Shown: in pieces, positions 1 to 64,000 of the stretch
How the letters are laid out: each line of letters opens with the position of its first letter
Position numbering within the stretch: position 1 is the stretch's first letter
From: a bacterium
Lineage (GTDB): Bacteria > Electryoneota > JAOADG01
Direction of reading: 5' to 3'
DNA length: 64,000 nucleotides
Assembly: GCA_963681965.1 (NCBI GenBank)
Contig: OY820579.1
Coordinates: 3,104,001 to 3,168,000, forward strand
Program-made: the position numbers and the translations under genes
Notes under the pieces: generated by a model
The model's database searches: none
Told to the model about the DNA's origin: nothing
What the model saw: the letters and a program-made list of their open reading frames with translations, nothing else

Positions 1-2
1 TG

Positions 3-506
3 GCACTGAACGAAGTACCAAACCATGAAATCACCGAATCCGACACCAACGATTATCTGAAGGTTCGCAAACGGATCACCGAGGCATACAAGACCCGTGT
101 GAAGATGGAAGATTTGCCGAACCTTCTCGATATCGAATTTGAATCCGATGTCTGGAAAAAGTGGGGCAACAAGTGTCTGAGCTGTGGTACCTGCGCAATG
201 GTTTGCCCGACTTGCCACTGCTACGGTGTCACCGAGCAAGTTACGATGGATCATAAAGAGGGTCACAAGATTAACTACCTGTACTCTTGCAACCTGCTTG
301 ACTTTGCAATGGTAGCTGGTGGACACAACTTCCGTCCCGCTAAAGAGACCCGTCTTAAATACCGCTTCTATCACCAGCACCGAGGTTTTGTCGAAACCTA
401 TGGCGAACCGATGTGCGTCGGTTGTAACCGTTGCGGTCAAGCGTGTCTAGCTGGAATCAATCCGGTAGAGGTTATTCGCGATCTGCAGGAAGAAGGTAAG
501 CTATGA
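3..506 (+). CDS. Group 3b (sulf)hydrogenase beta subunit, 4Fe-4S dicluster protein (5' truncated by window edge)
   Basis: Frame open from position 3; [16 protein letters not shown] and [11 protein letters not shown] ferredoxin motifs typical of HydB/AsrA; ATGA overlap with next gene. Confidence 0.9.
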
Positions 507-1408
507 ACATTTTCACGACCTACGATGTCACCAAGGAAACTGAAATGGTCTTGCCGTTGGAGTTTAATCGCTCGAACCGGCTGATGCATGTTGATAAGAC
601 CTTCAAGGCAGAAATAACCAACGTAATTCGTCTCACCGACATGGAGAAACTATTCCACGTCCGCATCATCGATCCCGATGAACGCGAACGCTTTACATTT
701 CTTCCCGGTCAGTTCGTGATGATGGAAGTCCCAGGCTACGGCGAAGTACCGATTTCGATTTCCGGTTCCCCTTCCAACAAGGGATATTTGGAACTCTGTA
801 TCCGTCGCGCAGGTGTCGTGACGACGTTGCTCCACAAAGCACGACGCGGCGCCCGAATCGGTATTCGTGGACCGTTCGGCAACTCCTTCCCGATGGAAAA
901 AATGAAGGGACAGAATGTCCTATTGATCGCCGGTGGTCTGGGATTAGCGCCACTCCGCGCTCCAATTTTCCACGTAACGGAAAATCGCTCCGAATTCAAC
1001 GATGTCCACATTTTATACGGTACCCGAACTGCCGACCAATTGCTGTTCGACTACCAATACGATGAATGGCGCCGGATCGACGATGTGAATCTTCAGATCA
1101 TCGTTGAACAGGGCAATGCCGCCTGGACCGGAAAAGTGGGATTGATCACCAAGCTGCTCGACGAAATGACGATCGATCCACTGAATACCTACGCCATCGT
1201 GTGTGGACCGCCAATTATGTTCAAATTCGTGTGCAACCGCTTACGCAGCATGGGCGTGCCGATGCACCGTATGTTCGTTTCGCTCGAACGCCGAATGCAT
1301 TGCGGTATGGGCAAGTGCTGCCGATGCAATATCGGTTCGACCTTTATTTGTGTTGACGGTCCGGTGTTCGATTATTGGTCCGTTCTGAATCTGAAAGAAG
1401 CGATCTGA
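503..1408 (+). CDS. Group 3b hydrogenase gamma subunit (FAD/NAD(P)-binding, 2Fe-2S)
   Basis: [41 protein letters not shown]...CVDGP motifs of the HydG/AsrB family. Confidence 0.92.
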
Positions 1409-1420
1409 CGGGGGACCTTA

Positions 1421-2182
1421 ATGAAATATCTTAGTATAGAACCAGCGCGCCCGAAAATTGCGGTTTTCGATTTCACCGATTGCGAAGGGTGCGAACTGCA
1501 ATTGGTAAATAAAGAAGATACTTTGGTCGACTTCCTGAAAGCGATCGAAGTAGTCAACTTCCGCGAAGCCATGACCAGTGATCGCGACGATTACGATATC
1601 GCGTTCATCGAAGGTGCAATCAGCCGCGCCGACGAAATCGAGCGATTGTTGAAGATTCGCAAGAAAGCGAAAGTCTTGATCGCATTCGGAAGTTGCGCTT
1701 GCTTTGGCGGTGTCAACCGATTGAAGAATTTTTACAGTCTGCACGAACTGAATCGCGAAGTCTATGGCGACAAACCGAAAGATACGATGCCTGTCCGTGC
1801 TGTCAAGGATATCGTGCAAGTCGATTTCGAAATTCCCGGTTGCCCGGTAAATAAAATTGAAATCGAACGCATCGTTCAACACCTGATCTGGGAAGTACCC
1901 TATCAGTTCCCGGTATATCCCGTCTGTTTCGAATGTCGTCAGCGGTTTTCGATTTGTCGGTGGGAACTTGGCGAAATGTGCCTCGGACCGATCTCTGCTG
2001 CAGGTTGCAATGCTCCCTGTCCGACTGGTGGGATGGGTTGCTGGGGTTGCCGTGGTGTCGCAGCGGCACCAAACTTTGAAGAATTCTTCGAAATCGCAGC
2101 CAAGCGCGGATATACTCACGACGAAGTAATCGAGCGGATGAATTTTTACGGTGGGTTCAAGGAAGTTACGGGGGATAAATAA
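1421..2182 (+). CDS. Group 3b [NiFe] hydrogenase small (delta) subunit
   Basis: DCEGC, IEGAI, GSCACFGG, IPGCP, VCFEC, CLGP...CNAPCP...CWGCRG. Confidence 0.93.
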   Translation: MKYLSIEPARPKIAVFDFTDCEGCELQLVNKEDTLVDFLKAIEVVNFREAMTSDRDDYDIAFIEGAISRADEIERLLKIRKKAKVLIAFGSCACFGGVNRLKNFYSLHELNREVYGDKPKDTMPVRAVKDIVQVDFEIPGCPVNKIEIERIVQHLIWEVPYQFPVYPVCFECRQRFSICRWELGEMCLGPISAAGCNAPCPTGGMGCWGCRGVAAAPNFEEFFEIAAKRGYTHDEVIERMNFYGGFKEVTGDK

Positions 2183-3459
2183 TGAAACTCGACCTCAATG
2201 TTGACGTTCACCACCTAACTCGCGTCGAAGGTCACGGTAACATCCGGATCCGCGTCGAAAGTGGAGAATTGAAAGAAGCCGCTTGGGAAGTGATCGAGAC
2301 TCCGCGTTACTTCGAAGTGATGCTCAAAGGCAAGAAGTACGATGCCGCGCATATTCTTACCTCGCGAATTTGCGGTATCTGCTCGATCGGTCACACTTTG
2401 GCAAGCCTCCGCGCAACCGAAAATGCCTTTGGGATTGAAATTCCCGAAGCTGCCCGAAAATTGCGTTGGTTAGCCAAACACGGCGAAACGCTCCAGAGTC
2501 ATTATTTACATCTGTTCTTTTTGGCTGCTCCGGATTTTCTCGGATTGCCAAGTGCAATACCGTTGATCGATTCCAAACCCGAAGTCGTGGCGATTGCCGC
2601 TCGATTGAAGGGCATGGCGAACAATATGTGCGATCTGATTGCCGGAAGAACCACTCATCCGGTATCGATCCACGTCGGTGGCATGACGAAAGCACCTACG
2701 AAGCGCGATTTGTTGGCGCTACGTGATGCTCTTGCGCGTTCCGTGGAAGATGTCCTCCCCACAATCGATTTGTTCAAGACGCTCGAGATCCCCGATTTCG
2801 CTCGCGAAACCGAATTCGTCGCGTTGAAGGGTGTGAAAGAATACCCATTCATCGGTGGCGATTTGGTTTCGACCGATGGTATCGTCAAACCGGAAAAAGA
2901 CTATTTGGCTATGACCAACGAATTTGTCGTCGACCACAGCACTTCCAAGTGGTGCAAGTTGTCGCGCAATTCGTTCGCAGTCGGTGCGCTGGCACGTGTC
3001 AACAACAACTACAAGTTGCTGCACAAAGAAGCGCGCAAGGTTGCCGAGGCATTCGGTTTGAAACCGGTGAATCACAATCCGTACATGAACAATATCGCGC
3101 AGTTGGTGGAAGCGGTACATTGCACCTACGAATCGATTCGCATTATCGAGGAGTTGGTCGCAATGCCGGAACCGTGGGAATTACGTGCCCCGGTAACACC
3201 AAAGGCAGGTTATGGCGTCGGTGCGGTCGAAGTTCCTCGCGGCATCTTGTATCATGCTTACGAGTACGGCGACAACGGTCGAATCGTCAAAGCCGATTGT
3301 ATCATTCCAACGACCCAAAATCATGCGAATATCTACGACGACATGTATGCATTGGTCAAGAAATTCGCTGTCAAGGGAATGAACGATACGAAGATGGAAC
3401 TGCTTTGCTCGATGCTTGTGCGCGCATACGACCCCTGCATTTCCTGTTCGGTACACTAA
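2182..3459 (+). CDS. Group 3b [NiFe] hydrogenase large (alpha) subunit
   Basis: TRVEGHG; L1 motif SRICGICSIGH; EVPRG; L2 motif YDPCISCSVH at the C-terminus. Confidence 0.96.
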   Translation: MKLDLNVDVHHLTRVEGHGNIRIRVESGELKEAAWEVIETPRYFEVMLKGKKYDAAHILTSRICGICSIGHTLASLRATENAFGIEIPEAARKLRWLAKHGETLQSHYLHLFFLAAPDFLGLPSAIPLIDSKPEVVAIAARLKGMANNMCDLIAGRTTHPVSIHVGGMTKAPTKRDLLALRDALARSVEDVLPTIDLFKTLEIPDFARETEFVALKGVKEYPFIGGDLVSTDGIVKPEKDYLAMTNEFVVDHSTSKWCKLSRNSFAVGALARVNNNYKLLHKEARKVAEAFGLKPVNHNPYMNNIAQLVEAVHCTYESIRIIEELVAMPEPWELRAPVTPKAGYGVGAVEVPRGILYHAYEYGDNGRIVKADCIIPTTQNHANIYDDMYALVKKFAVKGMNDTKMELLCSMLVRAYDPCISCSVH

Positions 3460-3485
3460 GCGGTGCATTCATTTTGATAAAATCG

Positions 3486-3513
3486 GGGCGTCGGAAACGG
3501 CGCCCTGTTTTTT
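3486..3513 (+). terminator. Intrinsic terminator after hydrogenase operon
   Basis: GGGCGTCG-GAAA-CGGCGCCC stem-loop followed by TGTTTTTT. Confidence 0.8.
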
Positions 3514-3514
3514 C

Positions 3515-3595
3515 ATCGGAGGTTAGACTTTCGTCTGACTTCATTTGAATCTTTTTCAGAATCAGTATTTGTCATGCTAAAGCACAACCTCCGAT
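3515..3595. repeat. Inverted pair of REP-like palindromes (REPIN-like)
   Basis: ATCGGAG-GTTAGAC-TTTC-GTCTGAC on + and ATCGGAG-GTTGTGC-TTTA-GCATGAC on -, facing each other. Confidence 0.5.
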
Positions 3596-3683
3596 ATGAA
3601 TGCCTCGACATCTGCTTCCGATTGTTGTAACTTCTTAGTAAGCAGATTCAATTCTAATACTGAATAAATATTAGTAAACGCTG

Positions 3684-6032
3684 ATGAATAATAGCATTCG
3701 ACACATCTATAAAATCACTGGTTTCGTCCAAGGGGTTGGCTTTCGCCCCTTCATATATCGTATTGCCCACGAATGCGGTATCAGTGGCTTTGTGCGGAAT
3801 CTCTCCTGGGGTGTCGAAATCGAAGCGCAAGGGGATCCTGAGCAGATAACGTCATTTGAAGTAAAACTTCGATCGGAACTACCACCACTTGCCGAAATTC
3901 ATTCGCTGGAAATAATCGAAATGCCTTTGCTCGATGATTCTCTAGATCATAAATTTTTCATAATTGAAAGTGGCACGAGTACCGCCGAAGCTGCCCTGAT
4001 CAGTCCCGATGTCGCCACTTGTACCGATTGTTTGCGCGAGCTAAACGACCCATCTGATCGTCGTTACCATTACCCCTTCATCAACTGTACGAACTGCGGA
4101 CCCCGTTTCACCATCATTGAGGAAGTACCATATGATCGGGCTAAAACGACGATGCATTGCTTTCCGCTCTGTTCCGATTGCGAACGCGAATACCGCGATC
4201 CCGTCAATCGCCGCTTCCATGCCGAACCGGTCGCATGCCCCGTCTGCGGACCGCATCTTGCATTCGTCGATGGTTCGCAACCGATACCCGCTGAAAATGT
4301 GTTCGGTCAAGATGAAGCGCAATTACAATTAACGATCGGTTCGCTCAAAGCCGGAAAAATAGTCGCAGTGAAAGGCTTGGGGGGATTTCATCTTGTCTGC
4401 GATGCGACAAATGAACCAGCCGTTTTTCGTCTCCGTCAGCGCAAACATCGACCCGATAAACCGCTGGCAATCATGGTTCCAGATCTTGATCAGGTGAGAC
4501 AATTCTGTTTCGTCTCTGAATCGGAAGCAAATGAACTGAAAAGTTTTCGCCAACCGATCCTGTTACTGAAACGTCGAGCAAGTGATGTGCAAGCGAAGAT
4601 ATCTCAACTTGCCGACTCTATTGCGCCCAATCTCAATGAAGTCGGCGTAATGCTCCCTTACACTCCGCTACACCATCTGTTATTCCAACTTGGACAGTTC
4701 CCGGCACTGGTCATGACCAGCGGCAATCGATCCGAAGAACCGATCGTCATCGATAACGATGAAGCAATCCAAAAATTATCGGATATTGCCGACGATTTCT
4801 TGTTACACAATCGTGTCATCTGGAATCGCTGTGACGATTCGGTTGGATACTTTCGCGACCAAACCCCGGTACTGACCCGACGCGCGCGGGGCTTCGCGCC
4901 TCGTCCGGTACCGTTACTCCACGACGCTCCGCCGACTTTGGCAGTCGGTGCGATGTACTGCAATGTCTTCGCACTTGCCGAAAATCGGCGAACATTTTTA
5001 TCGCAACACATCGGCGATGTCGACTCCACCAAAACACTAGATTTCCTGGCTGAATCGGTCGACAAACTGAAACGGTGGTTGCAAATCGATCCTGAGTTGA
5101 TCGTTCACGATCTTCATCCGGATTTGCTCACAACCCGCTATGCGCAACAGGTTGCCGATGGAAAACAATTGTTCCCGGTTCAGCATCATCAAGCTCATTT
5201 CGCTTCAGCACTAACTGCGAATGGTATTGCCGAACCTACTGTCGGGATTGTATTCGATGGCACTGGTTTCGGAACTGATCGGACTATTTGGGGTGGCGAA
5301 TTCTTTGTAGGATCCATTCGGCAAGTGGAGCGAGTCGGTCACCTCCTCCCCTTACCGCTTCCGGGTGGCGACGCTGCTATTCGACGACCGGCTCGGGTAG
5401 CGATCGCTTATATACACACACTACTGCCGGATTACTCCATCGCCCCATTAGCACTCTGGAATAATGTAGATAATGACGTGATCACTGTCGTTCGACAAAT
5501 GGTTGATCAGCGATTCAATACAATCCCAACTTCAAGTATCGGGCGCTTATTTGACGCTGTATCGGCATTACTAAGTGTGCGATTCGAAGTATCTTACGAA
5601 GGACAAGCCGCCATCGAGCTGGAAAGTCTGGCAGAACGCTCCTCAACCGATATTTCCAAACTAGCAGACTACAAGTTACATTTTGCTATTGAGAAGCGCG
5701 ACAACCAATGGATCATTCAACCCAAACCGATGCTGGAGGGATTGATCAATGCGCTGATTGCCGGTCAATCGCGAGCCGATTTAGCGTATCACTTTCATCA
5801 TTCGCTTGCAGAAGTTTCGGCTGATATATCTGAACATATCGCACAGCATCACAGACTGAAGAAAATCGTGTTATGCGGCGGTGTTTTCCAGAATCGATTG
5901 TTGACTCGATTGACCGCATCGAACCTTCGTGCAAGGGGTCTAGAACCCGTTCTGCCGGGAATTATTCCGGTGAATGACGGTGGCATAGCATTAGGGCAAG
6001 TCGCCGTCGCAGCGGCAAATAGAAAGCAGTAG
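3684..6032 (+). CDS. hypF: Carbamoyltransferase HypF
   Basis: Acylphosphatase GFVQGVGFRPF, two Zn fingers (CTDC/CTNCGPR, CSDC/CPVCGP), KGLGGFHL, QHHQAH, DGTGFG, NDGGIALGQ. Confidence 0.97.
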   Translation: MNNSIRHIYKITGFVQGVGFRPFIYRIAHECGISGFVRNLSWGVEIEAQGDPEQITSFEVKLRSELPPLAEIHSLEIIEMPLLDDSLDHKFFIIESGTSTAEAALISPDVATCTDCLRELNDPSDRRYHYPFINCTNCGPRFTIIEEVPYDRAKTTMHCFPLCSDCEREYRDPVNRRFHAEPVACPVCGPHLAFVDGSQPIPAENVFGQDEAQLQLTIGSLKAGKIVAVKGLGGFHLVCDATNEPAVFRLRQRKHRPDKPLAIMVPDLDQVRQFCFVSESEANELKSFRQPILLLKRRASDVQAKISQLADSIAPNLNEVGVMLPYTPLHHLLFQLGQFPALVMTSGNRSEEPIVIDNDEAIQKLSDIADDFLLHNRVIWNRCDDSVGYFRDQTPVLTRRARGFAPRPVPLLHDAPPTLAVGAMYCNVFALAENRRTFLSQHIGDVDSTKTLDFLAESVDKLKRWLQIDPELIVHDLHPDLLTTRYAQQVADGKQLFPVQHHQAHFASALTANGIAEPTVGIVFDGTGFGTDRTIWGGEFFVGSIRQVERVGHLLPLPLPGGDAAIRRPARVAIAYIHTLLPDYSIAPLALWNNVDNDVITVVRQMVDQRFNTIPTSSIGRLFDAVSALLSVRFEVSYEGQAAIELESLAERSSTDISKLADYKLHFAIEKRDNQWIIQPKPMLEGLINALIAGQSRADLAYHFHHSLAEVSADISEHIAQHHRLKKIVLCGGVFQNRLLTRLTASNLRARGLEPVLPGIIPVNDGGIALGQVAVAAANRKQ

Positions 6033-6041
6033 GAATTCAAA

Positions 6042-6287
6042 ATGTGTTTAGCAGTACCGGGACTCATTAAACAAATCGACCACGGAATGGCAATCGTCGA
6101 TTTCGGCGGCGTTGCCCGTCAAATCGCATTGGATCTTCTTCCCGAAGCAAAACCGGGTGAATACATCCTTGCCCATGCCGGATTTGCCCTCCAGATCATC
6201 GATGAAAAAGAGGCACTCGAGTTATTCGATCTCTTCCGTGAATTGGACGAAAAAATCGCCAGCGATTCGGAGCAGTCGGAGCAATGA
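6042..6287 (+). CDS. hypC: Hydrogenase chaperone HypC
   Basis: MCLAVPG N-terminus, HAGFA. Confidence 0.97.
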   Translation: MCLAVPGLIKQIDHGMAIVDFGGVARQIALDLLPEAKPGEYILAHAGFALQIIDEKEALELFDLFRELDEKIASDSEQSEQ

Positions 6288-7363
6288 GTACCGAGCATAA
6301 TCATTCAGTCTCCGATCAATATTTCAATCAAATCGCGAAACTTGTTACACATCCCATCAATCTGATGGAAGTCTGCGGTACCCATACTGTTGCAATCAGC
6401 CGGTTTGGCATCCGTTCACGCTTACCACGCGATCTGCGCTTGCTATCCGGTCCCGGGTGTCCTGTCTGTGTCACCCCCACTGCCATTATCGATACAATCA
6501 TCGAATTATCGCGCCTTCCCGATGTTATCATCGCCACTTTCGGTGACATGCTCCGAGTACCGGGAACAGCTTCTTCGCTGCAGCAGGAACGTGCCAGTGG
6601 AAAATCGATCAAGATTATTTATTCACCGCTGGAAGCGATCGAACTAGCCCAGCAACAACCATCCAAAACGATCGTTTTGGTTGCAGTAGGATTTGAAACG
6701 ACACTACCGGTACTAGCCGCAACGATGATTCGTGCCAAAGAAATGAAATTGGAAAATTTCTTTGCGATACCATCCGGGCGTCTTGCACCTCCGGCAATGG
6801 CTGCACTCCTTCAATCGAACGATGTCAAGATCGATGGTTTCATTTGTCCCGGTCATGTTAGCACCATCATCGGCAGCGCCCCATATCTTCCATTGGCGCG
6901 AGATTATCATGTACCCTGCGTCGTTACCGGTTTTGAAGCCAACGATATTCTTCAGGGCGTAGTGCAATTACTGGAACAGATCGCCGACAATCGTACCGAA
7001 GTCGAGATTCAATACAAACGTGCTGTTTCCGATTCCGGCAATAAAATTGCGCAAGATGCGATCGCTCGCGTCTTCCAAATCGTCGATGCGGAATGGCGCG
7101 GAATTGGTGTAATTCCTCTTTCTGGAATGGAATTCAACGAAGAATTTCACTATTTCGATGCTCGACAGCGCTTCTCAATCACAACTTCGACAACATCAGC
7201 CATGCCAGCCGGATGCCGCTGTGGCGAAATAATGCGGGGAATGAAATTGCCGCCGGAATGCGAGCTATTCGGTCGGAGCTGTACCCCTCAACACGCGGTC
7301 GGTCCCTGCATGGTATCAAGTGAAGGGTGTTGTGCCGCTTACTATCGGTACGGTAGTACATAG
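6284..7363 (+). CDS. hypD: Hydrogenase formation protein HypD
   Basis: MEVCGTHT, GPGCPVCVT, GFETT, PGHVS, GPCMVSSEGCCAAYY. Confidence 0.97.
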   Translation: MSTEHNHSVSDQYFNQIAKLVTHPINLMEVCGTHTVAISRFGIRSRLPRDLRLLSGPGCPVCVTPTAIIDTIIELSRLPDVIIATFGDMLRVPGTASSLQQERASGKSIKIIYSPLEAIELAQQQPSKTIVLVAVGFETTLPVLAATMIRAKEMKLENFFAIPSGRLAPPAMAALLQSNDVKIDGFICPGHVSTIIGSAPYLPLARDYHVPCVVTGFEANDILQGVVQLLEQIADNRTEVEIQYKRAVSDSGNKIAQDAIARVFQIVDAEWRGIGVIPLSGMEFNEEFHYFDARQRFSITTSTTSAMPAGCRCGEIMRGMKLPPECELFGRSCTPQHAVGPCMVSSEGCCAAYYRYGST

Positions 7364-7375
7364 GATTTACTTACA

Positions 7376-8383
7376 ATGAGTATTTATCGGGAAACAGCAA
7401 TTATCTTGGATCACGGCGAAGGTGGTGCCGCCACGAATCGACTCGTTCAAAATCTTTTTTTCAAGCATCTTGGTGCACCGACCGTACCAGAAGATGCTAC
7501 GATTGTTCCCGGAAACGATCGACTTGCTATCACCACCGATTCGTTTGTCGTCCGACCAGCCGAATTTCCCGGTGGTAACATCGGCAAGCTTGCGGTCTGC
7601 GGTACAGTTAACGACTTGGCAGTGATGGGTGCTAAACCAGTTTATCTCACAGCGGGATATATTCTGGAAGAAGGGCTGTCGCTTGAAATTCTTGAGCGAA
7701 TTGTCATAGCGATGGCACAAACAGCTCGAGAAGCGGGTGTCAGCATCATTGCCGGTGATACAAAAGTCGTGGGTAAAGGCGATGCCGATGGAATTTTCAT
7801 CAATACTACCGGCGTCGGTTTCGTTCCCGCCGATCGCAATCTTTCCAGTGCCAGCGTCAAACCGGGCGATGCAATTATCGTGAGTGGTACCATTGCTGAA
7901 CACGGAATCGCAGTCATGGTTGCTCGTGAGAGTTTCGGAATTTCCGGAGATCTCCAATCCGATTGCCAGCCGCTGGCGGATTTAGCTGAAGCGCTTATAG
8001 CAGTCGTTCCACAAGTCCGATGTATGCGCGACCCGACTCGCGGCGGCGTCGCGACGACGCTACTCGAAATTGCTACGGCGTCGAATGTCGGAATGATCTT
8101 GAATGAAATGGCTATACCATTGCGTCGACCGGTTCGCGCGGCATGCGATCTGCTTGGGATCGATCCGCTGTATGTCGCTTGCGAAGGTCGCTTTCTCGCG
8201 ATCGTTCCCGATGAGTTGAAAGAAGAAGCGTTGCTTGCGCTTCGACGTCATCCCCGTGGCAAAAACGCCTCGATCATCGGGCAAGCTGTCGTGAGTCCGA
8301 AAGGAGTACATCTAGAAACAATCAACGGTGGCGAACGACCATTGATTGCACTCGAAGGTGCTCAGTTACCGAGAATTTGCTGA
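7376..8383 (+). CDS. hypE: Hydrogenase maturation protein HypE
   Basis: TTDSFVV, GTVNDLA, GDTKVV, RDPTRGG, C-terminal LPRIC. Confidence 0.97.
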   Translation: MSIYRETAIILDHGEGGAATNRLVQNLFFKHLGAPTVPEDATIVPGNDRLAITTDSFVVRPAEFPGGNIGKLAVCGTVNDLAVMGAKPVYLTAGYILEEGLSLEILERIVIAMAQTAREAGVSIIAGDTKVVGKGDADGIFINTTGVGFVPADRNLSSASVKPGDAIIVSGTIAEHGIAVMVARESFGISGDLQSDCQPLADLAEALIAVVPQVRCMRDPTRGGVATTLLEIATASNVGMILNEMAIPLRRPVRAACDLLGIDPLYVACEGRFLAIVPDELKEEALLALRRHPRGKNASIIGQAVVSPKGVHLETINGGERPLIALEGAQLPRIC

Positions 8384-8410
8384 AAGTTTAACACGAAGTA
8401 GAAGATTATT

Positions 8411-8764
8411 ATGCACGAAGCATCGATCGCACAACATATCATCGACCAATTGAATGAGCGCATCGCGGACGGAACACTTCCGCCCCGCATCGAAAAAATT
8501 CATTTGAAGATTGGAAAACTTACTGCCGTCGTTCCGGATAACCTCGCTTTTATGTTCGGCGTCTTAGTACAGGGATCTGATCTCGAAAAAGTGCAACTGG
8601 ACATGACGGAAATCGCGGTGCGATGTCAGTGCTTACATTGTAACGTCGAGTATGAGGCTGAGGAGATGAATTTCTGGTGTCGCGAATGCGGATCGCCGGA
8701 AGTGAAAATTGTAACGGGTCGAGAATTATTAATTGATTCGGTAGAGGTAGAAGATGCAAACTAA
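8411..8764 (+). CDS. hypA: Nickel metallochaperone HypA
   Basis: MHE N-terminus; CLHC...CRECGS zinc site; GREL. Confidence 0.95.
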   Translation: MHEASIAQHIIDQLNERIADGTLPPRIEKIHLKIGKLTAVVPDNLAFMFGVLVQGSDLEKVQLDMTEIAVRCQCLHCNVEYEAEEMNFWCRECGSPEVKIVTGRELLIDSVEVEDAN

Positions 8765-9521
8765 AACCATAAGTGTCGTCACGAAAATATTGGATGCAAA
8801 CACGCGAGTAGCGGCAGAAAATCGACATCGCTTTCAACACGCCGGGGTCTTGACGATCAATCTGATCAGTAGTCCCGGATCGGGAAAAACGACGATCCTT
8901 GAAACCACGATTCCGCGGTTGATTGCCGATGGCTACAAAGTTGGTGTGATCGCCGCAGATATTGCAACCACCGCCGATGCCGAACGCATTGCGGCACACA
9001 ATATTCCCGTCATTCAAATTACAACCGACAGTTTCGGTGGTGCTTGTCATCTTGAAGCGCCTACTGTCCGGCAAGCGCTGGATCAATTCCCACTGGATGG
9101 ATTGGATCTCCTCTTCATTGAAAATGTCGGTAACCTGGTCTGCCCTGCTGAATTCGATATCGGCGAAGCACTGCGCGTGACGCTGATTTCGGTTACCGAA
9201 GGCGAAGACAAACCGTTGAAATATCCATTGGCATTTCGCGTATCCGATTGTGCAGTCGTGACAAAAACCGATCTTATACCCCATCTCCGGATATCGATGG
9301 AGAAACTGCGAAATTGCATTGCCCAGATCAATCCGAAAATGCCGCGATTTGAAGTCTCGTCGCACTCTGGCGAAGGGATGGAACAGTGGATCGATTGGCT
9401 TAAAGCGCAGATTGCGAACAAGGAAGAATTACTGGAGCACGTTCATGCTCACGACGACGGTCTGGAGCACGAGCATGGGCATTCGCACGGACACAGCCAC
9501 GGACATACGCATAGCCACTAA
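8754..9521 (+). CDS. hypB: Nickel incorporation GTPase HypB with C-terminal His-rich tail
   Basis: SSPGSGKT, ACHL, ENVGNLVCPA, EGEDKPLKYP, TKTD. Confidence 0.96.
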   Translation: MQTKTISVVTKILDANTRVAAENRHRFQHAGVLTINLISSPGSGKTTILETTIPRLIADGYKVGVIAADIATTADAERIAAHNIPVIQITTDSFGGACHLEAPTVRQALDQFPLDGLDLLFIENVGNLVCPAEFDIGEALRVTLISVTEGEDKPLKYPLAFRVSDCAVVTKTDLIPHLRISMEKLRNCIAQINPKMPRFEVSSHSGEGMEQWIDWLKAQIANKEELLEHVHAHDDGLEHEHGHSHGHSHGHTHSH

Positions 9522-9539
9522 TAGCTTAGAGCTAATAAG

Positions 9540-9570
9540 AAAACGGGAAGCGATCTGCTTCCCGTGTTTT
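9540..9570. terminator. Probable bidirectional terminator between hypB and convergent gene
   Basis: ACGGGAAGC-GATCT-GCTTCCCGT with short A/T tracts on both sides. Confidence 0.7.
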
Positions 9571-9592
9571 GATTATAATACTAAATGATTCA

Positions 9593-10402
9593 TCAATTAT
9601 CATTTCTTACAATTCGAAATCCAAAATCAAACCCTTGATCGACCGGGGCGCTTGCTAATCGACTAGTTGAAAAACAATTTCCCGGTGTGTCATTCCAAGA
9701 CCCGCCCCGGAGTACTCTAAGCTGAGTGATCGGGTTAAGCCACGCACTTTCAGTCGCTGGTGCACCATTATAGTCATCGTGATAGTAATCTTCACACCAT
9801 TCGTAAATATTACCTGCCATATCGAACAGATTCCAAGTATTGGAGTGTTTTCTTCCTACAATATGTGTCGATTGCGAGCTATTTCCGGAATACCAAGCAT
9901 AATCGTTAATGAGGCTTAGATTATTATCGTTTCCCCAATAGAAATTCGTGGATGACCCGGCTCGAATTGCATATTCCCACTCGGCTTCGCTTGGCAATCG
10001 CCAAAGCACATTACCTGACTGCCGATTCAATGAATCAATTAAAGCGTGAATGTCGATCCAAGAAACACTTTCGACAGGAAGACTATCACCAATAAAATGA
10101 GAAGGATTACTTCTCATGATACCTACCCATTGGTTCTGAGTGAACTCAGTTCTTCCCAACCAGAATCCGGATCGAATATTAACTTGATGTGGAGGACCAG
10201 AATTTTCCGATCCCATCGAGTAAACACCGTTGGGAATCCATGACATCTCAATATTTATACCTGAATTTCCCAACGTGAATGATTGTGTAGTACCTGCAAG
10301 TCTTGTTTGAATTATTGTTACAGGATTAGAAGTGTCGTCGGATTTATTACATCCCGAAAAGCACAAAGCACAACTGAGGAACAATAAAAAAAATAAAAGC
10401 AC
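9593..10402 (-). CDS. FGE-sulfatase (SUMF1/C-type lectin fold) domain lipoprotein
   Basis: Signal peptide with lipobox FSGC; PVESVSW, RLPSEAEWEYA, NLFDMAGNIYEWC, RGGSW, GFR; GGAGG RBS before GTG. Confidence 0.88.
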   Translation of the reverse strand: MLLFFLLFLSCALCFSGCNKSDDTSNPVTIIQTRLAGTTQSFTLGNSGINIEMSWIPNGVYSMGSENSGPPHQVNIRSGFWLGRTEFTQNQWVGIMRSNPSHFIGDSLPVESVSWIDIHALIDSLNRQSGNVLWRLPSEAEWEYAIRAGSSTNFYWGNDNNLSLINDYAWYSGNSSQSTHIVGRKHSNTWNLFDMAGNIYEWCEDYYHDDYNGAPATESAWLNPITQLRVLRGGSWNDTPGNCFSTSRLASAPVDQGFDFGFRIVRNDN

Positions 10403-10556
10403 TTTGCCTCCTTCGACAATTTCAAACTATATCGTGATTATTTACACATTATGATAACCGATAATTAACATTCGATTCTAAGGTGATATGCAGATTAGTA
10501 AACGATCGGGTTATCGTTAAATAGAACTAAGCATTGATCAGAGAAGATCTTGCCGA

Positions 10557-10985
10557 TCATATTCGTTTTGTCAGCGGCGCTCGACCGCATTGATCAATTA
10601 AGGAGCGTGCCAGTTCTGTATAAGCATTGTTGAGTATCACTTCACGCGGGGTGCTAGTACCAAAGCGAGCCGCCACAATCAATACGTTCAATAATTTCGC
10701 ACGATCCAACTCATTGATCAATACTTTGCTCGCAGTGCCGGGCACTTCACCATTGTCCCGAAATCGAGCCAATGGCTTTTCTGTGGGTGGAAACGCATAA
10801 ACCAGCGGCATCACCTGCGCATCGGCAAAACGTTCTTCGGCATATTTGCGTTTCTCTTGAACTTCTTCCGGTGTGTAAACCGGGAATAGCAACGCTTCGA
10901 AACGATTATGCCCTAAGTTCACCAATGCTTGCGCTGTTCGCGCAGGAGAAGAAAAAACGGCTACGTTTCCCGCCGGTTTGTTCAT
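10557..10985 (-). CDS. Divergent YigZ/IMPACT N-terminal domain protein
   Basis: DNGEVPGTAS...LLNVLIVAARF resembles YigZ DDGEPxGTAG...NVLVVVxRY; ATG at 10985 overlaps upstream stop (ATGA). Confidence 0.6.
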   Translation of the reverse strand: MNKPAGNVAVFSSPARTAQALVNLGHNRFEALLFPVYTPEEVQEKRKYAEERFADAQVMPLVYAFPPTEKPLARFRDNGEVPGTASKVLINELDRAKLLNVLIVAARFGTSTPREVILNNAYTELARSLIDQCGRAPLTKRI

Positions 10986-11719
10986 CCTTTTCTCCAAACA
11001 GAAACCCAATCGGTCGATAATACCGGATCGAAACCGATTCCAGCTAAATTACCGCTGATGCGAACCGGTTTCCAACCAGCCTTACGGAAAATATTTTCCA
11101 ATTTTTTGGCGCGAATTGGCCAGAGCGGCACACTTGAAGATTGCCACCGATCCTTATGCCAAAGAGCAACAGTCATAATGACCGGCTGACGCGGGGTTTT
11201 GGGGAAATCCAACACTCGTAAGAATAAATGATCTTCGCTCATCACCGGTTTTAAAAAGCGTTCGCGGACTTCCAGTAAACGATCCCAATTTCGATTTTCG
11301 ACGATTAACATGCCACCGCGTTTAGCGCGCTTGAATGTTGCTTCGGCAAAGTCGCCGATTCGAGTCGGCGTCAGGTGAGAAAGCGTATTCCCCAGACAGA
11401 GTTGAGTGGCAAATCCCTTCCAATCTGCTGGCGTACCATCAACCATATCGCCGACAACGATGGGTGGATTCCATTTCGCCAATTTCTTCTGAGCAACTTT
11501 CACGATATTTTCGGAGAGATCCACGCCGTAAGCATGATAGCCTCGTTCTAACAGAGGTTTTAGATGTCCTCCGGTACCACAACCCAAATCTAGAATTGGA
11601 CCAGCTTCCGGTTCGGGAAGAACCAGCATCAATCCCGGTAATTCACGTTGCAAGCGATCCTGCCAATTGATCAACCGGTCGTAATTGTCCTGTAACCAGT
11701 TATAAAGTATAGTTGGCAT
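10982..11719 (-). CDS. Class I SAM-dependent methyltransferase (glycine/sarcosine MT-like)
   Basis: ILDLGCGTG, GVDLS, CLGNTLSHL. Confidence 0.88.
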   Translation of the reverse strand: MPTILYNWLQDNYDRLINWQDRLQRELPGLMLVLPEPEAGPILDLGCGTGGHLKPLLERGYHAYGVDLSENIVKVAQKKLAKWNPPIVVGDMVDGTPADWKGFATQLCLGNTLSHLTPTRIGDFAEATFKRAKRGGMLIVENRNWDRLLEVRERFLKPVMSEDHLFLRVLDFPKTPRQPVIMTVALWHKDRWQSSSVPLWPIRAKKLENIFRKAGWKPVRISGNLAGIGFDPVLSTDWVSVWRKG

Positions 11720-11743
11720 AGTGTGCTCTCTTTGTTAGTGTGA

Positions 11744-12562
11744 TTATTTTATTCCTAAATCACGATGTTGTAACGCCCATAACGTAGTGAACCAGCCAAA
11801 TGTCGATACCAGCGATAAAATGATCAATCCCGTCCAATTCCAACCATCGGTTGGAAACAAGGTTCGCGGTTCGACCCAGTGCCACAACGAAAATATAATA
11901 TAGGGCTTTAATAGCTTTATGCTTCTACAGATTACTTCCCACAAAATCATTATTAAAACAAAACCGACGATACCTCCCAGAGCAATTCGAAAGCGACCCC
12001 AAATCGCCGCTAACATAGCCCCGAGACTTCCAATCGCGATCGACCATAATATTTGCATCCCCAGCGCTGCGAACAACATCGGAACGCGAACATTCGATAA
12101 TTCCGTGAAATGCAATGTAGCAATCCACCATGTAAATGTTCCGATAAGCTCGATAATCAGAAAACCGGTCAGTTGCGCGAGAATGATCGCTGCTAACCAC
12201 GTCTGCCGGCTGATCGGTCGCGAAAAAACAACGTCTAGCACTCCCCGCTCCTGATCCGATGCAATGTGCCGTAGCGGGAGTTGGATCGCCCAGAAAAGCA
12301 ACGTGACAGTGAATAACGGGTGAGCAAGCGATAACAACAGTGAACCGGTTGGATCCAGTAACATCGGTACATCGGACGAAACCGAAGCTTGAAATTGCGC
12401 GGGCAACATCTTCATCAATTTTACCAATCCCTCGCGAAGGGCTGTCTGTGCAGTCATCCAAGCAAATAGCCAGTTAGCCAACCCAATCCATAGCGAAAGT
12501 AGTAGTAAAACGATCCGATGACGGCGATAGAAATACCGGATGACAATGAGAAATTGTTTCAT
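11744..12562 (-). CDS. ABC-2 type exporter permease
   Basis: About six hydrophobic segments, DQERGVLDVVFSRPISR motif, coupled to the ATPase gene. Confidence 0.85.
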   Translation of the reverse strand: MKQFLIVIRYFYRRHRIVLLLLSLWIGLANWLFAWMTAQTALREGLVKLMKMLPAQFQASVSSDVPMLLDPTGSLLLSLAHPLFTVTLLFWAIQLPLRHIASDQERGVLDVVFSRPISRQTWLAAIILAQLTGFLIIELIGTFTWWIATLHFTELSNVRVPMLFAALGMQILWSIAIGSLGAMLAAIWGRFRIALGGIVGFVLIMILWEVICRSIKLLKPYIIFSLWHWVEPRTLFPTDGWNWTGLIILSLVSTFGWFTTLWALQHRDLGIK

Positions 12563-13260
12563 TTCATTGCCACCATTTCGAAAAAGATCTCTTCGATTTC
12601 AGTTGTCGACGAATAATCCGAACGCTTCAGTATACCGGCTAACTCACCATTGTTAAACACCGCGATCCGATCTGCAAGTTCGTAGGCTTCGCGAAGATCG
12701 TGCGTCGATAGTAAAAGCGTCGTATTGTTCGATCGGAGTTTGAGCAGATTCAGTAAACTTCGCTGTTGGATCGGATCGAGACCATCACTTGGTTCGTCTA
12801 GTATGATTAGATCGGGACGATGCTCCAGTGTGGCAACCAATCCCAATTTCCGTTTCATGCCTTGCGAAAGTGTGCCGGTATAGGAGGTAAGACGATCCTG
12901 CGGAAAATTCAATTGATCTAATAATTCAAGCCGGTAGCTGGGATCCGGTCGACCAGACAGTTCTGCAAGAAATGTCAACCACTCTCCACATTTCACTCCT
13001 AATGGCCACCCCATTTCGCCCGGTAAGTATCCCACTCTCGCACGGGAAGCATTTGATGACGGTTCTCGATCGAAGATGGTAATCGTACCGGAAGTCGGAG
13101 AGATGAGACCGAGCAAGAGGCGAATCGCAGTGGATTTACCCGCGCCATTGGGTCCTAGAAACACCAGACATTCGCCGGAACAACCTTGCAACGTTAATGA
13201 ATTTAACGCTGTAAACGAACCATACTGCTTCGTTACGTTCACATATTCAAATGGTGTCAT
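12559..13260 (-). CDS. ABC transporter ATP-binding protein
   Basis: GPNGAGKS, LSQGM, ILDEP, STH. Confidence 0.95.
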   Translation of the reverse strand: MTPFEYVNVTKQYGSFTALNSLTLQGCSGECLVFLGPNGAGKSTAIRLLLGLISPTSGTITIFDREPSSNASRARVGYLPGEMGWPLGVKCGEWLTFLAELSGRPDPSYRLELLDQLNFPQDRLTSYTGTLSQGMKRKLGLVATLEHRPDLIILDEPSDGLDPIQQRSLLNLLKLRSNNTTLLLSTHDLREAYELADRIAVFNNGELAGILKRSDYSSTTEIEEIFFEMVAMK

Positions 13261-13287
13261 TAAAATGTTCCGGTAGATCGTATATCG

Positions 13288-14340
13288 TTATTGCGCTTGA
13301 ATAAACGAACTGACCAGCCTGAAGGTCGCATCCAATGCATCGATATGAGTCCGCTCGTAGCCGTGCGAAGCGGCTACACCGGGACCGATCAATGCGACTT
13401 TCACGTCTTTTCCAGCGCGTAGTGCCGCCGAGCCGTCGGAACCATAAAACGGGAAAACATCGGTTTTGTACGGAATTTTATTTTTCTCGGCAATTTCGAT
13501 CAACTGCTGAGTCAATTCGTAATGATATGGACCCGAGGAATCTTTAACACAGATCGACACGCTGTATTCATCGCCTGCGACGCCATCTCCTACGACACCC
13601 ATATCGACAATAATGAGGGCGTCAAGATTCTCCGGTAGCCCGGCAAGACCCTGCCCGGTTTCTTCGGTTATGTTAAAGAGGATGTAAATCTCCTGAACTT
13701 CTTTCAACAATCCCGATTTCGGATCGAGTAATTGATCCGATAACGCCAGCAATACTGCGGCGGACGCTTTGTCATCCAGAAATCGTGAGTTGATATATTC
13801 GTTGTCGAATCGGAAACCGGGATCCAGTGTGACATAACTCCCGATCGGAATCAATTTATCCAACTTTTCCTTTTCGCGAATCCGCTTATCAATCCGAACG
13901 TGTAGATCGTCGAATTTTATTCGCTCTTCTTCCCATTTCTTCGAAACATGAGTGGATGGATTATCTGGTAGGATTGTTCCGGAATACTTCGTGCTATCGA
14001 AAGCGTGTATCGTACAATGATCGCCGATTACATTGAATGCCGGAAGGCTTCCGACCGGTGCGATTTTAATTTTCTCGCCAGTCACACTCCGAACCATCGC
14101 CCCGAGTGTATCGACGTGCGCCGCAAAGGCGAGTACTTTCCCTGCCTCATTCTCGCCTTCGAACGAAAATCGCACTGCCCCTTTTCGGGTTGTCGTGACC
14201 TGAATGTTTTTCGATCGTGCCTGTTCGACCAGAAAATCCTGAACATATCTGGTAAATCCTGTCGGAGAGGGGATCCTAACCAATTTCTCGAAATAGGAAA
14301 CAATGGTTTTGGGATCGATTTTGAGGGTGGATGATTGCAT
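13288..14340 (-). CDS. M42 family metallopeptidase (YhfE-like)
   Basis: PSPTG, AHVDTLG, FLDDK, TEETG, VDMG, SHGYE metal ligands. Confidence 0.9.
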   Translation of the reverse strand: MQSSTLKIDPKTIVSYFEKLVRIPSPTGFTRYVQDFLVEQARSKNIQVTTTRKGAVRFSFEGENEAGKVLAFAAHVDTLGAMVRSVTGEKIKIAPVGSLPAFNVIGDHCTIHAFDSTKYSGTILPDNPSTHVSKKWEEERIKFDDLHVRIDKRIREKEKLDKLIPIGSYVTLDPGFRFDNEYINSRFLDDKASAAVLLALSDQLLDPKSGLLKEVQEIYILFNITEETGQGLAGLPENLDALIIVDMGVVGDGVAGDEYSVSICVKDSSGPYHYELTQQLIEIAEKNKIPYKTDVFPFYGSDGSAALRAGKDVKVALIGPGVAASHGYERTHIDALDATFRLVSSFIQAQ

Positions 14341-14470
14341 GGATAAGTCCTTCCTGCCTAAGTCAGACTAATTTCATAACCATTTAATATATCCCGCTAA
14401 TAAAACAGGAAGCAAGGGGAAAAGATAGTTCTACGATATTCATGCATTGTCATTGGTATAAGTAATACAT

Positions 14471-14497
14471 AAAAGGGAGGGCTTCCGCGCCCTCCCT
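14471..14497 (-). terminator. Intrinsic terminator downstream of gatD
   Basis: 9-bp stem AGGGAGGGC/GCCCTCCCT followed by T tract on the minus strand. Confidence 0.75.
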
Positions 14498-14531
14498 AAC
14501 TTATCACCACGAACTATGAACCAAGCACCTA

Positions 14532-15920
14532 TTACTTCCGAACCTTCGAGATAAATTCCTCGACTTCGGGAATACCGCCTTGCATGATCAGATAACCGTT
14601 GCTGGGTTCGCGATCAGTGATTTCACCATTGATCGGAGTATACATGATTTTCCGGACTTCAGCCAAATCTTCCGTTTGACCAAGTGCCCACCCCAACTTC
14701 ACATAAGCGACTTCGGGAAGCATATTCGCCATTGGTACGACTCCCAGTTCCATCATGTCCCGACCGGTATCGTACACATACATCTGGACATAGCCCCAGA
14801 GTGTTTGAACCGTCATGTAGACCGCGATGTTCTTCTCTTTGGCACGTTTCAATGCCGGATACAGCGGTTTATTGACATGACCCAATCCGGTACCTGCAAT
14901 AATAATACCCCGATAGCCATTATCGATCATGGAATCGATCATATCCGGTTTCATGTTCGGGTAGTAGTAAACGATTCCGACCGCTTCTTCGAAGGCGGTA
15001 TTGATCGTCACTTCACGGTCGTAACGCCGTTTCTTGTAATCGGTACGAAGTGGTGTAATTTTACTTCGACTTACCATAGCAATCGGAATATCGCCGATCG
15101 TGCGGAACGTCGAACGGTAACTCGAGTGCATCTTACGTACCCTTGTACCGCGATGCAGTAAACCATATTCGTCGGAAGTAGGACCGAACATACAGACCAT
15201 CACTTCGGCGATATCGCCTTCGGCAGCGGCTTTGACACTGTGCATCAAATTCAATGCCGCATCGGAAGAGGGACGATCGCTGGAACGTTGCGAACCGACC
15301 ATCACAATTGGAATCGGCGAATTCTGAACCATGAACGAGAGAATCGCCGCAGTATGATGCATCGTATCGGTACCATGTCCGATCACAATACCCTGTACGC
15401 CCTTGGCAATCTCCCTACCGATCGCTTCGGCAGTACCACGCCACTGTTCCGGACCCATATTTTCACTGAATACACCGTACAGTTTTTCAGTCTCCAGATT
15501 GCAGATGTCTGCCAATTCCGGTACTGATCCATACAATTCACCCGGGGAAAAAGCGGGAATTACCGCTCCGGTACGATAGTCCAACCGACTCGCAATCGTA
15601 CCACCGGTTCCTAACAATTTTACCTTCGGTCTTCGAGGATCGAACGGAAAATCTTTTTCGGGAATTTTGTAGTGTGCTTCTTTGCGTCCGATAATATTCA
15701 CTCCGCGGACATTTTCGGCATTCACTCCGATATTGTAACCCGAACGCAACTTCATCACGATATGTAACGGATCGGCAGTTTCCGATCGCGGTAAAATAAT
15801 ACCGGTAAATACGCCGGTATCGGTCTTCAATTCGATATCGCTCCAGACTTTCGCATCGAATTTTTGAAGCGTTGCTAGTGCTTCGCCGCGATACCCTTTA
15901 TAGTCGTCATTCGCCGTCAT
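14532..15920 (-). CDS. gatD: Glu-tRNA(Gln) amidotransferase subunit D (archaeal type)
   Basis: GatD-specific N-domain GIILPR...HIVMKLRSGYNIG; TGGTIASRLDYRTGAV, HGTDTM, SQRSSDRPSSD, HRGTRVRKMH, GTGLGH. Confidence 0.93.
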   Translation of the reverse strand: MTANDDYKGYRGEALATLQKFDAKVWSDIELKTDTGVFTGIILPRSETADPLHIVMKLRSGYNIGVNAENVRGVNIIGRKEAHYKIPEKDFPFDPRRPKVKLLGTGGTIASRLDYRTGAVIPAFSPGELYGSVPELADICNLETEKLYGVFSENMGPEQWRGTAEAIGREIAKGVQGIVIGHGTDTMHHTAAILSFMVQNSPIPIVMVGSQRSSDRPSSDAALNLMHSVKAAAEGDIAEVMVCMFGPTSDEYGLLHRGTRVRKMHSSYRSTFRTIGDIPIAMVSRSKITPLRTDYKKRRYDREVTINTAFEEAVGIVYYYPNMKPDMIDSMIDNGYRGIIIAGTGLGHVNKPLYPALKRAKEKNIAVYMTVQTLWGYVQMYVYDTGRDMMELGVVPMANMLPEVAYVKLGWALGQTEDLAEVRKIMYTPINGEITDREPSNGYLIMQGGIPEVEEFISKVRK

Positions 15921-17896
15921 GCTTGCTTCTCCTGCAACGCGCTATTCAATCTGCTGGCAACCAGTTTGCCTTCTACCCGTCCGCGAACTTTTTTCATGAC
16001 CATCCGCATCGCCGTCCGGAACTTTTGATCGAATTGCGGGATTGGTTTGTGCGTCACTTCAACTGCTGCAACTTTTACAACCGTATCGAATTCTCCGGCA
16101 GTACAGATCGGCGGTAAAGCCTCGATGCAGAATTGCCCCGAAATCGCCGTACGTTCCATCGCTTCGTAAATACCTTCTTTGGCGATTCGACCGTTCTTGT
16201 ACGCAAAGAAAATCTGCTCAATCACTTCGGGGGTAATAGCAGAAATCGAAATACGCTTTCTGCGAATTCGCTTCGGGAATTGAATCAACGCGACAGCAAC
16301 TGTTGTCGGATTTAATTTCCACTCATCGACCAATTTGTCGAACAATGGTGCATACTTCGATAGCGCTAGCGGTTGAACGCAGTCTTCGGGAATTTTGTGC
16401 TCACGATACTTGCGCTCGCGAATCCAATAATACTCCGGTAATCCTTTTTGAATGCGCTCTCTGCGCTCGGTTGTAATGCGCTTCGGTGGAAGATCGGTAT
16501 CCGGATACATGCGATCGGCACCGGGAAGAATTCGTTCGAAACCATTCGTTCCGTCACTGAGTGCCTGACGAGTTTCGGAGGGAATACCGATCGTTGCTTC
16601 GCGTGCGCGGATGATAATCTCTTTGGTTGCAGTCTCGACATCGACGAGATCGCCCCAAACCAATACAACAGTATCGTTTTCGGTTGCACCGGACGCCTTC
16701 TTCACGGCTGCCCATTCGGCAGACGATAACGTATCGTTCGGACTATCCGAGTGCAGAATGTTTGGGAGTACAGTCATACAGGCAATCACGCGAATCCGGT
16801 CTGATATCTCGCGCGAGAAATAGGTATCCGTCTGGGTTTGCCAACGGAGCAGCCCCTTGAAGCCAACGAGATTTACACAGCGGACAGTCTTACCGAGTCC
16901 GATTGCATCCCGAACCGGCTGGAACCGCGTCTTACGGAGAATCTTGGTGACATCTTCAATTCGAGATTTGAAATTTTCCGGTGTCACACCACGGCGATGG
17001 AGTTCAGCGCGTAAACGTAACAGATTCCATTGCCGCATTGCTTCGTTGTATGTCAACAATGGAATATTCGGTATCCGTGGCACACCCTTGATTTCGATTC
17101 GGGTACCGCCCTGAACACTGACATTGACATCCTGCCGTGCTGCACCGATACCGGTACGTACTTTTCCAGTGCTTCGCACCATGCGTCGCAAAATATCGCA
17201 CACTTCCGCAACTTCGATCGGGGTTTTCATCGATGGTGCAGTCACTGTTTCGATCAATGGCATACCCAATCGATCGGTCAAATAGACACGTCGGTGACCG
17301 ACATCGCTGAATTCCCGACAGGCGTCTTCTTCCAGACCCAACTGAACGATCGGAATCTCGCGATCTTTGTACGGAATATTCCCATTGACACCGACGATCG
17401 TCGTTCGTTGAAAGCCAGTGGGAATACTACCATCGAGATATTGTTTACGTGCAATGTGAATTTCATCGACCAGCGACATACCGTACAGCAATCCGATTTC
17501 CAGAGCGATGTCCAACGCTTCGTCGTTTAGTTCGAACGGTGGCGTATCGTCCATCTCGTAGGTACAGACTGTTTCGCGGTTGATGTGGTAGATGATCTCT
17601 TTTTTCGTTTTGAATTCCATCAATGCCGTACCGTCGTATTCGCCCAATTCGGACAACGTCGGTCGCATGTGTCGAAGAATTTCGGCATGGAACACATCGC
17701 TATACCGACCTGCGGGACAGCGGCAAAACAGCTTGCGTTCGGTATAAACTTGTTGGTGAATTTCCAATCCCGATTTGAATCCGACATAATCATAGTCGGA
17801 GTTCGTCATCTCGGAAAAGGGTTTGAATAGAAAAGCTTGAAGCTTCTGATCAAGCTCCTGATCGGTTTCGATTGCGTTTTGATTCGCAGAATCCAT
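15917..17896 (-). CDS. gatE: Glu-tRNA(Gln) amidotransferase subunit E (archaeal type)
   Basis: GLEIHQQ..KLFCRCP, RPTLSELGEYD, DGSIPTGFQRT, LEEDA, DRLGMPLIE, RQDVNVS, AspRS-like insertion, PSETR...LPGADRMYPDTD. Confidence 0.93.
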   Translation of the reverse strand: MDSANQNAIETDQELDQKLQAFLFKPFSEMTNSDYDYVGFKSGLEIHQQVYTERKLFCRCPAGRYSDVFHAEILRHMRPTLSELGEYDGTALMEFKTKKEIIYHINRETVCTYEMDDTPPFELNDEALDIALEIGLLYGMSLVDEIHIARKQYLDGSIPTGFQRTTIVGVNGNIPYKDREIPIVQLGLEEDACREFSDVGHRRVYLTDRLGMPLIETVTAPSMKTPIEVAEVCDILRRMVRSTGKVRTGIGAARQDVNVSVQGGTRIEIKGVPRIPNIPLLTYNEAMRQWNLLRLRAELHRRGVTPENFKSRIEDVTKILRKTRFQPVRDAIGLGKTVRCVNLVGFKGLLRWQTQTDTYFSREISDRIRVIACMTVLPNILHSDSPNDTLSSAEWAAVKKASGATENDTVVLVWGDLVDVETATKEIIIRAREATIGIPSETRQALSDGTNGFERILPGADRMYPDTDLPPKRITTERRERIQKGLPEYYWIRERKYREHKIPEDCVQPLALSKYAPLFDKLVDEWKLNPTTVAVALIQFPKRIRRKRISISAITPEVIEQIFFAYKNGRIAKEGIYEAMERTAISGQFCIEALPPICTAGEFDTVVKVAAVEVTHKPIPQFDQKFRTAMRMVMKKVRGRVEGKLVASRLNSALQEKQA

Positions 17897-18139
17897 AACA
17901 TCGCTCCATCTGGCGGGGATCGCGCGGAATATACATAGAATGAAAAAACAATATAAGCGATTCTAATGGATTTGAGAAAAAACGCCTCTATTTACAAAGC
18001 CTAAAGTTTCGCTTTTCATGCAACTAACTTCGTAAATCCGCAAAAAAGAATTGGTAAAGCTTAGAGAGACGGTTATATTATTGGTTTATTCACGAAAACT
18101 CTCAATTAATCGAACGATTCTCGCGATTCTGGATCTTTC

Positions 18140-19024
18140 ATGGAAATATTCGACCACTGTTTACTTTGTCAATCGGATAGAATCGTTACAATCGATGAAG
18201 ATTGTAATATTATCCGATGCAAAACTTGTGGCTTTGTTTTCCATTCTCCGCGTCCAACAGCAACTGAACTCGCACAATTCTATTCCACACCTGCACAATC
18301 CCATGATTGGCTTTCAAACGAACAAGTCCGCGACGAAATGTGGCTCCGAAGACTTCGTAAAGTACACAACTATCGGACCGAAGGATCGTTATTGGATGTT
18401 AGTACTGGGATCGGACAATTTCTTCATTTTGCTCGGAATATGTTTTTTCCGGTGACTGGTTCAGAGGTTTCCGACAGTGCGATTCGGATTGCCCGGCAGA
18501 AATATGAATTGACGTTAGAGAAAGGCACAATCAATTCCATCGATTGGAAGAACCGAAAATTCGATGTTATTACCCTATTCCATGTGCTAAATCACGAACT
18601 TGATCCGCTGGAGTTGATATTCTCTTGTAAGAAGTTGTTAAAGCCGTCCGGACTGCTGATAATCACTGTTCCGAACGATCTATCGGCGTTCAGTGCAAAA
18701 CTGAGTTCGATTTTTAAAACAATTGGAATCGGAAAATTGGTGAAGACAGAGGTAGGATTGCATAAAATCGATCTCGAAAACCCAGTTTCGAAAATTCAAT
18801 TGTCGTACTTCAATTCCAAAGTCTTGCAGATCTGTCTGCAACGATGTGGTTTTAAAATTATTGAAACCGATCTCGACCCGTATTACATCGCATCCGGATT
18901 TGATCGAGTGATGTATTCCGCTAATTACGGTTTGAGTCGAATCGTGAAAAAAGTATTCCGCACCAATATTTACGATACAATTTGGCTCGCAGCCGAATTA
19001 CCCCCGAATTCTCCACACGAATAA
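18140..19024 (+). CDS. Class I SAM-dependent methyltransferase with N-terminal CxxC/CxxC (glycan-associated type)
   Basis: CLLC...CKTC, LLDVSTGIG, FDVITLFHVLNH, LKPSG. Confidence 0.8.
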   Translation: MEIFDHCLLCQSDRIVTIDEDCNIIRCKTCGFVFHSPRPTATELAQFYSTPAQSHDWLSNEQVRDEMWLRRLRKVHNYRTEGSLLDVSTGIGQFLHFARNMFFPVTGSEVSDSAIRIARQKYELTLEKGTINSIDWKNRKFDVITLFHVLNHELDPLELIFSCKKLLKPSGLLIITVPNDLSAFSAKLSSIFKTIGIGKLVKTEVGLHKIDLENPVSKIQLSYFNSKVLQICLQRCGFKIIETDLDPYYIASGFDRVMYSANYGLSRIVKKVFRTNIYDTIWLAAELPPNSPHE

Positions 19025-19045
19025 CGCATTTCTAAGAATCGCAAA

Positions 19046-19948
19046 TCACGGTTTTTGCTTACAGCCAAACATGATGCTGAGGATTTGCAATGCAGCAGTA
19101 AATCTTCGCTGAACGATTCGCTTAAAAAGACTGTAGATCATCATCAAATACACAGTCGGTAGAAAATACCAATAGTGTTTTCTGGTTAAATAAATCCGAT
19201 TTCTGAACGTATAGAAATCGGAAAACAGCGTTTTTTTTCCAGCGCGATCGTTGGTTCCGATACTCGCACCCTGTTTATGGTACACAATACTTTTTTTGGC
19301 ATAAGATAGGTTAAAATGTTGTTTCTTAGCTCGGATCCCCCAATCAATCTCTTCCATGTACAAAAAAAGAAATTCATCCATCAATCCAACCGTCTGTAAG
19401 AATTCTTTCGATGCTAACACCGAAGCGCCGCAGATCAGATCTAGCTGCTTGTTTCGTATATTTGTATCTACCTTGTTGCGCGCTAATCCTTCACCGTAAA
19501 AACCGGATAATCCTGTCGCAGGCTGGTACCAACCGCCACCTAACGCCTGTACCCGATGTCGATCGTCTTCATACAAAATCGTCGATCCACACAACCCCGT
19601 CGTCGGATCATTCTTCATCGTATCGACTAAACTGGTCAATGCCTTCGGATCGACCCGCGTATCGTTATTGAGGATCCATACGTAGTCACAATCGGATTGA
19701 GCAAGTGCATGTCGGATCCCGACGTTATTTCCGCCGGCATAACCGAGATTCTCGCCTGTGAATAACAGGTCAAATCGTTTGTTACAAAACTCCGATAATT
19801 TGACCTGTGACTCGTCCGTCGAACCATTATCGACAACGATTACACGGTAGGAAGGATAGGACAATTGAAAGATGCTTTCGAGACACTGGATTGTTTCCTG
19901 CCACCCGTTCCAATTCAGGATGACGATATCGACGGTAGGTTGTTTCAT
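19046..19948 (-). CDS. GT2 family glycosyltransferase
   Basis: VILNWNG, VDNGSTD, NLGYAGGNN, LNND, FLYMEEID. Confidence 0.92.
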   Translation of the reverse strand: MKQPTVDIVILNWNGWQETIQCLESIFQLSYPSYRVIVVDNGSTDESQVKLSEFCNKRFDLLFTGENLGYAGGNNVGIRHALAQSDCDYVWILNNDTRVDPKALTSLVDTMKNDPTTGLCGSTILYEDDRHRVQALGGGWYQPATGLSGFYGEGLARNKVDTNIRNKQLDLICGASVLASKEFLQTVGLMDEFLFLYMEEIDWGIRAKKQHFNLSYAKKSIVYHKQGASIGTNDRAGKKTLFSDFYTFRNRIYLTRKHYWYFLPTVYLMMIYSLFKRIVQRRFTAALQILSIMFGCKQKP

Positions 19949-21051
19949 TTCGAAGACCCTACCCGATTGAGTAAAAATCGTTCGAATGCAGCAATCGATT
20001 CTTCCCAGCGAAATCGCTGAATCGCTTGATTTGCCTGTCGAGCTAATTGAATGCGGTATTCCGGTTGCTCAATCAAATGAATGATGTTTATCGCCAAATC
20101 GCTGCTGAGTTTTGGCGGACTAAGCAATGCTGTTTCGTTATGGATCGCAAATTCGCGGTGTCCGCCGATATCGGTCAGACAAAGCGCTGCCCCGCATTGT
20201 GCTGCTTCAGCAGGCGGTAATCCCAGCCCTTCGATATGACTTGGTGATATAAAGATCGCAGCCTGATTGTAAATCGCTCTTAATTGAACTTGGGTTGGTT
20301 TTTGTCGGTAAACAATCCAATCCGGTAAAATCTCCGGTCGCGGTATCACACCGAAACAAACGCACGCGAGATCGGGAAATCGCTGTTTTACCTCTTCTAG
20401 CGCAGAAATACCGTCTGCAGTCCCTTTTAATTTCTCTTTATGACATAACATGACTACCGACTTCGGATTTCGATGCTCGATCTGCGTATCGATCCCGAAT
20501 ATTGAAAAGTCAAGTCCGTTCGGGATATACTCGCATTCAACATCCAGCTTCTGTCCGTATTCCTGTAACCAGCGGGAAATGACGATTTTATCCAAAGGCA
20601 ATCGCCAAGTTCTTACGACTCGATCGTGATCGACATTTTCAAATACTGTTTCGAGACCTTGGATTAAATAGATTTTCTTACCTTTTTCGGGTTGGTATGA
20701 ATTTACCCACTCAGCAGTTTCCCAAGCAGTTGCTACGACAAAATCGGCGTCGGGAATATTTTTTTCGGATAAACTGGGGATCCAGATCATGTTTACTTGA
20801 TTGTCGATTTGAAACCACTCATGTGGTAAATACCCGCCAAACATACCGATTTTTCGAACCAGATAGATCAAAAATCCGCGTATCAGCCGCCAAGTTCTGG
20901 ATTCATCGATCAACCGATAAGGACTGTGAACAACGGTTACATCGTGACCGCGTCGAACCAAACCGTTGGCATATTCATAGACAACTTTAAATCCTCCGAC
21001 AGGATTTTGTCCGGATCCGGGAAGTAAAATTGTGATTTTTATCTGTTTCAC
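19945..21051 (-). CDS. GT4 family glycosyltransferase
   Basis: GGFKVVYEYAN, ATAWETA, EGLGLPPAEA; start moved to GTG at 21051 to avoid overlap with upstream gene. Confidence 0.88.
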   Translation of the reverse strand: MKQIKITILLPGSGQNPVGGFKVVYEYANGLVRRGHDVTVVHSPYRLIDESRTWRLIRGFLIYLVRKIGMFGGYLPHEWFQIDNQVNMIWIPSLSEKNIPDADFVVATAWETAEWVNSYQPEKGKKIYLIQGLETVFENVDHDRVVRTWRLPLDKIVISRWLQEYGQKLDVECEYIPNGLDFSIFGIDTQIEHRNPKSVVMLCHKEKLKGTADGISALEEVKQRFPDLACVCFGVIPRPEILPDWIVYRQKPTQVQLRAIYNQAAIFISPSHIEGLGLPPAEAAQCGAALCLTDIGGHREFAIHNETALLSPPKLSSDLAINIIHLIEQPEYRIQLARQANQAIQRFRWEESIAAFERFLLNRVGSSK

Positions 21052-21059
21052 AAATCGGT

Positions 21060-22040
21060 CTAGTGTAAGAAATAAATGGATGCCAATCGTTGTGAATGTA
21101 GGAGACCGGCAAGATACCCGACCACCGACTTCACTTTCCATCGAATAGGCAATGTTCTAACTGCAATCAAAAAATTCGAACAGGCTTTCGACCAATTCGA
21201 TCGCCCTAAATTTGCTTTTCCCCAGTACCAATTCATTGCGCCTTGGGCTCGTTGAAGATCGACTACCGCCAATTTTTCGATGCTAGTCTTTTCAGCTATT
21301 AGAAATTGCTGAATTGCGTCGCCGTGACTTTGGAACATCGCATATTTGTGTTCGATACTCATTTGCGACGAATGAATTCGCCACATTCCCAAGTTAGAAT
21401 CGATAAATGAAAACTTCCCGATCAACGCTAACTTCAACCAGGTAGAATAATCGACAAATACAACGCCATCCGGTTGCCAAAAACCACCGATGCGATCCAG
21501 TGCGCTTCTTCGAATCATTACTGAAACGGCTGGAACGATATGATTCACCAGAAAGAGATGGTTCTGAATCGAACCGATTGGATTATTTAGATAAGATTCA
21601 TCGAGTATAGGGGTAGCGGGAATCTCTCTAATTTGATTGCCATCGTCACTGATCGAGAAAAATCTGCCCCAACTTAATACTACATCCTGCTTGTTAAATC
21701 CGCCAATCTGCACCGCCAACTTGTCTTGCGGCCAGACATCATCCCCTTCCAGAATCGCAATAAACTCTCCCTGTGATTGCTTTAGCGCTAGATTGTAAGA
21801 TTCACCCAATCGTTCGATTCCGCCATGCTCTTTGCTGATGATTGTTATTCGCGCATCGGTAAACGATCGAGCTATTTCTACTGTTCGGTCGGTCGAACCG
21901 TCATCTACAATCATCATCTCCCAATGACTGTAAGTCTGTGCCAAAACACTTCGGATACACTCACCAATATATTGCTGATGGTTATAAGTCGGCGAAATGA
22001 TTGTTACGAGGGGATTTGACATATCTAGCTCTGCCATCAT
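21060..22040 (-). CDS. GT2 family glycosyltransferase
   Basis: PTYN, VDDGSTD, LEGDD motifs. Confidence 0.9.
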   Translation of the reverse strand: MMAELDMSNPLVTIISPTYNHQQYIGECIRSVLAQTYSHWEMMIVDDGSTDRTVEIARSFTDARITIISKEHGGIERLGESYNLALKQSQGEFIAILEGDDVWPQDKLAVQIGGFNKQDVVLSWGRFFSISDDGNQIREIPATPILDESYLNNPIGSIQNHLFLVNHIVPAVSVMIRRSALDRIGGFWQPDGVVFVDYSTWLKLALIGKFSFIDSNLGMWRIHSSQMSIEHKYAMFQSHGDAIQQFLIAEKTSIEKLAVVDLQRAQGAMNWYWGKANLGRSNWSKACSNFLIAVRTLPIRWKVKSVVGYLAGLLHSQRLASIYFLH

Positions 22041-23296
22041 ACCGACTTATTTCTTCGAAGATAGAGGATGAATAACACAAAAATCACTAATTCCGTTAGT
22101 ATGACGGATAACGCCATTCCGATTCCTTCGAGTCGGGGAACCAGAATGATTGCCGCGATAATATTAACCGTTGCCGCAAAAATTAGTGTTCGATTGTAAG
22201 CTTTATCCATTCCTAAAGATAACATCCACTGCCCGCCAAGCATACCGTTGATCGCCGATAGCGGAGGCAGGATCGCCAAAACACGAAGGATGGTTACAGC
22301 ACCGGTAAATTCACTACCGAGTAGCCACTGAACTAAATATGGCGCAGTTAGAAAGATCACCGCACCGACCACGATATTACCACATCCCGAGACGATAATA
22401 CCAATTTTCGCCCATCGATACCCTTCATTGCGGTCTTTGTGCGTCAAGTAAGTCAATCGCGGATACATCGCTTGACTGAGCGGTGCCATCATTCCCAAGA
22501 CCGCTTTGCTGATTTTATCGGCACCGGCAAATTGCCCGATCACATACGGTGTCGAAATTAAACCCACGATAAGAACATTACCGATCGTGTAAACATTCAC
22601 TGCCAGTTTCGATACGAAGAGTGACCATCCGTCTTTCATAACCCGACGAATCGACGTGAAATCGGGAAGAAGAAGGGGAATTTCCTGCGATGCGATAAAA
22701 TAGGCGGTTCCTACCGATAGCAGACTGCCGGCAGCTTGAAAAATAAAGATCCGCTCTACATCTGTAGGTGTGTGTACAAATACAAAAATACAAACTAGAC
22801 TGAGCGCTTTCATCGAAACATCGAGTATCGCAACCAATTTCATCCGCTCTAACCCTTGGAAATACCACATTAGGTTGAACGATTGTAATATCGACCATGT
22901 CACGCCAATCCAGAGTAAAGTGATATGCGATCGTAAATTCTCGACAAATGGAGTAATAATGAGCAGAATGATAATGACAATGAGACTTAAAATCAGCTTA
23001 GCACCAAATACCGAAGCGATTAGGTTTCCCAATCGAGAGGTATCATCACGGTGTCGCGCAACTTCGCGGGTTGCCGACATCGTGAAACTGTATTCGATCA
23101 CACTGAGCGAATATAGTGCGACAGCCTGAACAAAAGCATAATTTCCCCAAACAACGGCGCCGAGAATTCTGGTCAAGTAAGGGATTGTGATAATTGGAAT
23201 TAAGTAATTGATAAAATGAACACAATACAATGCAAACACGTTTTGAACAAATCGCGTTTTGATGAGATTTCGCACATTGTCAATCAGATTATTCAT
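22037..23296 (-). CDS. wzx: Wzx-type oligosaccharide flippase
   Basis: Polytopic membrane protein; PYLTRILG, WYFQGLE; adjacent to glycosyltransferases. Confidence 0.85.
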   Translation of the reverse strand: MNNLIDNVRNLIKTRFVQNVFALYCVHFINYLIPIITIPYLTRILGAVVWGNYAFVQAVALYSLSVIEYSFTMSATREVARHRDDTSRLGNLIASVFGAKLILSLIVIIILLIITPFVENLRSHITLLWIGVTWSILQSFNLMWYFQGLERMKLVAILDVSMKALSLVCIFVFVHTPTDVERIFIFQAAGSLLSVGTAYFIASQEIPLLLPDFTSIRRVMKDGWSLFVSKLAVNVYTIGNVLIVGLISTPYVIGQFAGADKISKAVLGMMAPLSQAMYPRLTYLTHKDRNEGYRWAKIGIIVSGCGNIVVGAVIFLTAPYLVQWLLGSEFTGAVTILRVLAILPPLSAINGMLGGQWMLSLGMDKAYNRTLIFAATVNIIAAIILVPRLEGIGMALSVILTELVIFVLFILYLRRNKSV

Positions 23297-23367
23297 TCAA
23301 CTTCGAGATGAATCCTTTTGCTGTGTTCCAAGAGAATAAAATTAATTTAATGAAGATGCCGTAATCG

Positions 23368-24747
23368 TCAGCAGTCGAAAATCTTTCCCGGATTCAGAAT
23401 TCCGTTGGGATCAAATGTTGCTCGGATCGAGCGCATGATTTCCAATTCAACTGATCCGTGTTCCTTTTCGAACAAATCCTTATGACCGATTCCAATCCCG
23501 TGTTCGCCTGACAGCGAGCCGCCGATCGATAACGTAAACTCTTTCAGTTCGCGATTAAGAAGCTTTCCTGCTGCCCAGCTCTGATCGTTTCTTGGATCGG
23601 CAATAATCAATGCGTGCAAGATTCCCAATCCACAATGACCGAGTGTGAACAACTCAAGATCATTTCCTTCCTGCTTGAGTGTCGTTGCGCGATGATGAAC
23701 AAATTCGACTACTTTGGGTAATGATGCTACCGGAAAGACGACATCATTTCGAATAATCTGCCATCCTTCGTGAAATAGTTTGATCGCAGGCGTAGTGTAA
23801 TGACGTACTTCCCAGGGATCCTGTCCATTCGGAAGTTCGAATACCTCCCCACCGTTGCCTTCGACAATCGAAGTCGCCAGCTCGATCGATTCTTCGACCG
23901 ATGCAGTAGTACCGTGTGCTTCCAGGAAAATCATCGGTTGTTCGGTCAAACCGTAACCACGCAATTTGTTCACTGCTCGAACGGTATTGGCACCCAGATA
24001 CTCCACTGCAGCCAAATCGAGCCCGTACCGCATCATCTCAGCAATTGCGGTTACTGCGCTCGTTTCATCGTTAAAGCGATAAGCCGATTGTTTCTTATCG
24101 GAAGGTAAGCCACGGAGTCGAAGCGTGATACTAGTTGCAATTGCCAATGTTCCTTCGCTTCCCGAGATCAAATCGCTAAGATTGTATCCACTCGAACGCT
24201 TGACACATTTATTGCCGAATGTTACAATTTGTCCCGCTCCTGTCACTACATCGAGAGCCAGTACGTGTTCCCGGGTTCCGCCATATTTCACCGAATAAAT
24301 ACCACTCGCATTCGTTGCAACCATCCCTCCAATTGATGCAACATCAGCGCTGCCACCCGGTGAAGGGGGAAAAAACAAACCGTCTTTCCGTAGTCGTTCA
24401 TTGAGTTTATCGTAAACAACTCCCGGTTCTACAGTTGCCTGAAGATTATCGAGATCGACCTCGATGATACGATTCATCAAGGACAGATCCAGCACTATTC
24501 CTCCCGGAATTGGGATGGTATTCCCTTCCAGTGCTGAACCAGCGCCGCGTACAGTTAGCGGAACACGATGTCGATTGCACCATTCTACTAATAGCACAAT
24601 CTCGGGAACTGTCGTTGCATGAATAACCGCAATCGGTATCACTGGATCGAATGAGGATTCGTCGTGCGAAGCCACTTCCAGGGAATCGGGGTGAAAGTCA
24701 GCCTTATCGCCAAATAAGTCGGTAAGCTCGTTGTGAAATTGATTCAT
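23368..24747 (-). CDS. FAD-linked oxidase, GlcD/D-lactate dehydrogenase family
   Basis: RGAGSALEG, SIGGMVATNASG, GSEGTL, GEHGIG, LNPGK. Confidence 0.92.
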   Translation of the reverse strand: MNQFHNELTDLFGDKADFHPDSLEVASHDESSFDPVIPIAVIHATTVPEIVLLVEWCNRHRVPLTVRGAGSALEGNTIPIPGGIVLDLSLMNRIIEVDLDNLQATVEPGVVYDKLNERLRKDGLFFPPSPGGSADVASIGGMVATNASGIYSVKYGGTREHVLALDVVTGAGQIVTFGNKCVKRSSGYNLSDLISGSEGTLAIATSITLRLRGLPSDKKQSAYRFNDETSAVTAIAEMMRYGLDLAAVEYLGANTVRAVNKLRGYGLTEQPMIFLEAHGTTASVEESIELATSIVEGNGGEVFELPNGQDPWEVRHYTTPAIKLFHEGWQIIRNDVVFPVASLPKVVEFVHHRATTLKQEGNDLELFTLGHCGLGILHALIIADPRNDQSWAAGKLLNRELKEFTLSIGGSLSGEHGIGIGHKDLFEKEHGSVELEIMRSIRATFDPNGILNPGKIFDC

Positions 24748-24889
24748 AAATCTGTAACCCTAGGATTGAAGCCAATATACTACGATTTCAACACTAAATA
24801 TACTTTTTACGTCACTTCATTGCGAATGCACCACTTTTCCGATCTAGCGTTTTTACGTATTATATCCTTTCATAGAGGAGTACGCTTTC

Positions 24890-26044
24890 GTGTCGTTTAA
24901 GGTTCAAATGTTGCTTTTCTTCGTCATCGCTTTTTCCGTTCTATTCGGAATACACTGGGTGGTATATCGCCACCTCCGATTTGCATTCGACATTCCATCC
25001 AATAGTCTCTGGCTGAAAATCAGTTTAGCTAGTCTCGCGATCTGGTTGCTCGTAGCAATGGTTGCCGGACGCAATTGGCCCAATGCATTTACCGAATTCA
25101 TGGTACTAATTGCATATTACTGGTTAGGATTCGCTGTATATCTATTTGTTCTAGGGTTTAGCTGCGAAATTCTTTCAGGAATAGCAGTACTTACCAAAGC
25201 ACCGAAGTGGTCCGGTTACTCGTTTGAAACGATACGCCACGCGATTGGCTTAGTTACTTTTTCAATTGCAATTCTGTTGTCGATCGCTGGAATCATCGTT
25301 GCCAATGGCAAACTAGTGGTTCGCCAGATTGAATATCAAACGGAAAAGCTTGATCCGTCACTAAATGGTTTTAAAATTGTCATGGTCAGCGACATTCATC
25401 TTGGGGCAGTGAATCGCTTAGGATTTGCCAATAAAGTCGCAACCGCCATCAATGACCGAAATCCCGATTTGGTAGTCATTCCCGGTGACGTCGCTGATGG
25501 CGATCGGCATCATTTACCCGAGAAAATCGCCGGTTTAAACAATATTCATGCGAAATATGGTAAATTCTGGTCGACTGGAAACCACGAGTACTATACCGGA
25601 ACTGGAATGGTAACTAATTCAATGGCAGCGAGTGGTATTCCTGTCCTGCGAAACAGTGCGATCCCAATTGCCGACGGGAAAATATTTGTCGCGGGCGTGA
25701 ATGATCCTACCGACAAATCGATGGGTGGAGAAGGGTGCGATATCCGAAAAGCGCTTTCAGAGATTGATCGGACTAAACCAGTCATCTTACTCTCACACCA
25801 GCCCCGACAATTTCGTGACGCATTCCAACTGGGCGCTGACATTATGCTTTCCGGACATACCCATGGCGGTCAAACCTGGCCGTTTAATTATATCGTCGAT
25901 CGCGTCTGGGAAATTCCTCGCGGTTCGCATTACGAAGGGAAAGGGTTACTCTATGTCTCGGTAGGATGTGGGACGTGGGGTCCACCGATGCGACTTTCAC
26001 AACCCCCGGAATTAGTCGAAATTACGCTGAAACGACCGAATTGA
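24890..26044 (+). CDS. Membrane-anchored metallophosphoesterase (YkuE-like)
   Basis: N-terminal TM helices; SDIHLG, GD, GNHE, SHQP, GHTHGGQ. Confidence 0.92.
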   Translation: MSFKVQMLLFFVIAFSVLFGIHWVVYRHLRFAFDIPSNSLWLKISLASLAIWLLVAMVAGRNWPNAFTEFMVLIAYYWLGFAVYLFVLGFSCEILSGIAVLTKAPKWSGYSFETIRHAIGLVTFSIAILLSIAGIIVANGKLVVRQIEYQTEKLDPSLNGFKIVMVSDIHLGAVNRLGFANKVATAINDRNPDLVVIPGDVADGDRHHLPEKIAGLNNIHAKYGKFWSTGNHEYYTGTGMVTNSMAASGIPVLRNSAIPIADGKIFVAGVNDPTDKSMGGEGCDIRKALSEIDRTKPVILLSHQPRQFRDAFQLGADIMLSGHTHGGQTWPFNYIVDRVWEIPRGSHYEGKGLLYVSVGCGTWGPPMRLSQPPELVEITLKRPN

Positions 26045-26065
26045 CTTTTCTTTTCTGGCAATTAT

Positions 26066-26650
26066 ATGTTTGAAAATATTAAAATTGGAATTTTAGCATT
26101 ACAAGGCGATAGCGAACCGCACCGGTTAATGATTGAATCGGTTGGTGCAATCGCTACCTATGTCCGGCGACCTCAAGAGTTAATCAATCTACACGGATTG
26201 TTGTTACCGGGTGGTGAATCGACCACTATGACCAAATTACTTGCATTTTCCGGTCTTGATTTAGCAATTCCGGAAGCAGTTCGCAGCGGAATGGCAATTT
26301 GGGGAACGTGTGCCGGTTGCATTTTGTTAGGCAAACAAGGTTCCGATCCCCGTGTTCGAAGCTTCCAATTACTTGATATTACCGTATCCCGAAACGCCTA
26401 TGGTCGGCAAACGGAATCGTTCACTGCACCAGTGGTTTTGAAATTCTCAACCGATCCAATTCCCGGCGTATTCATTCGCGCGCCGATCATTGAAACGATT
26501 GGATCGGGCATCGAAATCGTCGGAACTTACGAAAATCGTCCGGTTCACATCGAATCGGGACGCATTTGGGCTAGTACTTTCCACCCGGAGTTAACTCAGG
26601 ACAATCGGCTGCACCAGCGATTCATCTCGATGGCGGGATCTAACAAGTGA
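26066..26650 (+). CDS. pdxT: PLP synthase glutaminase subunit
   Basis: LALQGD, PGGESTT, GTCAG, RNAYGRQ, FIRAP, FHPE. Confidence 0.95.
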   Translation: MFENIKIGILALQGDSEPHRLMIESVGAIATYVRRPQELINLHGLLLPGGESTTMTKLLAFSGLDLAIPEAVRSGMAIWGTCAGCILLGKQGSDPRVRSFQLLDITVSRNAYGRQTESFTAPVVLKFSTDPIPGVFIRAPIIETIGSGIEIVGTYENRPVHIESGRIWASTFHPELTQDNRLHQRFISMAGSNK

Positions 26651-27540
26651 TGACAAAAGCGACTCGTAATGCGATTTTTGATCTCAAACGGCTTAGTACC
26701 GCTTACGAAAATGCCAGTCAGAAACAGCAATCGCTTCTGGTTGAATTCGACAATCTGGACTTCATGCGAGCCATTCCAGCGGAACAATTCGATCTAATCT
26801 ATCTCGATCCACCATTCTGCACCGGAAAACGCCAACAATTAATCGACAAAAGTACCTCCGATAAATGTGAATATGACGACCGTTGGACCGAGGGTTTCGA
26901 GCATTATCTGGAATGGATGAAAGTACGATTGACCGAAATCCACCGGTTGCTAAAACCAACTGGTACCCTATTTCTACACCTTGACAATCATGCTTCGCAT
27001 TATCTCAAAATCGAGTTGGACCGGATCTTCGGTGCTCAGCATTTCATTAATGAAATCATTTGGCATTATACCGGTGGCGGGAGAAGTCGAACGCGCTTCT
27101 CGAAGAAACACGACACCATCTTCTGGTATGGAAAATCGAAGAACTTCACTTTCAATATCGATACGATTCGCCAACCCTATAAATCGACTAGCGGCTACGC
27201 CCAATTTGGCATCGTCAGTGCTGCTGGAAAAAAATACTTGCCTCATCCCGACGGAACCCCGCTTGACGATGTCTGGGAGATTCCAATTGTCAATCCGATG
27301 GCAAATGAGCGGATTGGATATCCTACCCAGAAGCCCGAACAATTATTGGAAAGAATCATTCAAGTCGCATCCAATCAAGGTGATTTAATCGGCGATTTCT
27401 TCTGTGGGAGTGGAACGACGCTGGCTGTTGCGGAACGCTGTATGCGTAAGTGGGTTGGCTGTGATGCCTCGAGACAAGCAATCGATGTAGTCAAGAAACG
27501 ATTAACCGAAATCAATGCAAACTATTTATTTGTATCCTGA
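26647..27540 (+). CDS. Site-specific amino (N6A/N4C) DNA methyltransferase, beta class
   Basis: IYLDPPF catalytic motif precedes YPTQKP and DFFCGSGTT SAM motif. Confidence 0.92.
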   Translation: MMTKATRNAIFDLKRLSTAYENASQKQQSLLVEFDNLDFMRAIPAEQFDLIYLDPPFCTGKRQQLIDKSTSDKCEYDDRWTEGFEHYLEWMKVRLTEIHRLLKPTGTLFLHLDNHASHYLKIELDRIFGAQHFINEIIWHYTGGGRSRTRFSKKHDTIFWYGKSKNFTFNIDTIRQPYKSTSGYAQFGIVSAAGKKYLPHPDGTPLDDVWEIPIVNPMANERIGYPTQKPEQLLERIIQVASNQGDLIGDFFCGSGTTLAVAERCMRKWVGCDASRQAIDVVKKRLTEINANYLFVS

Positions 27541-27543
27541 TGA

Positions 27544-27882
27544 TTAAAATGGCATTCCCCCATTGAAGAACGAAGCAAATGGACCCGCCGCCTCCTGTAG
27601 TTGTCGGTACGCCTCTTGCTTGGTCTTTTCGAATGCTTTATTCATTACTTCTTGTACTTTCGTTTGAAGTTCGGTGTGTCGTTCTGGTGTCGATAGTTCC
27701 TCGCTAATCACAACCGATAAAATCGTTCCCGTTCCCGAGATTCTCACTTCAATCAATCCATCTTCGGAACGTTCAGTTAGTACCAGTGTACTAAGCTTTA
27801 ATTTCATCTCGGCTAGCTTGCCCTTCATCTGCTGCGCTTGCTGCATGATATCGAACATGCCACCGCCACCAAAAAGACTCAT
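27544..27882 (-). CDS. YbaB/EbfC nucleoid-associated protein
   Basis: MQQAQQM helix, GLIEVRISG, size and position downstream of dnaX. Confidence 0.82.
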   Translation of the reverse strand: MSLFGGGGMFDIMQQAQQMKGKLAEMKLKLSTLVLTERSEDGLIEVRISGTGTILSVVISEELSTPERHTELQTKVQEVMNKAFEKTKQEAYRQLQEAAGPFASFFNGGMPF

Positions 27883-27912
27883 CGAATATCTCCAAAGTCT
27901 GGTATGTGAAAA

Positions 27913-29340
27913 TCAATCGGGAATTGGCATCAATTTGTATTTCTCGACCAATTTCTGTAACTCCGGATACTCGGCAATCATCGCTGCCAATCGTTGATCC
28001 AGCGTGCCGGAAGGTCGAATTTCGTCTTCTTGATTGTGAGTAGTTGGCGCAACCGATCGCGGTCGAGCATGACGATTGGGGTCAATCGTCGGTCGACTTG
28101 GAGTTGGCGGTGTTTCAGTCGAGGTTTCGATCTTAGGTTTAGGGATTACGCGAGATTGAGCGACAACCGGTTCAACGATTAGAGTTTTTTTTTCCTCGCT
28201 GACACTCGCAATGCCACTTTCCAACGATTTTAGTAACGTTGCCAGATCGACTGTTCGATCGAGACGCGTTAATCGTTGCAATAGCATTTCGACGCGAAGT
28301 CGGGGATTGTAACTACCGCGCAGGGAAGTCTCGGTTTCGGCAGTCAATTTCAACATTCGCAACAAATCGTTTTCGTCGAAGAGTGGCGCTTCAGTTTCGT
28401 ATAATCGCCGCTCTTCAGGTGTGAGAGCCAATCCATTGGCAGTCTTGAGCACATTCACCCGTAAAAGTAGTAAAAGATGCTCCATCAGACCGCGAATGAA
28501 ATCCGACAAATCGGCGCCGGTATTCATTAATGCTGCTACAAACCCAAAAGTCTCCGCAGTCTCATTCATTCGAACCATGCGCGTAATATCGAAGAATCGG
28601 TCGCTTCTGATCAATCCCAGTGCAGTGATCACTTCACTTTCAGTGACATTCGTTCCGCAAAACGCAATCATTTGATCAAGTAGCGACAATCCATCGCGTA
28701 ACGATCCATCGCTGCGTCGTGCAAGGATCGCTGCCGCTCCCGGTTCCAACTCAAGCCCTTCTTTCGCAGCCAATGCGGTAAGATGTCCCGCGACTTCGGC
28801 GGCATCCAACCGACGAAATTCGAAGCGTTGGCATCGTGAGAGTACAGTTGGTGGAACTTGATGAACGTCGGTGGTGGCAAGAATGAATACTGCATGTTCC
28901 GGAGGTTCTTCCAATGTCTTCAAGAATGCGTTGAATGCTTCCTTGGTGAACATGTGGACTTCGTCAACGATGACGACCCGTCGACGACCGGTTGATGGGG
29001 CGAACCGGATGTTATCCCGTAAACTGCGGACATCTTCGACACCGCGATTGGATGCCGCATCGATTTCCAATACGTCTAGACTACGCCCTTCAGTAATCTG
29101 AACACAGCTTTCGCATTCGCCGCACGGTTCGGTAGTATCACCGTTTTTACAATTCAATGCTTTGGCAAGAATTCGGGCGACGGTTGTCTTTCCCACTCCG
29201 CGGGGACCACCAAACAGGTAAGCGTGAGCGATCCGTTTTTGTGAAATAGCGCGTGTGAGTGTTCCGGTAACGTGTTCTTGTCCAATCACTTCATCGAAGC
29301 GTTGGGGGCGATAACGGCGAGCTAAGACGATATAGGACAC
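27913..29340 (-). CDS. dnaX: DNA polymerase III subunit tau/gamma
   Basis: LARRYRP, GPRGVGKTT, Zn module, EIDAASN, DEVHM, LKTLEEPP, SRC; GTG start at 29340 with GGAG RBS. Confidence 0.96.
   Translation of the reverse strand: MSYIVLARRYRPQRFDEVIGQEHVTGTLTRAISQKRIAHAYLFGGPRGVGKTTVARILAKALNCKNGDTTEPCGECESCVQITEGRSLDVLEIDAASNRGVEDVRSLRDNIRFAPSTGRRRVVIVDEVHMFTKEAFNAFLKTLEEPPEHAVFILATTDVHQVPPTVLSRCQRFEFRRLDAAEVAGHLTALAAKEGLELEPGAAAILARRSDGSLRDGLSLLDQMIAFCGTNVTESEVITALGLIRSDRFFDITRMVRMNETAETFGFVAALMNTGADLSDFIRGLMEHLLLLLRVNVLKTANGLALTPEERRLYETEAPLFDENDLLRMLKLTAETETSLRGSYNPRLRVEMLLQRLTRLDRTVDLATLLKSLESGIASVSEEKKTLIVEPVVAQSRVIPKPKIETSTETPPTPSRPTIDPNRHARPRSVAPTTHNQEDEIRPSGTLDQRLAAMIAEYPELQKLVEKYKLMPIPD
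28185..28193 (-). other. A9 slippage/frameshift site in dnaX
   Basis: GAG GAA AAA AAA ACT; both shifted frames stop within 1-3 codons. Confidence 0.7.
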
Positions 29341-29360
29341 GAATACTCCGGATAACGAGA

Positions 29361-29479
29361 ACCGACCCGGTGGGTTCGGCGACCCGCGGCACAGGGATTC
29401 AGGCGGACCGTTGCTCCCTTCCGGGCCTAGCGGGGTTGAGCCGTCGCACCTTGCGCGGGACCGGACCCAGCGGGTCGGC
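29361..29479 (-). ncRNA. ffs: Signal recognition particle RNA
   Basis: AACCCCGCTAGGCCCGGAAGGGAGCAACGG helix-8 motif, GCGCAA/GTGCCGC flanks, closing stem GCCGACCCG/CGGGTCGGT; located upstream of dnaX. Confidence 0.9.
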
Positions 29480-29574
29480 AGTCGATCATCATGCGGAGAA
29501 TCACCGCACGAAGTGCAGGAAAGTTGCGATAAAAACGCGCAATTTCCAAATCTGAAACACAAAACTACTGAGAG

Positions 29575-29647
29575 TGGACCTGAGCGGGCTCGAACCGCTG
29601 ACCCCCACGTTGCGAACGTGGTGCTCTCCCAACTGAGCTACAGGCCC
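29575..29647 (-). tRNA. tRNA-Ala(CGC), CCA not encoded
   Basis: GGGCCTGTAGCTCAGTTGGGAGAGC, anticodon arm CCACG-TTCGCAA-CGTGG, GTTCGAG, G3:U70 identity pair. Confidence 0.95.
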
Positions 29648-29659
29648 TTCGAACCGTCA

Positions 29660-29688
29660 AATATAAAAGCTCCGGTTACACAAGTCAA
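29660..29688 (-). promoter_or_regulatory. Sigma70-type promoter of tRNA-Ala
   Basis: TTGACT-17 bp-TATATT. Confidence 0.65.
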
Positions 29689-29973
29689 ATTGCCGAACTG
29701 AGTGGCTCGATTTGATCACTTGCTTGAGATAAACCTACAGTTTATTGCTATTTGACCCGATATAACATCGGAAGAACTTTATAATTTTCATTAGTTTACA
29801 TATAACACTCTATTTCTTTTAAATCATTTATCATTGGATGACATTCATTGCGATTCTACTCATTCAACTGTATTCTGTAAATACCACTAAACTGATCGCA
29901 TTCGATTGCATGAACGGATCGGTAGTATTTCAATAGTTGTTCCGATCATTTACCATTTCACTGTGAGTTGAAT

Positions 29974-30618
29974 ATGATCGATTTTCGAACCATCGAGGCA
30001 GATTTTCACGCCGAATTGGCGATGTTAAATCAGCAAAACGCCGAAAAGATCCTAGTCGATGCTGCATCTCAATACCCGATCTCAGATTTCGTCCAGGATG
30101 TAATCGTCCCCCTGCTGGTAAAATTGGGGAATGAATGGGAACAAGGGAAATTGGCGTTGGCACACATTTACATGAGTGGAAAGATCTGTGAACGAATCAT
30201 CGATCGCCTGCTCCCACCAGCTTCCCCGAGTCGAATGAAAACGCCACTCATCGGTATCGCGGTACTTGAAGATTATCATTTACTTGGCAAGCGCATCGTG
30301 ATATCTGCCGTTCGGTCGGCAGGTTTCGATATTGTGGATCTGGGACACGGGATGAAGGCAAATCAATTGGTTGAAAAAACCGTCGCTCGAAATATTGACG
30401 TCCTGCTGATCTCGACGCTCATGCTCCCTTCTGCATTGAAAGTAAAGGACGTTCGAACCGCACTTAATATTTTAAAGCCGAATGTGAAGATTATCGTTGG
30501 GGGTGCTCCATTCCGGTTCGATGATGCGCTTTGGCAGGAAGTTGGAGCCGATGCAATGGGATTGAATGGATTCGATGCTCCCGAACTAATCGCACGATTT
30601 TCTCGAGGTGCAGCATGA
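29974..30618 (+). CDS. Cobalamin-binding (corrinoid) protein
   Basis: B12 cap domain LGNEWEQG, DYHLLGKRIV (DxHxxG), STLM, IVGGAPF; alternative TTG start at 29968. Confidence 0.9.
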   Translation: MIDFRTIEADFHAELAMLNQQNAEKILVDAASQYPISDFVQDVIVPLLVKLGNEWEQGKLALAHIYMSGKICERIIDRLLPPASPSRMKTPLIGIAVLEDYHLLGKRIVISAVRSAGFDIVDLGHGMKANQLVEKTVARNIDVLLISTLMLPSALKVKDVRTALNILKPNVKIIVGGAPFRFDDALWQEVGADAMGLNGFDAPELIARFSRGAA

Positions 30619-31667
30619 ACGAACAATATACTCCGATGCAACGGGTATTGACTGCACTGAGTCATAAAGAACCCGACCGCATCCCTTTTCTTCTGGGTCT
30701 TACTCTGCATGGTGCCAAAGAGACCGGTCTCACGATCAAGGATTATTTCAGTCATCCCGATCATGTTACTGCAGGTCAATTGCAGTTGCAGGCAAAGTAT
30801 CAGGATGATGGCGTCTATGGATTTTATTATGCAGCTGCGGAAATTCTCCCTTGGGGTGGTGAAATCATCTTTTCCGAGGATGGTCCACCCAATTCAGGAC
30901 GACCTCCGCTGCTCGATCTTGAATCGATCCTCAAGCTGAAAGCACCCAGCTATCGCGATGCACCAGTCTTGATGCACACGATTGAAACGATCAGACAATT
31001 GAAACATCAATTGGGTGAAACCATTCCGATTTTCGGCGTTGCGATTTCGCCATTCTCGCTGCCAGTGTTGCAATTGGGCTTCGATCACTATTTCGATATC
31101 ATGAGCGAACGGCACGATCTGTTCGACCGGTTAATGGAATTGAATCAAGCGTATTGTATTGAATGGGCGAATGCCCAACTGGAAGCCGGTGCTACGGCGA
31201 TCGTCTACTTCGATCCGGTATCGTCTCCGACCATTGTACCTCGGATTGAATATCTCAGAACCGGTTTTCAAATCGCTAAGAAAGTTATTCCGCAAATCAA
31301 GGGAGCTGTTGCTGTTCACTTTGCGTCAGGCAATACCTTTGGCATAGTAAACGATGTAGTGGATTCCGGTGCTCTGGTAGTGGGCGTTAGTTCGAAAGAA
31401 GATCTTGCAGAATTGAAAAAAGTTACCGCGGGTCGAATTGGGATCATCGGCAATTTGAATGCGATTCGAATGCGGCGCTGGACACCGGCTGAAACGGAAG
31501 CGGAAGTAAAATTTGCGATTGCTTCGGCTGGTCCCGGAGGCGGTTTTGTTTTATCCGACAACCATGGTGAGATTCCCTGGCAAGTACCGGATGAAGTTCT
31601 ATTCGCAATCGCCGAGAATGTCCGGAAATGGGGTCAATATCCTTTAACCTGGATTCATCAGAAATGA
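30615..31667 (+). CDS. URO-D superfamily / MtaA-CmuA (MT2)-like protein
   Basis: TPMQRVLTAL...EPDRIP, QLEAGA, DPVSS, IIGNL, GGGFVLS; ATGA overlap with upstream gene. Confidence 0.85.
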   Translation: MNEQYTPMQRVLTALSHKEPDRIPFLLGLTLHGAKETGLTIKDYFSHPDHVTAGQLQLQAKYQDDGVYGFYYAAAEILPWGGEIIFSEDGPPNSGRPPLLDLESILKLKAPSYRDAPVLMHTIETIRQLKHQLGETIPIFGVAISPFSLPVLQLGFDHYFDIMSERHDLFDRLMELNQAYCIEWANAQLEAGATAIVYFDPVSSPTIVPRIEYLRTGFQIAKKVIPQIKGAVAVHFASGNTFGIVNDVVDSGALVVGVSSKEDLAELKKVTAGRIGIIGNLNAIRMRRWTPAETEAEVKFAIASAGPGGGFVLSDNHGEIPWQVPDEVLFAIAENVRKWGQYPLTWIHQK

Positions 31668-32956
31668 AATCGAAAATTGGATTGATTGTTTGTCCATTTC
31701 TGCGAACTGAACTCGAGCTGGCAGCAAAAGACGATTTCTTTAAAGGGATGGAAATCCTCCACGCACCGCTCAATTGCAATGCTCGAAACAATGACAAAGA
31801 ACGGTTCAAACAGTGGCTGGAAAAAAACTGTGAAGACTTCGAAGTGATCTTCTCGATCGGATGTCGCTGTATCAATTTCGATTTCGTCGAAACTAGCAAT
31901 CTGAAAGCCAAAATCAAGTATCTCTCCAGTGAACAATGTATGGATGTGCTGGCTGGCAAAGCCTTCATCCGACAGTTACTTGCCGATGGGGCTTATCTGA
32001 CAACCCCCGGCTGGATTGCCAACTGGCAGAAATACATCCATGAATGGGGATTTACCTCGGATACAGTCGGAGAATTCCTGCGGGAGACTACTAAAAAAAT
32101 AGTACTGCTTGATACCGGAATTGATCCCGACGCTGAAAAGAAAGCCCAGCGATTTGCCGCCTGTTGCGAACTCCCCTGCGAAATTCATCAGGTCGGCTTT
32201 GAAGGTCTGATTGCCCACTTACGCGGATTATCTGCCGAAACGGTGTTAGCCCAGCGACAACAGGAACATATCGCACAATTGAAAGCCACCACTTCGCGCT
32301 CCGCCGAATACGCCATGATCTTCGATCTCTTTGCCGACCTCTCCAGCATGGATACGGAAGAAAATGTAATCGATCGCTTTCTGATGATGTTCCAAGGATT
32401 ATTTGCACCACAGACGTTACGGTTTTACGCCTTGCATTCATTTATCAACGATACGATCTATTCAATTGGAGAAACCACGACATCGGCGGAGAGCTGCAAA
32501 CAAATTCAACAGGAACTACCTTCCGGTTTCGAAGATAAAATTCTCGATAACCGTCTCTTGATAGAAATCCGCTTTAAGGATGAGCGACTCGGTATTCTCG
32601 AAATCGATCATTTCACTTTTCCGGAATATATCCATCGCTATCGCGATCTTGCCAGAACCATCGGTACCGTCTTTGGATTGGCATTGGCAAATTCACGCAA
32701 CTATTACCGGTTGGAAGCGACGAATACCGAACTCATCAATACTTTGGATCAGGTGAAAACGTTGCGGGGATTGCTTCCAATCTGCGCCTCCTGCAAGAAA
32801 ATCCGCGACGACACCGGGTATTGGAACAGTATCGAAGCCTATTTGTCGAGTCATTCAGAAGTCGAGTTTACTCACAGTCTGTGTCAGGATTGCGTCGAAA
32901 AACTATATCCGGAATTATTTCATAAACAAATCGATCGAACTGTAGAAGACGATTAA
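31664..32956 (+). CDS. DUF1638-like domain + GAF-like region + coiled coil + C-terminal Cys/His domain
   Basis: VCPF, GCRC, QCMDVLAG, YLTTPGW, LLDTG (DUF1638-like); LALANSR helix; LLPICASCKKIRDD.GYW...FTHSLCQDC. Confidence 0.72.
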   Translation: MKSKIGLIVCPFLRTELELAAKDDFFKGMEILHAPLNCNARNNDKERFKQWLEKNCEDFEVIFSIGCRCINFDFVETSNLKAKIKYLSSEQCMDVLAGKAFIRQLLADGAYLTTPGWIANWQKYIHEWGFTSDTVGEFLRETTKKIVLLDTGIDPDAEKKAQRFAACCELPCEIHQVGFEGLIAHLRGLSAETVLAQRQQEHIAQLKATTSRSAEYAMIFDLFADLSSMDTEENVIDRFLMMFQGLFAPQTLRFYALHSFINDTIYSIGETTTSAESCKQIQQELPSGFEDKILDNRLLIEIRFKDERLGILEIDHFTFPEYIHRYRDLARTIGTVFGLALANSRNYYRLEATNTELINTLDQVKTLRGLLPICASCKKIRDDTGYWNSIEAYLSSHSEVEFTHSLCQDCVEKLYPELFHKQIDRTVEDD

Positions 32957-33029
32957 TAGACTAAATGTCTGTTTTTATACACAAACAATACCAAATTCTT
33001 TCGCCCAATATTTACTTAAATTCGACCCG

Positions 33030-33058
33030 TTGCATTTCGCAGAAAAAAAACATAAATT
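33030..33058 (+). promoter_or_regulatory. Sigma70-type promoter of tRNA-Leu
   Basis: TTGCAT-17 bp-TAAATT. Confidence 0.55.
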
Positions 33059-33074
33059 ACTGCCCTACTGTTCA

Positions 33075-33161
33075 GCCGGGGTGGTGGAACTGGTAGACGC
33101 AGTGGACTCAAAATCCACCGAGCGCAAGCTCATGCCGGTTCGAGTCCGGCCCTCGGCACCA
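33075..33161 (+). tRNA. tRNA-Leu(CAA)
   Basis: GCCGGGG acceptor, anticodon arm GTGGA-CTCAAAA-TCCAC, long variable arm, GTTCGAG, encoded CCA. Confidence 0.96.
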
Positions 33162-33164
33162 ATC

Positions 33165-33195
33165 AGACGTATCGATCCATCGATACGTCTTTTTT
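33165..33195 (+). terminator. Intrinsic terminator after tRNA-Leu
   Basis: AGACGTATCGA-TCCA-TCGATACGTCT followed by TTTTT. Confidence 0.8.
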
Positions 33196-33370
33196 CTTGA
33201 CTTCGATTTGTCCATCCATCACATAATTCCTCACCGATTCTGCTATGAATCGTTGCAAAATCTTGCCATAAACCATTATTATATATTGTTAGATTCTGTT
33301 CATACTTGGATTCGATCAATAACTTAATCTAAGTAAAGAATCAATAGTCATTTAACAAGGCGGTATCGCT

Positions 33371-36300
33371 ATGCAACTCCGAACGCGCTCAGTGAATACG
33401 GATCCCTTCGATCGATCGATCCGGGATCATTCATTGACCTTTGGAAAATCCGGTAGCTGTGATTTCGGCACCGTGGGACGGTTTCTGATCGCAGCTCTGT
33501 TGGCGTTGTTGAGTACAGTTTCGATAGCATCGACCAATTCTGTCGATGAGATCAATACTGTTCTATTCAGCACCGGATTTGAAAGCACCTTTCCCCCTCC
33601 CGGCTGGGTGATCGGCGACGGTGGTGTACCGAATAACACCGGCTATCATTGGGGTCTAAATACCGTAAATGCGCAAACTGGAACCTATAGCGCATTCTGT
33701 GCGAGCAACGACGATACCGGCGCTTGGACTTACTTGCACAGTATGCGCAAAGTACTGCAAACACCGACCTTCGATCTTTCCGCCGCAGTGGCATCGATGT
33801 TGCATTTCTCCGTCTGGATGAATACCGAAGCTGATAACGATCAACTCATTGTTGCGATCCGCGATCCTCGCGGAATATGGCAGAATTTGCGGATATTAAG
33901 CGGTTCGGCACAGTCGTGGCAAACCTTCGATGTTTCATTGTGGAATTACATCGGTCAAAATGGTGTGGCGATTCAATTTGTGTTCACTTCCAACGGGAGT
34001 ACAATCCCTACCGGTAATGCCGGTGTCTGGTTGGACAATGTTTCGCTTGAAGCCAACCTCGCTACAGTTGGTGTGACACTTACCAACCCGACCGGTGGTG
34101 AAAACTGGGGCGTTGGGTCGAGACAGGAAATTACCTGGTACGCTAACGGATTCGGTGCCAATGACAATATGAATGTCGAAATCAATCGTGAATATTCCGG
34201 CGGCACTTGGACGTTACTCGGTACGGTTCCGAATTCCGGTTCTTTTCCTTGGACAGTCACCAACCCGATTGGATCGACCAATCGCATCAAAGTCTATCCG
34301 CAAAGCAATGCATCGATCTATGGAATGTCGACGAGCAACTTTACCATTTCCGGCGGTGTGACTCCAGTTATTCAAGTCACTACCCCGGCTGGAGGCGAAC
34401 ATTGGTATACCGGCGAGCAACATACGATCCAATGGACATCGACCAACTTAACCGATAATGTTCAAATCGATCTGAAAGCCGATACGACAACAACAGTTCA
34501 TATCACGAATTCGACACCTAATTCCGGTTCTTACACTTGGTCGATACCGACTGGACTAGTAGCTAGCACTGCTTATCGGATTTACATCAGTAACGCCACC
34601 TCCCCGGTTACCGCTGATGATTACAGCAGTTACTTCTCAATTGCTGCCGGACAGGTGAATTACACAATTTCCGGGTATGTACGCGATTCGCAATCGAATG
34701 GTATCAGCGGTGTTTCGATTTCCGGTATGACGAATACCGTGACCACAGATCAGAACGGATACTATTCAGGATCGGTCTCCTCCGACTGGTCGGGTACATT
34801 AACACCGTCGCTTACCGGATATACTTTCTCGCCGCAAACGATTACTCTATCCCACGTCACATCCAATCAGACATCGCAGAATTTTACTGCAACACCAACA
34901 GGATCTTCAATAACTATTTCGGGATATGTTCGAAATTCGGCTTCGAATGCGATTAGTGGTGTAACAATCTCCGGACTACCGGGTATCGTCCAGACTGATA
35001 ACAACGGTTTCTATAGTGCCACCGTCTCAAGCGGGTGGTCAGGTACGGTCACACCATCACTATCCGGATGGACATTCGCCCCGACGAATCGAACCTATAA
35101 CGGTATAACGGTATCGCAGTCAAGCCAAAACTACACTGCGACTCAAGTATCGATCACGTATTTTATCAGTGGGTATGTTCGCGATACCAATTCACAGCCG
35201 ATTGCGAATGTCGTGATGTCAGGCTTCCCAAACTACGTTACAACTGATGCCAATGGATTTTATCAAACTTTCATGGCGACCGGTTGGAGCGGAACAGTAA
35301 CACCGCAGTTAACCGGTTACTCATTTGTCCCGGACCATTACACCTACACCGCTTTAACAGGTAATCTATCGGGTCAAAATTACACTGGAACGCTTGCGAC
35401 TTCGGTAATAATCTCCGGGTACATCCGCAATTCCTCGTCGAATCCAATCAGTGGTGTGACGCTTTCGGGTCTGCCCGGAACAATTCAATCGGATAATGAT
35501 GGATTTTATAGCGCAACGGTCTCGAGTGGATGGTCGGGAACAGTCACACCGACGCTGTCCGGATGGTCCTTCGCACCCACTAACCGTACCTATAGCAGTG
35601 TAACGACATCGCAATTCAATCAGAATTTCACTGCCACGCAAGTATCCATCACATATTTTATTAGTGGTCATGTCCGAAACAGTAGTTCTCAACCCATCGC
35701 GAACGTCGTGATGTCCGGTTTTCCGAGTTACGTTGCCACCGATACCGCCGGTTTTTATCAAACGTTCTTAGCAATGGGCTGGAGTGGTACGGTAACACCA
35801 CAACTGACCGGTTATACTTTTTCACCCGATCATATCACGTTCTCGGCGTTGACTGGTAACCAGACTGCCCAGAATTTCACCGCGACGCTCAGCACCACCG
35901 CAATCATTTCCGGAATCATTCGCGATCAAAATTTAATTCCCATTGCCGGCGTAGCCATGGCAGGATTCCCCGGATCCATTGTTACCAATGCATCGGGAGT
36001 ATATACCGTCACCCTTAGTCGGGGATGGTCGGGAACTGTTACTCCGCAATTAGTCGGTTGGAATTTCACTCCGTCGGGTCGAACCTATTTCAATGTCTCT
36101 GGATCGCAAACCACCGAAAATTATTCCGGGACGCCAAACGGACTAGCTTTTACGATCTCCGGTTTTATCCGCGATGTAAATTCGGTGCCCATCTCCGGTG
36201 TTGCGATGACCGGTTTTCCATCGACCATCCTTAGCGATACTTCCGGATACTATATCGGCACAGTACCGCGAAATTGGTCGGGTGCGATTTCACCACAAGC

Positions 36301-38503
36301 GACGGGGCGTAACTTTGAACCGGTATCGCGTAGCTATTCGAACATCACGTCCAATGTGGTAAATAACAATTATACTGCCGTATCGGCAATCCAGTATATC
36401 GTCTCGGGACACGTTTTAACTTCATCTGGCACAGCCGTATCGGGTGTAGAGCTTACCGGCTATCCATATTCGGTCGTAACCGATCAAAATGGTTCTTATT
36501 CCGCATTAGTGCATTCCGGTTGGAACGGTCTCATTGTTCCGCGATTGACGGGATACTCGTTCACACCGGTTTTCCGAAACTACACGGGCGTTGTCGCAAA
36601 TATGGCGAATGAAGATTTCGTTGCGACTGTAATTCCAACATTCACTATTTCTGGATATGTCCGGTATGCTTCGGGACGAGCACTTCGTAACGTCCAGTTG
36701 AAAGGTCTACCGAGCACTGTTCGCACCGATTCGACCGGATTTTATACCGCGACGGTCAGTTCTGGTTGGTCGGGCGCAATCTCGCCAACTCGAAGTGGAT
36801 GGATTTTTCAACCACCTTCTCGGGGATACACGAATCTGACCACGGGAAGAAGCGATCAAAATTATACCTGTTTGGAATCGTCACTGGATATCGGCGGGTA
36901 CATCCACAATTCTCGATCGGAACCATTGGCAGACGTTCGGTTATTTGGGTTACCCGGAGTTGTCGTAACCGATTCAAATGGCGATTACACCATCACGATT
37001 CCCCAGAATTGGACGGGAACAGTCACACCCCAACTTGAGGGGTGGAACTTCACTCCCTCTTCGCGAAGCTACACCAACTATGACACTTCGCATTACAACG
37101 AAGGTTTCGCTGCGACCGCCACAAGCAATGTAATCGTCTCCGGATATATTCAGGAGGCGAATAATCTGGGTACCCGCAATGTTTCGATCTCGGGTTTCCC
37201 AATGACTGTCTATTGTGATCAAAGCGGGTATTACTCTTGTGCGGTTCCCAATAATTGGAGTGGAACCATTTCACCGCAATCACAGCATTGGTCGTTCTTC
37301 CCACCGACACGCGCATTTTACTTATTGACCAGCAGCTCCCCGTATGAGAACTTCACAGCATCGCGAACCGAGTATGAAATTGCCGGAACAATCCTCGATA
37401 CAGCAGGAGAGGCGATGGCAGGATTGTCGATCAGTGGCTTTCCTACGACCGTGGTCACGCAAAATGATGGTACCTATTCGGTATTCATTTCAAACGGCTG
37501 GAGTGGCGTCGTAACGCCAGCATCGATGCGTCACTCATTTGCCCCGGTTACGCGAACTTATACCAATGTTCAAAGTGACATATTGACCGAGGATTATGTT
37601 GCGACACCATTATTCATCAGCATTGATTATCCAAATGGACCCGGTATCACCTGGAGTACCGCAACCAATCAATTTATCTCCTGGTTTGGAGGAACCCCGG
37701 GTGGGACGGTTACAATCGAATTGAATCGCAATTATCCCACCGGCACTTGGTCGACAATCCGTCAGGGCACTGGAAGCAGTTCCCAGATTTCCAACACCGG
37801 TCGTTTCGACTGGCTGGTATATGGTCCACGGTGCGAAGCATCGGCGCGGTTCCGCATTACCGACAATACGACGCAACTCCAAGCGATGAGTAATTTCAAT
37901 CTTCAGATCAACGATGTATCGATCAATCGACCGACGGCATCCGATATTTGGCTTTACCATGGCACTGGAATCATCGATTGGGATATCAACCAGCAACCAA
38001 ATTTACCGGTCGATATTATTCTCGTACGGGATGGTACTTGGATTCCTATCATTCGCAATACCGCGAATTCCGGTCATTACGAATGGTTTGTCACGGCGCA
38101 GCAATCGGCGAATTGCCAAGTGTACGTCAAATCGGTCGGCGACAATGACTATACACGTTTCGCCACATCGCCAACATTTACGATCCTCGGTTTTGATGCC
38201 GGTGCAAATGAAACATCCCTACCGAAGCAGTTTGCCATGCATCCCGCCAGTCCAAATCCGTTCAATTCCACCGTCTCTTTCCGGGTCGATCTCCCGACGC
38301 GTGCCGTGACGGAATTCGTGATCTACGATGTTCGCGGAGCAACGGTTAGGGAACAACGCCTCGGAACGATGAATCCGGGAACATACCAGTTCCAATGGGA
38401 TGGCAGAAATCAAACCGGAAACAGTGTCCCTTCCGGGCTGTACATCGTGCATCTGCGCAGTGGCGAACACCAAGCCTTACAGAAAGTAGTACTTGTAAAG
38501 TAG
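33371..38503 (+). CDS. Large secreted surface protein: MAM/adhesin-like domain, Ser/Thr-rich Ig-like domains, 12 tandem beta-sandwich repeats, T9SS/FlgD-like C-terminal domain
   Basis: Hydrophobic signal segment; GFESTFPP..GVWLDNV; PTGGENW/PAGGEHW domains; ISGYVR...WSGTVTP repeats; PNPFN...IYDVRG...WDGRN...PSGLY...KVVLVK; true start may lie downstream. Confidence 0.85.
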   Translation: MQLRTRSVNTDPFDRSIRDHSLTFGKSGSCDFGTVGRFLIAALLALLSTVSIASTNSVDEINTVLFSTGFESTFPPPGWVIGDGGVPNNTGYHWGLNTVNAQTGTYSAFCASNDDTGAWTYLHSMRKVLQTPTFDLSAAVASMLHFSVWMNTEADNDQLIVAIRDPRGIWQNLRILSGSAQSWQTFDVSLWNYIGQNGVAIQFVFTSNGSTIPTGNAGVWLDNVSLEANLATVGVTLTNPTGGENWGVGSRQEITWYANGFGANDNMNVEINREYSGGTWTLLGTVPNSGSFPWTVTNPIGSTNRIKVYPQSNASIYGMSTSNFTISGGVTPVIQVTTPAGGEHWYTGEQHTIQWTSTNLTDNVQIDLKADTTTTVHITNSTPNSGSYTWSIPTGLVASTAYRIYISNATSPVTADDYSSYFSIAAGQVNYTISGYVRDSQSNGISGVSISGMTNTVTTDQNGYYSGSVSSDWSGTLTPSLTGYTFSPQTITLSHVTSNQTSQNFTATPTGSSITISGYVRNSASNAISGVTISGLPGIVQTDNNGFYSATVSSGWSGTVTPSLSGWTFAPTNRTYNGITVSQSSQNYTATQVSITYFISGYVRDTNSQPIANVVMSGFPNYVTTDANGFYQTFMATGWSGTVTPQLTGYSFVPDHYTYTALTGNLSGQNYTGTLATSVIISGYIRNSSSNPISGVTLSGLPGTIQSDNDGFYSATVSSGWSGTVTPTLSGWSFAPTNRTYSSVTTSQFNQNFTATQVSITYFISGHVRNSSSQPIANVVMSGFPSYVATDTAGFYQTFLAMGWSGTVTPQLTGYTFSPDHITFSALTGNQTAQNFTATLSTTAIISGIIRDQNLIPIAGVAMAGFPGSIVTNASGVYTVTLSRGWSGTVTPQLVGWNFTPSGRTYFNVSGSQTTENYSGTPNGLAFTISGFIRDVNSVPISGVAMTGFPSTILSDTSGYYIGTVPRNWSGAISPQATGRNFEPVSRSYSNITSNVVNNNYTAVSAIQYIVSGHVLTSSGTAVSGVELTGYPYSVVTDQNGSYSALVHSGWNGLIVPRLTGYSFTPVFRNYTGVVANMANEDFVATVIPTFTISGYVRYASGRALRNVQLKGLPSTVRTDSTGFYTATVSSGWSGAISPTRSGWIFQPPSRGYTNLTTGRSDQNYTCLESSLDIGGYIHNSRSEPLADVRLFGLPGVVVTDSNGDYTITIPQNWTGTVTPQLEGWNFTPSSRSYTNYDTSHYNEGFAATATSNVIVSGYIQEANNLGTRNVSISGFPMTVYCDQSGYYSCAVPNNWSGTISPQSQHWSFFPPTRAFYLLTSSSPYENFTASRTEYEIAGTILDTAGEAMAGLSISGFPTTVVTQNDGTYSVFISNGWSGVVTPASMRHSFAPVTRTYTNVQSDILTEDYVATPLFISIDYPNGPGITWSTATNQFISWFGGTPGGTVTIELNRNYPTGTWSTIRQGTGSSSQISNTGRFDWLVYGPRCEASARFRITDNTTQLQAMSNFNLQINDVSINRPTASDIWLYHGTGIIDWDINQQPNLPVDIILVRDGTWIPIIRNTANSGHYEWFVTAQQSANCQVYVKSVGDNDYTRFATSPTFTILGFDAGANETSLPKQFAMHPASPNPFNSTVSFRVDLPTRAVTEFVIYDVRGATVREQRLGTMNPGTYQFQWDGRNQTGNSVPSGLYIVHLRSGEHQALQKVVLVK
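34661..37605 (+). repeat. 12 intragenic tandem repeats of about 82 aa
   Basis: Consensus xISGYVRD....I.GV..SG.P..V.TD.NG.Y...V..GWSGTVTP...G..F.P..R.Y.......N(F/Y)TA. Confidence 0.9.
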
Positions 38504-38528
38504 TAAATTAACACCATTTCAGGAATTT

Positions 38529-38557
38529 AAACACCGAAGCAATTCGGTGTTTTTTTT
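38529..38557 (+). terminator. Intrinsic terminator
   Basis: AAACACCGAA-GCAA-TTCGGTGTTT plus T tract. Confidence 0.82.
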
Positions 38558-38573
38558 CTCTATAATCGATGTC

Positions 38574-38622
38574 TTGACATCGGTGACAGGATAATATATA
38601 TTATTAACTAACTGGTTAGTTA
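38574..38622 (+). promoter_or_regulatory. Sigma70 promoter with probable TetR operator
   Basis: TTGACA-17 bp-TATATT; palindrome TAACTAAC-TG-GTTAGTTA (38605-38622) over the start site; GGAGG RBS downstream. Confidence 0.75.
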
Positions 38623-38640
38623 TTTATAACTGGAGGAAAT

Positions 38641-39273
38641 ATGCCCCGTACCGGTGGAGAAAAATCACGATTGAAAATCTTGCACGCTGCTGAATATCTG
38701 TTTTCCGAATACGGATTCGACGCCACAAGTGTCGATAAAATCGCGGAAAAGGCTAATGTGAATAAGGCAATGATCTATTATCATTTCAAAAACAAGGATG
38801 ATCTGATTGCTGCACTCTTTACAAGTGTCATCGAACAGATTACTGCGGCTAGTTCTTCGGCTCTTGTCGCTTCCCGAACCACCGGAGAAGCATCGATTGC
38901 TAAAAAAGTAGAATCCGAACTCATCCAAATGACTCGATGGAAGAAAATCCTTTCGGTTCTTCTGATGGAAGCACTAAAAGGGAAGAAGAGCAGCACTGCT
39001 TTGTTTCGATGTGCCGATTTGGCATTAGCCAATGAACGTGAAACTCAACAGTCTGATGACCATACTTCGTCGCCAATTGCACCAAGCGTTAGAAACCATA
39101 CCTTCGAATTCTTTTCTGGATTTATTCCGATGATGACGTTCATTGTGATGCAGGACGCTTGGTGTAAATACTACCATTTCGAGAAATCGAAAGCAACCGA
39201 AGCGTTTATCGACGTCTTCATCGAAACGCATTTGAGGGCACATCGTCAATTCGACACTACCACAAATATCTGA
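38641..39273 (+). CDS. TetR/AcrR family regulator
   Basis: ILHAAEYLFSEYGFDATSVDKIA...IYYHFKNKDDL HTH. Confidence 0.95.
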   Translation: MPRTGGEKSRLKILHAAEYLFSEYGFDATSVDKIAEKANVNKAMIYYHFKNKDDLIAALFTSVIEQITAASSSALVASRTTGEASIAKKVESELIQMTRWKKILSVLLMEALKGKKSSTALFRCADLALANERETQQSDDHTSSPIAPSVRNHTFEFFSGFIPMMTFIVMQDAWCKYYHFEKSKATEAFIDVFIETHLRAHRQFDTTTNI

Positions 39274-39280
39274 GGCAATA

Positions 39281-40417
39281 ATGTCAACTACCATTCATAA
39301 CGAGACCCGCACGACATTCTGGACGCTTTCGGTATTTTATTTTCTAATTGCGTTCGAATTTTTTTATATGGCTTCTCCCTTTGCGCTCTATTTTTATTCG
39401 GTTTATGGTCCCAGTCTGAATTTTATCAACCGATCGCCTCTGCTAAGTTGGCTTAGTTCGGTATTTCTGCCGCATATCACAATTGAAACGAAATCGACTT
39501 TGCTGAATTATCACAATGAGATTGGTGGAACAATATTCCTACTTGGTCTGCTTGGTTTTATGGTCGGCGCAATACAGGTATATGCGAATAAGATCCTTAA
39601 ACGCGGAGTTGCGATCTCTGGGATCTATCAGGTTATTCGACATCCACAATATGCATCACTGGCAATATCGAGTTTTGGCTTATTAATTCTCTGGCCGCGA
39701 TTTATGGTTCTTGTCATCTATATCGCGATGCTGTTCGCATATTACTCTTTGGCGAAGATAGAGGAGGCTGAGTGTGAACGGAAATTCGGTCAGGATTACC
39801 TCACATACAAAGCACAGACCAATATGTTCTTACCGTTCCGAATTCCAATTCCTAATTTCCTTATTCTTTCGAGTCAGAAACGGTGGCAACAAATAGCATC
39901 CGTTTTGGTTCGGTACATCGTTATTACGACTTGTGCCATCGGCGGTGCATTATTATTGCAACGATGGTCGATCCGTCAACTATATACCTATGAAAACCAG
40001 GATCATTGTGCAATTTCAGTATCACAAATCGATCATGATCGGATGTCGCGAATATTCCAAATCGCATCTTCCGATTCGACAGTCCTAACGACGATTCTAA
40101 CGCAATCCAACAACAAATATTTGGATTACATTTTGCCCATCTGTTGGTCGATCCCCGAGATCCCGATGAATGCTGTCAACGGTAATCACGACCATTTGTT
40201 TCCTGCTGATTACGATCGTAACAAATACAAGATCATTTTTACCAAAGCTACGCTTCGAACGAATAAACTTGTGTTCGGTTTGGATATTATTTCCAATACC
40301 ATTCAAAGATCCGCAGTAGGCGAAGTGTGGATCGATCTGGTCACAAACAAGGTCACTGCGATCAAAGCACCGCCCAGCCAGATCATGTACGACAATATTC
40401 CCGTACCCTTATTTTAA
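39281..40417 (+). CDS. ICMT/PEMT family membrane methyltransferase with soluble C-terminal domain
   Basis: TM helices, GIYQVIRHPQY, EEAECERKFGQDY..Y. Confidence 0.8.
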   Translation: MSTTIHNETRTTFWTLSVFYFLIAFEFFYMASPFALYFYSVYGPSLNFINRSPLLSWLSSVFLPHITIETKSTLLNYHNEIGGTIFLLGLLGFMVGAIQVYANKILKRGVAISGIYQVIRHPQYASLAISSFGLLILWPRFMVLVIYIAMLFAYYSLAKIEEAECERKFGQDYLTYKAQTNMFLPFRIPIPNFLILSSQKRWQQIASVLVRYIVITTCAIGGALLLQRWSIRQLYTYENQDHCAISVSQIDHDRMSRIFQIASSDSTVLTTILTQSNNKYLDYILPICWSIPEIPMNAVNGNHDHLFPADYDRNKYKIIFTKATLRTNKLVFGLDIISNTIQRSAVGEVWIDLVTNKVTAIKAPPSQIMYDNIPVPLF

Positions 40418-40434
40418 CGAATGCCGATTATAAT

Positions 40435-40465
40435 AAAAAAGCACTGGATCGCTCCAGTGCTTTTT
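40435..40465. terminator. Bidirectional intrinsic terminator
   Basis: A6-GCACTGGA-TCGC-TCCAGTGC-T5 between convergent genes. Confidence 0.85.
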
Positions 40466-40487
40466 CATTGATACCAATTTCTGTTGT

Positions 40488-41261
40488 TTACGGCTTGAAC
40501 TTAATCGGTTGCGTGTACCAGATCGATACCGGTTGACCGTTGTTGATCGCCGGTTTGAACTTCCACCCTTTAACCGTCGTCGTTGTCGCCTCTTCAAAAC
40601 CAAACCCACTCGGTTCGGCTTTCAAGATCTTCACCTGTGCGACTTCGCCTTTTTTGTTGACGAGAAACTGAACCACTACATTCCCGGGTACCCGTGCCGT
40701 CATTGCTTGCGCTGGATACTTCGGAGAAGGTGTCGAAATTGGTTCGGCATCTTTTTCAACAAATGTGACTTCATCCGGTTTCGGGATGTAATCGTCGTCG
40801 GCTGGAGGTGCCACCACCACATTGCCACTGCTAACGTCGCCCGAAGATACTGACGTTCTGCCGGCATCGATGTTCTTGGCAATGTCCTGAACCGTCAAGA
40901 TCTTCACGGTATCGGCTACTTTCGAGTCTTCGACTGCCTGAACTTTAATCGCAGCAGGTGGCGGTGCATCGAGCGATTTAATCTTAATCTGAACGATTTC
41001 TTCCTGAGTCAGCGATGGCGGTGCCGCCAATTTCGTCAAATCGATATAGCGCGGTGGTAATGGCGTATCGTTTTCACGCAATTTCTTGATATACTCAACA
41101 CCCCACCAAATCCCAAGAATAGACCAGATTGATATCGATGCGATCAAAACACCACGCATCATATTTTTGCCGACAACGGTTCGGAGAACCAGCGCGCCAT
41201 ATTCCCGAGCTAGCAGTTCGTCGTATATAGCTACATTGGCATCGGCTGTCTTAGTTTGCAT
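40488..41261 (-). CDS. tonB: Energy transducer TonB
   Basis: One TM helix, Pro-rich linker, PKYP...GNVVVQFLV...WKFKPA C-terminal domain. Confidence 0.88.
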   Translation of the reverse strand: MQTKTADANVAIYDELLAREYGALVLRTVVGKNMMRGVLIASISIWSILGIWWGVEYIKKLRENDTPLPPRYIDLTKLAAPPSLTQEEIVQIKIKSLDAPPPAAIKVQAVEDSKVADTVKILTVQDIAKNIDAGRTSVSSGDVSSGNVVVAPPADDDYIPKPDEVTFVEKDAEPISTPSPKYPAQAMTARVPGNVVVQFLVNKKGEVAQVKILKAEPSGFGFEEATTTTVKGWKFKPAINNGQPVSIWYTQPIKFKP

Positions 41262-41277
41262 TCTCTGTCCTCCCCGG

Positions 41278-41826
41278 TTATCTCGTTGCTACTGGAGAAA
41301 CCAACGACATCACTGAATCATCGTTCATATCGGCATTCCATTTCGCAACAGAGTAGCGAGTTACTGAATCGACATTGAACATATCGAGCATATCGACCAT
41401 CGAATGGAACGGAGCCTGCGGTTGTAATTTACTGACTACGATCAATTCTTGACCAATTAGTGTTCCCATATCGTCTTTACTTTTTTTCCGGTCGATAATT
41501 TTGCTGTTGAGTGAATCCCACGGCAAGTATGCCGGTACTTCGTTGCCAACATTGAAGAACAACTGGTTACTATTGTTGATCCGGAAGGTCAACATCCGGG
41601 ATTCTCGAACTTTTGTATCAGTGACATCCTTATTCTCCGGCGGCAGATTGATTTCCATCGCCTGAGGAAGCCGAAAGACTGTTGTGACCATAAAGAAGAT
41701 CAATAACAAGAATGCGACGTCGACCATCGGAGTCATATCGACCCGAACAGCCATACGGGGCTTCTTGAAACTCTTCTTACCTTTTTTACCGTGGCTTTTT
41801 TGTTCGCCACCGACCATTCCACCCAT
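41278..41826 (-). CDS. exbD: ExbD/TolR family protein (second copy)
   Basis: DMTPMVDVAFLLLIFFM. Confidence 0.9.
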   Translation of the reverse strand: MGGMVGGEQKSHGKKGKKSFKKPRMAVRVDMTPMVDVAFLLLIFFMVTTVFRLPQAMEINLPPENKDVTDTKVRESRMLTFRINNSNQLFFNVGNEVPAYLPWDSLNSKIIDRKKSKDDMGTLIGQELIVVSKLQPQAPFHSMVDMLDMFNVDSVTRYSVAKWNADMNDDSVMSLVSPVATR

Positions 41827-41851
41827 GCTTCACTCCCAGAGCGGTTCGCGT

Positions 41852-42367
41852 CTATTTCTTTTTCAAGTCCGTGACTAAGTAAAATCGTAAAAGATTGACT
41901 GACTCCATCTTGAGCAGGTCAGTAATCGATTCGATCGTTGCGTAATCAGCATCTTTGTCGGCCTTGATGATCAGTCGATAATTCGGATTGATGCTGCGAG
42001 CACGGTTGATATTCTGCGGTAATGTCTCTTTCGTCTGAGGCACTAACCGGAACATCCCGGTTTTCTCGTTCAATGCACTGAATCCCAATTCCTGATCTTT
42101 TTTACCGAGACCGGATGAAATCAATATCTTCGAACTATTCGCGACCAGTTTGCCATCCGCGGTTGCTGCGTTGGTGATCGTAATCGTCAAGATATCCGAT
42201 TCCGGCAGCTTGATATTGCTGTGACTATCCGGAAGTCGCACCGGAGTATCCTCCGGCGGTTTGAATTGTGTGGTGGACATAAAGAAAATCAGCAAGAGGA
42301 AGGCGACATCGACCATTGGTGTCATGTCGATGGCAACCCCCATGCGTTTCGCCTTTGGTACCGCCAT
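41852..42367 (-). CDS. exbD: ExbD/TolR family protein (first copy)
   Basis: DMTPMVDVAFLLLIFFM, IKADKDADY. Confidence 0.9.
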   Translation of the reverse strand: MAVPKAKRMGVAIDMTPMVDVAFLLLIFFMSTTQFKPPEDTPVRLPDSHSNIKLPESDILTITITNAATADGKLVANSSKILISSGLGKKDQELGFSALNEKTGMFRLVPQTKETLPQNINRARSINPNYRLIIKADKDADYATIESITDLLKMESVNLLRFYLVTDLKKK

Positions 42368-42470
42368 AAATGCTCCTATCCGTTTCGAACGGTAATGAAT
42401 TTCTCTGCTGTCCGATTAGTCGCTTCAAATCAGAAGCAATCGACTCGGACCAACTTCGAAATGGCGGTTT

Positions 42471-43190
42471 TTAGATCTCGTCCTTCAACAGTTCGAGCGT
42501 CATATACACGGCTTCGTCGATCGAGTAGTTGAAATTGTCGACGCGTGTCGTAAAGATATTGTAGGTGAAGATACCGACAATACCACCGAAAATACCGAGT
42601 GCGGTATTGATCAAGGCTTCGGAAATACCTAACGCTAACTGGGCGGCATCAGGGGTACCGGCTTTCGCCATGGCGCGGAATGAACGAATCATACCGACGA
42701 CCGTACCTAACAAACCGAACATCGTCGAGGTCGAGGCAATGGTCGACATACCAATCAGATTTCGTTCGAGGAACGGAACTTCCAACAAACGCGCTTCATC
42801 CATCGCCCGTTGCGTTTCGGTCAATTTCTTCTCGCCAACGATGTGGGTGTCGCTCTGAATACGGATCCACTGTTCCATACCGGCGCGAAGCACCGACGCG
42901 GCGCTACCCTTCTGCTTGTCGCAGAGTTCGATTGCCTGCTGATACTTCTTTTCGCGAACGGATTTGAGGAATTCGTTGAAGAATATCGGCATCGCACGTT
43001 GACCCTTGGACTTCTTCAAAGTCAACAAACGTTCGATCACGAAAACCCAAATCATGAGGTTGATGGCAATCAAAATTGCTACGATCGGACCACCGTCCTT
43101 GATGAATGACGGTAAGACCTGAAAGACCGCGATAGCAACGACGACGCAAATAAGACTGGCGACTAAGACAAAAGCACCTTGCTTCTTCAT
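42471..43190 (-). CDS. exbB: MotA/TolQ/ExbB proton channel
   Basis: GLLGTVVGMIRSF, GISEALINTALG. Confidence 0.92.
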   Translation of the reverse strand: MKKQGAFVLVASLICVVVAIAVFQVLPSFIKDGGPIVAILIAINLMIWVFVIERLLTLKKSKGQRAMPIFFNEFLKSVREKKYQQAIELCDKQKGSAASVLRAGMEQWIRIQSDTHIVGEKKLTETQRAMDEARLLEVPFLERNLIGMSTIASTSTMFGLLGTVVGMIRSFRAMAKAGTPDAAQLALGISEALINTALGIFGGIVGIFTYNIFTTRVDNFNYSIDEAVYMTLELLKDEI

Positions 43191-43376
43191 GGATTGATCT
43201 CCTGGTGACTAAGGACGGGGCGAAATAACATCGCCCTTCGAAATAAACAAAAATTGTCAATTGCTTCAGAAAAAGAAATATAATACACGAATTCGAAACC
43301 TGCGAATTTTGCTTGGATAAATTCGACTGGCAGTCGAACGCTAGTGTTTACTTTTTACCCGAACTCATGAAATAGG

Positions 43377-45050
43377 TTACTTATTTAGTTGCTTTAAGTA
43401 ATCTTTCGCTTCGGCGTTGTTCGGATCGAACTGCAACGCTTTCTGAAATGCCGACTTCGCTTTCGATAAATAACCGGTATTCCCCGGCTCGGCAGCATAG
43501 CGCATATACCAGTTAATTCCCGACCATAGCCAAACATTCGCTGAATTCGGGAATGCGGCATCGGCTTTCTCAAGTACCGATAGGGATTTGCTGTATTGCT
43601 TGGCTCCGTAATGCAAGCCCGCCAAACGGATATACATATTCAAATCGAAATCTTTCCGCGTCGAAATCGAATCGAGCAGCGATATAGCATCTTTTTCCCG
43701 CTTCGATTTCTGCAAAATATCGACAATAACACCGTATGGGGCTATATTGGTATTGTTGATCGCCAATCCAGTGCGAATTGCCGCAATGGCGTCGTCGCTG
43801 CGGTCAAGTTCCTTTAAGGCGTATCCTAGATTGATCCACGTCGTGTCGTTTTTCGGTTCGAGTGCAAGCTTCCTGCGATACCAACTGGCGGCAGAATCGT
43901 ATTGGTCGATCGTGTAATATAGCAAACCGATTTTGCCTAGGAAATTCCGCTGAGTCGTGTCTGCCAGATATACTTGCTTCATTAAACCGATTTGATTGAT
44001 AAACACAATCCGCTTCGACGTGTCTTGACTCCAAAATCGAGTAGTAATATCGACTAACCGCAAAAACCGGTTGGCATCGAAATCCGGAGTACCAACCAAC
44101 GGTTTCCACAAATCAGAAGCCAGATCGAATTTTTTGCCTGCCATTAGAATATCTGCCAGCAACTTTCGGACACTAGCGTCTTCCTTCTTTGCCAATGCCG
44201 CTCGTAATACCGTTTCAGCTTCCGAAATCCGATTCAATTTCAAATAGGCTTCACCCAACATTCGGAACGCTTCGGCGTTCGGCTTCTCTTTGATCGAAGT
44301 TTCCAAATACGGTACAGCTTCTTTCAACTTTACCGAATCGCTGCGAGCATTGTAATACAAAATTTTACCGATTTGATAGTTTACTCCGGGATAATTCGGT
44401 TCGGTTTGATTAATCTTCTGCAACGCTTCCAATGCTTCATTGCCGCGTTTACCCGAAAGCAGTGCCATTGCCATTTCATAGCGGATATCGTTGTCTTTCG
44501 GATCGTAAATCAGCGCTTTGTTAAACGCATCGATCACAAAATCAAGCACGCCTTCCTTGCGGGAAATCAGACCCTGAATCTTGTAATAAGTGGCATTGGT
44601 CGAATCTTTACTTACGACGCTCCAAATCAACGTGGAAGCGGCACTGATCGAATCGGTATAAGCCAGAACCAATGCCCGTGAAGCTTGCATATCGAGATTT
44701 TTACCGGCGGCTTTCGTCCCTTCGTTAGCCAGTTGTCGCGCATCGATAATGTTGTTCATCCCGATGTAGATACCGGTCAATGCCAATACCGCTTTACCGT
44801 CTTTCTTGGAAATCGAAATCGCGCGTTTCAGATTATCGACAGCAGCAGCAGTGTCCCCGGTAGCAGCTTTGGCGATACCCAGATAGCGATAACTGTCCCC
44901 ATCCTTGGAATCCTTGGAAATCCCATCGCTCGCCAGTTTGATCACATTACCCCATTCCCGGTTCCGAACGGCATCATCCAAGGGTCCGGCGATAAGCATC
45001 GTCGAATAAGCTAGTAACAGTAAGAGGGATAGAATAAAACGTTTCTTCAC
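43377..45050 (-). CDS. Exported tetratricopeptide repeat protein
   Basis: Signal peptide MKKRFILSLLLLLA; many TPR helices (KALIYDP, WINLGYA, KALQFDPNN). Confidence 0.85.
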   Translation of the reverse strand: MKKRFILSLLLLLAYSTMLIAGPLDDAVRNREWGNVIKLASDGISKDSKDGDSYRYLGIAKAATGDTAAAVDNLKRAISISKKDGKAVLALTGIYIGMNNIIDARQLANEGTKAAGKNLDMQASRALVLAYTDSISAASTLIWSVVSKDSTNATYYKIQGLISRKEGVLDFVIDAFNKALIYDPKDNDIRYEMAMALLSGKRGNEALEALQKINQTEPNYPGVNYQIGKILYYNARSDSVKLKEAVPYLETSIKEKPNAEAFRMLGEAYLKLNRISEAETVLRAALAKKEDASVRKLLADILMAGKKFDLASDLWKPLVGTPDFDANRFLRLVDITTRFWSQDTSKRIVFINQIGLMKQVYLADTTQRNFLGKIGLLYYTIDQYDSAASWYRRKLALEPKNDTTWINLGYALKELDRSDDAIAAIRTGLAINNTNIAPYGVIVDILQKSKREKDAISLLDSISTRKDFDLNMYIRLAGLHYGAKQYSKSLSVLEKADAAFPNSANVWLWSGINWYMRYAAEPGNTGYLSKAKSAFQKALQFDPNNAEAKDYLKQLNK

Positions 45051-45135
45051 GGTTCTCCTCGGTCTTAGCGTCTTAATAAATTCATATGGTTCTTACAACT
45101 CGATCAATTCATTACTTCAGCAGGGATAAAATACA

Positions 45136-45999
45136 CTATTTCGGTTTCGAATCCACTACTTTCAATGGAACCATCGCCGGGAGAACGCCATTGTTAGCCA
45201 ATAACCGTTGTCCCATATTGGACGAGATGTAATTCAGAAAACTTGTTCCGACATCCATTTTTTCGCTGGTGGTGATATAAACGATCGGAATCACCCACGG
45301 ATATCGTCCTTCATGGATGGCGCGCAAGGTTGGGCGCTGTTTCTTGCCATCGAACATCACCCCGATCGGTTTCACATTTTCCGGAATAACACCAGTCATC
45401 GCACCTAAAGCATCGGGATCCTCGGAAACGCGAATCGCAATCGAATCGCTTGGAACCACAAATGCAACGATTTTTGAAGGTGTCTTGAACAGTACCTGTA
45501 GCAACTCCCATACACCTTCACCCTGCAACGGTAAATACATCCGAATCGGTCGATCATGCCCTTGCCCGACCTGATTCCAGTTGTCAAATCGACCGGTTAG
45601 GATACTGGCAATTTGAATTGAATCGAGATCGTCAATTTTATTGGAAGGATGAACGATAAATGCCATCGGACTACGCGCCAGTCGAAAGACGAGCAGCTCT
45701 TTTTTCGCTTGTTTAAATGCCAGCGATTCCGGTTGGGTCAACGGTCGATCGATCACGATCTGATCGGTCTTGCCGGAAATGAGCGAATCGATTGCTTGAC
45801 GGGTGTTGCGCCGGCTGATGTTAATTCTGGCTTTGGGATATTGAGATTCGAAATCTGCCACTCCGCGAGCAATAATCGACGCTACTGCCGGGGCACAAGG
45901 CAATTGCGCGGTGCCTTCAAACGGGTGTCGATCCGGTCCGCAGGCAGACAAGAGCAGTAAGGGGACGATAAAGAGAAGATTATTTTTGATCCAGTTCAT
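45136..45999 (-). CDS. PstS-like substrate-binding lipoprotein
   Basis: Lipobox LSAC after ATG at 45999; AFIVHPSN, ILTG..DNW, GRYP, FLNYISS..GQ resemble the PBP/PstS fold. Confidence 0.75.
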   Translation of the reverse strand: MNWIKNNLLFIVPLLLLSACGPDRHPFEGTAQLPCAPAVASIIARGVADFESQYPKARINISRRNTRQAIDSLISGKTDQIVIDRPLTQPESLAFKQAKKELLVFRLARSPMAFIVHPSNKIDDLDSIQIASILTGRFDNWNQVGQGHDRPIRMYLPLQGEGVWELLQVLFKTPSKIVAFVVPSDSIAIRVSEDPDALGAMTGVIPENVKPIGVMFDGKKQRPTLRAIHEGRYPWVIPIVYITTSEKMDVGTSFLNYISSNMGQRLLANNGVLPAMVPLKVVDSKPK

Positions 46000-46273
46000 C
46001 GATCTGCTCCCGTAACGTTTTCTGCCGCTCTTCACGCAATTTGGGAAGAAAGGTGACGATACGATAAATCCCAAACAGAATCACTGTAATGCCGAGAATC
46101 AAGCGAACTCTGGGTTCTACCCACCAATGCGATCCCAGCACATTTGTTACTATTAAAACGCCCGCGACTACGAAAACGATCCCGACAAATGTACCAATCT
46201 GTGGCGACCAAGTGATATATCGTTCAGTCGGTTCGTCATTCAGAATCTGTCGACGTGGCTTGAAAATAAGCAT
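45980..46273 (-). CDS. Small two-TM hypothetical membrane protein
   Basis: Two hydrophobic segments; overlaps the start of the PstS-like gene. Confidence 0.6.
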   Translation of the reverse strand: MLIFKPRRQILNDEPTERYITWSPQIGTFVGIVFVVAGVLIVTNVLGSHWWVEPRVRLILGITVILFGIYRIVTFLPKLREERQKTLREQIDELDQK

Positions 46274-46391
46274 ATTCAGTTGACCTGCAGCGATGAGATT
46301 TGGGTCGGATTAAGCGACTTTGCTATTGTACACAAATATCAAATCCGGAGCAAATCGACTAAATCAGTTACTCATTCGCAGTAGACGATGC

Positions 46392-46509
46392 TATAGTCTC
46401 TCTTGAAAATCATTTGTTATCGGTAGTAGGGGCTGATCCCCACATCCGCCCGCAGGTCAGGCGAAGCCTGATACCGAATCATGACAACTTATTTTCAAGA
46501 ACCACTATA
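46392..46509. repeat. Long nested inverted repeat enclosing a GTAG-REP-like hairpin
   Basis: TATAGT/ACTATA, TCTTGAAAAT/ATTTTCAAGA, TTGTTAT/ATGACAA, CGGTA/TACCG around two inner hairpins. Confidence 0.55.
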
Positions 46510-46516
46510 TGTACAG

Positions 46517-46542
46517 AAAAAGGCGGGAATTCCCGCCTTTTT
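46517..46542 (-). terminator. Terminator of nuo operon
   Basis: AAAAAGGCGGG-AATT-CCCGCCTTTTT perfect palindrome. Confidence 0.85.
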
Positions 46543-46562
46543 CCTGCTTAAATTCTAAGACT

Positions 46563-48014
46563 TTACATTTTACCGACAAAACCTTCTGCCGCCCAATTGA
46601 CCCACTTGATCACCAATCCGGGGAAAGTACCAAGAATGAACGTTGGAACGGCGCAAGTAAGCAACAGCGCATATACTTGACTGGAGACCGGTTTCGTATT
46701 TAACTCCTCAGCGCTATCGGTCAGGAACATCTCTTTGGCAATCTTAGTATAGTACACTAAGCTCACTACCGTGTTGATCACTGCGATTAACGCTAACGAA
46801 GTCTGATTAGCTTTAATCAGTGCATTGAATATCATATACTTACCGACGAAGCCAGCAAGTGGTGGAATACCAACCAAACTGAATAAGAAGATCGCAAACA
46901 TCACAGCCGTGAACGGATCCCGCTTTCCCAATCCTCGATAAACTTCGAGATTTACGCTTCCGTACGTTCGCTCAATCCATTCCACCACGGCAAAGGCACC
47001 AATGTTCATGAATAAATAAGCGATCAAGTAAAATGATAAACCAGCGTAGCCATCCGTCGAATTGACAGTAAATACCGTAAAAATATATCCTGCATGCGCA
47101 ATCGAGGAATACGCTAACAGTCGCTTCAAATTCGTCTGCGGAAGTGCGGCTAGATTTCCCAAAGTCATCGTTGCGACTGCGATCCACCAGAACAACTTAT
47201 CCCAGCCAAATTGAACCAAGGCGGTGTCGGGAACTGCATTAATCAAAAATCGGGCAAGCGCGGCAAGACCTGCAGCTTTTGGTGCTACCGAAAAGAATGC
47301 CGTCATCGGAGTTGGTGCGCCTTCGTACACATCCGGACACCAAAAATGAAATGGCACTGCGGCGATCTTGTAACCAAATCCGGCAACCATCAACACCATT
47401 GCGACAAATGCGACCAATTCGTAGCCGTTCCCCTGGGCATCAAGCATGTCGCGCAGACCGGAATAGGTTGTTTCGCCAGTGATTCCGTACAAAAAGGAAA
47501 AACCGAATAACATCATTCCGATCGAAACTGCACCATACAGAACGTATTTCAGCGCCGCTTCACCCGATTTGCGGTTAGCACGGTAATAACCGGCTAGGAT
47601 ATACGATGGTACCGACACAGTTTCCAAACCGACAATCAGTACGATGAAATCGGAAGCGCTGGCGACGATATACATCCCGAATACAACTGCCGCCAACAAT
47701 AAATAATATTCACCGTTCTTATGGAATCGTGGAAGCGACATCCATATCCCGAAAATTCCGGCTGCGCTGGCAAACAACTTGATAAAGGTAGAGAAAGGAT
47801 CGATCCGGAAGGTCCCGGCAAAGTACAAACCGTTGGGCGTAAAGACTACCGATACACCGGCAGCGATTACAAACAACAAGCTTGTTACCCATGCTAACGC
47901 AGCGCGATCCTTGTCTTTGGATGTGACATCCCAAATGAGTAGGATGACGAACCCAAGAGCAAGCGTCATTTCGCCCGCAGCGCCGATGAAGTCGTTGAGT
48001 GAGAGCATCGTCAT
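46563..48014 (-). CDS. nuoN: NADH:quinone oxidoreductase subunit N
   Basis: EAALKY, FGYKIAAVPFHFWCPDVYEGAPTP, KRLLAYSSIAH. Confidence 0.95.
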   Translation of the reverse strand: MTMLSLNDFIGAAGEMTLALGFVILLIWDVTSKDKDRAALAWVTSLLFVIAAGVSVVFTPNGLYFAGTFRIDPFSTFIKLFASAAGIFGIWMSLPRFHKNGEYYLLLAAVVFGMYIVASASDFIVLIVGLETVSVPSYILAGYYRANRKSGEAALKYVLYGAVSIGMMLFGFSFLYGITGETTYSGLRDMLDAQGNGYELVAFVAMVLMVAGFGYKIAAVPFHFWCPDVYEGAPTPMTAFFSVAPKAAGLAALARFLINAVPDTALVQFGWDKLFWWIAVATMTLGNLAALPQTNLKRLLAYSSIAHAGYIFTVFTVNSTDGYAGLSFYLIAYLFMNIGAFAVVEWIERTYGSVNLEVYRGLGKRDPFTAVMFAIFLFSLVGIPPLAGFVGKYMIFNALIKANQTSLALIAVINTVVSLVYYTKIAKEMFLTDSAEELNTKPVSSQVYALLLTCAVPTFILGTFPGLVIKWVNWAAEGFVGKM

Positions 48015-48015
48015 C

Positions 48016-49569
48016 TTAGAATCCGTTCATTGCGATCACTGCCGCCGGTTTCACGATGGTAATTAAATGGTTGAGCGAACCACTGATCATGTTTAAAATC
48101 GGGTGCGGATAAACACCCAGAACTATTACAATGATTGCCAGCGGTACGAGGGTGAACATTTCTCGCCCGTTAATTTCCGGAAGATCTTTATATTTTTCGT
48201 TCAACGGTCCAAAGAAGACCCGTTGAATTGTCCAGAGTAAGTAGCCCGCAGTAATAATGATACCGAATGCGGAAATCATCGTGTATACCGGCCAAGTCTG
48301 ATAACTTCCCATGAATACCAGGATTTCGGAAATGAAGCCGCTCAAACCCGGCAAACCTAACGAAGCAAAGAACGCAAAGGCGGTCATACCCATATAGCGC
48401 GGAACCACCGAACCGATACCGCCGAAACCGTTGATTTCACGGTGGTGAGCACGATCATAAACCACACCCACCAAGAGGAACAACATGGCTGTTATCGTAC
48501 CATGGTTGAACATCTGGAGCACTGCGCCGTTGATACCGGCAGGCGTCAATGCGCTCATACCAAGTAGCACATAACCCATGTGAGAAATCGAACTGTATGC
48601 CACAAGCTTCTTGAGGTCGGTTTGCGCCATCGCGCAAAATGCCCCATACAGAATGTTAATGACACCCAAAATCGCCATCATATTGCTGAAGTAGTAAGAT
48701 GCATCCGGGAAGATCCCAAAATTGATTCGCAACATACCGTAAGTACCCATTTTCAAAAGGATACCTGCTAGGATCACGGAGATTGCGGTGGGAGCTTCCA
48801 CGTGGGCATCCGGTAACCACGTATGGAACGGGAATACCGGCACTTTAATGGCAAAGCCGATAAACAAGGCAATCCACAGGACATAACGGATACTGTATCC
48901 CAAAAACATACCAGTATTCCGCAGCCACTCGGTTTGACTCGTCTGCTGCATCATCGTAACCATGTCGAAAGTATGCTGTCCGGTAAGTGGATCGATGGTA
49001 TTCTGATATAGAATGATCATTGCCAGCAACATCAGCACTGAACCAGCCAGTGTATAAAGGAAGAACTTGATTGCGGCATAGATTCTTCGCGGTCCACCCC
49101 AGATACCGATTAAGAAATACATCGGTAACAGCATGACTTCCCAGAACACATAGAACAGGAAGAAGTCAAGTGAGATGAAAGTTCCCAGCATACCTGTTTC
49201 AAGCAACAGGAACAGCGTCATGTAACCTTTGACCTGTTTCGCGATTCCCCACGATGCAAAGATGCAGAGGAAGCTTAACAACGTCGTAAGCCAGACCATC
49301 GGGAACGAGATGCCATCGACACCGACATACCAGAAAATATTGTATCCCGGAATCCAGACGGCGCGCTCGACAAATTGGAACGTCTTCGGATCGTTCACAC
49401 CGATGCTGCTGTTGTTGTATTGAAAGAGCAGGACAGTGGCAATAACCAACGGCACAAATGTTGTCGCCGCAGCCAGCCAACGCATGATATTCAGGCGCTC
49501 TTTTGGAACCAAGAGGATGATCAACGCTCCCACCAGTGGGAAGAAGGTCATGATCGAAAGCGGACCCAT
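48016..49569 (-). CDS. nuoM: Complex I subunit M
   Basis: FWEVMLLP, KVPVFPFHTWLPDAHVEAPT, KMGTYG. Confidence 0.95.
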   Translation of the reverse strand: MGPLSIMTFFPLVGALIILLVPKERLNIMRWLAAATTFVPLVIATVLLFQYNNSSIGVNDPKTFQFVERAVWIPGYNIFWYVGVDGISFPMVWLTTLLSFLCIFASWGIAKQVKGYMTLFLLLETGMLGTFISLDFFLFYVFWEVMLLPMYFLIGIWGGPRRIYAAIKFFLYTLAGSVLMLLAMIILYQNTIDPLTGQHTFDMVTMMQQTSQTEWLRNTGMFLGYSIRYVLWIALFIGFAIKVPVFPFHTWLPDAHVEAPTAISVILAGILLKMGTYGMLRINFGIFPDASYYFSNMMAILGVINILYGAFCAMAQTDLKKLVAYSSISHMGYVLLGMSALTPAGINGAVLQMFNHGTITAMLFLLVGVVYDRAHHREINGFGGIGSVVPRYMGMTAFAFFASLGLPGLSGFISEILVFMGSYQTWPVYTMISAFGIIITAGYLLWTIQRVFFGPLNEKYKDLPEINGREMFTLVPLAIIVIVLGVYPHPILNMISGSLNHLITIVKPAAVIAMNGF

Positions 49570-49702
49570 AGCGTAGTGCTTCCTTTCTGACTACCTAATT
49601 CAGGATCGATAACAAATCAAATCAATGCGGATAATCGGCATCAGTTGAGCCAATCTCAATCGCCGGAAATAAGCGATTAGATCCGATCAAGCGAAAAAAT
49701 TA

Positions 49703-51850
49703 CTATAAAATCGTACCAGCGACGATGACAATGAGAATTGCCCCGATCGCCAAAACTGTTACTAACAAATACCGCTGAAGATTGCCAGTTTGAACCAATC
49801 GAACGCGATCGCCCGAGCGACCGACAACCCATGCCAAACCATTTACTGCGCCATCAATGACACTATTGTCGAACTTGCCGGTACCGAATGAGAAATTCCG
49901 GGTTAACCATGCGGTACCATTCACGATACCGTCAATAACGTATTGGTCGAATAGTGCCATTGTCTTGGAAAACAGTAGAGTGAATGCGATCACCGTCTTA
50001 TCGTACAACTCATCCATCCACCACTTATTGAGCATACCCTTGTAGAATAGACCCAACTTAATTTTCCAGGCATCGGTATCGACCTTCTTCTTCAAGAATG
50101 TCGTCCATGACAGCCAGATGCCACCACCCGCGACACATACCGACAAGATCATTGCCAATAAGTGCGCGAAATGCTCGGTGTGTTCCTTCTCGGCATCCAT
50201 TGCCTCGCTGCCACCATGTTCTGCTGCCGGTTTGGCTTCGCCTGTGGCATGTGCTACTGCCGGTTCACCCTGTTTAACCATTTCTTCGTGCGGCGCAGGT
50301 ACTGTTAGCATTGCCGCATACGCGCGCGGAGGAGTTGCTACTTGCGAATTAAACCACCCCTTCGTCGAGAACGGATTCACGTTGGGTAACGTAAACCAGA
50401 AGAAAACCGATAATGTCGCCAAGGTAATTAGCGGGATAGTCATTGCCTTCGGTGATTCGTGCAGGTGTCCTTCTGCTTCCGAACCACTCAGGAATTTTCC
50501 AAAGAATGTCTTGTAAATAATCCGGAACATGTAGAATGCGGTCATTCCGGCAGTCACAAAACCGAATAGCACCAAAATCCAGCTAATACCGCCATTCTCC
50601 ATCGCATACGCCAGTGTCGCGCCAAGGATAGCATCCTTCGACAGAAAACCGCTAGTAAACGGGACACCGGAGATTGCCAGTGTCGCTATCAACATCGTCA
50701 AGTATGTCACCGGCATTGCACGCTTCATGCCGCCCATATTCCGCATATCCTGCGGATCGGCATGGCTGTGGATGTGATGCAAGGCAATGTGCATCGCGTG
50801 GATCACTGATCCGGATGCTAGGAACAAACAGGCTTTGAACATCGCGTGGGTGACCAAATGGAATAATCCGGCGGTGTATGCACCGACACCCAGACCCATA
50901 ATCATGTAACCCAACTGCGAAATCGTCGAGTACGCCAACACCTTCTTGATATCGTATTGCGCTACGGCGATCGTCGCAGCAAAGAACGCCGTAAAACCGC
51001 CAACCAAGGCAATCACCAGACCGGCATCCGGAGTGATAATCGGGAAAATTCGTGCGACCAAATAAACACCCGCCGCCACCATCGTTGCAGCGTGGATCAA
51101 GGCACTAACCGGTGTCGGACCTTCCATTGCATCGGGCAACCAGACGTGTAACGGGAATTGTGCTGACTTACCGACAGCGCCACAGAACAGCAACAAGCCA
51201 ATGACTGTGAGCGTACCCATCGAAATCGAACCGTGAGCAACCGCAGCATACACTTTTTCGAGATTCAATTCACCCAGCAAAGCAAAAGTGAGAAGGATAC
51301 CGATCAGCATCCCGAAGTCGCCGATCCGGTTCGTAATGAACGCTTTTTTCGATGCTTGCGCGGGTGCATTCTTCTCGTGCCAGAACCCGATTAGCAAGTA
51401 GCTGGAGAGACCAACTAGTTCCCAGAAGATATAAAGACCGAGCAACGAATCTGCCAGCACCAATCCGAGCATCGAGAAACTGAATAGCGACAGATATGCG
51501 AAAAATCGACCGTACTTTGGATCACCTTTCATGTACTGAGTACTGAACAGGTGAACTAGCGAGCTGACCAAAGTCACCACGATCAACATTACCGAAGTCA
51601 AGACGTCGAAGTGAACACCAACTTGAACCGCGGCGGATCCGAGCGGTATCCAATCGAAGACCAGATTTTCGGAATACCCCACAGGTTTCATCATGATGTC
51701 GATGAACAACTTCAGTGACAGGATTAACCCGGCAAAGATGGTTGCAAGCGATAGAAAGTCGCCGTTGCGCGGAAGTCGTTTGCTGTTCAGCAAAACGATT
51801 GCGAAACTGGCAAGTGGCATCAGCCATACGAATAGGGCAAGAGTAATCAT
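49703..51850 (-). CDS. nuoL: Complex I subunit L
   Basis: WELVGLSSY, KSAQFPLHVWLPDAMEGPTPVSALIHAATMV, long C-terminal lateral helix. Confidence 0.96.
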   Translation of the reverse strand: MITLALFVWLMPLASFAIVLLNSKRLPRNGDFLSLATIFAGLILSLKLFIDIMMKPVGYSENLVFDWIPLGSAAVQVGVHFDVLTSVMLIVVTLVSSLVHLFSTQYMKGDPKYGRFFAYLSLFSFSMLGLVLADSLLGLYIFWELVGLSSYLLIGFWHEKNAPAQASKKAFITNRIGDFGMLIGILLTFALLGELNLEKVYAAVAHGSISMGTLTVIGLLLFCGAVGKSAQFPLHVWLPDAMEGPTPVSALIHAATMVAAGVYLVARIFPIITPDAGLVIALVGGFTAFFAATIAVAQYDIKKVLAYSTISQLGYMIMGLGVGAYTAGLFHLVTHAMFKACLFLASGSVIHAMHIALHHIHSHADPQDMRNMGGMKRAMPVTYLTMLIATLAISGVPFTSGFLSKDAILGATLAYAMENGGISWILVLFGFVTAGMTAFYMFRIIYKTFFGKFLSGSEAEGHLHESPKAMTIPLITLATLSVFFWFTLPNVNPFSTKGWFNSQVATPPRAYAAMLTVPAPHEEMVKQGEPAVAHATGEAKPAAEHGGSEAMDAEKEHTEHFAHLLAMILSVCVAGGGIWLSWTTFLKKKVDTDAWKIKLGLFYKGMLNKWWMDELYDKTVIAFTLLFSKTMALFDQYVIDGIVNGTAWLTRNFSFGTGKFDNSVIDGAVNGLAWVVGRSGDRVRLVQTGNLQRYLLVTVLAIGAILIVIVAGTIL

Positions 51851-52155
51851 TGTTTCATATCCGAGGCATGGTCGACGAAAACAGTTCCGCGCTGACGGTA
51901 CAACCCGAGAAAGATCGACAGCGCCACGGCAGCTTCGGCAGCGGCAAGCAAAATGATAAACAGCGCGACCAAGTGTCCGCGCAGGTTACCGGTGCTGAAA
52001 TGAGAAAAGATAATGAAGTTTAATCCCGCGCTGTTGAGTATCAGTTCGATTCCCATCAGAATGGAAACGGCATTCTTGCGAGTCAGTACCGCCAGAATCC
52101 CAAGAATAAACAATCCGCAAGATATGCAGAGGAAAACGGTGACGTTATTCAGCAT
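51847..52155 (-). CDS. nuoK: Complex I subunit K
   Basis: LMGIELILNS, AAAEAAVAL. Confidence 0.93.
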   Translation of the reverse strand: MLNNVTVFLCISCGLFILGILAVLTRKNAVSILMGIELILNSAGLNFIIFSHFSTGNLRGHLVALFIILLAAAEAAVALSIFLGLYRQRGTVFVDHASDMKQ

Positions 52156-52657
52156 CTTCGTCGCTCCGTTCCCGCCCTAAGCGAACTGCACCGATCAATG
52201 CTGCAACCAACAGGATCGAGGCGGCTTCGAAGGCGATCACATAAGTGAAGATCAATTCTCGACCAATCGCGGCAGTGGTTGGTTGTGCGGCTAATTGATT
52301 GACCAGCCACGGTGTGTAAATAATCATCACCATCAATGCAATGCCAACAGCACCAACTGGGATCAGTGCCAAATAGCGCTGTTGCGTTTGTTCAAAAATA
52401 TCGAGGTTCGTGATCCGGGAAGTGAGCAATACGCCGAAAATGATCAGGATCAGAATACCACCGACGTATACAATCACTTGCGTTGCAGCCAAGAAGTCGG
52501 CAGCCATCAACACATAAAGTGCCGCGACACCGATAAACGTAAACAGCAGTGCAAACGCCGAGTACAGAATTCGCGGTGAAAACGTGACGACCGATGCCGA
52601 TGCCAACGTTAACAATCCGAAAAATCCGATCGCGATATCAAGAAGGAGCGATTCCAT
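52145..52657 (-). CDS. nuoJ: Complex I subunit J
   Basis: ADFLAATQVIVYVGGI, FEAASILL. Confidence 0.93.
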   Translation of the reverse strand: MESLLLDIAIGFFGLLTLASASVVTFSPRILYSAFALLFTFIGVAALYVLMAADFLAATQVIVYVGGILILIIFGVLLTSRITNLDIFEQTQQRYLALIPVGAVGIALMVMIIYTPWLVNQLAAQPTTAAIGRELIFTYVIAFEAASILLVAALIGAVRLGRERSDEDAE

Positions 52658-53370
52658 TATTTATCTCCTCCATCGGGACCAGGACACTGGTCATTAAAAG
52701 GTTCTTCCGGCGGTTTCGGCGCTTCGACTGGTTTTTCCGGCACTGTTGCTACCGGCGGTTTCGGCGTTGCTGGTGCTGCAGTCGGAGCAGCGGCTACCGG
52801 TTTCGGTGCTGCGGCTTTGGCGGCTTTTTCAGCGGCGGCAGCTGCGACCAGTTCATCGCGTTCGGCAGCATTATGCCGTGAATAATTCACAAATAAATCG
52901 TCGCGATTTTGTGCGATATGATGAAAATCGGGAATCATAAAGATTGCGTCGTCGTTGCACACAGTGGTGCAAAGTCCGCAATACAGACACTTCGAATGAT
53001 CGATCGTAAATTCGGCAATATGTAACGGACGGCGTTTGCCATTCGGTCGAGTACCAAGATCTACACCAGCGACCGGCTTCGCTGTGACAATCGTGATGAT
53101 ACCGGGCGGGCAAATCTTGTCGCACTGCATGCAGCCACCACACAAATCGATATCGACCTGAACGCGCTGACGCGATCGTTCGGCAATCGGAATGGATTCA
53201 TGCGGATACTGTACTGTATGACGTTTGATAAAGTAGTGACCGCCAGTGATGCTCAAACCGACAAGTGTCGTATAAAAGCCATCCCAGACTTCCACTAGCC
53301 ATTTTATGAATGGGTTGCGCTTTTCGGAAGATACCGTGTATGAAATCGGTATCCCCAGCGCAGTTCTCAT
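52657..53370 (-). CDS. nuoI: Complex I subunit I with Ala/Pro-rich tail
   Basis: [28 protein letters not shown]; ATGA overlap with nuoH. Confidence 0.9.
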
Positions 53371-54419
53371 TTGGGCCATAACATCGCCACCGTTGCAATC
53401 GCAATGAAATTAACAAGCGCGAGTGGAAGGAACACCTTCCAACAAATGTGCATCAACTGGTCGACACGCACGCGCGGAAGCGTCCAGCGAAGCCACATCT
53501 GTACAAACACTATCACTAATGATTTTAGGACTAACCAAATCGGACCGGGAATAATGCTGAGCCAAGGTGCCGGTGCCAAAGGACCGCCCAAAAAGACGAC
53601 CGAAGCAATCGCAGCAACGATGAACATATTGGCATATTCCGCAAGGAAGAACATCGCGAACCGAATACCGGTATATTCCGTGTGGTAACCCGCAACCAGT
53701 TCCGATTCCGCTTCAGGAATATCGAATGGGGTACGGTTGGTTTCGGCAAGCGATGACCAGAAGTAGATAATAAAGGCAATGATCGTGAAGGGTGGAACCC
53801 GGAACAGATACCAATTCCAGAAGTACCCTTCGCCCGGAAAGCCAACCCTCTGTGCTTCGACGATATCGATAAACGACAGCGATCCAGCCAAAATCACTGG
53901 TAGCATCAATGAAAGCGATACCGGAATTTCATAGCTGACGATCTGAGCAGCGGAACGCATCGCACCATATAGCGCCCACTTGTTGTTGCTAGCCCAGCCA
54001 GCCATCAAAATACCGATCACTGCAGTGCTGGAAAGCGCTACCGCATAATAGACACCGATATTCAAATCACTGCCGATTAAACTGGCACCGAATGGAATAA
54101 CCGCCAATACACCAAGCGAACCGGCAAACACGACATAAGGCGCCAATTTGAACAGTTTCCGGTCGGCTAATGCCGGAATAATGTCTTCTTTAAGGAGCAG
54201 TTTCAAAGCATCGGCTATCGTCTGCGCCCACCCTTGAAAACCGAAACCACCCGTCTCCATCGGACCGTAGCGATCTTGGGCATATCCCGAGACTTTACGT
54301 TCTAACCACACTGCAAACAACGCGAAAACAATCACGAACCCAAGCACAATCCCCATCCAGACGGTCTGCCAGACGATCAAGGGAAGGTTCCATGGGGCTA
54401 AAGGATTGAATACTTCCAT
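53367..54419 (-). CDS. nuoH: Complex I subunit H
   Basis: ERKV...[36 protein letters not shown]. Confidence 0.96.
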
Positions 54420-55588
54420 TATCGATCCACCTCCCCAAGCACGATGTCAATTGAGCCAAGGATAATAACGAGGTCGGCGATTAACTGATCGCGAGCCATA
54501 TACGGTAACGCCGATAGATTGCAGAATGCCGGACTGCGAACTTTGATGCGCCACGGATTTTTCGTTCCGTCGCTGGCAATAAAGAAACCGATCTCGCCAC
54601 GTGGCGTTTCCGAACGCATATACACATCGCCGATCGGCATCTTCATAAAGTTTTTCGGAACAGAGGCTTTTACATCTTCTTCAGGAATACCATTGAGTGC
54701 TTGGCGAATAATTTTCACACTTTGCATCATTTCCAGTGCTCGGACGATATGCCGATCCCACGAATCTCCAACCGTCCCTTTGGCACCTTCACCGACACAG
54801 ACTTGGAAGTCATACTTCTCGTAGCCTGAATACGGTTCGTCTTTGCGAAGATCCCATTTCACACCACTTCCACGAAGCATCGGACCGGTGCAACCACACG
54901 CGATCGCGACTTCTGGCGGCAATACCCCGACGTTCGCTGTACGGTCAATAAAGATCTTGTTGTAAGTTAGAAGATCGTTGTATTCGCTGACTTTAGTTTC
55001 AAAATAGTCGCAGAATTTCAAACATCGATCGATCCAACCGTCCGGTACATCGTCAACCAACCCGCCGACCATCATATAAGAGTAGAGGAGACGACCACCG
55101 CTCGCTTGCTCAAAGAGGTCCAGAATGATTTCCCGATCACGGAAGCAATAAATAAATGGGGTGGTAGCACCGGCATCCAATCCAAAAGTACCGATGGCGA
55201 TCAGGTGCGAAGCAATTCGATTTAATTCAGCCATCACTACCCGTAACCGTTCGACGCGGTCGGGTAGTTTCAATCCCATCAATTTTTCAACGGCGAGAAC
55301 ATATCCGAAATTCATATTCATCGCGGCACAATAATCGAGTCGATCGGTATACGGCAATACTTGATTGTATGGCAACCCTTCGCAAATCTTCTCAAAGCAT
55401 CGATGCAAATAACCGAGGTGCGGGATAGCTTCATGCACTACTTCACCGTCGGTATGCAGCTCGACACGTAGTACACCGTGTGTCGACGGGTGCTGCGGAC
55501 CCATGTTCAGCGTCATGCTTTCACCGGTAACGCGAACGATCTTGTCCGGTGATGGTCCTAGCGGAATATCGAGTTCGTGTACTGGCAT
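54419..55588 (-). CDS. nuoD: Complex I subunit D
   Basis: [26 protein letters not shown]; no NiFe CxxC motifs. Confidence 0.96.
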
Positions 55589-55589
55589 A

Positions 55590-56099
55590 TCAATTCACCG
55601 GTCGAGCGGTACGATGCTCTTCTTCAGCAGCAATTTTCCACTCTTGATAGAATTCGGGTTGCACGTAATCCTTGCGTAGTGGATGTCCCTGCCAATCGTC
55701 AGGCAAAAGAATTCTGCGCAAGTCGGGATGATTCAAGAAAAATACTCCGAACAGATCGAACACTTCGCGTTCATGCCAGTCGGCAGAAGGGTAGAGTTCT
55801 ACGATCGAAGGAACTTCCGGTTTTTCGCGTTGAACGCGTACTTTCAAATTCAACCGTTCGTTACGGGAAAACGCATACAGTATATATACAACTTCGATGC
55901 AATCTTTTCGATCGATTGCAGTGAGACAGTGTAGTGAATCGAAGCGGGCAGCGTCATCGGTTCGTAATGCCCGAACGATTTTTTCGAAACTTATTGCTGG
56001 CAATAGAACTGCTTTTTCACTCTCGAGTGCTTCAACAATCCATTCCGGATTCGCAGTCGGGAATTTGGCAGCGATCCATTCTTTCCAATCGGTCGCCAT
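55590..56099 (-). CDS. nuoC: Complex I subunit C
   Basis: ADWHEREVFDLFG..F..HPDLRRIL...GHPLRKDY. Confidence 0.95.
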   Translation of the reverse strand: MATDWKEWIAAKFPTANPEWIVEALESEKAVLLPAISFEKIVRALRTDDAARFDSLHCLTAIDRKDCIEVVYILYAFSRNERLNLKVRVQREKPEVPSIVELYPSADWHEREVFDLFGVFFLNHPDLRRILLPDDWQGHPLRKDYVQPEFYQEWKIAAEEEHRTARPVN

Positions 56100-56593
56100 T
56101 ATGCCCTCCGCTTCCTGTTTTCAGGATGTTTGATCATTTCCTGCAGTTCCATGATGCCATCAATCAACGCCTCGGGTCGTGGCGGGCAGCCGGGGACATA
56201 CACATCCACCGGAACGATCGTATCGACCCCTTTAAGAACATGATACCCGTTCTGCCAATACGGTCCGCCGCTATTGGCGCATGATCCCATCGAAATCACC
56301 CATTTCGGGTCGGGCATTTGTTCGTAAAGCCGGATCAACCGCGATGCCATTTTAAAAGTCACTGTGCCCGAAACAATCATCGCATCGGACTGACGCGGGC
56401 TTGGGCGAAGAAACACACCGAAGCGGTCTAGATCGAATCGGCTGGCGGCAGTTGCCATCATTTCGATTGCACAGCAAGCAAGACCGAAGGTCTGTGGCCA
56501 AATCGAAGAGGCACGTGCCCAACGGAATAATTTGTCGACACTGGTAATCCAGATCGTGCGTTCGTAAACGCCTTCATCAGGAGGAATAATCAC
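56099..56593 (-). CDS. nuoB: Complex I subunit B
   Basis: [27 protein letters not shown]; GTG at 56593 overlaps nuoA stop. Confidence 0.95.
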
Positions 56594-57024
56594 CGTTTCT
56601 CCGCGCGCGGATTGGTTCGTGTTTCGGCACGAGGTGCATGGAGCATCTCGTGTGCGGTTCGAGGTGCAAGTGGACGAATCCATTCGAGATCGCCACGCTT
56701 CCAAACATAAACTAAACCCGGAATCAATAATAACAGGAACAACATCGCTTCAATCCAGCCAACCAAACCGATTTCGCGAGCGATTGCGGCGTATGGGAGT
56801 AGCAAGACAATTTCGATGTCGAAGATGAGGAAGATCAAACCGATGATATAGAAACGGCTATTAAACCGGACCCAGCTTTGTCCTTTGATTTCTTCGCCGC
56901 ATTCATAAGTCGACAGCTTTAAATCGTTCGGGCGTTTCCGAATCAACAACCAATTCAGAAACACAGAAACACCCACAACGACTACGGCTGCGACAATAAA
57001 CAGCAGAACTGGAATGAAATCCAT
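56590..57024 (-). CDS. nuoA: Complex I subunit A
   Basis: [21 protein letters not shown]. Confidence 0.95.
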
Positions 57025-57138
57025 AAGTTCTCTCTTTAACTCAGCTTTACTCAGCTATTGAATTTACGAAATCAACTCGATTTCGCTTTGATGAAACCGC
57101 CATAAACTTATCAGTTTTTTGCGTCCATTCCAAGCGGG

Positions 57139-57156
57139 ATGTGATACTCTTCACAA
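57139..57156. promoter_or_regulatory. CRP/Rex-like operator upstream of nuoA
   Basis: ATGTGA-TACTCT-TCACAA: exact TGTGA-N6-TCACA. Confidence 0.55.
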
Positions 57157-57299
57157 TTCCAAGAATTTGAAGAATATACTTGTATAAGGACGATTATTTG
57201 TACCATAAATCGACCGAATTAACGTAATATGACAGGAAATCGTGATTTTCACTTAATTTCACGCTTGTAGTCGGTATCGACAGGGCTTTCAATCCAATT

Positions 57300-58121
57300 C
57301 TAACATCGAACCGAGGAAAATGCTTCCTTTTCCCACTCCTTGACTTTTCGATACTCCGGGTGCATCCGTTCGGCATCGCGAAATGCCTTGTCATGCGGGT
57401 GATGCGTACCCGGCGGTTGGATACTGTGTAATAACTCGTGATAGATCACAAATGAGAGGACATATTCCGGTACCTGTGGTGTATCGAGCAGCGGGTGAAT
57501 TGAAATTCGGTGTAACGCTGCCGAATAGCTCCCTAAATGTCTGGATCGCGCTCGGTTTACCGGTTTCTTACCCCACCCGATTGCGACTTTGCAGGTTCCC
57601 CCAAAAAAAGTATCGTTAACTGTTCGGTACAACTCCTCTAAATTGTAATGCTTCCCCAGTGTTGGCAAATCTTCCCTAGGCTTGCGGAGGCGTTGTTCTG
57701 CTGCTGAGAGCGTCGACAACTCGTGGATGTACTGAGTAATCAATTTCGGAGGTTTCCGACGCGGTCCTTTCAACCACCCTACCAACGCCTCGCACACCGG
57801 GTCTGGCGCATCGATGAAACGTCGGTGAATACGCAACACGATCTCAAGCCCCTCTTGTTTCATTGCCACATAGCGTGTTTTTCCGTACATCCGCTTCACA
57901 ATTAAGGGCTTAGCAAGAAATGGTTGTAGGGAGCGTTGAAGCCAAGCGGCAAACTCGGTAAATCGTTCGGCTTCGAGTTTTTGCTGAGAGCGAGGAACGT
58001 GATCGCTCGAAGCTTGATTGGAGACAACAATCTCTGTGCCTTCGCTGTGAAAAGGCTGAAATACTGGTGGAGATGGAGGATTTTCCTCTTCAAAGAGAGA
58101 GAGTTGTTTTAATCGAGCCAT
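57300..58121 (-). CDS. SprT-like/YgjP-like zinc metalloprotease
   Basis: LYRTVNDTFF...W...LGSY...I.IHPLLD...YHELLH...HDKAF. Confidence 0.8.
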   Translation of the reverse strand: MARLKQLSLFEEENPPSPPVFQPFHSEGTEIVVSNQASSDHVPRSQQKLEAERFTEFAAWLQRSLQPFLAKPLIVKRMYGKTRYVAMKQEGLEIVLRIHRRFIDAPDPVCEALVGWLKGPRRKPPKLITQYIHELSTLSAAEQRLRKPREDLPTLGKHYNLEELYRTVNDTFFGGTCKVAIGWGKKPVNRARSRHLGSYSAALHRISIHPLLDTPQVPEYVLSFVIYHELLHSIQPPGTHHPHDKAFRDAERMHPEYRKVKEWEKEAFSSVRC

Positions 58122-58194
58122 GAAGACAAATTAAACGATTTTAAAGGTTTATTCAATTCTGATAATTGCCAGAACTGACCTGAAATGGCTAAAA

Positions 58195-58983
58195 TTAGAC
58201 GATCTTATCTGGCTTTCGCTCGACAGCGGCATCGCAAATGGATAAAAACGAATCGGGTTTGAGCGAAGCCCCACCCACTAATCCACCATCGACATCGCGG
58301 CATCGGAATAACTCGTTTGCATTTGCCGGTGTGACACTGCCACCGTACAAAATCCGGAGTACGTTAGCCCACTCGGTACCCCACCCCTCTTTCATCGATT
58401 TCCGAATATACGCGTGTGCTTCTTGCGCTTGTGCAGGCGTGGCTGTAACACCAGTTCCGATCGCCCAAACCGGTTCATAAGCAATGATGATTTTTTCACG
58501 CAATTCTTCCGGTAGCGGGAGTAAATTTTGAAGTTGCTTTGACAAAACTTGGAATGTGTTCTCCGCTTGACGTTCAGCAAGGGTTTCTCCTACACAATAC
58601 ACCACTGAGAGTTGGTGTTTCAGTGCAATTTCCAATTTTCGAGCCAAAAGTGCTTCATCTTCGCCAAAGAGCTGCCGTCGCTCGGAGTGTCCGATCAAAA
58701 CATACCGACAACCGGCATCCACCAGCATCGCAGCCGATACTTCCCCGGTAAAAGCGCCGGATTCGCGATCGGAAAGGTTCTGTGCGCCAACCAAAATATC
58801 TCGTCGCCGCAGCAGATTGCCGATTACAAAGGGAATATCCAGAAAGGCAGGAAACAAGCCAACATCGTAGGTTCGGTCAGTTGGGAGTTTATTAGTGAAA
58901 GCATCGATGAATTGGATCGCTTCACTGGGAGTGAGATTCATTTTCCAGTTTCCAGCTACAAACGGCGTCCGATGAGTACTCAT
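58195..58983 (-). CDS. tpiA: Triosephosphate isomerase
   Basis: AGNWKMN, GHSERR, AYEPVWAIGTG, YGGSV, VGGASL. Confidence 0.98.
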   Translation of the reverse strand: MSTHRTPFVAGNWKMNLTPSEAIQFIDAFTNKLPTDRTYDVGLFPAFLDIPFVIGNLLRRRDILVGAQNLSDRESGAFTGEVSAAMLVDAGCRYVLIGHSERRQLFGEDEALLARKLEIALKHQLSVVYCVGETLAERQAENTFQVLSKQLQNLLPLPEELREKIIIAYEPVWAIGTGVTATPAQAQEAHAYIRKSMKEGWGTEWANVLRILYGGSVTPANANELFRCRDVDGGLVGGASLKPDSFLSICDAAVERKPDKIV

Positions 58984-59279
58984 TTCGTCTCCTTTTCACA
59001 CATTCCAAATAGTAGATGATTCGTAGCTTGACTTCAATATCAAAGAATACGAATGAAACTTTTTTTTAACAGTGATTAAACATATTTTATTTATCGCTAT
59101 TTAATTTATCGTTACTATTCTAATATATAAACTATATTTCCCTTTTTTAAATTCAATTCCCTCAAATCGTATCAATTGTATCATTCTATTACTTTCTCGT
59201 CATCTATCGGTTTTCCTCAAATTGTTTGCAGACAGGTTTCACCGTACCTTTTTGTTGTTTTAAGTCCCTGAGGCAGAAC

Positions 59280-60119
59280 GTGATTCATCATCTTAATGCG
59301 TTGTTACCGAATCCGCCAGCGCTTGATTTACCTACTACCGAGCGTCTGTTGACGGCTTTTATCCGAACCGAAGTCGAACGTTCCAAATTCAGCCATGTCT
59401 TGTTCGGCTTAAGTGGCGGAATCGACAGTGCTGTCGTAGCGGCACTCTGTGTGCGAGCATTCGGATCCGAAAATTGTCGCGGAATACTGATTCCTTACCG
59501 CACGTCCTCCCCATCGAGTGAAGGCGATGCGCGACTGATTGCCGAAACAATCGGTTTACCGATCGAGAAAATCGATATCAGCGCGATGGCGGATGGCTAT
59601 CCGCTTGAGCTGTCACCTTTGCGTAAGGGTAATTTACTGGCGCGACTTCGAATGACGACTCTGTTCGATATCGCTGCTCGCGACAATGCACTGGTGATTG
59701 GAACTTCTAATAAAACCGAGCTGTTATTAGGATATTCGACTTGGTTCGGCGATGGTGCGTGGGCACTCTGTCCCTTAGGCGATCTATACAAACAACAGAT
59801 TGTAGCACTGGCGAAACATCTGGATTTACCACCGATTATTTGGGAAAAAGCCCCTTCCGCGGATCTCTGGGAAGGTCAGACCGATGAAAGTGAATTAGGT
59901 TTCTCGTACGACGAAGCCGACCAATATCTCTGGATGAGAATCGATCTGCGAATGAAACCGACAACGATCATTGAACAGGGTTTTGATAAAAATATTTCCG
60001 ACCGAATCGAACGGAAGATAGCATTGACGCACTTCAAGCGAAATCAACCGCCAATCGCGAAATTACAAATTCGCTCGGTTGGTACGGATTATTTGTATGC
60101 CCGCGATACCGGTACCTGA
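59280..60119 (+). CDS. nadE: NH3-dependent NAD+ synthetase
   Basis: GLSGGIDS, GNLLARLRM, GTSNKTE, KAPSADL; GTG start assumed. Confidence 0.95.
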   Translation: MIHHLNALLPNPPALDLPTTERLLTAFIRTEVERSKFSHVLFGLSGGIDSAVVAALCVRAFGSENCRGILIPYRTSSPSSEGDARLIAETIGLPIEKIDISAMADGYPLELSPLRKGNLLARLRMTTLFDIAARDNALVIGTSNKTELLLGYSTWFGDGAWALCPLGDLYKQQIVALAKHLDLPPIIWEKAPSADLWEGQTDESELGFSYDEADQYLWMRIDLRMKPTTIIEQGFDKNISDRIERKIALTHFKRNQPPIAKLQIRSVGTDYLYARDTGT

Positions 60120-60861
60120 TTCGCAAGTGACAGGTCGATTGATTTTGGTACCAACACCCATTGGGAATTTGGGTGATATTACTGATCGGGCGAAATTAAT
60201 CCTTCAAACGGCAGATCTGATTGCGGTAGAAGACGCCAACCATTCGCGACCGTTATTGAGTAATCTCGGATGCACCGCACCGCTACTGGTCTATCACGAG
60301 CAAGGATCTTACAAATTTCGTATTGAAAAATTACGACAAGCTCTACTCGATGGTAAAAAGGTTGCGTTGATTTCGTCGGCTGGCACGCCGGGTATTTCCG
60401 ATCCCGGATTTGCGATTGTGCGGGATGCGATCGATCATGATATTCCGGTTGAATGTCTTCCCGGTGCGACTGCGCTAATTCCAGCTCTCGTCGTTTCCGG
60501 ATTGCCCTCACACCGGTTTCTGTTCGAAGGATTTCTACCTCACAAGGGACGACAAACAAGATTGAAAGAAATTGCCATCAACCCTTGCACGACAATTTTA
60601 TATGAATCGCCACAACGACTAGTAAAATTATTGGAAGAATTAATTACTGTCTGTGGTCCCGATCGAAATGGCTGTGTAGTTCGAGAGTTGTCCAAAGTAT
60701 TTGAAGAAGTCACCCGGGGTTCATTGACTCTTCTTAAAAATCAATATGAACACCGTATTATCAAGGGTGAAATCGTTGTTTTACTTTCCGGGTACGACGA
60801 ACCACCAAAACAACGCAATCGATATCAGAGCAGCAATTGTAATCTGCAAGATAAAACTTGA
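60097..60861 (+). CDS. rsmI: 16S rRNA C1402 2'-O-methyltransferase
   Basis: PTPIGNLGDIT, AGTPGISDPG, YESPQRL, RELSK.FEE, KGE. Confidence 0.95.
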   Translation: MPAIPVPDSQVTGRLILVPTPIGNLGDITDRAKLILQTADLIAVEDANHSRPLLSNLGCTAPLLVYHEQGSYKFRIEKLRQALLDGKKVALISSAGTPGISDPGFAIVRDAIDHDIPVECLPGATALIPALVVSGLPSHRFLFEGFLPHKGRQTRLKEIAINPCTTILYESPQRLVKLLEELITVCGPDRNGCVVRELSKVFEEVTRGSLTLLKNQYEHRIIKGEIVVLLSGYDEPPKQRNRYQSSNCNLQDKT

Positions 60862-60889
60862 TTTATTTTCAGCTAATTAGAGAGAATTC

Positions 60890-61723
60890 ATGCATCCGGA
60901 GTTATTTCGATTAGGACCATTCGCACTTCACAGTTACGGTCTGATGGTTTTTCTGGGATTTGCCAGCGGCATTTTGTTGGCAGCTAGACGTGCCGATTCG
61001 TATGGGTTTCCACGCGAAATTGTGTACGATGCGTCGCTGTGGATCTTAATCTCTTCATTACTGGGAGCTAGACTTCTCTATATCGTTACACACACCGCCG
61101 AATTTCGGGGTCGCTGGTTAGATACCATTAATCCGATTCAAAGCGATGGTACGATCGGGATTGCCGGATTGGTTTTGCTCGGTGGAGTAATTGCTGCGAT
61201 TGCTGCAATATTACTCTTTTGTCGAGTCAAAAAAATTCCGGTAATGAAGCTTACCGACCTACTGATTCCCAGTCTTGCATTAGGTGAGTTTTTTGGACGA
61301 ATCGGTTGCTTGCTCAATGGTTGCTGCTTCGGATTACCAACCAAATTGGCATGGGGAATTGTTTTTCCCAGTACCTGTATGGCTGGTGAACACTTTCCCG
61401 ATACGACGATTCATCCCACGCAAGCCTATATGTCGCTTGCGGCACTCGCGACCGTGTTCATATTGTTGATGGCGCAAAAACGGTTACACCGTCCGGGTCA
61501 ATTGTTCGGTCTCTACTTGACGATTTACGGTCCTGTTCGCATCGTAATCGAATCGTTGCGCTGGTATGAATCAAGTATGAAACCATTCGAAACTATGGGT
61601 TGGGGAATTACAATTTCGCAGATGTTGTCGGTCGCAATAACGATTGCCGGATTAGTACTACTCTTTGCAAAATTACCGGAAACCCGAGTCAAACCAGCTC
61701 GAAAAGCCTTGGATAAACGATGA
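60890..61723 (+). CDS. lgt: Prolipoprotein diacylglyceryl transferase
   Basis: SYGLM, GARL.Y, GRIGCLLNGCCFG, HPTQ.Y. Confidence 0.94.
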   Translation: MHPELFRLGPFALHSYGLMVFLGFASGILLAARRADSYGFPREIVYDASLWILISSLLGARLLYIVTHTAEFRGRWLDTINPIQSDGTIGIAGLVLLGGVIAAIAAILLFCRVKKIPVMKLTDLLIPSLALGEFFGRIGCLLNGCCFGLPTKLAWGIVFPSTCMAGEHFPDTTIHPTQAYMSLAALATVFILLMAQKRLHRPGQLFGLYLTIYGPVRIVIESLRWYESSMKPFETMGWGITISQMLSVAITIAGLVLLFAKLPETRVKPARKALDKR

Positions 61724-62370
61724 TCATTCAAAACGGTTTGTTTGTAGTCTTCGAAGGTGTCGATGGATCCGGAAAGAGTACACAAATTGAAATGTTGCAA
61801 ACTCGAATGCACACTCAGGGTATTGATCCCTTAGTCGTTCGGGAACCCGGTGGAACGGAATTAGGCGAGAAAGTTCGCGATATTCTTCTATCACATCAAC
61901 AAACCGGAATGCATCCACGTGCGGAAATGTTTCTGTTCTGTGCGTCGCGCTCGCAACTGGTTGCCAGCAAGATTATTCCAACCTTGGAAAATGGTGGTGT
62001 TGTTATTGCCGATCGGTACCGATTATCGACTGAGATTTATCAGGGTATCGGACGCGGACTCCCGTTGGATGATGTAAAGCATGCGCTAGACTTTGCCACG
62101 CAAAATTTGCTTCCCCAGTTTACTTTTATTTTCGATTTATCCTATCAAGATGCACTAACTAGAAAAAACAAAATTGGCGATCAACTTGATCGAATGGAAG
62201 CTGCGGGTGCAGATTTCTTTAGTAGAATTCAAAAAGCATTTGCTTCTGTTAATGATGTTGGGTGCGTCCATATCGATGCCCTGCAAGATGTAAACCAAAT
62301 TCACAACCAGATCTGGCAAACGATCGTTTCACATCAATGGTGGATGAATCGTTCCGGATCACTTAGTTAG
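61720..62370 (+). CDS. tmk: Thymidylate kinase
   Basis: FEGVDGSGKST, REPGGT, DRY..S..YQG. Confidence 0.96.
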   Translation: MIIQNGLFVVFEGVDGSGKSTQIEMLQTRMHTQGIDPLVVREPGGTELGEKVRDILLSHQQTGMHPRAEMFLFCASRSQLVASKIIPTLENGGVVIADRYRLSTEIYQGIGRGLPLDDVKHALDFATQNLLPQFTFIFDLSYQDALTRKNKIGDQLDRMEAAGADFFSRIQKAFASVNDVGCVHIDALQDVNQIHNQIWQTIVSHQWWMNRSGSLS

Positions 62371-62457
62371 TATCGATCGATTCTTGCTTTCTGACGGAAG
62401 ATGTTACTTCTAATGGATCGTTATTCAGTTTCTAATGGATAAATTCACGAGTGTGTT

Positions 62458-64000
62458 ATGACGAAAATGAATCGAATACTGCTGCTTATTTTCGCCTCTT
62501 TGATCTCGATTGCTGCCGCAGCAACTGAAAATAAGGTTGACGAATACCGACAAGTACGGGATGGAATCACCCGTCTTGGAGTTGTCTATCGGGAATTATC
62601 GTCGGGATATGTCGATGAGATCAATCCCGATTTAATCCTGCGCGCCGGCATCGATGGCATGCTTTCTAAACTCGACCCCTATACGGTTTATCTCGACAAA
62701 CAGGAAGCAAGCGACTTCGATGTGATGGCAAGTGGAAAGTACGGTGGTATCGGTGTAGAGATGGGACTTCGCGGACCCGAACGAGAATTAACGGTTATGT
62801 CGGTCTTCGATGGATATCCTGCAGCTCAAAGTGGAATGCGTGTCGGCGATGTACTGCTCCAAGTCGATTCCAACAAAACTACCGGTTGGTCGACGGGGAA
62901 AGCGTCGACATTTCTTCGCGGTGCGCCGAACACTCCGATTGTGGTTACTGTTCGACGATCCGGAACGAAAGAATCGGTGCTTCGATTCGAAATGAAACGA
63001 GCGCAAATTGAAGTGCAGGAAGTAGCCTATAGCGGTATTATCGATGATAGTACCGGCTATATTCGATTGGTTCGTTTCGGACACAACGCGAAACGCGATC
63101 TCGCAATTGCAATCGATTCGCTGCTATCGAAAGGGATGAAACGTTGCATTCTCGATCTTCGTCAGAATCCCGGTGGACTGCTTAATTCCGCAATCGACGT
63201 ATCTCAGGAATTCTTAAATGGAAACGATTTGATCGTCTCTACCCGGGGTCGAGATAGCATGGATGTCCAAGAATTTCGATCATTTCATGCCCCGCATTTC
63301 ACCGGTCCGATGGCAGTTCTGGTCGATGAAGGATCGGCTAGTGCTAGTGAAATTGTTGCCGGTGCCCTTCAGGATCAGGATCGAGCCATTATTCTGGGTT
63401 CGCGCTCTTTCGGTAAAGGGCTGGTTCAAACCATCCGCCGATTACCGGGTGAGGTTAGTTTGAAAATGACTACCGCCAAATATTACACCCCATCGGGTCG
63501 ACTAATCCAAAAAACTGATTACTTTCACGGAGTCGATAGTATCGCCGATGTCGGGAAGAAATATTTCTCGCGGAATGGTCGCTTGATGTCTGCGCATGGC
63601 GGGATCACTCCCGATGTCGAAATAGCGGCTGCCAAACCATCGGCAATGGTCACAGAATTACTTCGATCCGGTCACATTCCGGCATTCGTCAATGAGTATT
63701 TGAGCAATCTTGGATCCAACAAGAAACAGCGGTCAGTTGACGAATCCATGCTTTCCAAATTTCAAGACTTTCTTAAGACGAAAGGCTTCAGTGTTCCGCT
63801 CGAAATCGATGCCGAGTGGATCGCAATCAAAGATTGGTTACAGAAAAAAAATCACGCGACAGACACTTCACCCCAATTGGAATCGGTAGGACAGGTGATC
63901 GATACCGAACGTGCTTCGATCTGGAATAACAATCGCAATGAATTGATTCGCCTGCTGTCAATCGAAACGACTGCCTGGTATGAAGGCAATCGGGGACGTT
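62458..64000 (+). CDS. S41A carboxyl-terminal processing protease (3' truncated by window; absent from ORF track)
   Basis: Manual translation: signal peptide, YVDEI, GMLSKLDPY, PDZ GGIG, DLRQNPGGLL, SASASEIVAGALQD, SFGKGLVQ. Confidence 0.92.
   Translation, partial: MTKMNRILLLIFASLISIAAAATENKVDEYRQVRDGITRLGVVYRELSSGYVDEINPDLILRAGIDGMLSKLDPYTVYLDKQEASDFDVMASGKYGGIGVEMGLRGPERELTVMSVFDGYPAAQSGMRVGDVLLQVDSNKTTGWSTGKASTFLRGAPNTPIVVTVRRSGTKESVLRFEMKRAQIEVQEVAYSGIIDDSTGYIRLVRFGHNAKRDLAIAIDSLLSKGMKRCILDLRQNPGGLLNSAIDVSQEFLNGNDLIVSTRGRDSMDVQEFRSFHAPHFTGPMAVLVDEGSASASEIVAGALQDQDRAIILGSRSFGKGLVQTIRRLPGEVSLKMTTAKYYTPSGRLIQKTDYFHGVDSIADVGKKYFSRNGRLMSAHGGITPDVEIAAAKPSAMVTELLRSGHIPAFVNEYLSNLGSNKKQRSVDESMLSKFQDFLKTKGFSVPLEIDAEWIAIKDWLQKKNHATDTSPQLESVGQVIDTERASIWNNNRNELIRLLSIETTAWYEGNRGR

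What the first reader, a model, noticed from the sequence alone, without database searches (positions are those of the whole stretch)
14532..17896. Archaeal-signature GatDE amidotransferase as an intact operon in a bacterium
Seen: gatE and gatD overlap by ATGA and have their own terminator. GatD has its specific N-domain and intact glutaminase residues (GGT, GTDT, RKMH). GatE has EIHQQ, LEED, PLIE, RQD, the RPTxSELGE motif and the AspRS-like insertion that GatB lacks. The surrounding genes are clearly bacterial (dnaX, lgt, tonB). Known: GatDE is textbook archaea-specific; bacteria make Gln-tRNA(Gln) with GatCAB or GlnRS. GatDE reads A1-U72 of archaeal tRNA(Gln), whereas bacterial GatCAB reads U1-A72. 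Inference: inter-domain transfer of core translation machinery, needing either an archaeal-like tRNA(Gln), altered specificity or a new function. Database annotations in other uncultured bacteria may exist; I know of no characterisation.
Basis: partly seen in the sequence, partly recalled or inferred. Interest (0 to 1): 0.85.

Follow-up and report, generated by a model that had tools for sequence, protein, structure and literature searches.

The report
Archaeal-type GatDE amidotransferase in bacteria
A bacterium carries an intact copy of an enzyme pair that textbooks say exists only in archaea, and comparison with its relatives suggests it is kept for a different job, probably making asparagine on its transfer RNA.

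Summary
Window 14532-17896 (- strand) holds an intact gatE-gatD operon, well above the GatE and GatD equivalog cut-offs, in a complete one-contig bacterial genome. It is neither a chimera nor a one-off. GatE occurs in 46 of the 79 species genomes of this phylum, and GatD accompanies it in 29 of 41 tested, often unlinked. Relatives are already labelled GatE in other FCB-group bacteria, yet the papers I read still call GatDE archaea-only.

No archaeal-type tRNA-Gln exists: all tRNA-Gln genes read are U1-A72. GatDE is never the only route to Gln-tRNA(Gln): 0 of 41 genomes lack both GatB and GlnRS. In 16 of 18 GatE+GlnRS genomes every GluRS carries the discriminating Arg358, so the canonical substrate should be missing. 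GatE is strongly anti-correlated with AsnA (4/46 against 24/33, repeated in a second sample). asnA sits beside gatE in 3 of the 4 co-occurrences. All 12 genomes without AsnA/AsnB have GatD. The tail motif tied to Gln/Asn tRNA discrimination is lost in the bacterial clade.

Best reading (about 0.5): an accessory amidotransferase repurposed for tRNA-dependent asparagine synthesis. The nearest archaeal sequences are Asgard, but the root, and so the direction of transfer, is unresolved.

The parts
15917..17896 (-). gatE: tRNA-dependent kinase/transamidase subunit (659 aa), with a cradle domain, the AspRS-like insertion and a YqeY-like tail.
   Evidence: NF003107 541.6 bits (cut-off 456) and TIGR00134 482.3 (319.55). 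Aligns over its full length with P. abyssi GatE 1zq1_C (355 bits) and M. thermautotrophicus 2d6f_C (325 bits). H47, E189 and E216 are invariant in 30 GatE sequences. The tail motif reads FDQKFRT at residues 622-628 instead of GXXAXGX.
14532..15920 (-). gatD: asparaginase-type amidase subunit (462 aa) with the GatD-specific N-terminal domain.
   Evidence: NF003217 512.5 bits (cut-off 310) and TIGR02153 505 (324). Pfam GatD_N, Asparaginase and Asparaginase_C. 400.9 bits to P. abyssi GatD 1zq1_A, with GTGGTIAS, HGTDTM, SQRSSDRPSSDA and RKMH aligned and conserved.
15917..15920 (-). ATGA overlap of the gatE stop and the gatD start, implying translational coupling.
   Evidence: Read directly from the sequence.
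14474..14497 (-). Intrinsic-terminator-like hairpin after gatD.
   Evidence: 9 pairs, 7 of them G-C, loop of 6, tail TTTATGTATT. This is a consensus match only.
17950..17978 (-). Nearest sigma-70-like promoter match upstream of gatE. Weak, and the promoter types of this group may differ.
   Evidence: TTCTCA-17-TATATT, 9 of 12 matches. The region had 13 such sites against 6.5 +/- 3.2 in shuffles.

Best explanation
The operon encodes a functional GatD2E2-type tRNA-dependent amidotransferase. It belongs to a distinct bacterial clade of GatDE that has been kept for a long time in this phylum and in neighbouring FCB-group phyla.

The chemistry is the known one, inferred by homology. GatE phosphorylates the side-chain carboxylate of an acidic amino acid esterified to a tRNA. 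GatD hydrolyses Asn or Gln, and the ammonia released amidates the activated intermediate.

What has changed is the job. In these bacteria Gln-tRNA(Gln) is always covered by GluRS2+GatCAB or by GlnRS, so GatDE is an accessory enzyme. Its most likely substrate is Asp-tRNA(Asn). That would make it a tRNA-dependent asparagine synthesis route, equivalent to the role GatCAB plays in Thermus, Deinococcus and Bdellovibrio, and interchangeable with AsnA. Because the bacterial tRNA-Gln and tRNA-Asn share U1-A72/G73, the enzyme may accept both. In the window's own organism, which also has a GluRS2-like enzyme and GatCAB, it may share both tasks.

Shown here: presence, integrity, conservation, co-occurrence patterns and changed recognition motifs. 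Inferred: the substrate.
For: 1. Intact and under selection.
- Equivalog scores are far above the cut-offs.
- The Mg ligands H47/E189/E216 (Mth His15/Glu157/Glu184, passages of PMC2330236) are invariant in 30 sequences.
- The GatD active-site motifs are conserved.
- GatD and GatE co-occur in 29 of 41 genomes even when they lie megabases apart.

2. Not needed for Gln. None of the 41 genomes lacks both GatB and GlnRS. All 18 GatE-positive, GatB-negative genomes have GlnRS.

3. The canonical substrate is probably absent.
- The column equal to Tth GluRS Arg358 (mapping verified; determinant from passages of PMC2978374) is Arg in all 13 single GluRS of GatE+GlnRS genomes.
- It is Arg in both copies of 3 of the 5 two-copy genomes, giving 16 of 18.
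- All 4 GatB genomes examined have one non-Arg copy.

4. Link to asparagine.
- AsnA is found in 3 of 31 genomes with GatD/E against 8 of 10 without.
- The pattern repeats in 38 further genomes: 1 of 16 against 16 of 22. Over all 79 it is 4 of 46 against 24 of 33.
- Three of the four same-genus pairs that differ in GatE go the same way (g1, g30, g55).
- asnA lies between or beside gatE and gatD in 3 of the 4 co-occurrences (G008, G018, G075).
- All 12 genomes without AsnA and AsnB have GatD, 11 of them also GatE, and 9 of them also lack GatB.
- All 10 genomes without GatD and GatE have AsnA or AsnB.

5. Recognition elements have changed.
[quoted passage not shown] It is present in 5 of 7 Asgard-like rows and 20 of 44 ungapped other rows.
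- In the loop facing the 1-72 pair, the Arg found in 70 of the 72 rows of the remaining clade is Thr in 23 of 52 bacterial rows, including the window.

6. tRNA-Asn has U1-A72/G73 in 9 of 9 genes read, the same as tRNA-Gln in 30 of 30.

7. Precedent. Bdellovibrio, with GlnRS, AsnRS, one AspRS and no AsnA/AsnB, uses an amidotransferase for Asn (PMC4206432, abstract and passages).
Against: - No activity, expression or genetic data exist. No RNA run was listed.
- Archaeal GatDE is reported not to convert Asp-tRNA(Asn) (passages).
- 19 of the 31 genomes with GatD/E also have an AsnB-family or AsnA gene, so GatDE is not generally the only route to Asn. The window's own genome has GatCAB and an AsnB-like gene (362 bits on TIGR01536, though only 239 against a 499 cut-off on the E. 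coli-type model, and next to glycosyltransferases).
- Whether the single bacterial-type AspRS is non-discriminating was not tested. No archaeal-type AspRS is present (0 of 41).
- Genomes lacking AsnA/AsnB could simply be Asn auxotrophs.
- The Fisher tests treat related genomes as independent. Families f3 (15 of 16 with GatE, none with AsnA) and f9 (none of 6 with GatE, 5 with AsnA) contribute heavily.
- One same-genus pair (g8) goes the other way, with a 65%-complete genome.
- asnA beside gatDE also fits 'Asn as the amide donor'.
- Two GatE+GlnRS genomes (G012, G033) have a non-Arg second GluRS that could make Glu-tRNA(Gln). The same paralogue also occurs in G021, which has no amidotransferase at all.
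- The tail motif lies in a variable, partly gapped part of the alignment, and I could not read the paper behind the motif claim.
Confidence: 0.5

Rival explanations
1. Canonical role. GatDE is a second Glu-tRNA(Gln) amidotransferase that has adapted to the bacterial U1-A72 tRNA-Gln. It works beside GatCAB, perhaps dividing the work as in archaea (GatDE for Gln, GatCAB for Asn), or serves as a back-up to GlnRS.
For: The family's only characterised activity is Glu-AdT. The window's genome has no GlnRS (best hit 60 bits against 425.8). It does have a GluRS2-like second GluRS with Glu at the Arg358 column, so Glu-tRNA(Gln) is made there. The changes in the loop facing the 1-72 pair could be an adaptation from A1-U72 to U1-A72. 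G012 and G033 have a non-Arg second GluRS.
Against: GatDE is never the only route (0 of 41). 16 of 18 GatE+GlnRS genomes have only Arg358-type GluRS. A second GluRS tracks GatB, not GatE. This reading does not explain the negative association with AsnA or the asnA insertions into the operon, nor the loss of the motif that excludes tRNA-Asn.
Confidence: 0.25
2. A different new function. The GatDE scaffold acts on another substrate (a different aminoacyl-tRNA, or a molecule that is not a tRNA), or serves a regulatory or metabolic role tied to asparagine turnover, for example hydrolysis of AsnA-made Asn coupled to some other amidation.
For: GatDE is dispensable on paper for both Gln and Asn in many genomes, including the window's. 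Both published tRNA-recognition elements have diverged. asnA sits inside the operon in three genomes.
Against: The whole architecture for binding tRNA is retained and aligns end to end with the solved archaeal enzymes. The catalytic residues are invariant. In archaeal GatDE the GatD active site is silent without the tRNA substrate (passage). No conserved new neighbour gene suggests another pathway.
Confidence: 0.15
3. Not a working gene pair: an assembly artefact, contamination, or a decaying relic of a recent transfer.
For: None found. GC content in the operon (0.48-0.49) is slightly above that of the next 6 kb (0.42-0.45), but within the range of the window.
Against: The genome is a single complete contig. 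Contigs from two studies span both flanks with no differences. Both ORFs are intact, with no stops. Identity to hundreds of bacterial homologues is 63-71%. GatE is present in 46 of 79 genomes of the phylum.
Confidence: 0.02

Closest known systems
Archaeal GatDE (Glu-tRNA(Gln) amidotransferase; structures 1ZQ1 of P. abyssi and 2D6F of M. thermautotrophicus with tRNA-Gln)
   Same: The two subunits, the domain order, the operon with coupled genes, the Mg ligands and the asparaginase-type active site are all the same. The proteins align over their full length, at 355 and 401 bits to the P. abyssi subunits.
   Different: The host is a bacterium with U1-A72 tRNA-Gln. The enzyme is never the sole Glu-AdT. 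The GXXAXGX tail motif is absent and the loop facing the 1-72 pair has changed. It forms a separate clade with 100% support.
Bacterial GatCAB used for tRNA-dependent asparagine synthesis in organisms that have GlnRS and AsnRS but no AsnA/AsnB (Thermus, Deinococcus, Bdellovibrio; PMC4206432)
   Same: The same genomic signature appears in 8 genomes of this phylum: GlnRS, AsnRS, one bacterial-type AspRS, no AsnA/AsnB, one amidotransferase, and tRNA-Asn with U1-A72.
   Different: The amidotransferase is GatDE rather than GatCAB. The amidase is of the asparaginase type, not the amidase-signature type. The activity has not been tested.
GatB of the same genome (G000 C1:2815965-2817401)
   Same: It is a paralogous kinase/transamidase cradle with a YqeY-like tail.
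   Different: GatB lacks the insertion: it matches the gatE model only at positions 94-278 and 420-620. It pairs with GatA, which lies next to it. I did not search for gatC.

Membership tests
GatDE (heterodimeric tRNA-dependent amidotransferase) | The GatE sequence is over the curated equivalog cut-off and is not GatB. | tested here: met
   NF003107 541.6 bits against 456, TIGR00134 482.3 against 319.55, gatB TIGR00133 112.8 against 314.8. In the 14 control genomes the gatE model passes only in the 4 archaea.
GatDE (heterodimeric tRNA-dependent amidotransferase) | The GatD sequence is over the curated equivalog cut-off and carries the GatD-specific N-terminal domain. | tested here: met
   NF003217 512.5 bits against 310, TIGR02153 505 against 324. 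PF18195 GatD_N scores 49 bits against 25.7.
GatDE (heterodimeric tRNA-dependent amidotransferase) | Catalytic residues: the GatE Mg ligands (Mth His15, Glu157, Glu184), and in GatD the Thr nucleophile with the Thr-Lys-Asp triad. | tested here: met
   H47, E189 and E216 are invariant in 30 GatE sequences. I mapped them by motif and by the 2d6f offset (query 34 = chain 2). GTGGTIAS, HGTDTM and RKMH are aligned and conserved against 1zq1_A. The residue roles come from passages of PMC2330236.
GatDE (heterodimeric tRNA-dependent amidotransferase) | The AspRS-like insertion domain in GatE that GatB lacks. | tested here: met
   The window's GatE covers gatE-model positions 3-621 without a break, whereas the genome's GatB covers only 94-278 and 420-620. 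The Pfam GatB_N match spans 436 residues for 272 profile positions.
GatDE (heterodimeric tRNA-dependent amidotransferase) | The substrate tRNA-Gln has the archaeal A1-U72 first pair. | tested here: not met
   Both tRNA-Gln genes of the genome, and 30 of 30 tRNA-Gln(UUG) genes read in relatives, are U1-A72 with G73. Of the 41 genomes with a match, only the best 30 loci were fetched.
GatDE (heterodimeric tRNA-dependent amidotransferase) | The GXXAXGX motif in the GatE tail domain. | tested here: not met
   The window reads FDQKFRT. G..A.[GS] is present in 0 of 41 ungapped bacterial-clade rows, against 5 of 7 Asgard-like rows and 20 of 44 ungapped other rows. The motif claim comes from a passage of PMC2811023.
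GatDE (heterodimeric tRNA-dependent amidotransferase) | It serves as the organism's Glu-AdT, with no GlnRS and no other enzyme for Gln-tRNA(Gln). | tested here: not met
   The window's genome has gatA and gatB. None of the 41 genomes of the phylum has GatE without GatB or GlnRS.
GatDE (heterodimeric tRNA-dependent amidotransferase) | Transamidation of Glu-tRNA(Gln) in vitro. | not testable with these tools
   This needs an enzyme assay.
tRNA-dependent asparagine synthesis (Asp-AdT route) | An amidotransferase is retained although GlnRS and AsnRS are present and AsnA/AsnB are absent. | tested here: inconclusive
   Met in 8 genomes of the phylum (G009, G012, G017, G027, G033, G037, G039, G040), plus G029 with GatD only. 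Not met in the window's own genome, which has GatCAB and an AsnB-like gene.
tRNA-dependent asparagine synthesis (Asp-AdT route) | tRNA-Asn has a U1-A72 first pair. | tested here: met
   9 of 9 tRNA-Asn genes read. Eleven genomes were examined, the window's included; no match was found in G027 and G040.
tRNA-dependent asparagine synthesis (Asp-AdT route) | A non-discriminating AspRS that forms Asp-tRNA(Asn). | not tested
   There is only one bacterial-type AspRS per genome, and no archaeal-type AspRS (0 of 41 over the cut-off). I had no sequence signature for non-discrimination in bacterial-type AspRS.

The most novel reading that the evidence does not exclude
The bacterial GatDE clade was not borrowed from archaea. 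It is a surviving bacterial lineage of a GatDE that predates the split of the two domains, as Sheppard and Soll inferred for LUCA (cited in PMC9499178). It survived in a few FCB-group phyla because it was re-tasked to make Asn-tRNA(Asn). That would make it both the first bacterial GatDE lineage and the first GatDE-type Asp-AdT.
Probability: 0.12. Interest if true: 0.9.

Novelty: new variant of a known kind. Interest (0 to 1): 0.72.

Why it matters
Reviews up to 2022 state that GatDE is found only in archaea. They use that as an 'archaeal signature' and as part of the argument about which amidotransferases LUCA had.

A large, old, well-conserved bacterial clade changes that picture. It also offers a natural experiment in which the same scaffold works with bacterial U1-A72 tRNAs.

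If the asparagine reading holds, it would be a third way for bacteria to make asparagine, and the first case of GatDE acting as an Asp-AdT. It would also explain why genomes that look like Asn auxotrophs (GlnRS, AsnRS, no AsnA/AsnB, no GatCAB) may not be. That matters for metabolic reconstruction of Calditrichota-like, Ignavibacteria and KSB1 genomes assembled from sediments.

The hypothesis can be tested directly with standard transamidation and complementation assays.

Tried and rejected
- **Labels.** Organism names had to come from the listing of cluster members. Only 6 of the 30 representatives looked up carried one. Most tree rows are therefore unlabelled: 32 of the 43 in the bacterial clade and 74 of the 79 outside it.
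- **Unfinished tree.** The careful IQ-TREE search did not finish (439 s). The trees I cite are FastTree and IQ-TREE 'quick'.
- **'Nested within Asgard' not claimed.** The AU test did not reject archaeal monophyly (p 0.752), and the constrained tree was better by 21.8 log-likelihood units.
- **No RNA holder listed**, so nothing can be said about expression.
- **G001.** The same-genus genome is too divergent (about 68% DNA identity) and too fragmented to show whether gatDE was cleanly deleted.
- **Ideas rejected.** An archaeal-type non-discriminating AspRS travelling with GatDE: 0 of 41. A second GluRS as GatDE's partner: it tracks GatB instead. A conserved neighbourhood beyond gatD and asnA: none across 17 loci.
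- **Papers.** The genus table of the Bdellovibrio survey (Table S1 of PMC4206432) might already list GatDE-bearing genera among its 'AsnRS, GlnRS, no AsnA/B' class.
- **Literature searches for bacterial GatDE** found no report in the held library. The phrase 'bacterial GatDE' had 0 hits.
- **Not used.** Complex prediction and structure prediction, because a pass would only reflect likeness to the solved archaeal complexes.


Full report
**What is there.** On the - strand of the window lie two intact ORFs. gatE runs 17896..15917 (659 aa) and gatD runs 15920..14532 (462 aa). They overlap by ATGA. A strong terminator-like hairpin follows at 14497..14474.

Both proteins pass NCBI's equivalog models with wide margins. 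GatD scores 512.5 bits against a cut-off of 310, and GatE 541.6 against 456. GatE fails the GatB model at 112.8 against 314.8. They align over their full length with the solved archaeal subunits: 355 bits to P. abyssi GatE and 401 bits to P. abyssi GatD. The Mg-binding residues of GatE (H47, E189, E216, corresponding to Mth His15, Glu157, Glu184 in passages of PMC2330236) are invariant in a 30-sequence alignment. The GatD motifs GTGGTIAS, HGTDTM and RKMH are conserved. The insertion that GatB lacks is present. I did not check lgt and tonB.

**The host is a bacterium and the locus is not an artefact.** The window holds a bacterial small SRP RNA and dnaX. The genome is a single contig of 4,244,867 bases, 99.91% complete. 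Contigs from two sequencing studies span the operon and both flanks with no differences, though either may be the source of the assembly.

A same-phylum genome's GatE is almost identical to a protein that NCBI labels 'Calditrichaeota bacterium', so the phylum is probably Calditrichota.

**Inventory of the window's genome.**
- gatA and gatB are adjacent (544.6 and 530 bits).
- There is no GlnRS (best hit 60 bits against 425.8).
- There are two GluRS and one AsnRS.
- There is one bacterial-type AspRS and no archaeal-type AspRS.
- There is an AsnB-family gene of unclear role.
- There are 47 tRNA genes. Both tRNA-Gln genes have U1-A72 and G73, the bacterial type.
- I did not search for gatC.

**It is a lineage trait, not a one-off.** The phylum holds 79 species genomes in 9 families. 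GatE is found in 46 of them, 43 over the cut-off and 3 as fragments at contig ends.

In the first 41 genomes, GatD is over its cut-off in 30. Both subunits occur in 29, only GatE in one (79% complete) and only GatD in one. The two genes are adjacent in the window and in some relatives, but are far apart in others (2.77 against 4.24 Mb in G015, 2.13 against 3.44 Mb in G028). Keeping both while unlinked argues for a working heterodimer.

A search of 5.8 billion proteins returned the maximum 8000 hits. The best 120 are 63-71% identical, and the sources label some as GatE of Calditrichaeota, Bacteroidota, Ignavibacteriae, KSB1 and 'FCB group' bacteria.

So databases already annotate these genes. 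The papers I could search do not discuss them. Five searches found no report, and reviews say GatDE occurs only in archaea (abstract and passages of PMC2811023; passages of PMC2330236, PMC8007984 and PMC9499178).

**Origin.** In a FastTree tree of 122 rows rooted on GatB, the window and all nine relatives fall in a 43-row clade (support 100). Its sister is a sequence whose cluster holds a Heimdallarchaeota GatE (96), followed by Thor- and Odinarchaeota sequences. An IQ-TREE mixture-model 'quick' tree of 52 rows with five GatB outgroups gives the same picture (100, 96, 80). A tree without outgroups again places the bacterial clade beside the Heimdall sequence (split support 97).

Every labelled row inside the clade is bacterial: 10 from this phylum, one CSSED10-310 bacterium, and four named rows. 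All five labelled rows outside it are archaeal. Most rows carry no label.

Against a firm claim of transfer from Asgard archaea: the AU test does not reject a tree in which all archaeal rows form one clade (p 0.752), and that tree scored 21.8 log-likelihood units better than the quick free search. The attachment point is stable, but the root is not. If one accepts the usual archaeal phylogeny, in which Asgard archaea do not sit at the base of all archaea, an old transfer from a Heimdall-like archaeon is the simpler reading. I put it at about two in three. The alternative, an ancient bacterial lineage, stays open. The careful search did not finish.

**It is not needed for glutamine.** Putting together for the 41 genomes:

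| Amidotransferase content | Genomes | GlnRS |
|---|---|---|
| GatE and GatB | 12 | absent in 11 (G025 has all three) |
| GatE only | 18 | present in all 18 (a fragment only in G017) |
| GatB only | 7 | absent in all 7 |
| neither | 4 | present in all 4 |

No genome has GatE as its only possible route to Gln-tRNA(Gln). GatB and GlnRS almost exclude each other: 1 genome has both and none has neither. A second GluRS goes with GatB, not with GatE.

The published determinant of discrimination is Arg358 of T. thermophilus GluRS (passages of PMC2978374). I located it exactly in my alignment through the 1g59/1j09 chain. The column is Arg in all 13 single GluRS of GatE+GlnRS genomes, and in both copies of 3 of the 5 two-copy genomes. 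Each of the 4 GatB genomes examined has one non-Arg copy, which is Glu in the window's second GluRS. By this signature 16 of 18 GatE+GlnRS genomes make no Glu-tRNA(Gln).

The exceptions are G012 and G033, which have a non-Arg paralogue. The same paralogue is also non-Arg in G021, which has no amidotransferase, and in G029.

**No archaeal-type tRNA.** All 30 tRNA-Gln(UUG) genes read in relatives are U1-A72/G73, whatever enzymes the genome has.

**The link to asparagine.**
- AsnA is present in 3 of 31 genomes with GatD or GatE and in 8 of 10 without (Fisher p 6.6e-5).
- I then scored the 38 remaining genomes of the phylum as a replication: 1 of 16 with GatE against 16 of 22 without (p 4.9e-5). 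Over all 79 genomes it is 4 of 46 against 24 of 33.
- These tests ignore relatedness, and two families (f3 and f9) weigh heavily. However, the contrast recurs inside families f1, f2, f5 and f6.
- It also recurs in three of the four same-genus pairs that differ in GatE (g1, g30, g55). The fourth (g8) goes the other way and involves a 65%-complete genome.
- Where both genes occur, asnA lies between or next to gatE and gatD in 3 of 4 genomes (G008, G018, G075). The fourth, G004, is fragmented.
- All 12 genomes with neither AsnA nor AsnB have GatD, 11 of them GatE too, and 9 of them also lack GatB.
- All 10 genomes without GatD and GatE have AsnA or AsnB.
- Eight genomes thus carry GlnRS, AsnRS, one bacterial-type AspRS, no AsnA/AsnB, no GatCAB, and GatDE. 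This is the signature that in Bdellovibrio, with GatCAB, was shown to mean tRNA-dependent Asn synthesis (PMC4206432, abstract and passages).
- tRNA-Asn is U1-A72/G73 in 9 of 9 genes read.

| Group | G..A.[GS] present (ungapped rows) |
|---|---|
| Bacterial clade | 0 of 41 |
| Named bacterial sequences | 0 of 9 |
| Asgard-like rows | 5 of 7 |
| Remaining rows (28 of 72 gapped) | 20 of 44 |

In the loop, the Arg found in 70 of the 72 rows of the remaining clade is Arg in 25 and Thr in 23 of 52 bacterial rows, the window among the Thr ones. The following Thr-Ile has become Ala followed by Ala, Val or Thr. I mapped this loop through the genome's own GatB, so the mapping is an inference.

**Conclusion.** Shown: a genuine, intact and long-conserved GatDE in a bacterial phylum. 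It is never the sole route to Gln-tRNA(Gln), its canonical substrate is probably absent in most carriers that have GlnRS, its tRNA-recognition motifs are altered, and it has a repeatable negative association and a physical link with asnA.

Inferred (about 0.5): it acts as an Asp-tRNA(Asn) amidotransferase, possibly with dual specificity, supplying asparagine on the tRNA. In the window's own organism, which has a GluRS2-like enzyme, GatCAB and an AsnB-like gene, the canonical role beside GatCAB remains a serious rival (about 0.25).

Nothing here tests activity, expression, or the specificity of AspRS.

Noticed in passing
G000 C1:2010625-2010700 (outside the window): ARAGORN draws tRNA-Gln(CUG) with an 8-pair acceptor stem: an extra 5' U opposite G73, and an encoded ...GCCCA 3' end. 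Read with 7 pairs it is an ordinary U1-A72/G73 tRNA. I did not check whether the extra pair is conserved.
   Followed up: no
G012 C71, G017 C52, G033 C1, G037 C173 (loci L083, L084, L086, L091): In family f5 a tRNA-Asn match lies only about 5-6 kb from the unlinked gatD gene. In G037 the copy near gatD is a partial match at a contig end, and the full gene is on another contig. This may be a single inherited arrangement.
   Followed up: partly
G004 C146, G009 C1, G035 C100, G039 C105: In family f2 genomes where gatD is separated from gatE, gatD sits within about 2-3 kb of a class II synthetase gene, a likely lysS that matches the AspRS/AsnRS models weakly.
   Followed up: no
G007 C9:58228-60400: A genome without GatE has asnA directly beside an asparaginase-like gene that scores 138 bits on the gatD model. 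It could be a remnant or a relative of the gatD-asnA arrangement.
   Followed up: no
Loci L115, L119, L121, L123, L125, L127 (family f5): A second GluRS paralogue sharing an 'HRLDELP' stretch has a variable residue (N, R, S, G, K, G) at the Arg358 column. It occurs even in G021, which has no amidotransferase. Its tRNA specificity is unclear.
   Followed up: partly
Trees: The window's GatE is closer to sequences labelled Bacteroidota, Ignavibacteriae and KSB1 (path 0.53-0.58) than to those of several genomes of its own phylum, which fall in another subclade. This suggests exchange of gatDE among FCB phyla, or two old lineages.
   Followed up: partly
Window 33371-38503 (+): A 1710-aa ORF just after tRNA-Leu(CAA) has no NCBIfam family at E <= 1e-20.
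   Followed up: no
Window 3684-7363 (+) and 46563-51850 (-): The window also holds the hydrogenase maturation genes hypF (808 bits) and hypD (449 bits), and the complex I genes nuoL, nuoM and nuoN. The genome carries a tRNA-SeC as well.
   Followed up: no
Window 13288-14340 (-): The gene after the gatD terminator is an M42-family peptidase. It resembles the osmoprotectant NAGGN-system peptidase at 263 bits, below the 398 cut-off, and is followed by ABC transporter genes. The neighbourhood is not conserved in relatives.
   Followed up: partly

Follow-up and report, generated by a model that had tools for sequence, protein, structure and literature searches.

A conserved triad of a corrinoid protein, a URO-D-like barrel and a GAF-like signalling protein as a candidate corrinoid-state sensor

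What could a corrinoid protein and a methyltransferase-like partner be doing when the gene that follows them encodes a signalling protein? The question is raised by three genes lying on the forward strand of the stretch of 64,000 nucleotides analysed here as a whole (hereafter the window). Gene 1 (29974-30618, 214 aa) encodes a corrinoid protein made of a four-helix cap and a Rossmann B12-binding domain, gene 2 (30615-31667, 350 aa) a URO-D/MtaA-like TIM-barrel protein devoid of the MtaA zinc cysteines, and gene 3 (31664-32956, 430 aa) a protein combining DUF1638, GAF-like and Cys/His parts. Genes 1 and 2, as well as genes 2 and 3, overlap by 4 nucleotides; because the downstream ATG begins one base ahead of the upstream stop codon and shares its T and G with it, the stop is TGA and both junctions read ATGA. 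A tRNA-Ala(CGC) gene lies upstream on the reverse strand (29574-29647) and a tRNA-Leu(CAA) gene downstream on the forward strand (33075-33161), so that the two flanking tRNA genes are divergent. Coordinates and strands thus confirm the arrangement given in the preliminary description. The AT-rich flanks that it had also mentioned are real but modest, the GC content being 0.39-0.40 at 29600-30199 and 0.42-0.44 at 32600-33599 versus 0.44-0.58 elsewhere in 26000-37000.

The forward-strand leader between tRNA-Ala and gene 1 (29648-29973, GC 0.39-0.40) is the presumed promoter region. It contains seven sigma-70-like matches versus a mean of 6.0 in shuffled sequence, hence no excess, and promoter and terminator scans altogether gave matches no commoner than in shuffled sequence. 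No clear foreign island was seen by base composition. The neighbours of the triad encode a DNA methylase, YbaB, DnaX and a surface protein of 1710 aa; as stated earlier, no MT1, activator or folate methyltransferase is found near it.

The first gene product matches the Pfam families B12-binding_2 (PF02607, 33.9 bits) and B12-binding (PF02310, 64.9 bits), both above cut-off, and reaches 73.2 bits with the NCBIfam model TIGR02370, under its cut-off of 215.3. The B12 ligand motifs D100-x-H102-x-x-G105, S147-x-L149 and G176-G177 are invariant across 47 orthologues. Gene 1 therefore has what defines the corrinoid protein of MT1/corrinoid/MT2 systems, that is, a cap followed by a B12-binding domain with DxHxxG, SxL and GG, and from this sequence evidence we infer that its product binds a cobamide.

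The second protein has the URO-D fold (PF01208, 159.8 bits) but stays below the cut-offs of the MtaA/CmuA/MtbA families: 82.4 bits for MtaA/CmuA (TIGR01463, cut-off 235.4), 69.2 for NF040654 (cut-off 400) and 66.2 for NF041608 (cut-off 600). MtaA (4ay7) is among its best solved relatives (E 2.3e-11). In MtaA, the zinc site that activates the thiol acceptor is His-x-Cys...Cys, with positions taken from the MtaA alignment. There, H-I-C-G-N of MtaA faces H-F-A-S-G-N of gene 2, and P-G-C-G faces D-N-H-G. Moreover, no cysteine is conserved among 72 gene 2 orthologues, in which the motif H317-G-E-I-P321 is conserved. The label "MT2-like" given in the preliminary description consequently needs a qualifier, as the fold stands while the clade of gene 2 is without the zinc ligands of MtaA. 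The genome of the organism, 99.9% complete and in one contig, contains no match to RamA/RACo (PF14574) and none to MttB or MtaB (PF12176, PF06253). Gene 2 itself may nonetheless be an MT1 of the URO-D type. Only two genes of the URO-D family are present in this genome, both ahead of signalling proteins.

The third protein is a fusion. Its N-terminal domain (residues 1-180; 31664-32203) was described earlier as DUF1638-like and proves to be so, residues 61-180 matching PF07796 with 39.7 bits, above the gathering cut-off of 27. At E<=1, neither Pfam, its GAF models included, nor NCBIfam matches the rest of the protein. AlphaFold2 (mean pLDDT 87.4) places after DUF1638 a long connecting helix (residues 180-226; 32201-32341; pLDDT 87-93), an alpha/beta part (232-315), a second long helix (320-368) and a small beta/alpha part (370-419). 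The middle part resembles GAF structures with a Foldseek probability of 1.0, its model pLDDT being 82-95 and the target-normalised TM 0.67 for 4g3k, 0.58 for 2w3e, 0.58 for 3p01 and 0.52 for 5w10. We assign to this GAF-like domain, which is common to all variants of the cassette, residues 227-345 (32342-32698). The end of the second helix (residues 346-368; 32699-32767) leads into the Cys/His output domain, which together with the tail and the stop codon occupies residues 369-430 (32768-32956) and carries C374, C377, H397, H404, C407 and C410. The fusion of DUF1638 to GAF-like and Cys/His parts, as initially proposed, is thus retained.

Four cysteines of DUF1638, C10, C38, C69 and C92, are kept in 47, 45, 42 and 44 of 47 sequences, respectively, and in the model one of them follows each of the first four beta strands. 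In five stand-alone DUF1638 proteins, found through PF07796 in other genomes, inspection of the sequences by eye places Cys-His-Cys-Cys at the same four sites. A word-indexed search for shorter proteins related to the DUF1638 half gave a score to none of 37 candidates. Searched on its own with Foldseek, the domain gives weak matches to two-lobed alpha/beta proteins, the best being the cobalt chelatase CbiK (E 4.6e-4, TM 0.30). Since LacI/periplasmic-binding folds do as well (TM about 0.4), the likeness to CbiK is a weak lead only. The DUF1638 profile matched no solved structure by sequence (best E 0.46).

At the end of gene 3, residues 362-420 carry the motif P-I-C-x2-C-K-K-I-R-D-D-x-G-x-W ... 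H ... F-x-H-x2-C-x2-C, with positions and consensus derived from 130 of 266 proteins. The domain is found again, 55-73% identical, as the C-terminal part of GAF, PAS, receiver, HAMP, dCache and TPR proteins, in agreement with the earlier view that it typically terminates signalling proteins. It has no Pfam family, its clusters in the protein Atlas are all unnamed, and the search against solved structures returned nothing credible (best E 0.0057, an unrelated glycerophosphotransferase). It probably binds zinc.

Is this triad a peculiarity of one genome? It had been proposed to look for its recurrence with interchangeable outputs by a neighbourhood survey. In profile searches of 80 loci reached through the sensor gene, in many phyla and one archaeon, DUF1638 was accompanied by URO-D in all cases (80/80 for both) and by the corrinoid gene in 74. 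Cultivated carriers include Desulfonema magnum, Geomonas and Oscillochloris. Among the six loci without a corrinoid gene, five are at contig ends, which leaves one real miss (L028). The triad therefore recurs. The median identity is 53% for the URO-D protein, 45% for the corrinoid protein and 19-32% for the sensor. At 56 of 79 junctions the sensor start, as positioned by homology, lies ahead of the URO-D stop, and the distance is at most 38 nt at 75 of 79; this gene layout predicts translational coupling of the sensor gene with URO-D at most loci. PF07796 is matched by 72 of 73 sensors, the outputs of which are a HATPase_c kinase in 32, GGDEF in 23, the Cys/His domain in 13 and PP2C (SpoIIE) in one. 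Of the interchangeable outputs anticipated, histidine kinase, GGDEF and PP2C were thus observed, in addition to Cys/His, but no MCP output was seen among these 73 sensors. The 6-kb flanks of the 80 loci showed no other recurrent gene family, the next clusters (10 and 9 loci) being antisense ORFs over the triad itself. In particular, no second methyltransferase, activator, transporter or metabolic partner is conserved beside it.

A reverse survey, starting from the URO-D gene in 301 genomes of one class, modifies this picture. The URO-D orthologue was found in 25 genomes, in one copy each, with a corrinoid gene upstream in 24. A downstream gene with a GAF-like domain was present in all 23 informative loci; in 11 of them, the third gene corresponds to the GAF-like plus Cys/His half only. 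No DUF1638 was detected when nine loci with such DUF1638-less sensors were extended to 12-13 kb, and a genome-wide search with PF07796 gave no match in two of five genomes having a DUF1638-less cassette. The GAF-like domain is conserved, with 34-40% identity, in these DUF1638-less third genes, and it is also kept in the DUF1638 fusions with every output type. The genome studied here itself possesses a second, DUF1638-less cassette, which feeds a hybrid kinase; BLAST revealed no similarity between the gene 3 product (P0003) and the signalling proteins of that cassette (best E 0.77 and 1.8). Since about half of the cassettes reached from the URO-D gene lack it, DUF1638 cannot be the general reader of the corrinoid state, and the reading role that the preliminary description had given it is not an obligatory one. 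Judging from gene content, the helix plus GAF-like domain is the ever-present sensor element and DUF1638 is optional.

Where DUF1638 is present, structure prediction argues for a contact with the corrinoid protein. The complex model reaches an ipSAE of 0.74 (0.72, 0.74 and 0.77 in individual runs) versus 0.00 for the best control, with at least 81% of contacts common to the runs and a partner pLDDT of at least 77. Of 80 solved complexes, 58 attain the ipSAE mark applied, as do 2 of 110 mismatched pairs; both counts are rough here, since alignments made for this analysis were used. On the corrinoid side, the modelled interface comprises helix 55-66 of the cap, which is conserved, together with loops 100-104, 149-152 and 177-186; on the DUF1638 side, it comprises the segments around C38, C69 and C92 (residues 38-43, 68-71 and 89-92). 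The multimer prediction that had been suggested as a check thus supports a placement in which DUF1638 sits with its four-cysteine face against the cofactor side of the corrinoid protein. It should be noted, however, that the model is built without cofactor and that residues 100-104 and 177-179 normally line cobalamin, so that the partner may be filling an empty pocket.

Altogether, the reading that we slightly favour is that the triad is a sensor of the corrinoid state. It would form a self-contained sensory module of three proteins, in which the corrinoid protein would bind a cobamide His-on, in the customary pocket. The most conserved member, the URO-D-like barrel, in which the thiol-activating zinc site of MtaA is lost, would most likely dock onto the cofactor's upper face, like its methyltransferase relatives, and would set or gate the state of the cofactor (methyl-Co(III), Co(II) or Co(I)) depending on a small molecule or a redox condition. 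The third protein would be the receiver, in which the helix and GAF-like unit hands the change on, through the long helix, to an output domain: Cys/His in this case, kinase, diguanylate cyclase or PP2C phosphatase in relatives. DUF1638, with its putative four-residue metal site, may be an optional extra input; placed by the model on the cofactor face, it may pass electrons to or from cobalt, or sense the upper ligand that cobalt carries. The signal would be the methylation or redox state of the corrinoid; this we infer, as well as how the state changes and what the Cys/His domain targets. The idea of a methyltransferase module repurposed as a sensor, put forward at the outset, is thus strengthened by the conservation of the triad, its swappable outputs and the lack of metabolic partners, except that DUF1638, cast there as the reader, is not obligatory. 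A bolder generalisation, to which we give distinctly less credence, would be that signalling uses protein-bound cobamide as its currency: on a small-molecule or redox cue, a URO-D-like "writer" without zinc would set the methylation or redox state of the cobamide, and GAF-like receivers, with or without DUF1638, would read this state to drive kinase, cyclase, phosphatase or Cys/His outputs.

Other readings have to be weighed against this one. The URO-D protein is conserved above the sensor, as would be an enzyme with a fixed substrate, which leaves room for a metabolic role: genes 1 and 2 would be a methyltransferase pair, for instance for ether or halide demethylation, and the third gene would merely regulate the pathway. 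The median identity of 53% across phyla is indeed enzyme-like. In the mec dichloromethane cluster, MT1 enzymes of the URO-D family are described as neighbours of corrinoid proteins and of a sensor kinase (PMC9768040), and GSU2386/2387 have been guessed, in the article mentioning them, to serve acetyl-CoA formation (PMC7894505). We nevertheless consider such a pair unlikely, given the lack of conserved metabolic partners beside the triad, of RamA, MttB and MtaB in its own genome and of the MtaA zinc ligands in gene 2, as well as the single copy found in each of the 25 cassette-bearing genomes of the class survey and the apparent coupling of the signalling gene to URO-D in most loci. A little less probable still is a sensor of cobamide or tetrapyrrole availability, in which the corrinoid protein would report the holo or apo form, or which upper or lower ligand is bound, and the barrel and DUF1638 would be tetrapyrrole-handling partners instead of methyl-transfer catalysts. 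Tetrapyrrole handling is common to the folds involved (B12 domain, URO-D and GAF), the loss of the catalytic zinc site in gene 2 would fit, and CbiK is the best structural match of DUF1638. However, that match is weak and equalled by LacI/periplasmic-binding folds, sensing holo versus apo requires no barrel so strongly conserved, and B12 is usually sensed in cells by riboswitches.

A light sensor resembling CarH, AerR or photocobilins, relaying B12 photolysis to the sensor protein, appears the least probable of these alternatives, and quite improbable in itself. Gene 1 does have the two-domain architecture of the CarH light module, some carriers are, by name, phototrophic Chloroflexota, and B12 domains are reported to be coupled to GAF, GGDEF, kinase and SpoIIE domains in photoglobin and photocobilin systems (PMC8717448, PMC11796333). 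As published, the light-response signature consists of GxxW, EH, GxxH and GxxxP (PMC11796333); the gene 1 product (P0001) contains the GxxW element (G52-N-E-W55) but no EH dipeptide, and thus departs from the CarH-type signature. A URO-D partner, besides, has no place in known photoreceptors, and, judging by their names, numerous carriers, such as Smithella, Syntrophales, Desulfobacterales and a Methanobacteriota archaeon, are anaerobes living in the dark. At the presumed counterpart of the CarH-type EH, the family consensus of the cap helix is Q64-x-Y66.

If a corrinoid-state sensor is indeed what the triad encodes, the consequences would be of some generality. Known B12-based regulation comprises riboswitches and light-driven photoreceptors; this would be a third mode. 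It would also represent a new class of sensory input in anaerobes of many phyla and in some archaea, wiring a corrinoid pair into two-component, c-di-GMP and other signalling, and would provide first functions for DUF1638 and for the abundant unnamed Cys/His output domain. The cassette would likewise offer a handle on the zinc-less MtaA/URO-D branch, on the role of DUF1638 and on this very common Cys/His domain. Its kinase and cyclase versions make the sensor idea directly testable in vitro, and the coexistence in one genome of a cassette with DUF1638 and one without is a natural comparison.

The preliminary description knew of no characterised system like this cassette; likewise, no description of it was found in the literature examined on DUF1638 and on corrinoid proteins with kinases or cyclases. 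The nearest known systems are MtaC/MtaA, MtbC/MtbA and MtaA/CmuA, where a separate cap and His-on B12 protein also stands beside a URO-D-fold barrel. These give the best NCBIfam matches of the triad, yet far under cut-off (82.4/235.4 and 73.2/215.3), and the triad differs from them by the absence of zinc cysteines, MT1 and RamA and by having a signalling protein as third gene. In Phaeobacter inhibens, a split methionine synthase was described together with a RamA-like protein and a stand-alone DUF1638 protein (Price et al., 2018; PMC5764234). Genetics tied this DUF1638 protein to B12-dependent methionine synthesis, and the authors gave no specific function for it (PMC5764234). As in our triad, DUF1638 is functionally linked there to a separate protein with B12 cap and B12-binding domains, but it stands alone in a biosynthetic operon (PMC5764234) whereas in the triad it forms a fusion with a GAF-like signalling protein; moreover, the present genome has no RamA, and Cys, not His, occupies the second ligand position here. 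The mec dichloromethane cassette, with the kinase MecA, the corrinoid protein MecB, the URO-D family members MecC/E/I and the MTII MecF, likewise encodes a sensor kinase, a corrinoid protein and URO-D-family proteins side by side (PMC9768040). As described, however, this metabolic cluster is larger and includes several methyltransferases, an MTII that binds pterin, a transporter and a kinase with PocR input (PMC9768040), none of which is conserved around the triad. Finally, B12 photoreceptors (CarH, photocobilins and photoglobin-B12 bundles) share with the triad B12-binding_2 plus B12-binding modules that feed outputs such as GGDEF, kinase or SpoIIE (PMC8717448, PMC11796333); the triad is distinguished from them by the lack of EH and of a bilin or photoglobin domain, and by its obligatory URO-D-like partner.

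The three genes of the cassette lie on the + strand: gene 1, encoding the corrinoid protein (29974-30618; 214 aa), gene 2, encoding the URO-D-like protein (30615-31667; 350 aa), and gene 3, encoding a sensor with DUF1638, GAF-like and Cys/His parts (31664-32956; 430 aa). The coordinates of starts and stops confirm both ATGA junctions of the preliminary description, the start codons of genes 2 and 3 each lying one base ahead of the preceding stop. The triad has a 326-nt leader with a GC content of 0.39-0.40 and is bordered by tRNA-Ala(CGC) (29574-29647, - strand) on one side and tRNA-Leu(CAA) (33075-33161, + strand) on the other. Its neighbours encode a DNA methylase, YbaB, DnaX and a 1710-aa repeat protein (33371-38503), probably a secreted surface protein, with about 20 CarboxypepD_reg-like repeats and an FlgD_ig-type C-terminal domain. 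The longest ORF of DnaX (27913-29562) has a TTG start and extends nearly as far as tRNA-Ala; since the part matching Pfam starts well downstream of the TTG, the actual start probably lies further in.

With each species represented by a single genome, a survey for the sensor identified 107 relatives, and the best 80 of the 107 loci were kept. Using profile HMMs, a DUF1638 sensor together with a same-strand URO-D orthologue was found in all 80 loci, and the corrinoid gene in 74. Among the six loci lacking the latter, four have the URO-D gene itself cut by a contig end and one has only 411 nt of upstream sequence, leaving L028 as the sole real miss. A BLAST-based count, which left out L053, with a sensor broken into two ORFs, and took L092 as two sensors, was concordant: URO-D directly upstream of 79/80 sensor genes and the corrinoid gene in 72/80. 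The junction between URO-D and sensor genes is overlapping in 56 of 79 cases and within 38 nt in 75. Judged by record title, the carriers include Desulfobacterota, Chloroflexota, Acidobacteriota, Verrucomicrobiota, Nitrospirota, Spirochaetota, Riflebacteria, Actinomycetota and one Methanobacteriota archaeon, among others. When all flanking ORFs of the 80 loci were clustered, no additional family exceeded 10 loci, and the clusters of 10 and 9 loci consist of ORFs that overlie the triad in antisense. Some loci depart from the common layout. L092 (1112-7668) carries tandem sensors, the first with corrinoid and URO-D genes upstream, the second with a corrinoid gene only and no URO-D. The split sensor of L053 (5818-8016), three in-frame stops within the URO-D match of L120 and the division of URO-D into two ORFs in each of L033, L058 and L073 probably mark decayed or mis-assembled copies.

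The AlphaFold2 model of gene 3 (mean pLDDT 87.4) comprises five parts: the DUF1638 domain (residues 1-180; its match at residues 61-180 exceeds the Pfam cut-off), a long helix (180-226), a GAF-fold domain (Foldseek, probability 1.0), another long helix (320-368) and a small Cys/His domain carrying C374, C377, H397, H404, C407 and C410 (window 32768-32923). The latter, with the motif P-I-C-x2-C-K-K-I-R-D-D ... H ... H-x2-C-x2-C, is very common as the C-terminal end of GAF, PAS, receiver, HAMP, dCache and TPR proteins (P0035-P0122), where identity is 55-73%. No Pfam family covers it, a sequence search yielded no solved relative, and its Atlas clusters, of 75-95 aa, are all unnamed. The whole sensor matched 15,377 representatives of the all-protein library (E<=1e-10), where the lower-ranked matches, among the matches listed, cover the Cys/His domain alone. 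Residues 1 to ~357 behave in this library as a single conserved N-terminal unit, with 295 representatives at E<=1e-30 in host proteins of 400-1400 aa. What follows this unit varies. The recurrence of the triad with swapped outputs, which the preliminary description set as a check and which counts in favour of its idea, is borne out by a scan of 73 sensors (that of gene 3 and 72 with a complete 3' end, eight cut by contig ends being omitted), 72 of which match DUF1638. HATPase_c is found in 32 (together with HisKA in 25, a receiver in 11 and Hpt in 3), GGDEF in 23, SpoIIE in one and the Cys/His end in 13; a coiled coil alone terminates two, and one has another ending. The triad studied here is the Cys/His-output form.

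The cobalamin ligand motifs of gene 1 (D100-x-H102-x-x-G105, S147-x-L149 and G176-G177) are invariant in 47 orthologues. The protein of gene 2 adopts the URO-D fold (159.8 bits); the MtaA/CmuA families are nearest to it, yet the scores are far under the family cut-offs. In the alignment, H-I-C-G-N and P-G-C-G of MtaA (4ay7) are replaced by H-F-A-S-G-N and D-N-H-G, and no cysteine is conserved across 72 orthologues, in which H317-G-E-I-P321 and about 60 further positions are at least 95% conserved. The replaced positions and the lack of a conserved cysteine make gene 2 a zinc-cysteine-less branch of the MtaA/URO-D family.

In the preliminary description, DUF1638 was the proposed reader of the corrinoid state. 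A reverse survey was made from the URO-D gene in 301 genomes sampled from one class, of which 25 have the orthologue, exactly one copy each. The corrinoid gene is upstream in 24 of the 25 loci, the other being truncated at the edge of its contig. On the downstream side, 12 loci have a full DUF1638 and GAF-like sensor and 11 a protein of ~230-270 aa that matches the sensor only from residues 164-214 onward (two have no downstream data). These short proteins consist of the helix, GAF-like domain and Cys/His end, 31-40% identical to gene 3. Profile searches (E<=1e-3) of nine of the 11 short-sensor loci, extended to 12-13 kb, detected no DUF1638, and PF07796 had no match genome-wide in two of five short-sensor genomes, whose completeness is not stated. 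This makes the helix plus GAF-like unit the constant receiver and DUF1638 an optional added input.

Four cysteines of DUF1638, present in 47, 45, 42 and 44 of 47 sensors, sit one apiece after strands 1 to 4 of the model's first lobe, an arrangement that would be typical of a metal site. Five stand-alone DUF1638 proteins, compared by eye, have Cys-His-Cys-Cys at the same four places. When the corrinoid protein was modelled together with residues 1-200 of gene 3, the complex reached an ipSAE of 0.74, while the best-scoring of three controls had 0.00. Among solved complexes 58 of 80 reach the mark, and among mismatched pairs 2 of 110, rates that apply roughly to the custom-made alignments used here. 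The runs share at least 81% of contacts, with partner pLDDT of at least 77. The modelled interface joins the conserved cap helix 55-66 and cofactor-lining loops 100-104, 149-152 and 177-186 of the corrinoid protein to segments around C38, C69 and C92 of DUF1638. This prediction supports binding between the two; part of the fit may reflect an empty pocket, since cobalamin is absent from the model. Genetic work has connected stand-alone DUF1638 with a RamA-like activator and with a methionine synthase that is split and B12-dependent, with no function proposed (PMC5764234); it was later "predicted" to aid cobalamin recharging (PMC12478193). A further DUF1638 fusion, with the domain at the N-terminus of open frames of 946-1032 aa, occurs in three genomes (L139, at G366:C1:3991000-3995000; G355; G107), where it fits the Pfam model far better (E about 1e-40).

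A second cassette of the same genome (L012:4064-10831, - strand, within G000:C1:3404000-3420000) lies about 270 kb away, outside the window. Its genes, all overlapping by 1-4 nt, encode a PAS protein, a corrinoid protein, a URO-D-like protein that shares 28% identity with gene 2, and a GAF-PAS-HisKA-HATPase-receiver kinase of 1335 aa; immediately upstream are genes for CheW and an MCP of 998 aa. It contains no DUF1638. At L134, in another genome, a stand-alone DUF1638 gene stands between the orthologues of the URO-D gene (51% identity) and of the kinase gene (43%, N-terminus), which makes L012 a copy, lacking DUF1638, of a sister cassette type. Both types can thus do without DUF1638. The URO-D-like genes of the two cassettes are the only PF01208 matches in this genome, and no ordinary HemE was detected with this family genome-wide; haem may be made by another route, or not at all.

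Several readings of the triad can be considered. That it senses the state of the corrinoid is favoured, by a modest margin over even odds. Its genome, one contig and 99.9% complete, has no RamA/RACo, MttB or MtaB by whole-genome profile search, its pterin-binding domains belong to a FolP-like and a MetH ORF, and no partner enzyme is conserved next to the triad in the 80 loci. These absences speak against a metabolic pair with an attached regulator, as do the translational coupling of the signalling gene and the free swapping of outputs, which are counted for a sensor over a pathway. Weighed against them, the URO-D-like protein shows the strongest conservation within the triad, suggesting real catalysis or a very specific ligand; a metabolic pair is nevertheless unlikely. 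A sensor of cobamide availability is slightly less probable still. Light sensing is the least probable of these, gene 1 having no 'EH', which the published light signature requires (PMC11796333).

The cassette was probably acquired beside the tRNA gene: neither URO-D type was found at E<=1e-30 in any of the 78 other genomes of the phylum, and a same-genus genome (96% complete; locus L131) has an unrelated 383-aa gene on the - strand after the orthologous tRNA-Ala. Base composition gives no signal of acquisition at the triad. No description of the cassette was found in the literature searched; for Geobacter members, the sole mention (PMC7894505) is a guess of a role in acetyl-CoA formation. The component families are known, and it is their wiring that is new: a dedicated corrinoid protein and a zinc-less URO-D-like partner would signal to a specialised GAF-like receiver with interchangeable outputs.
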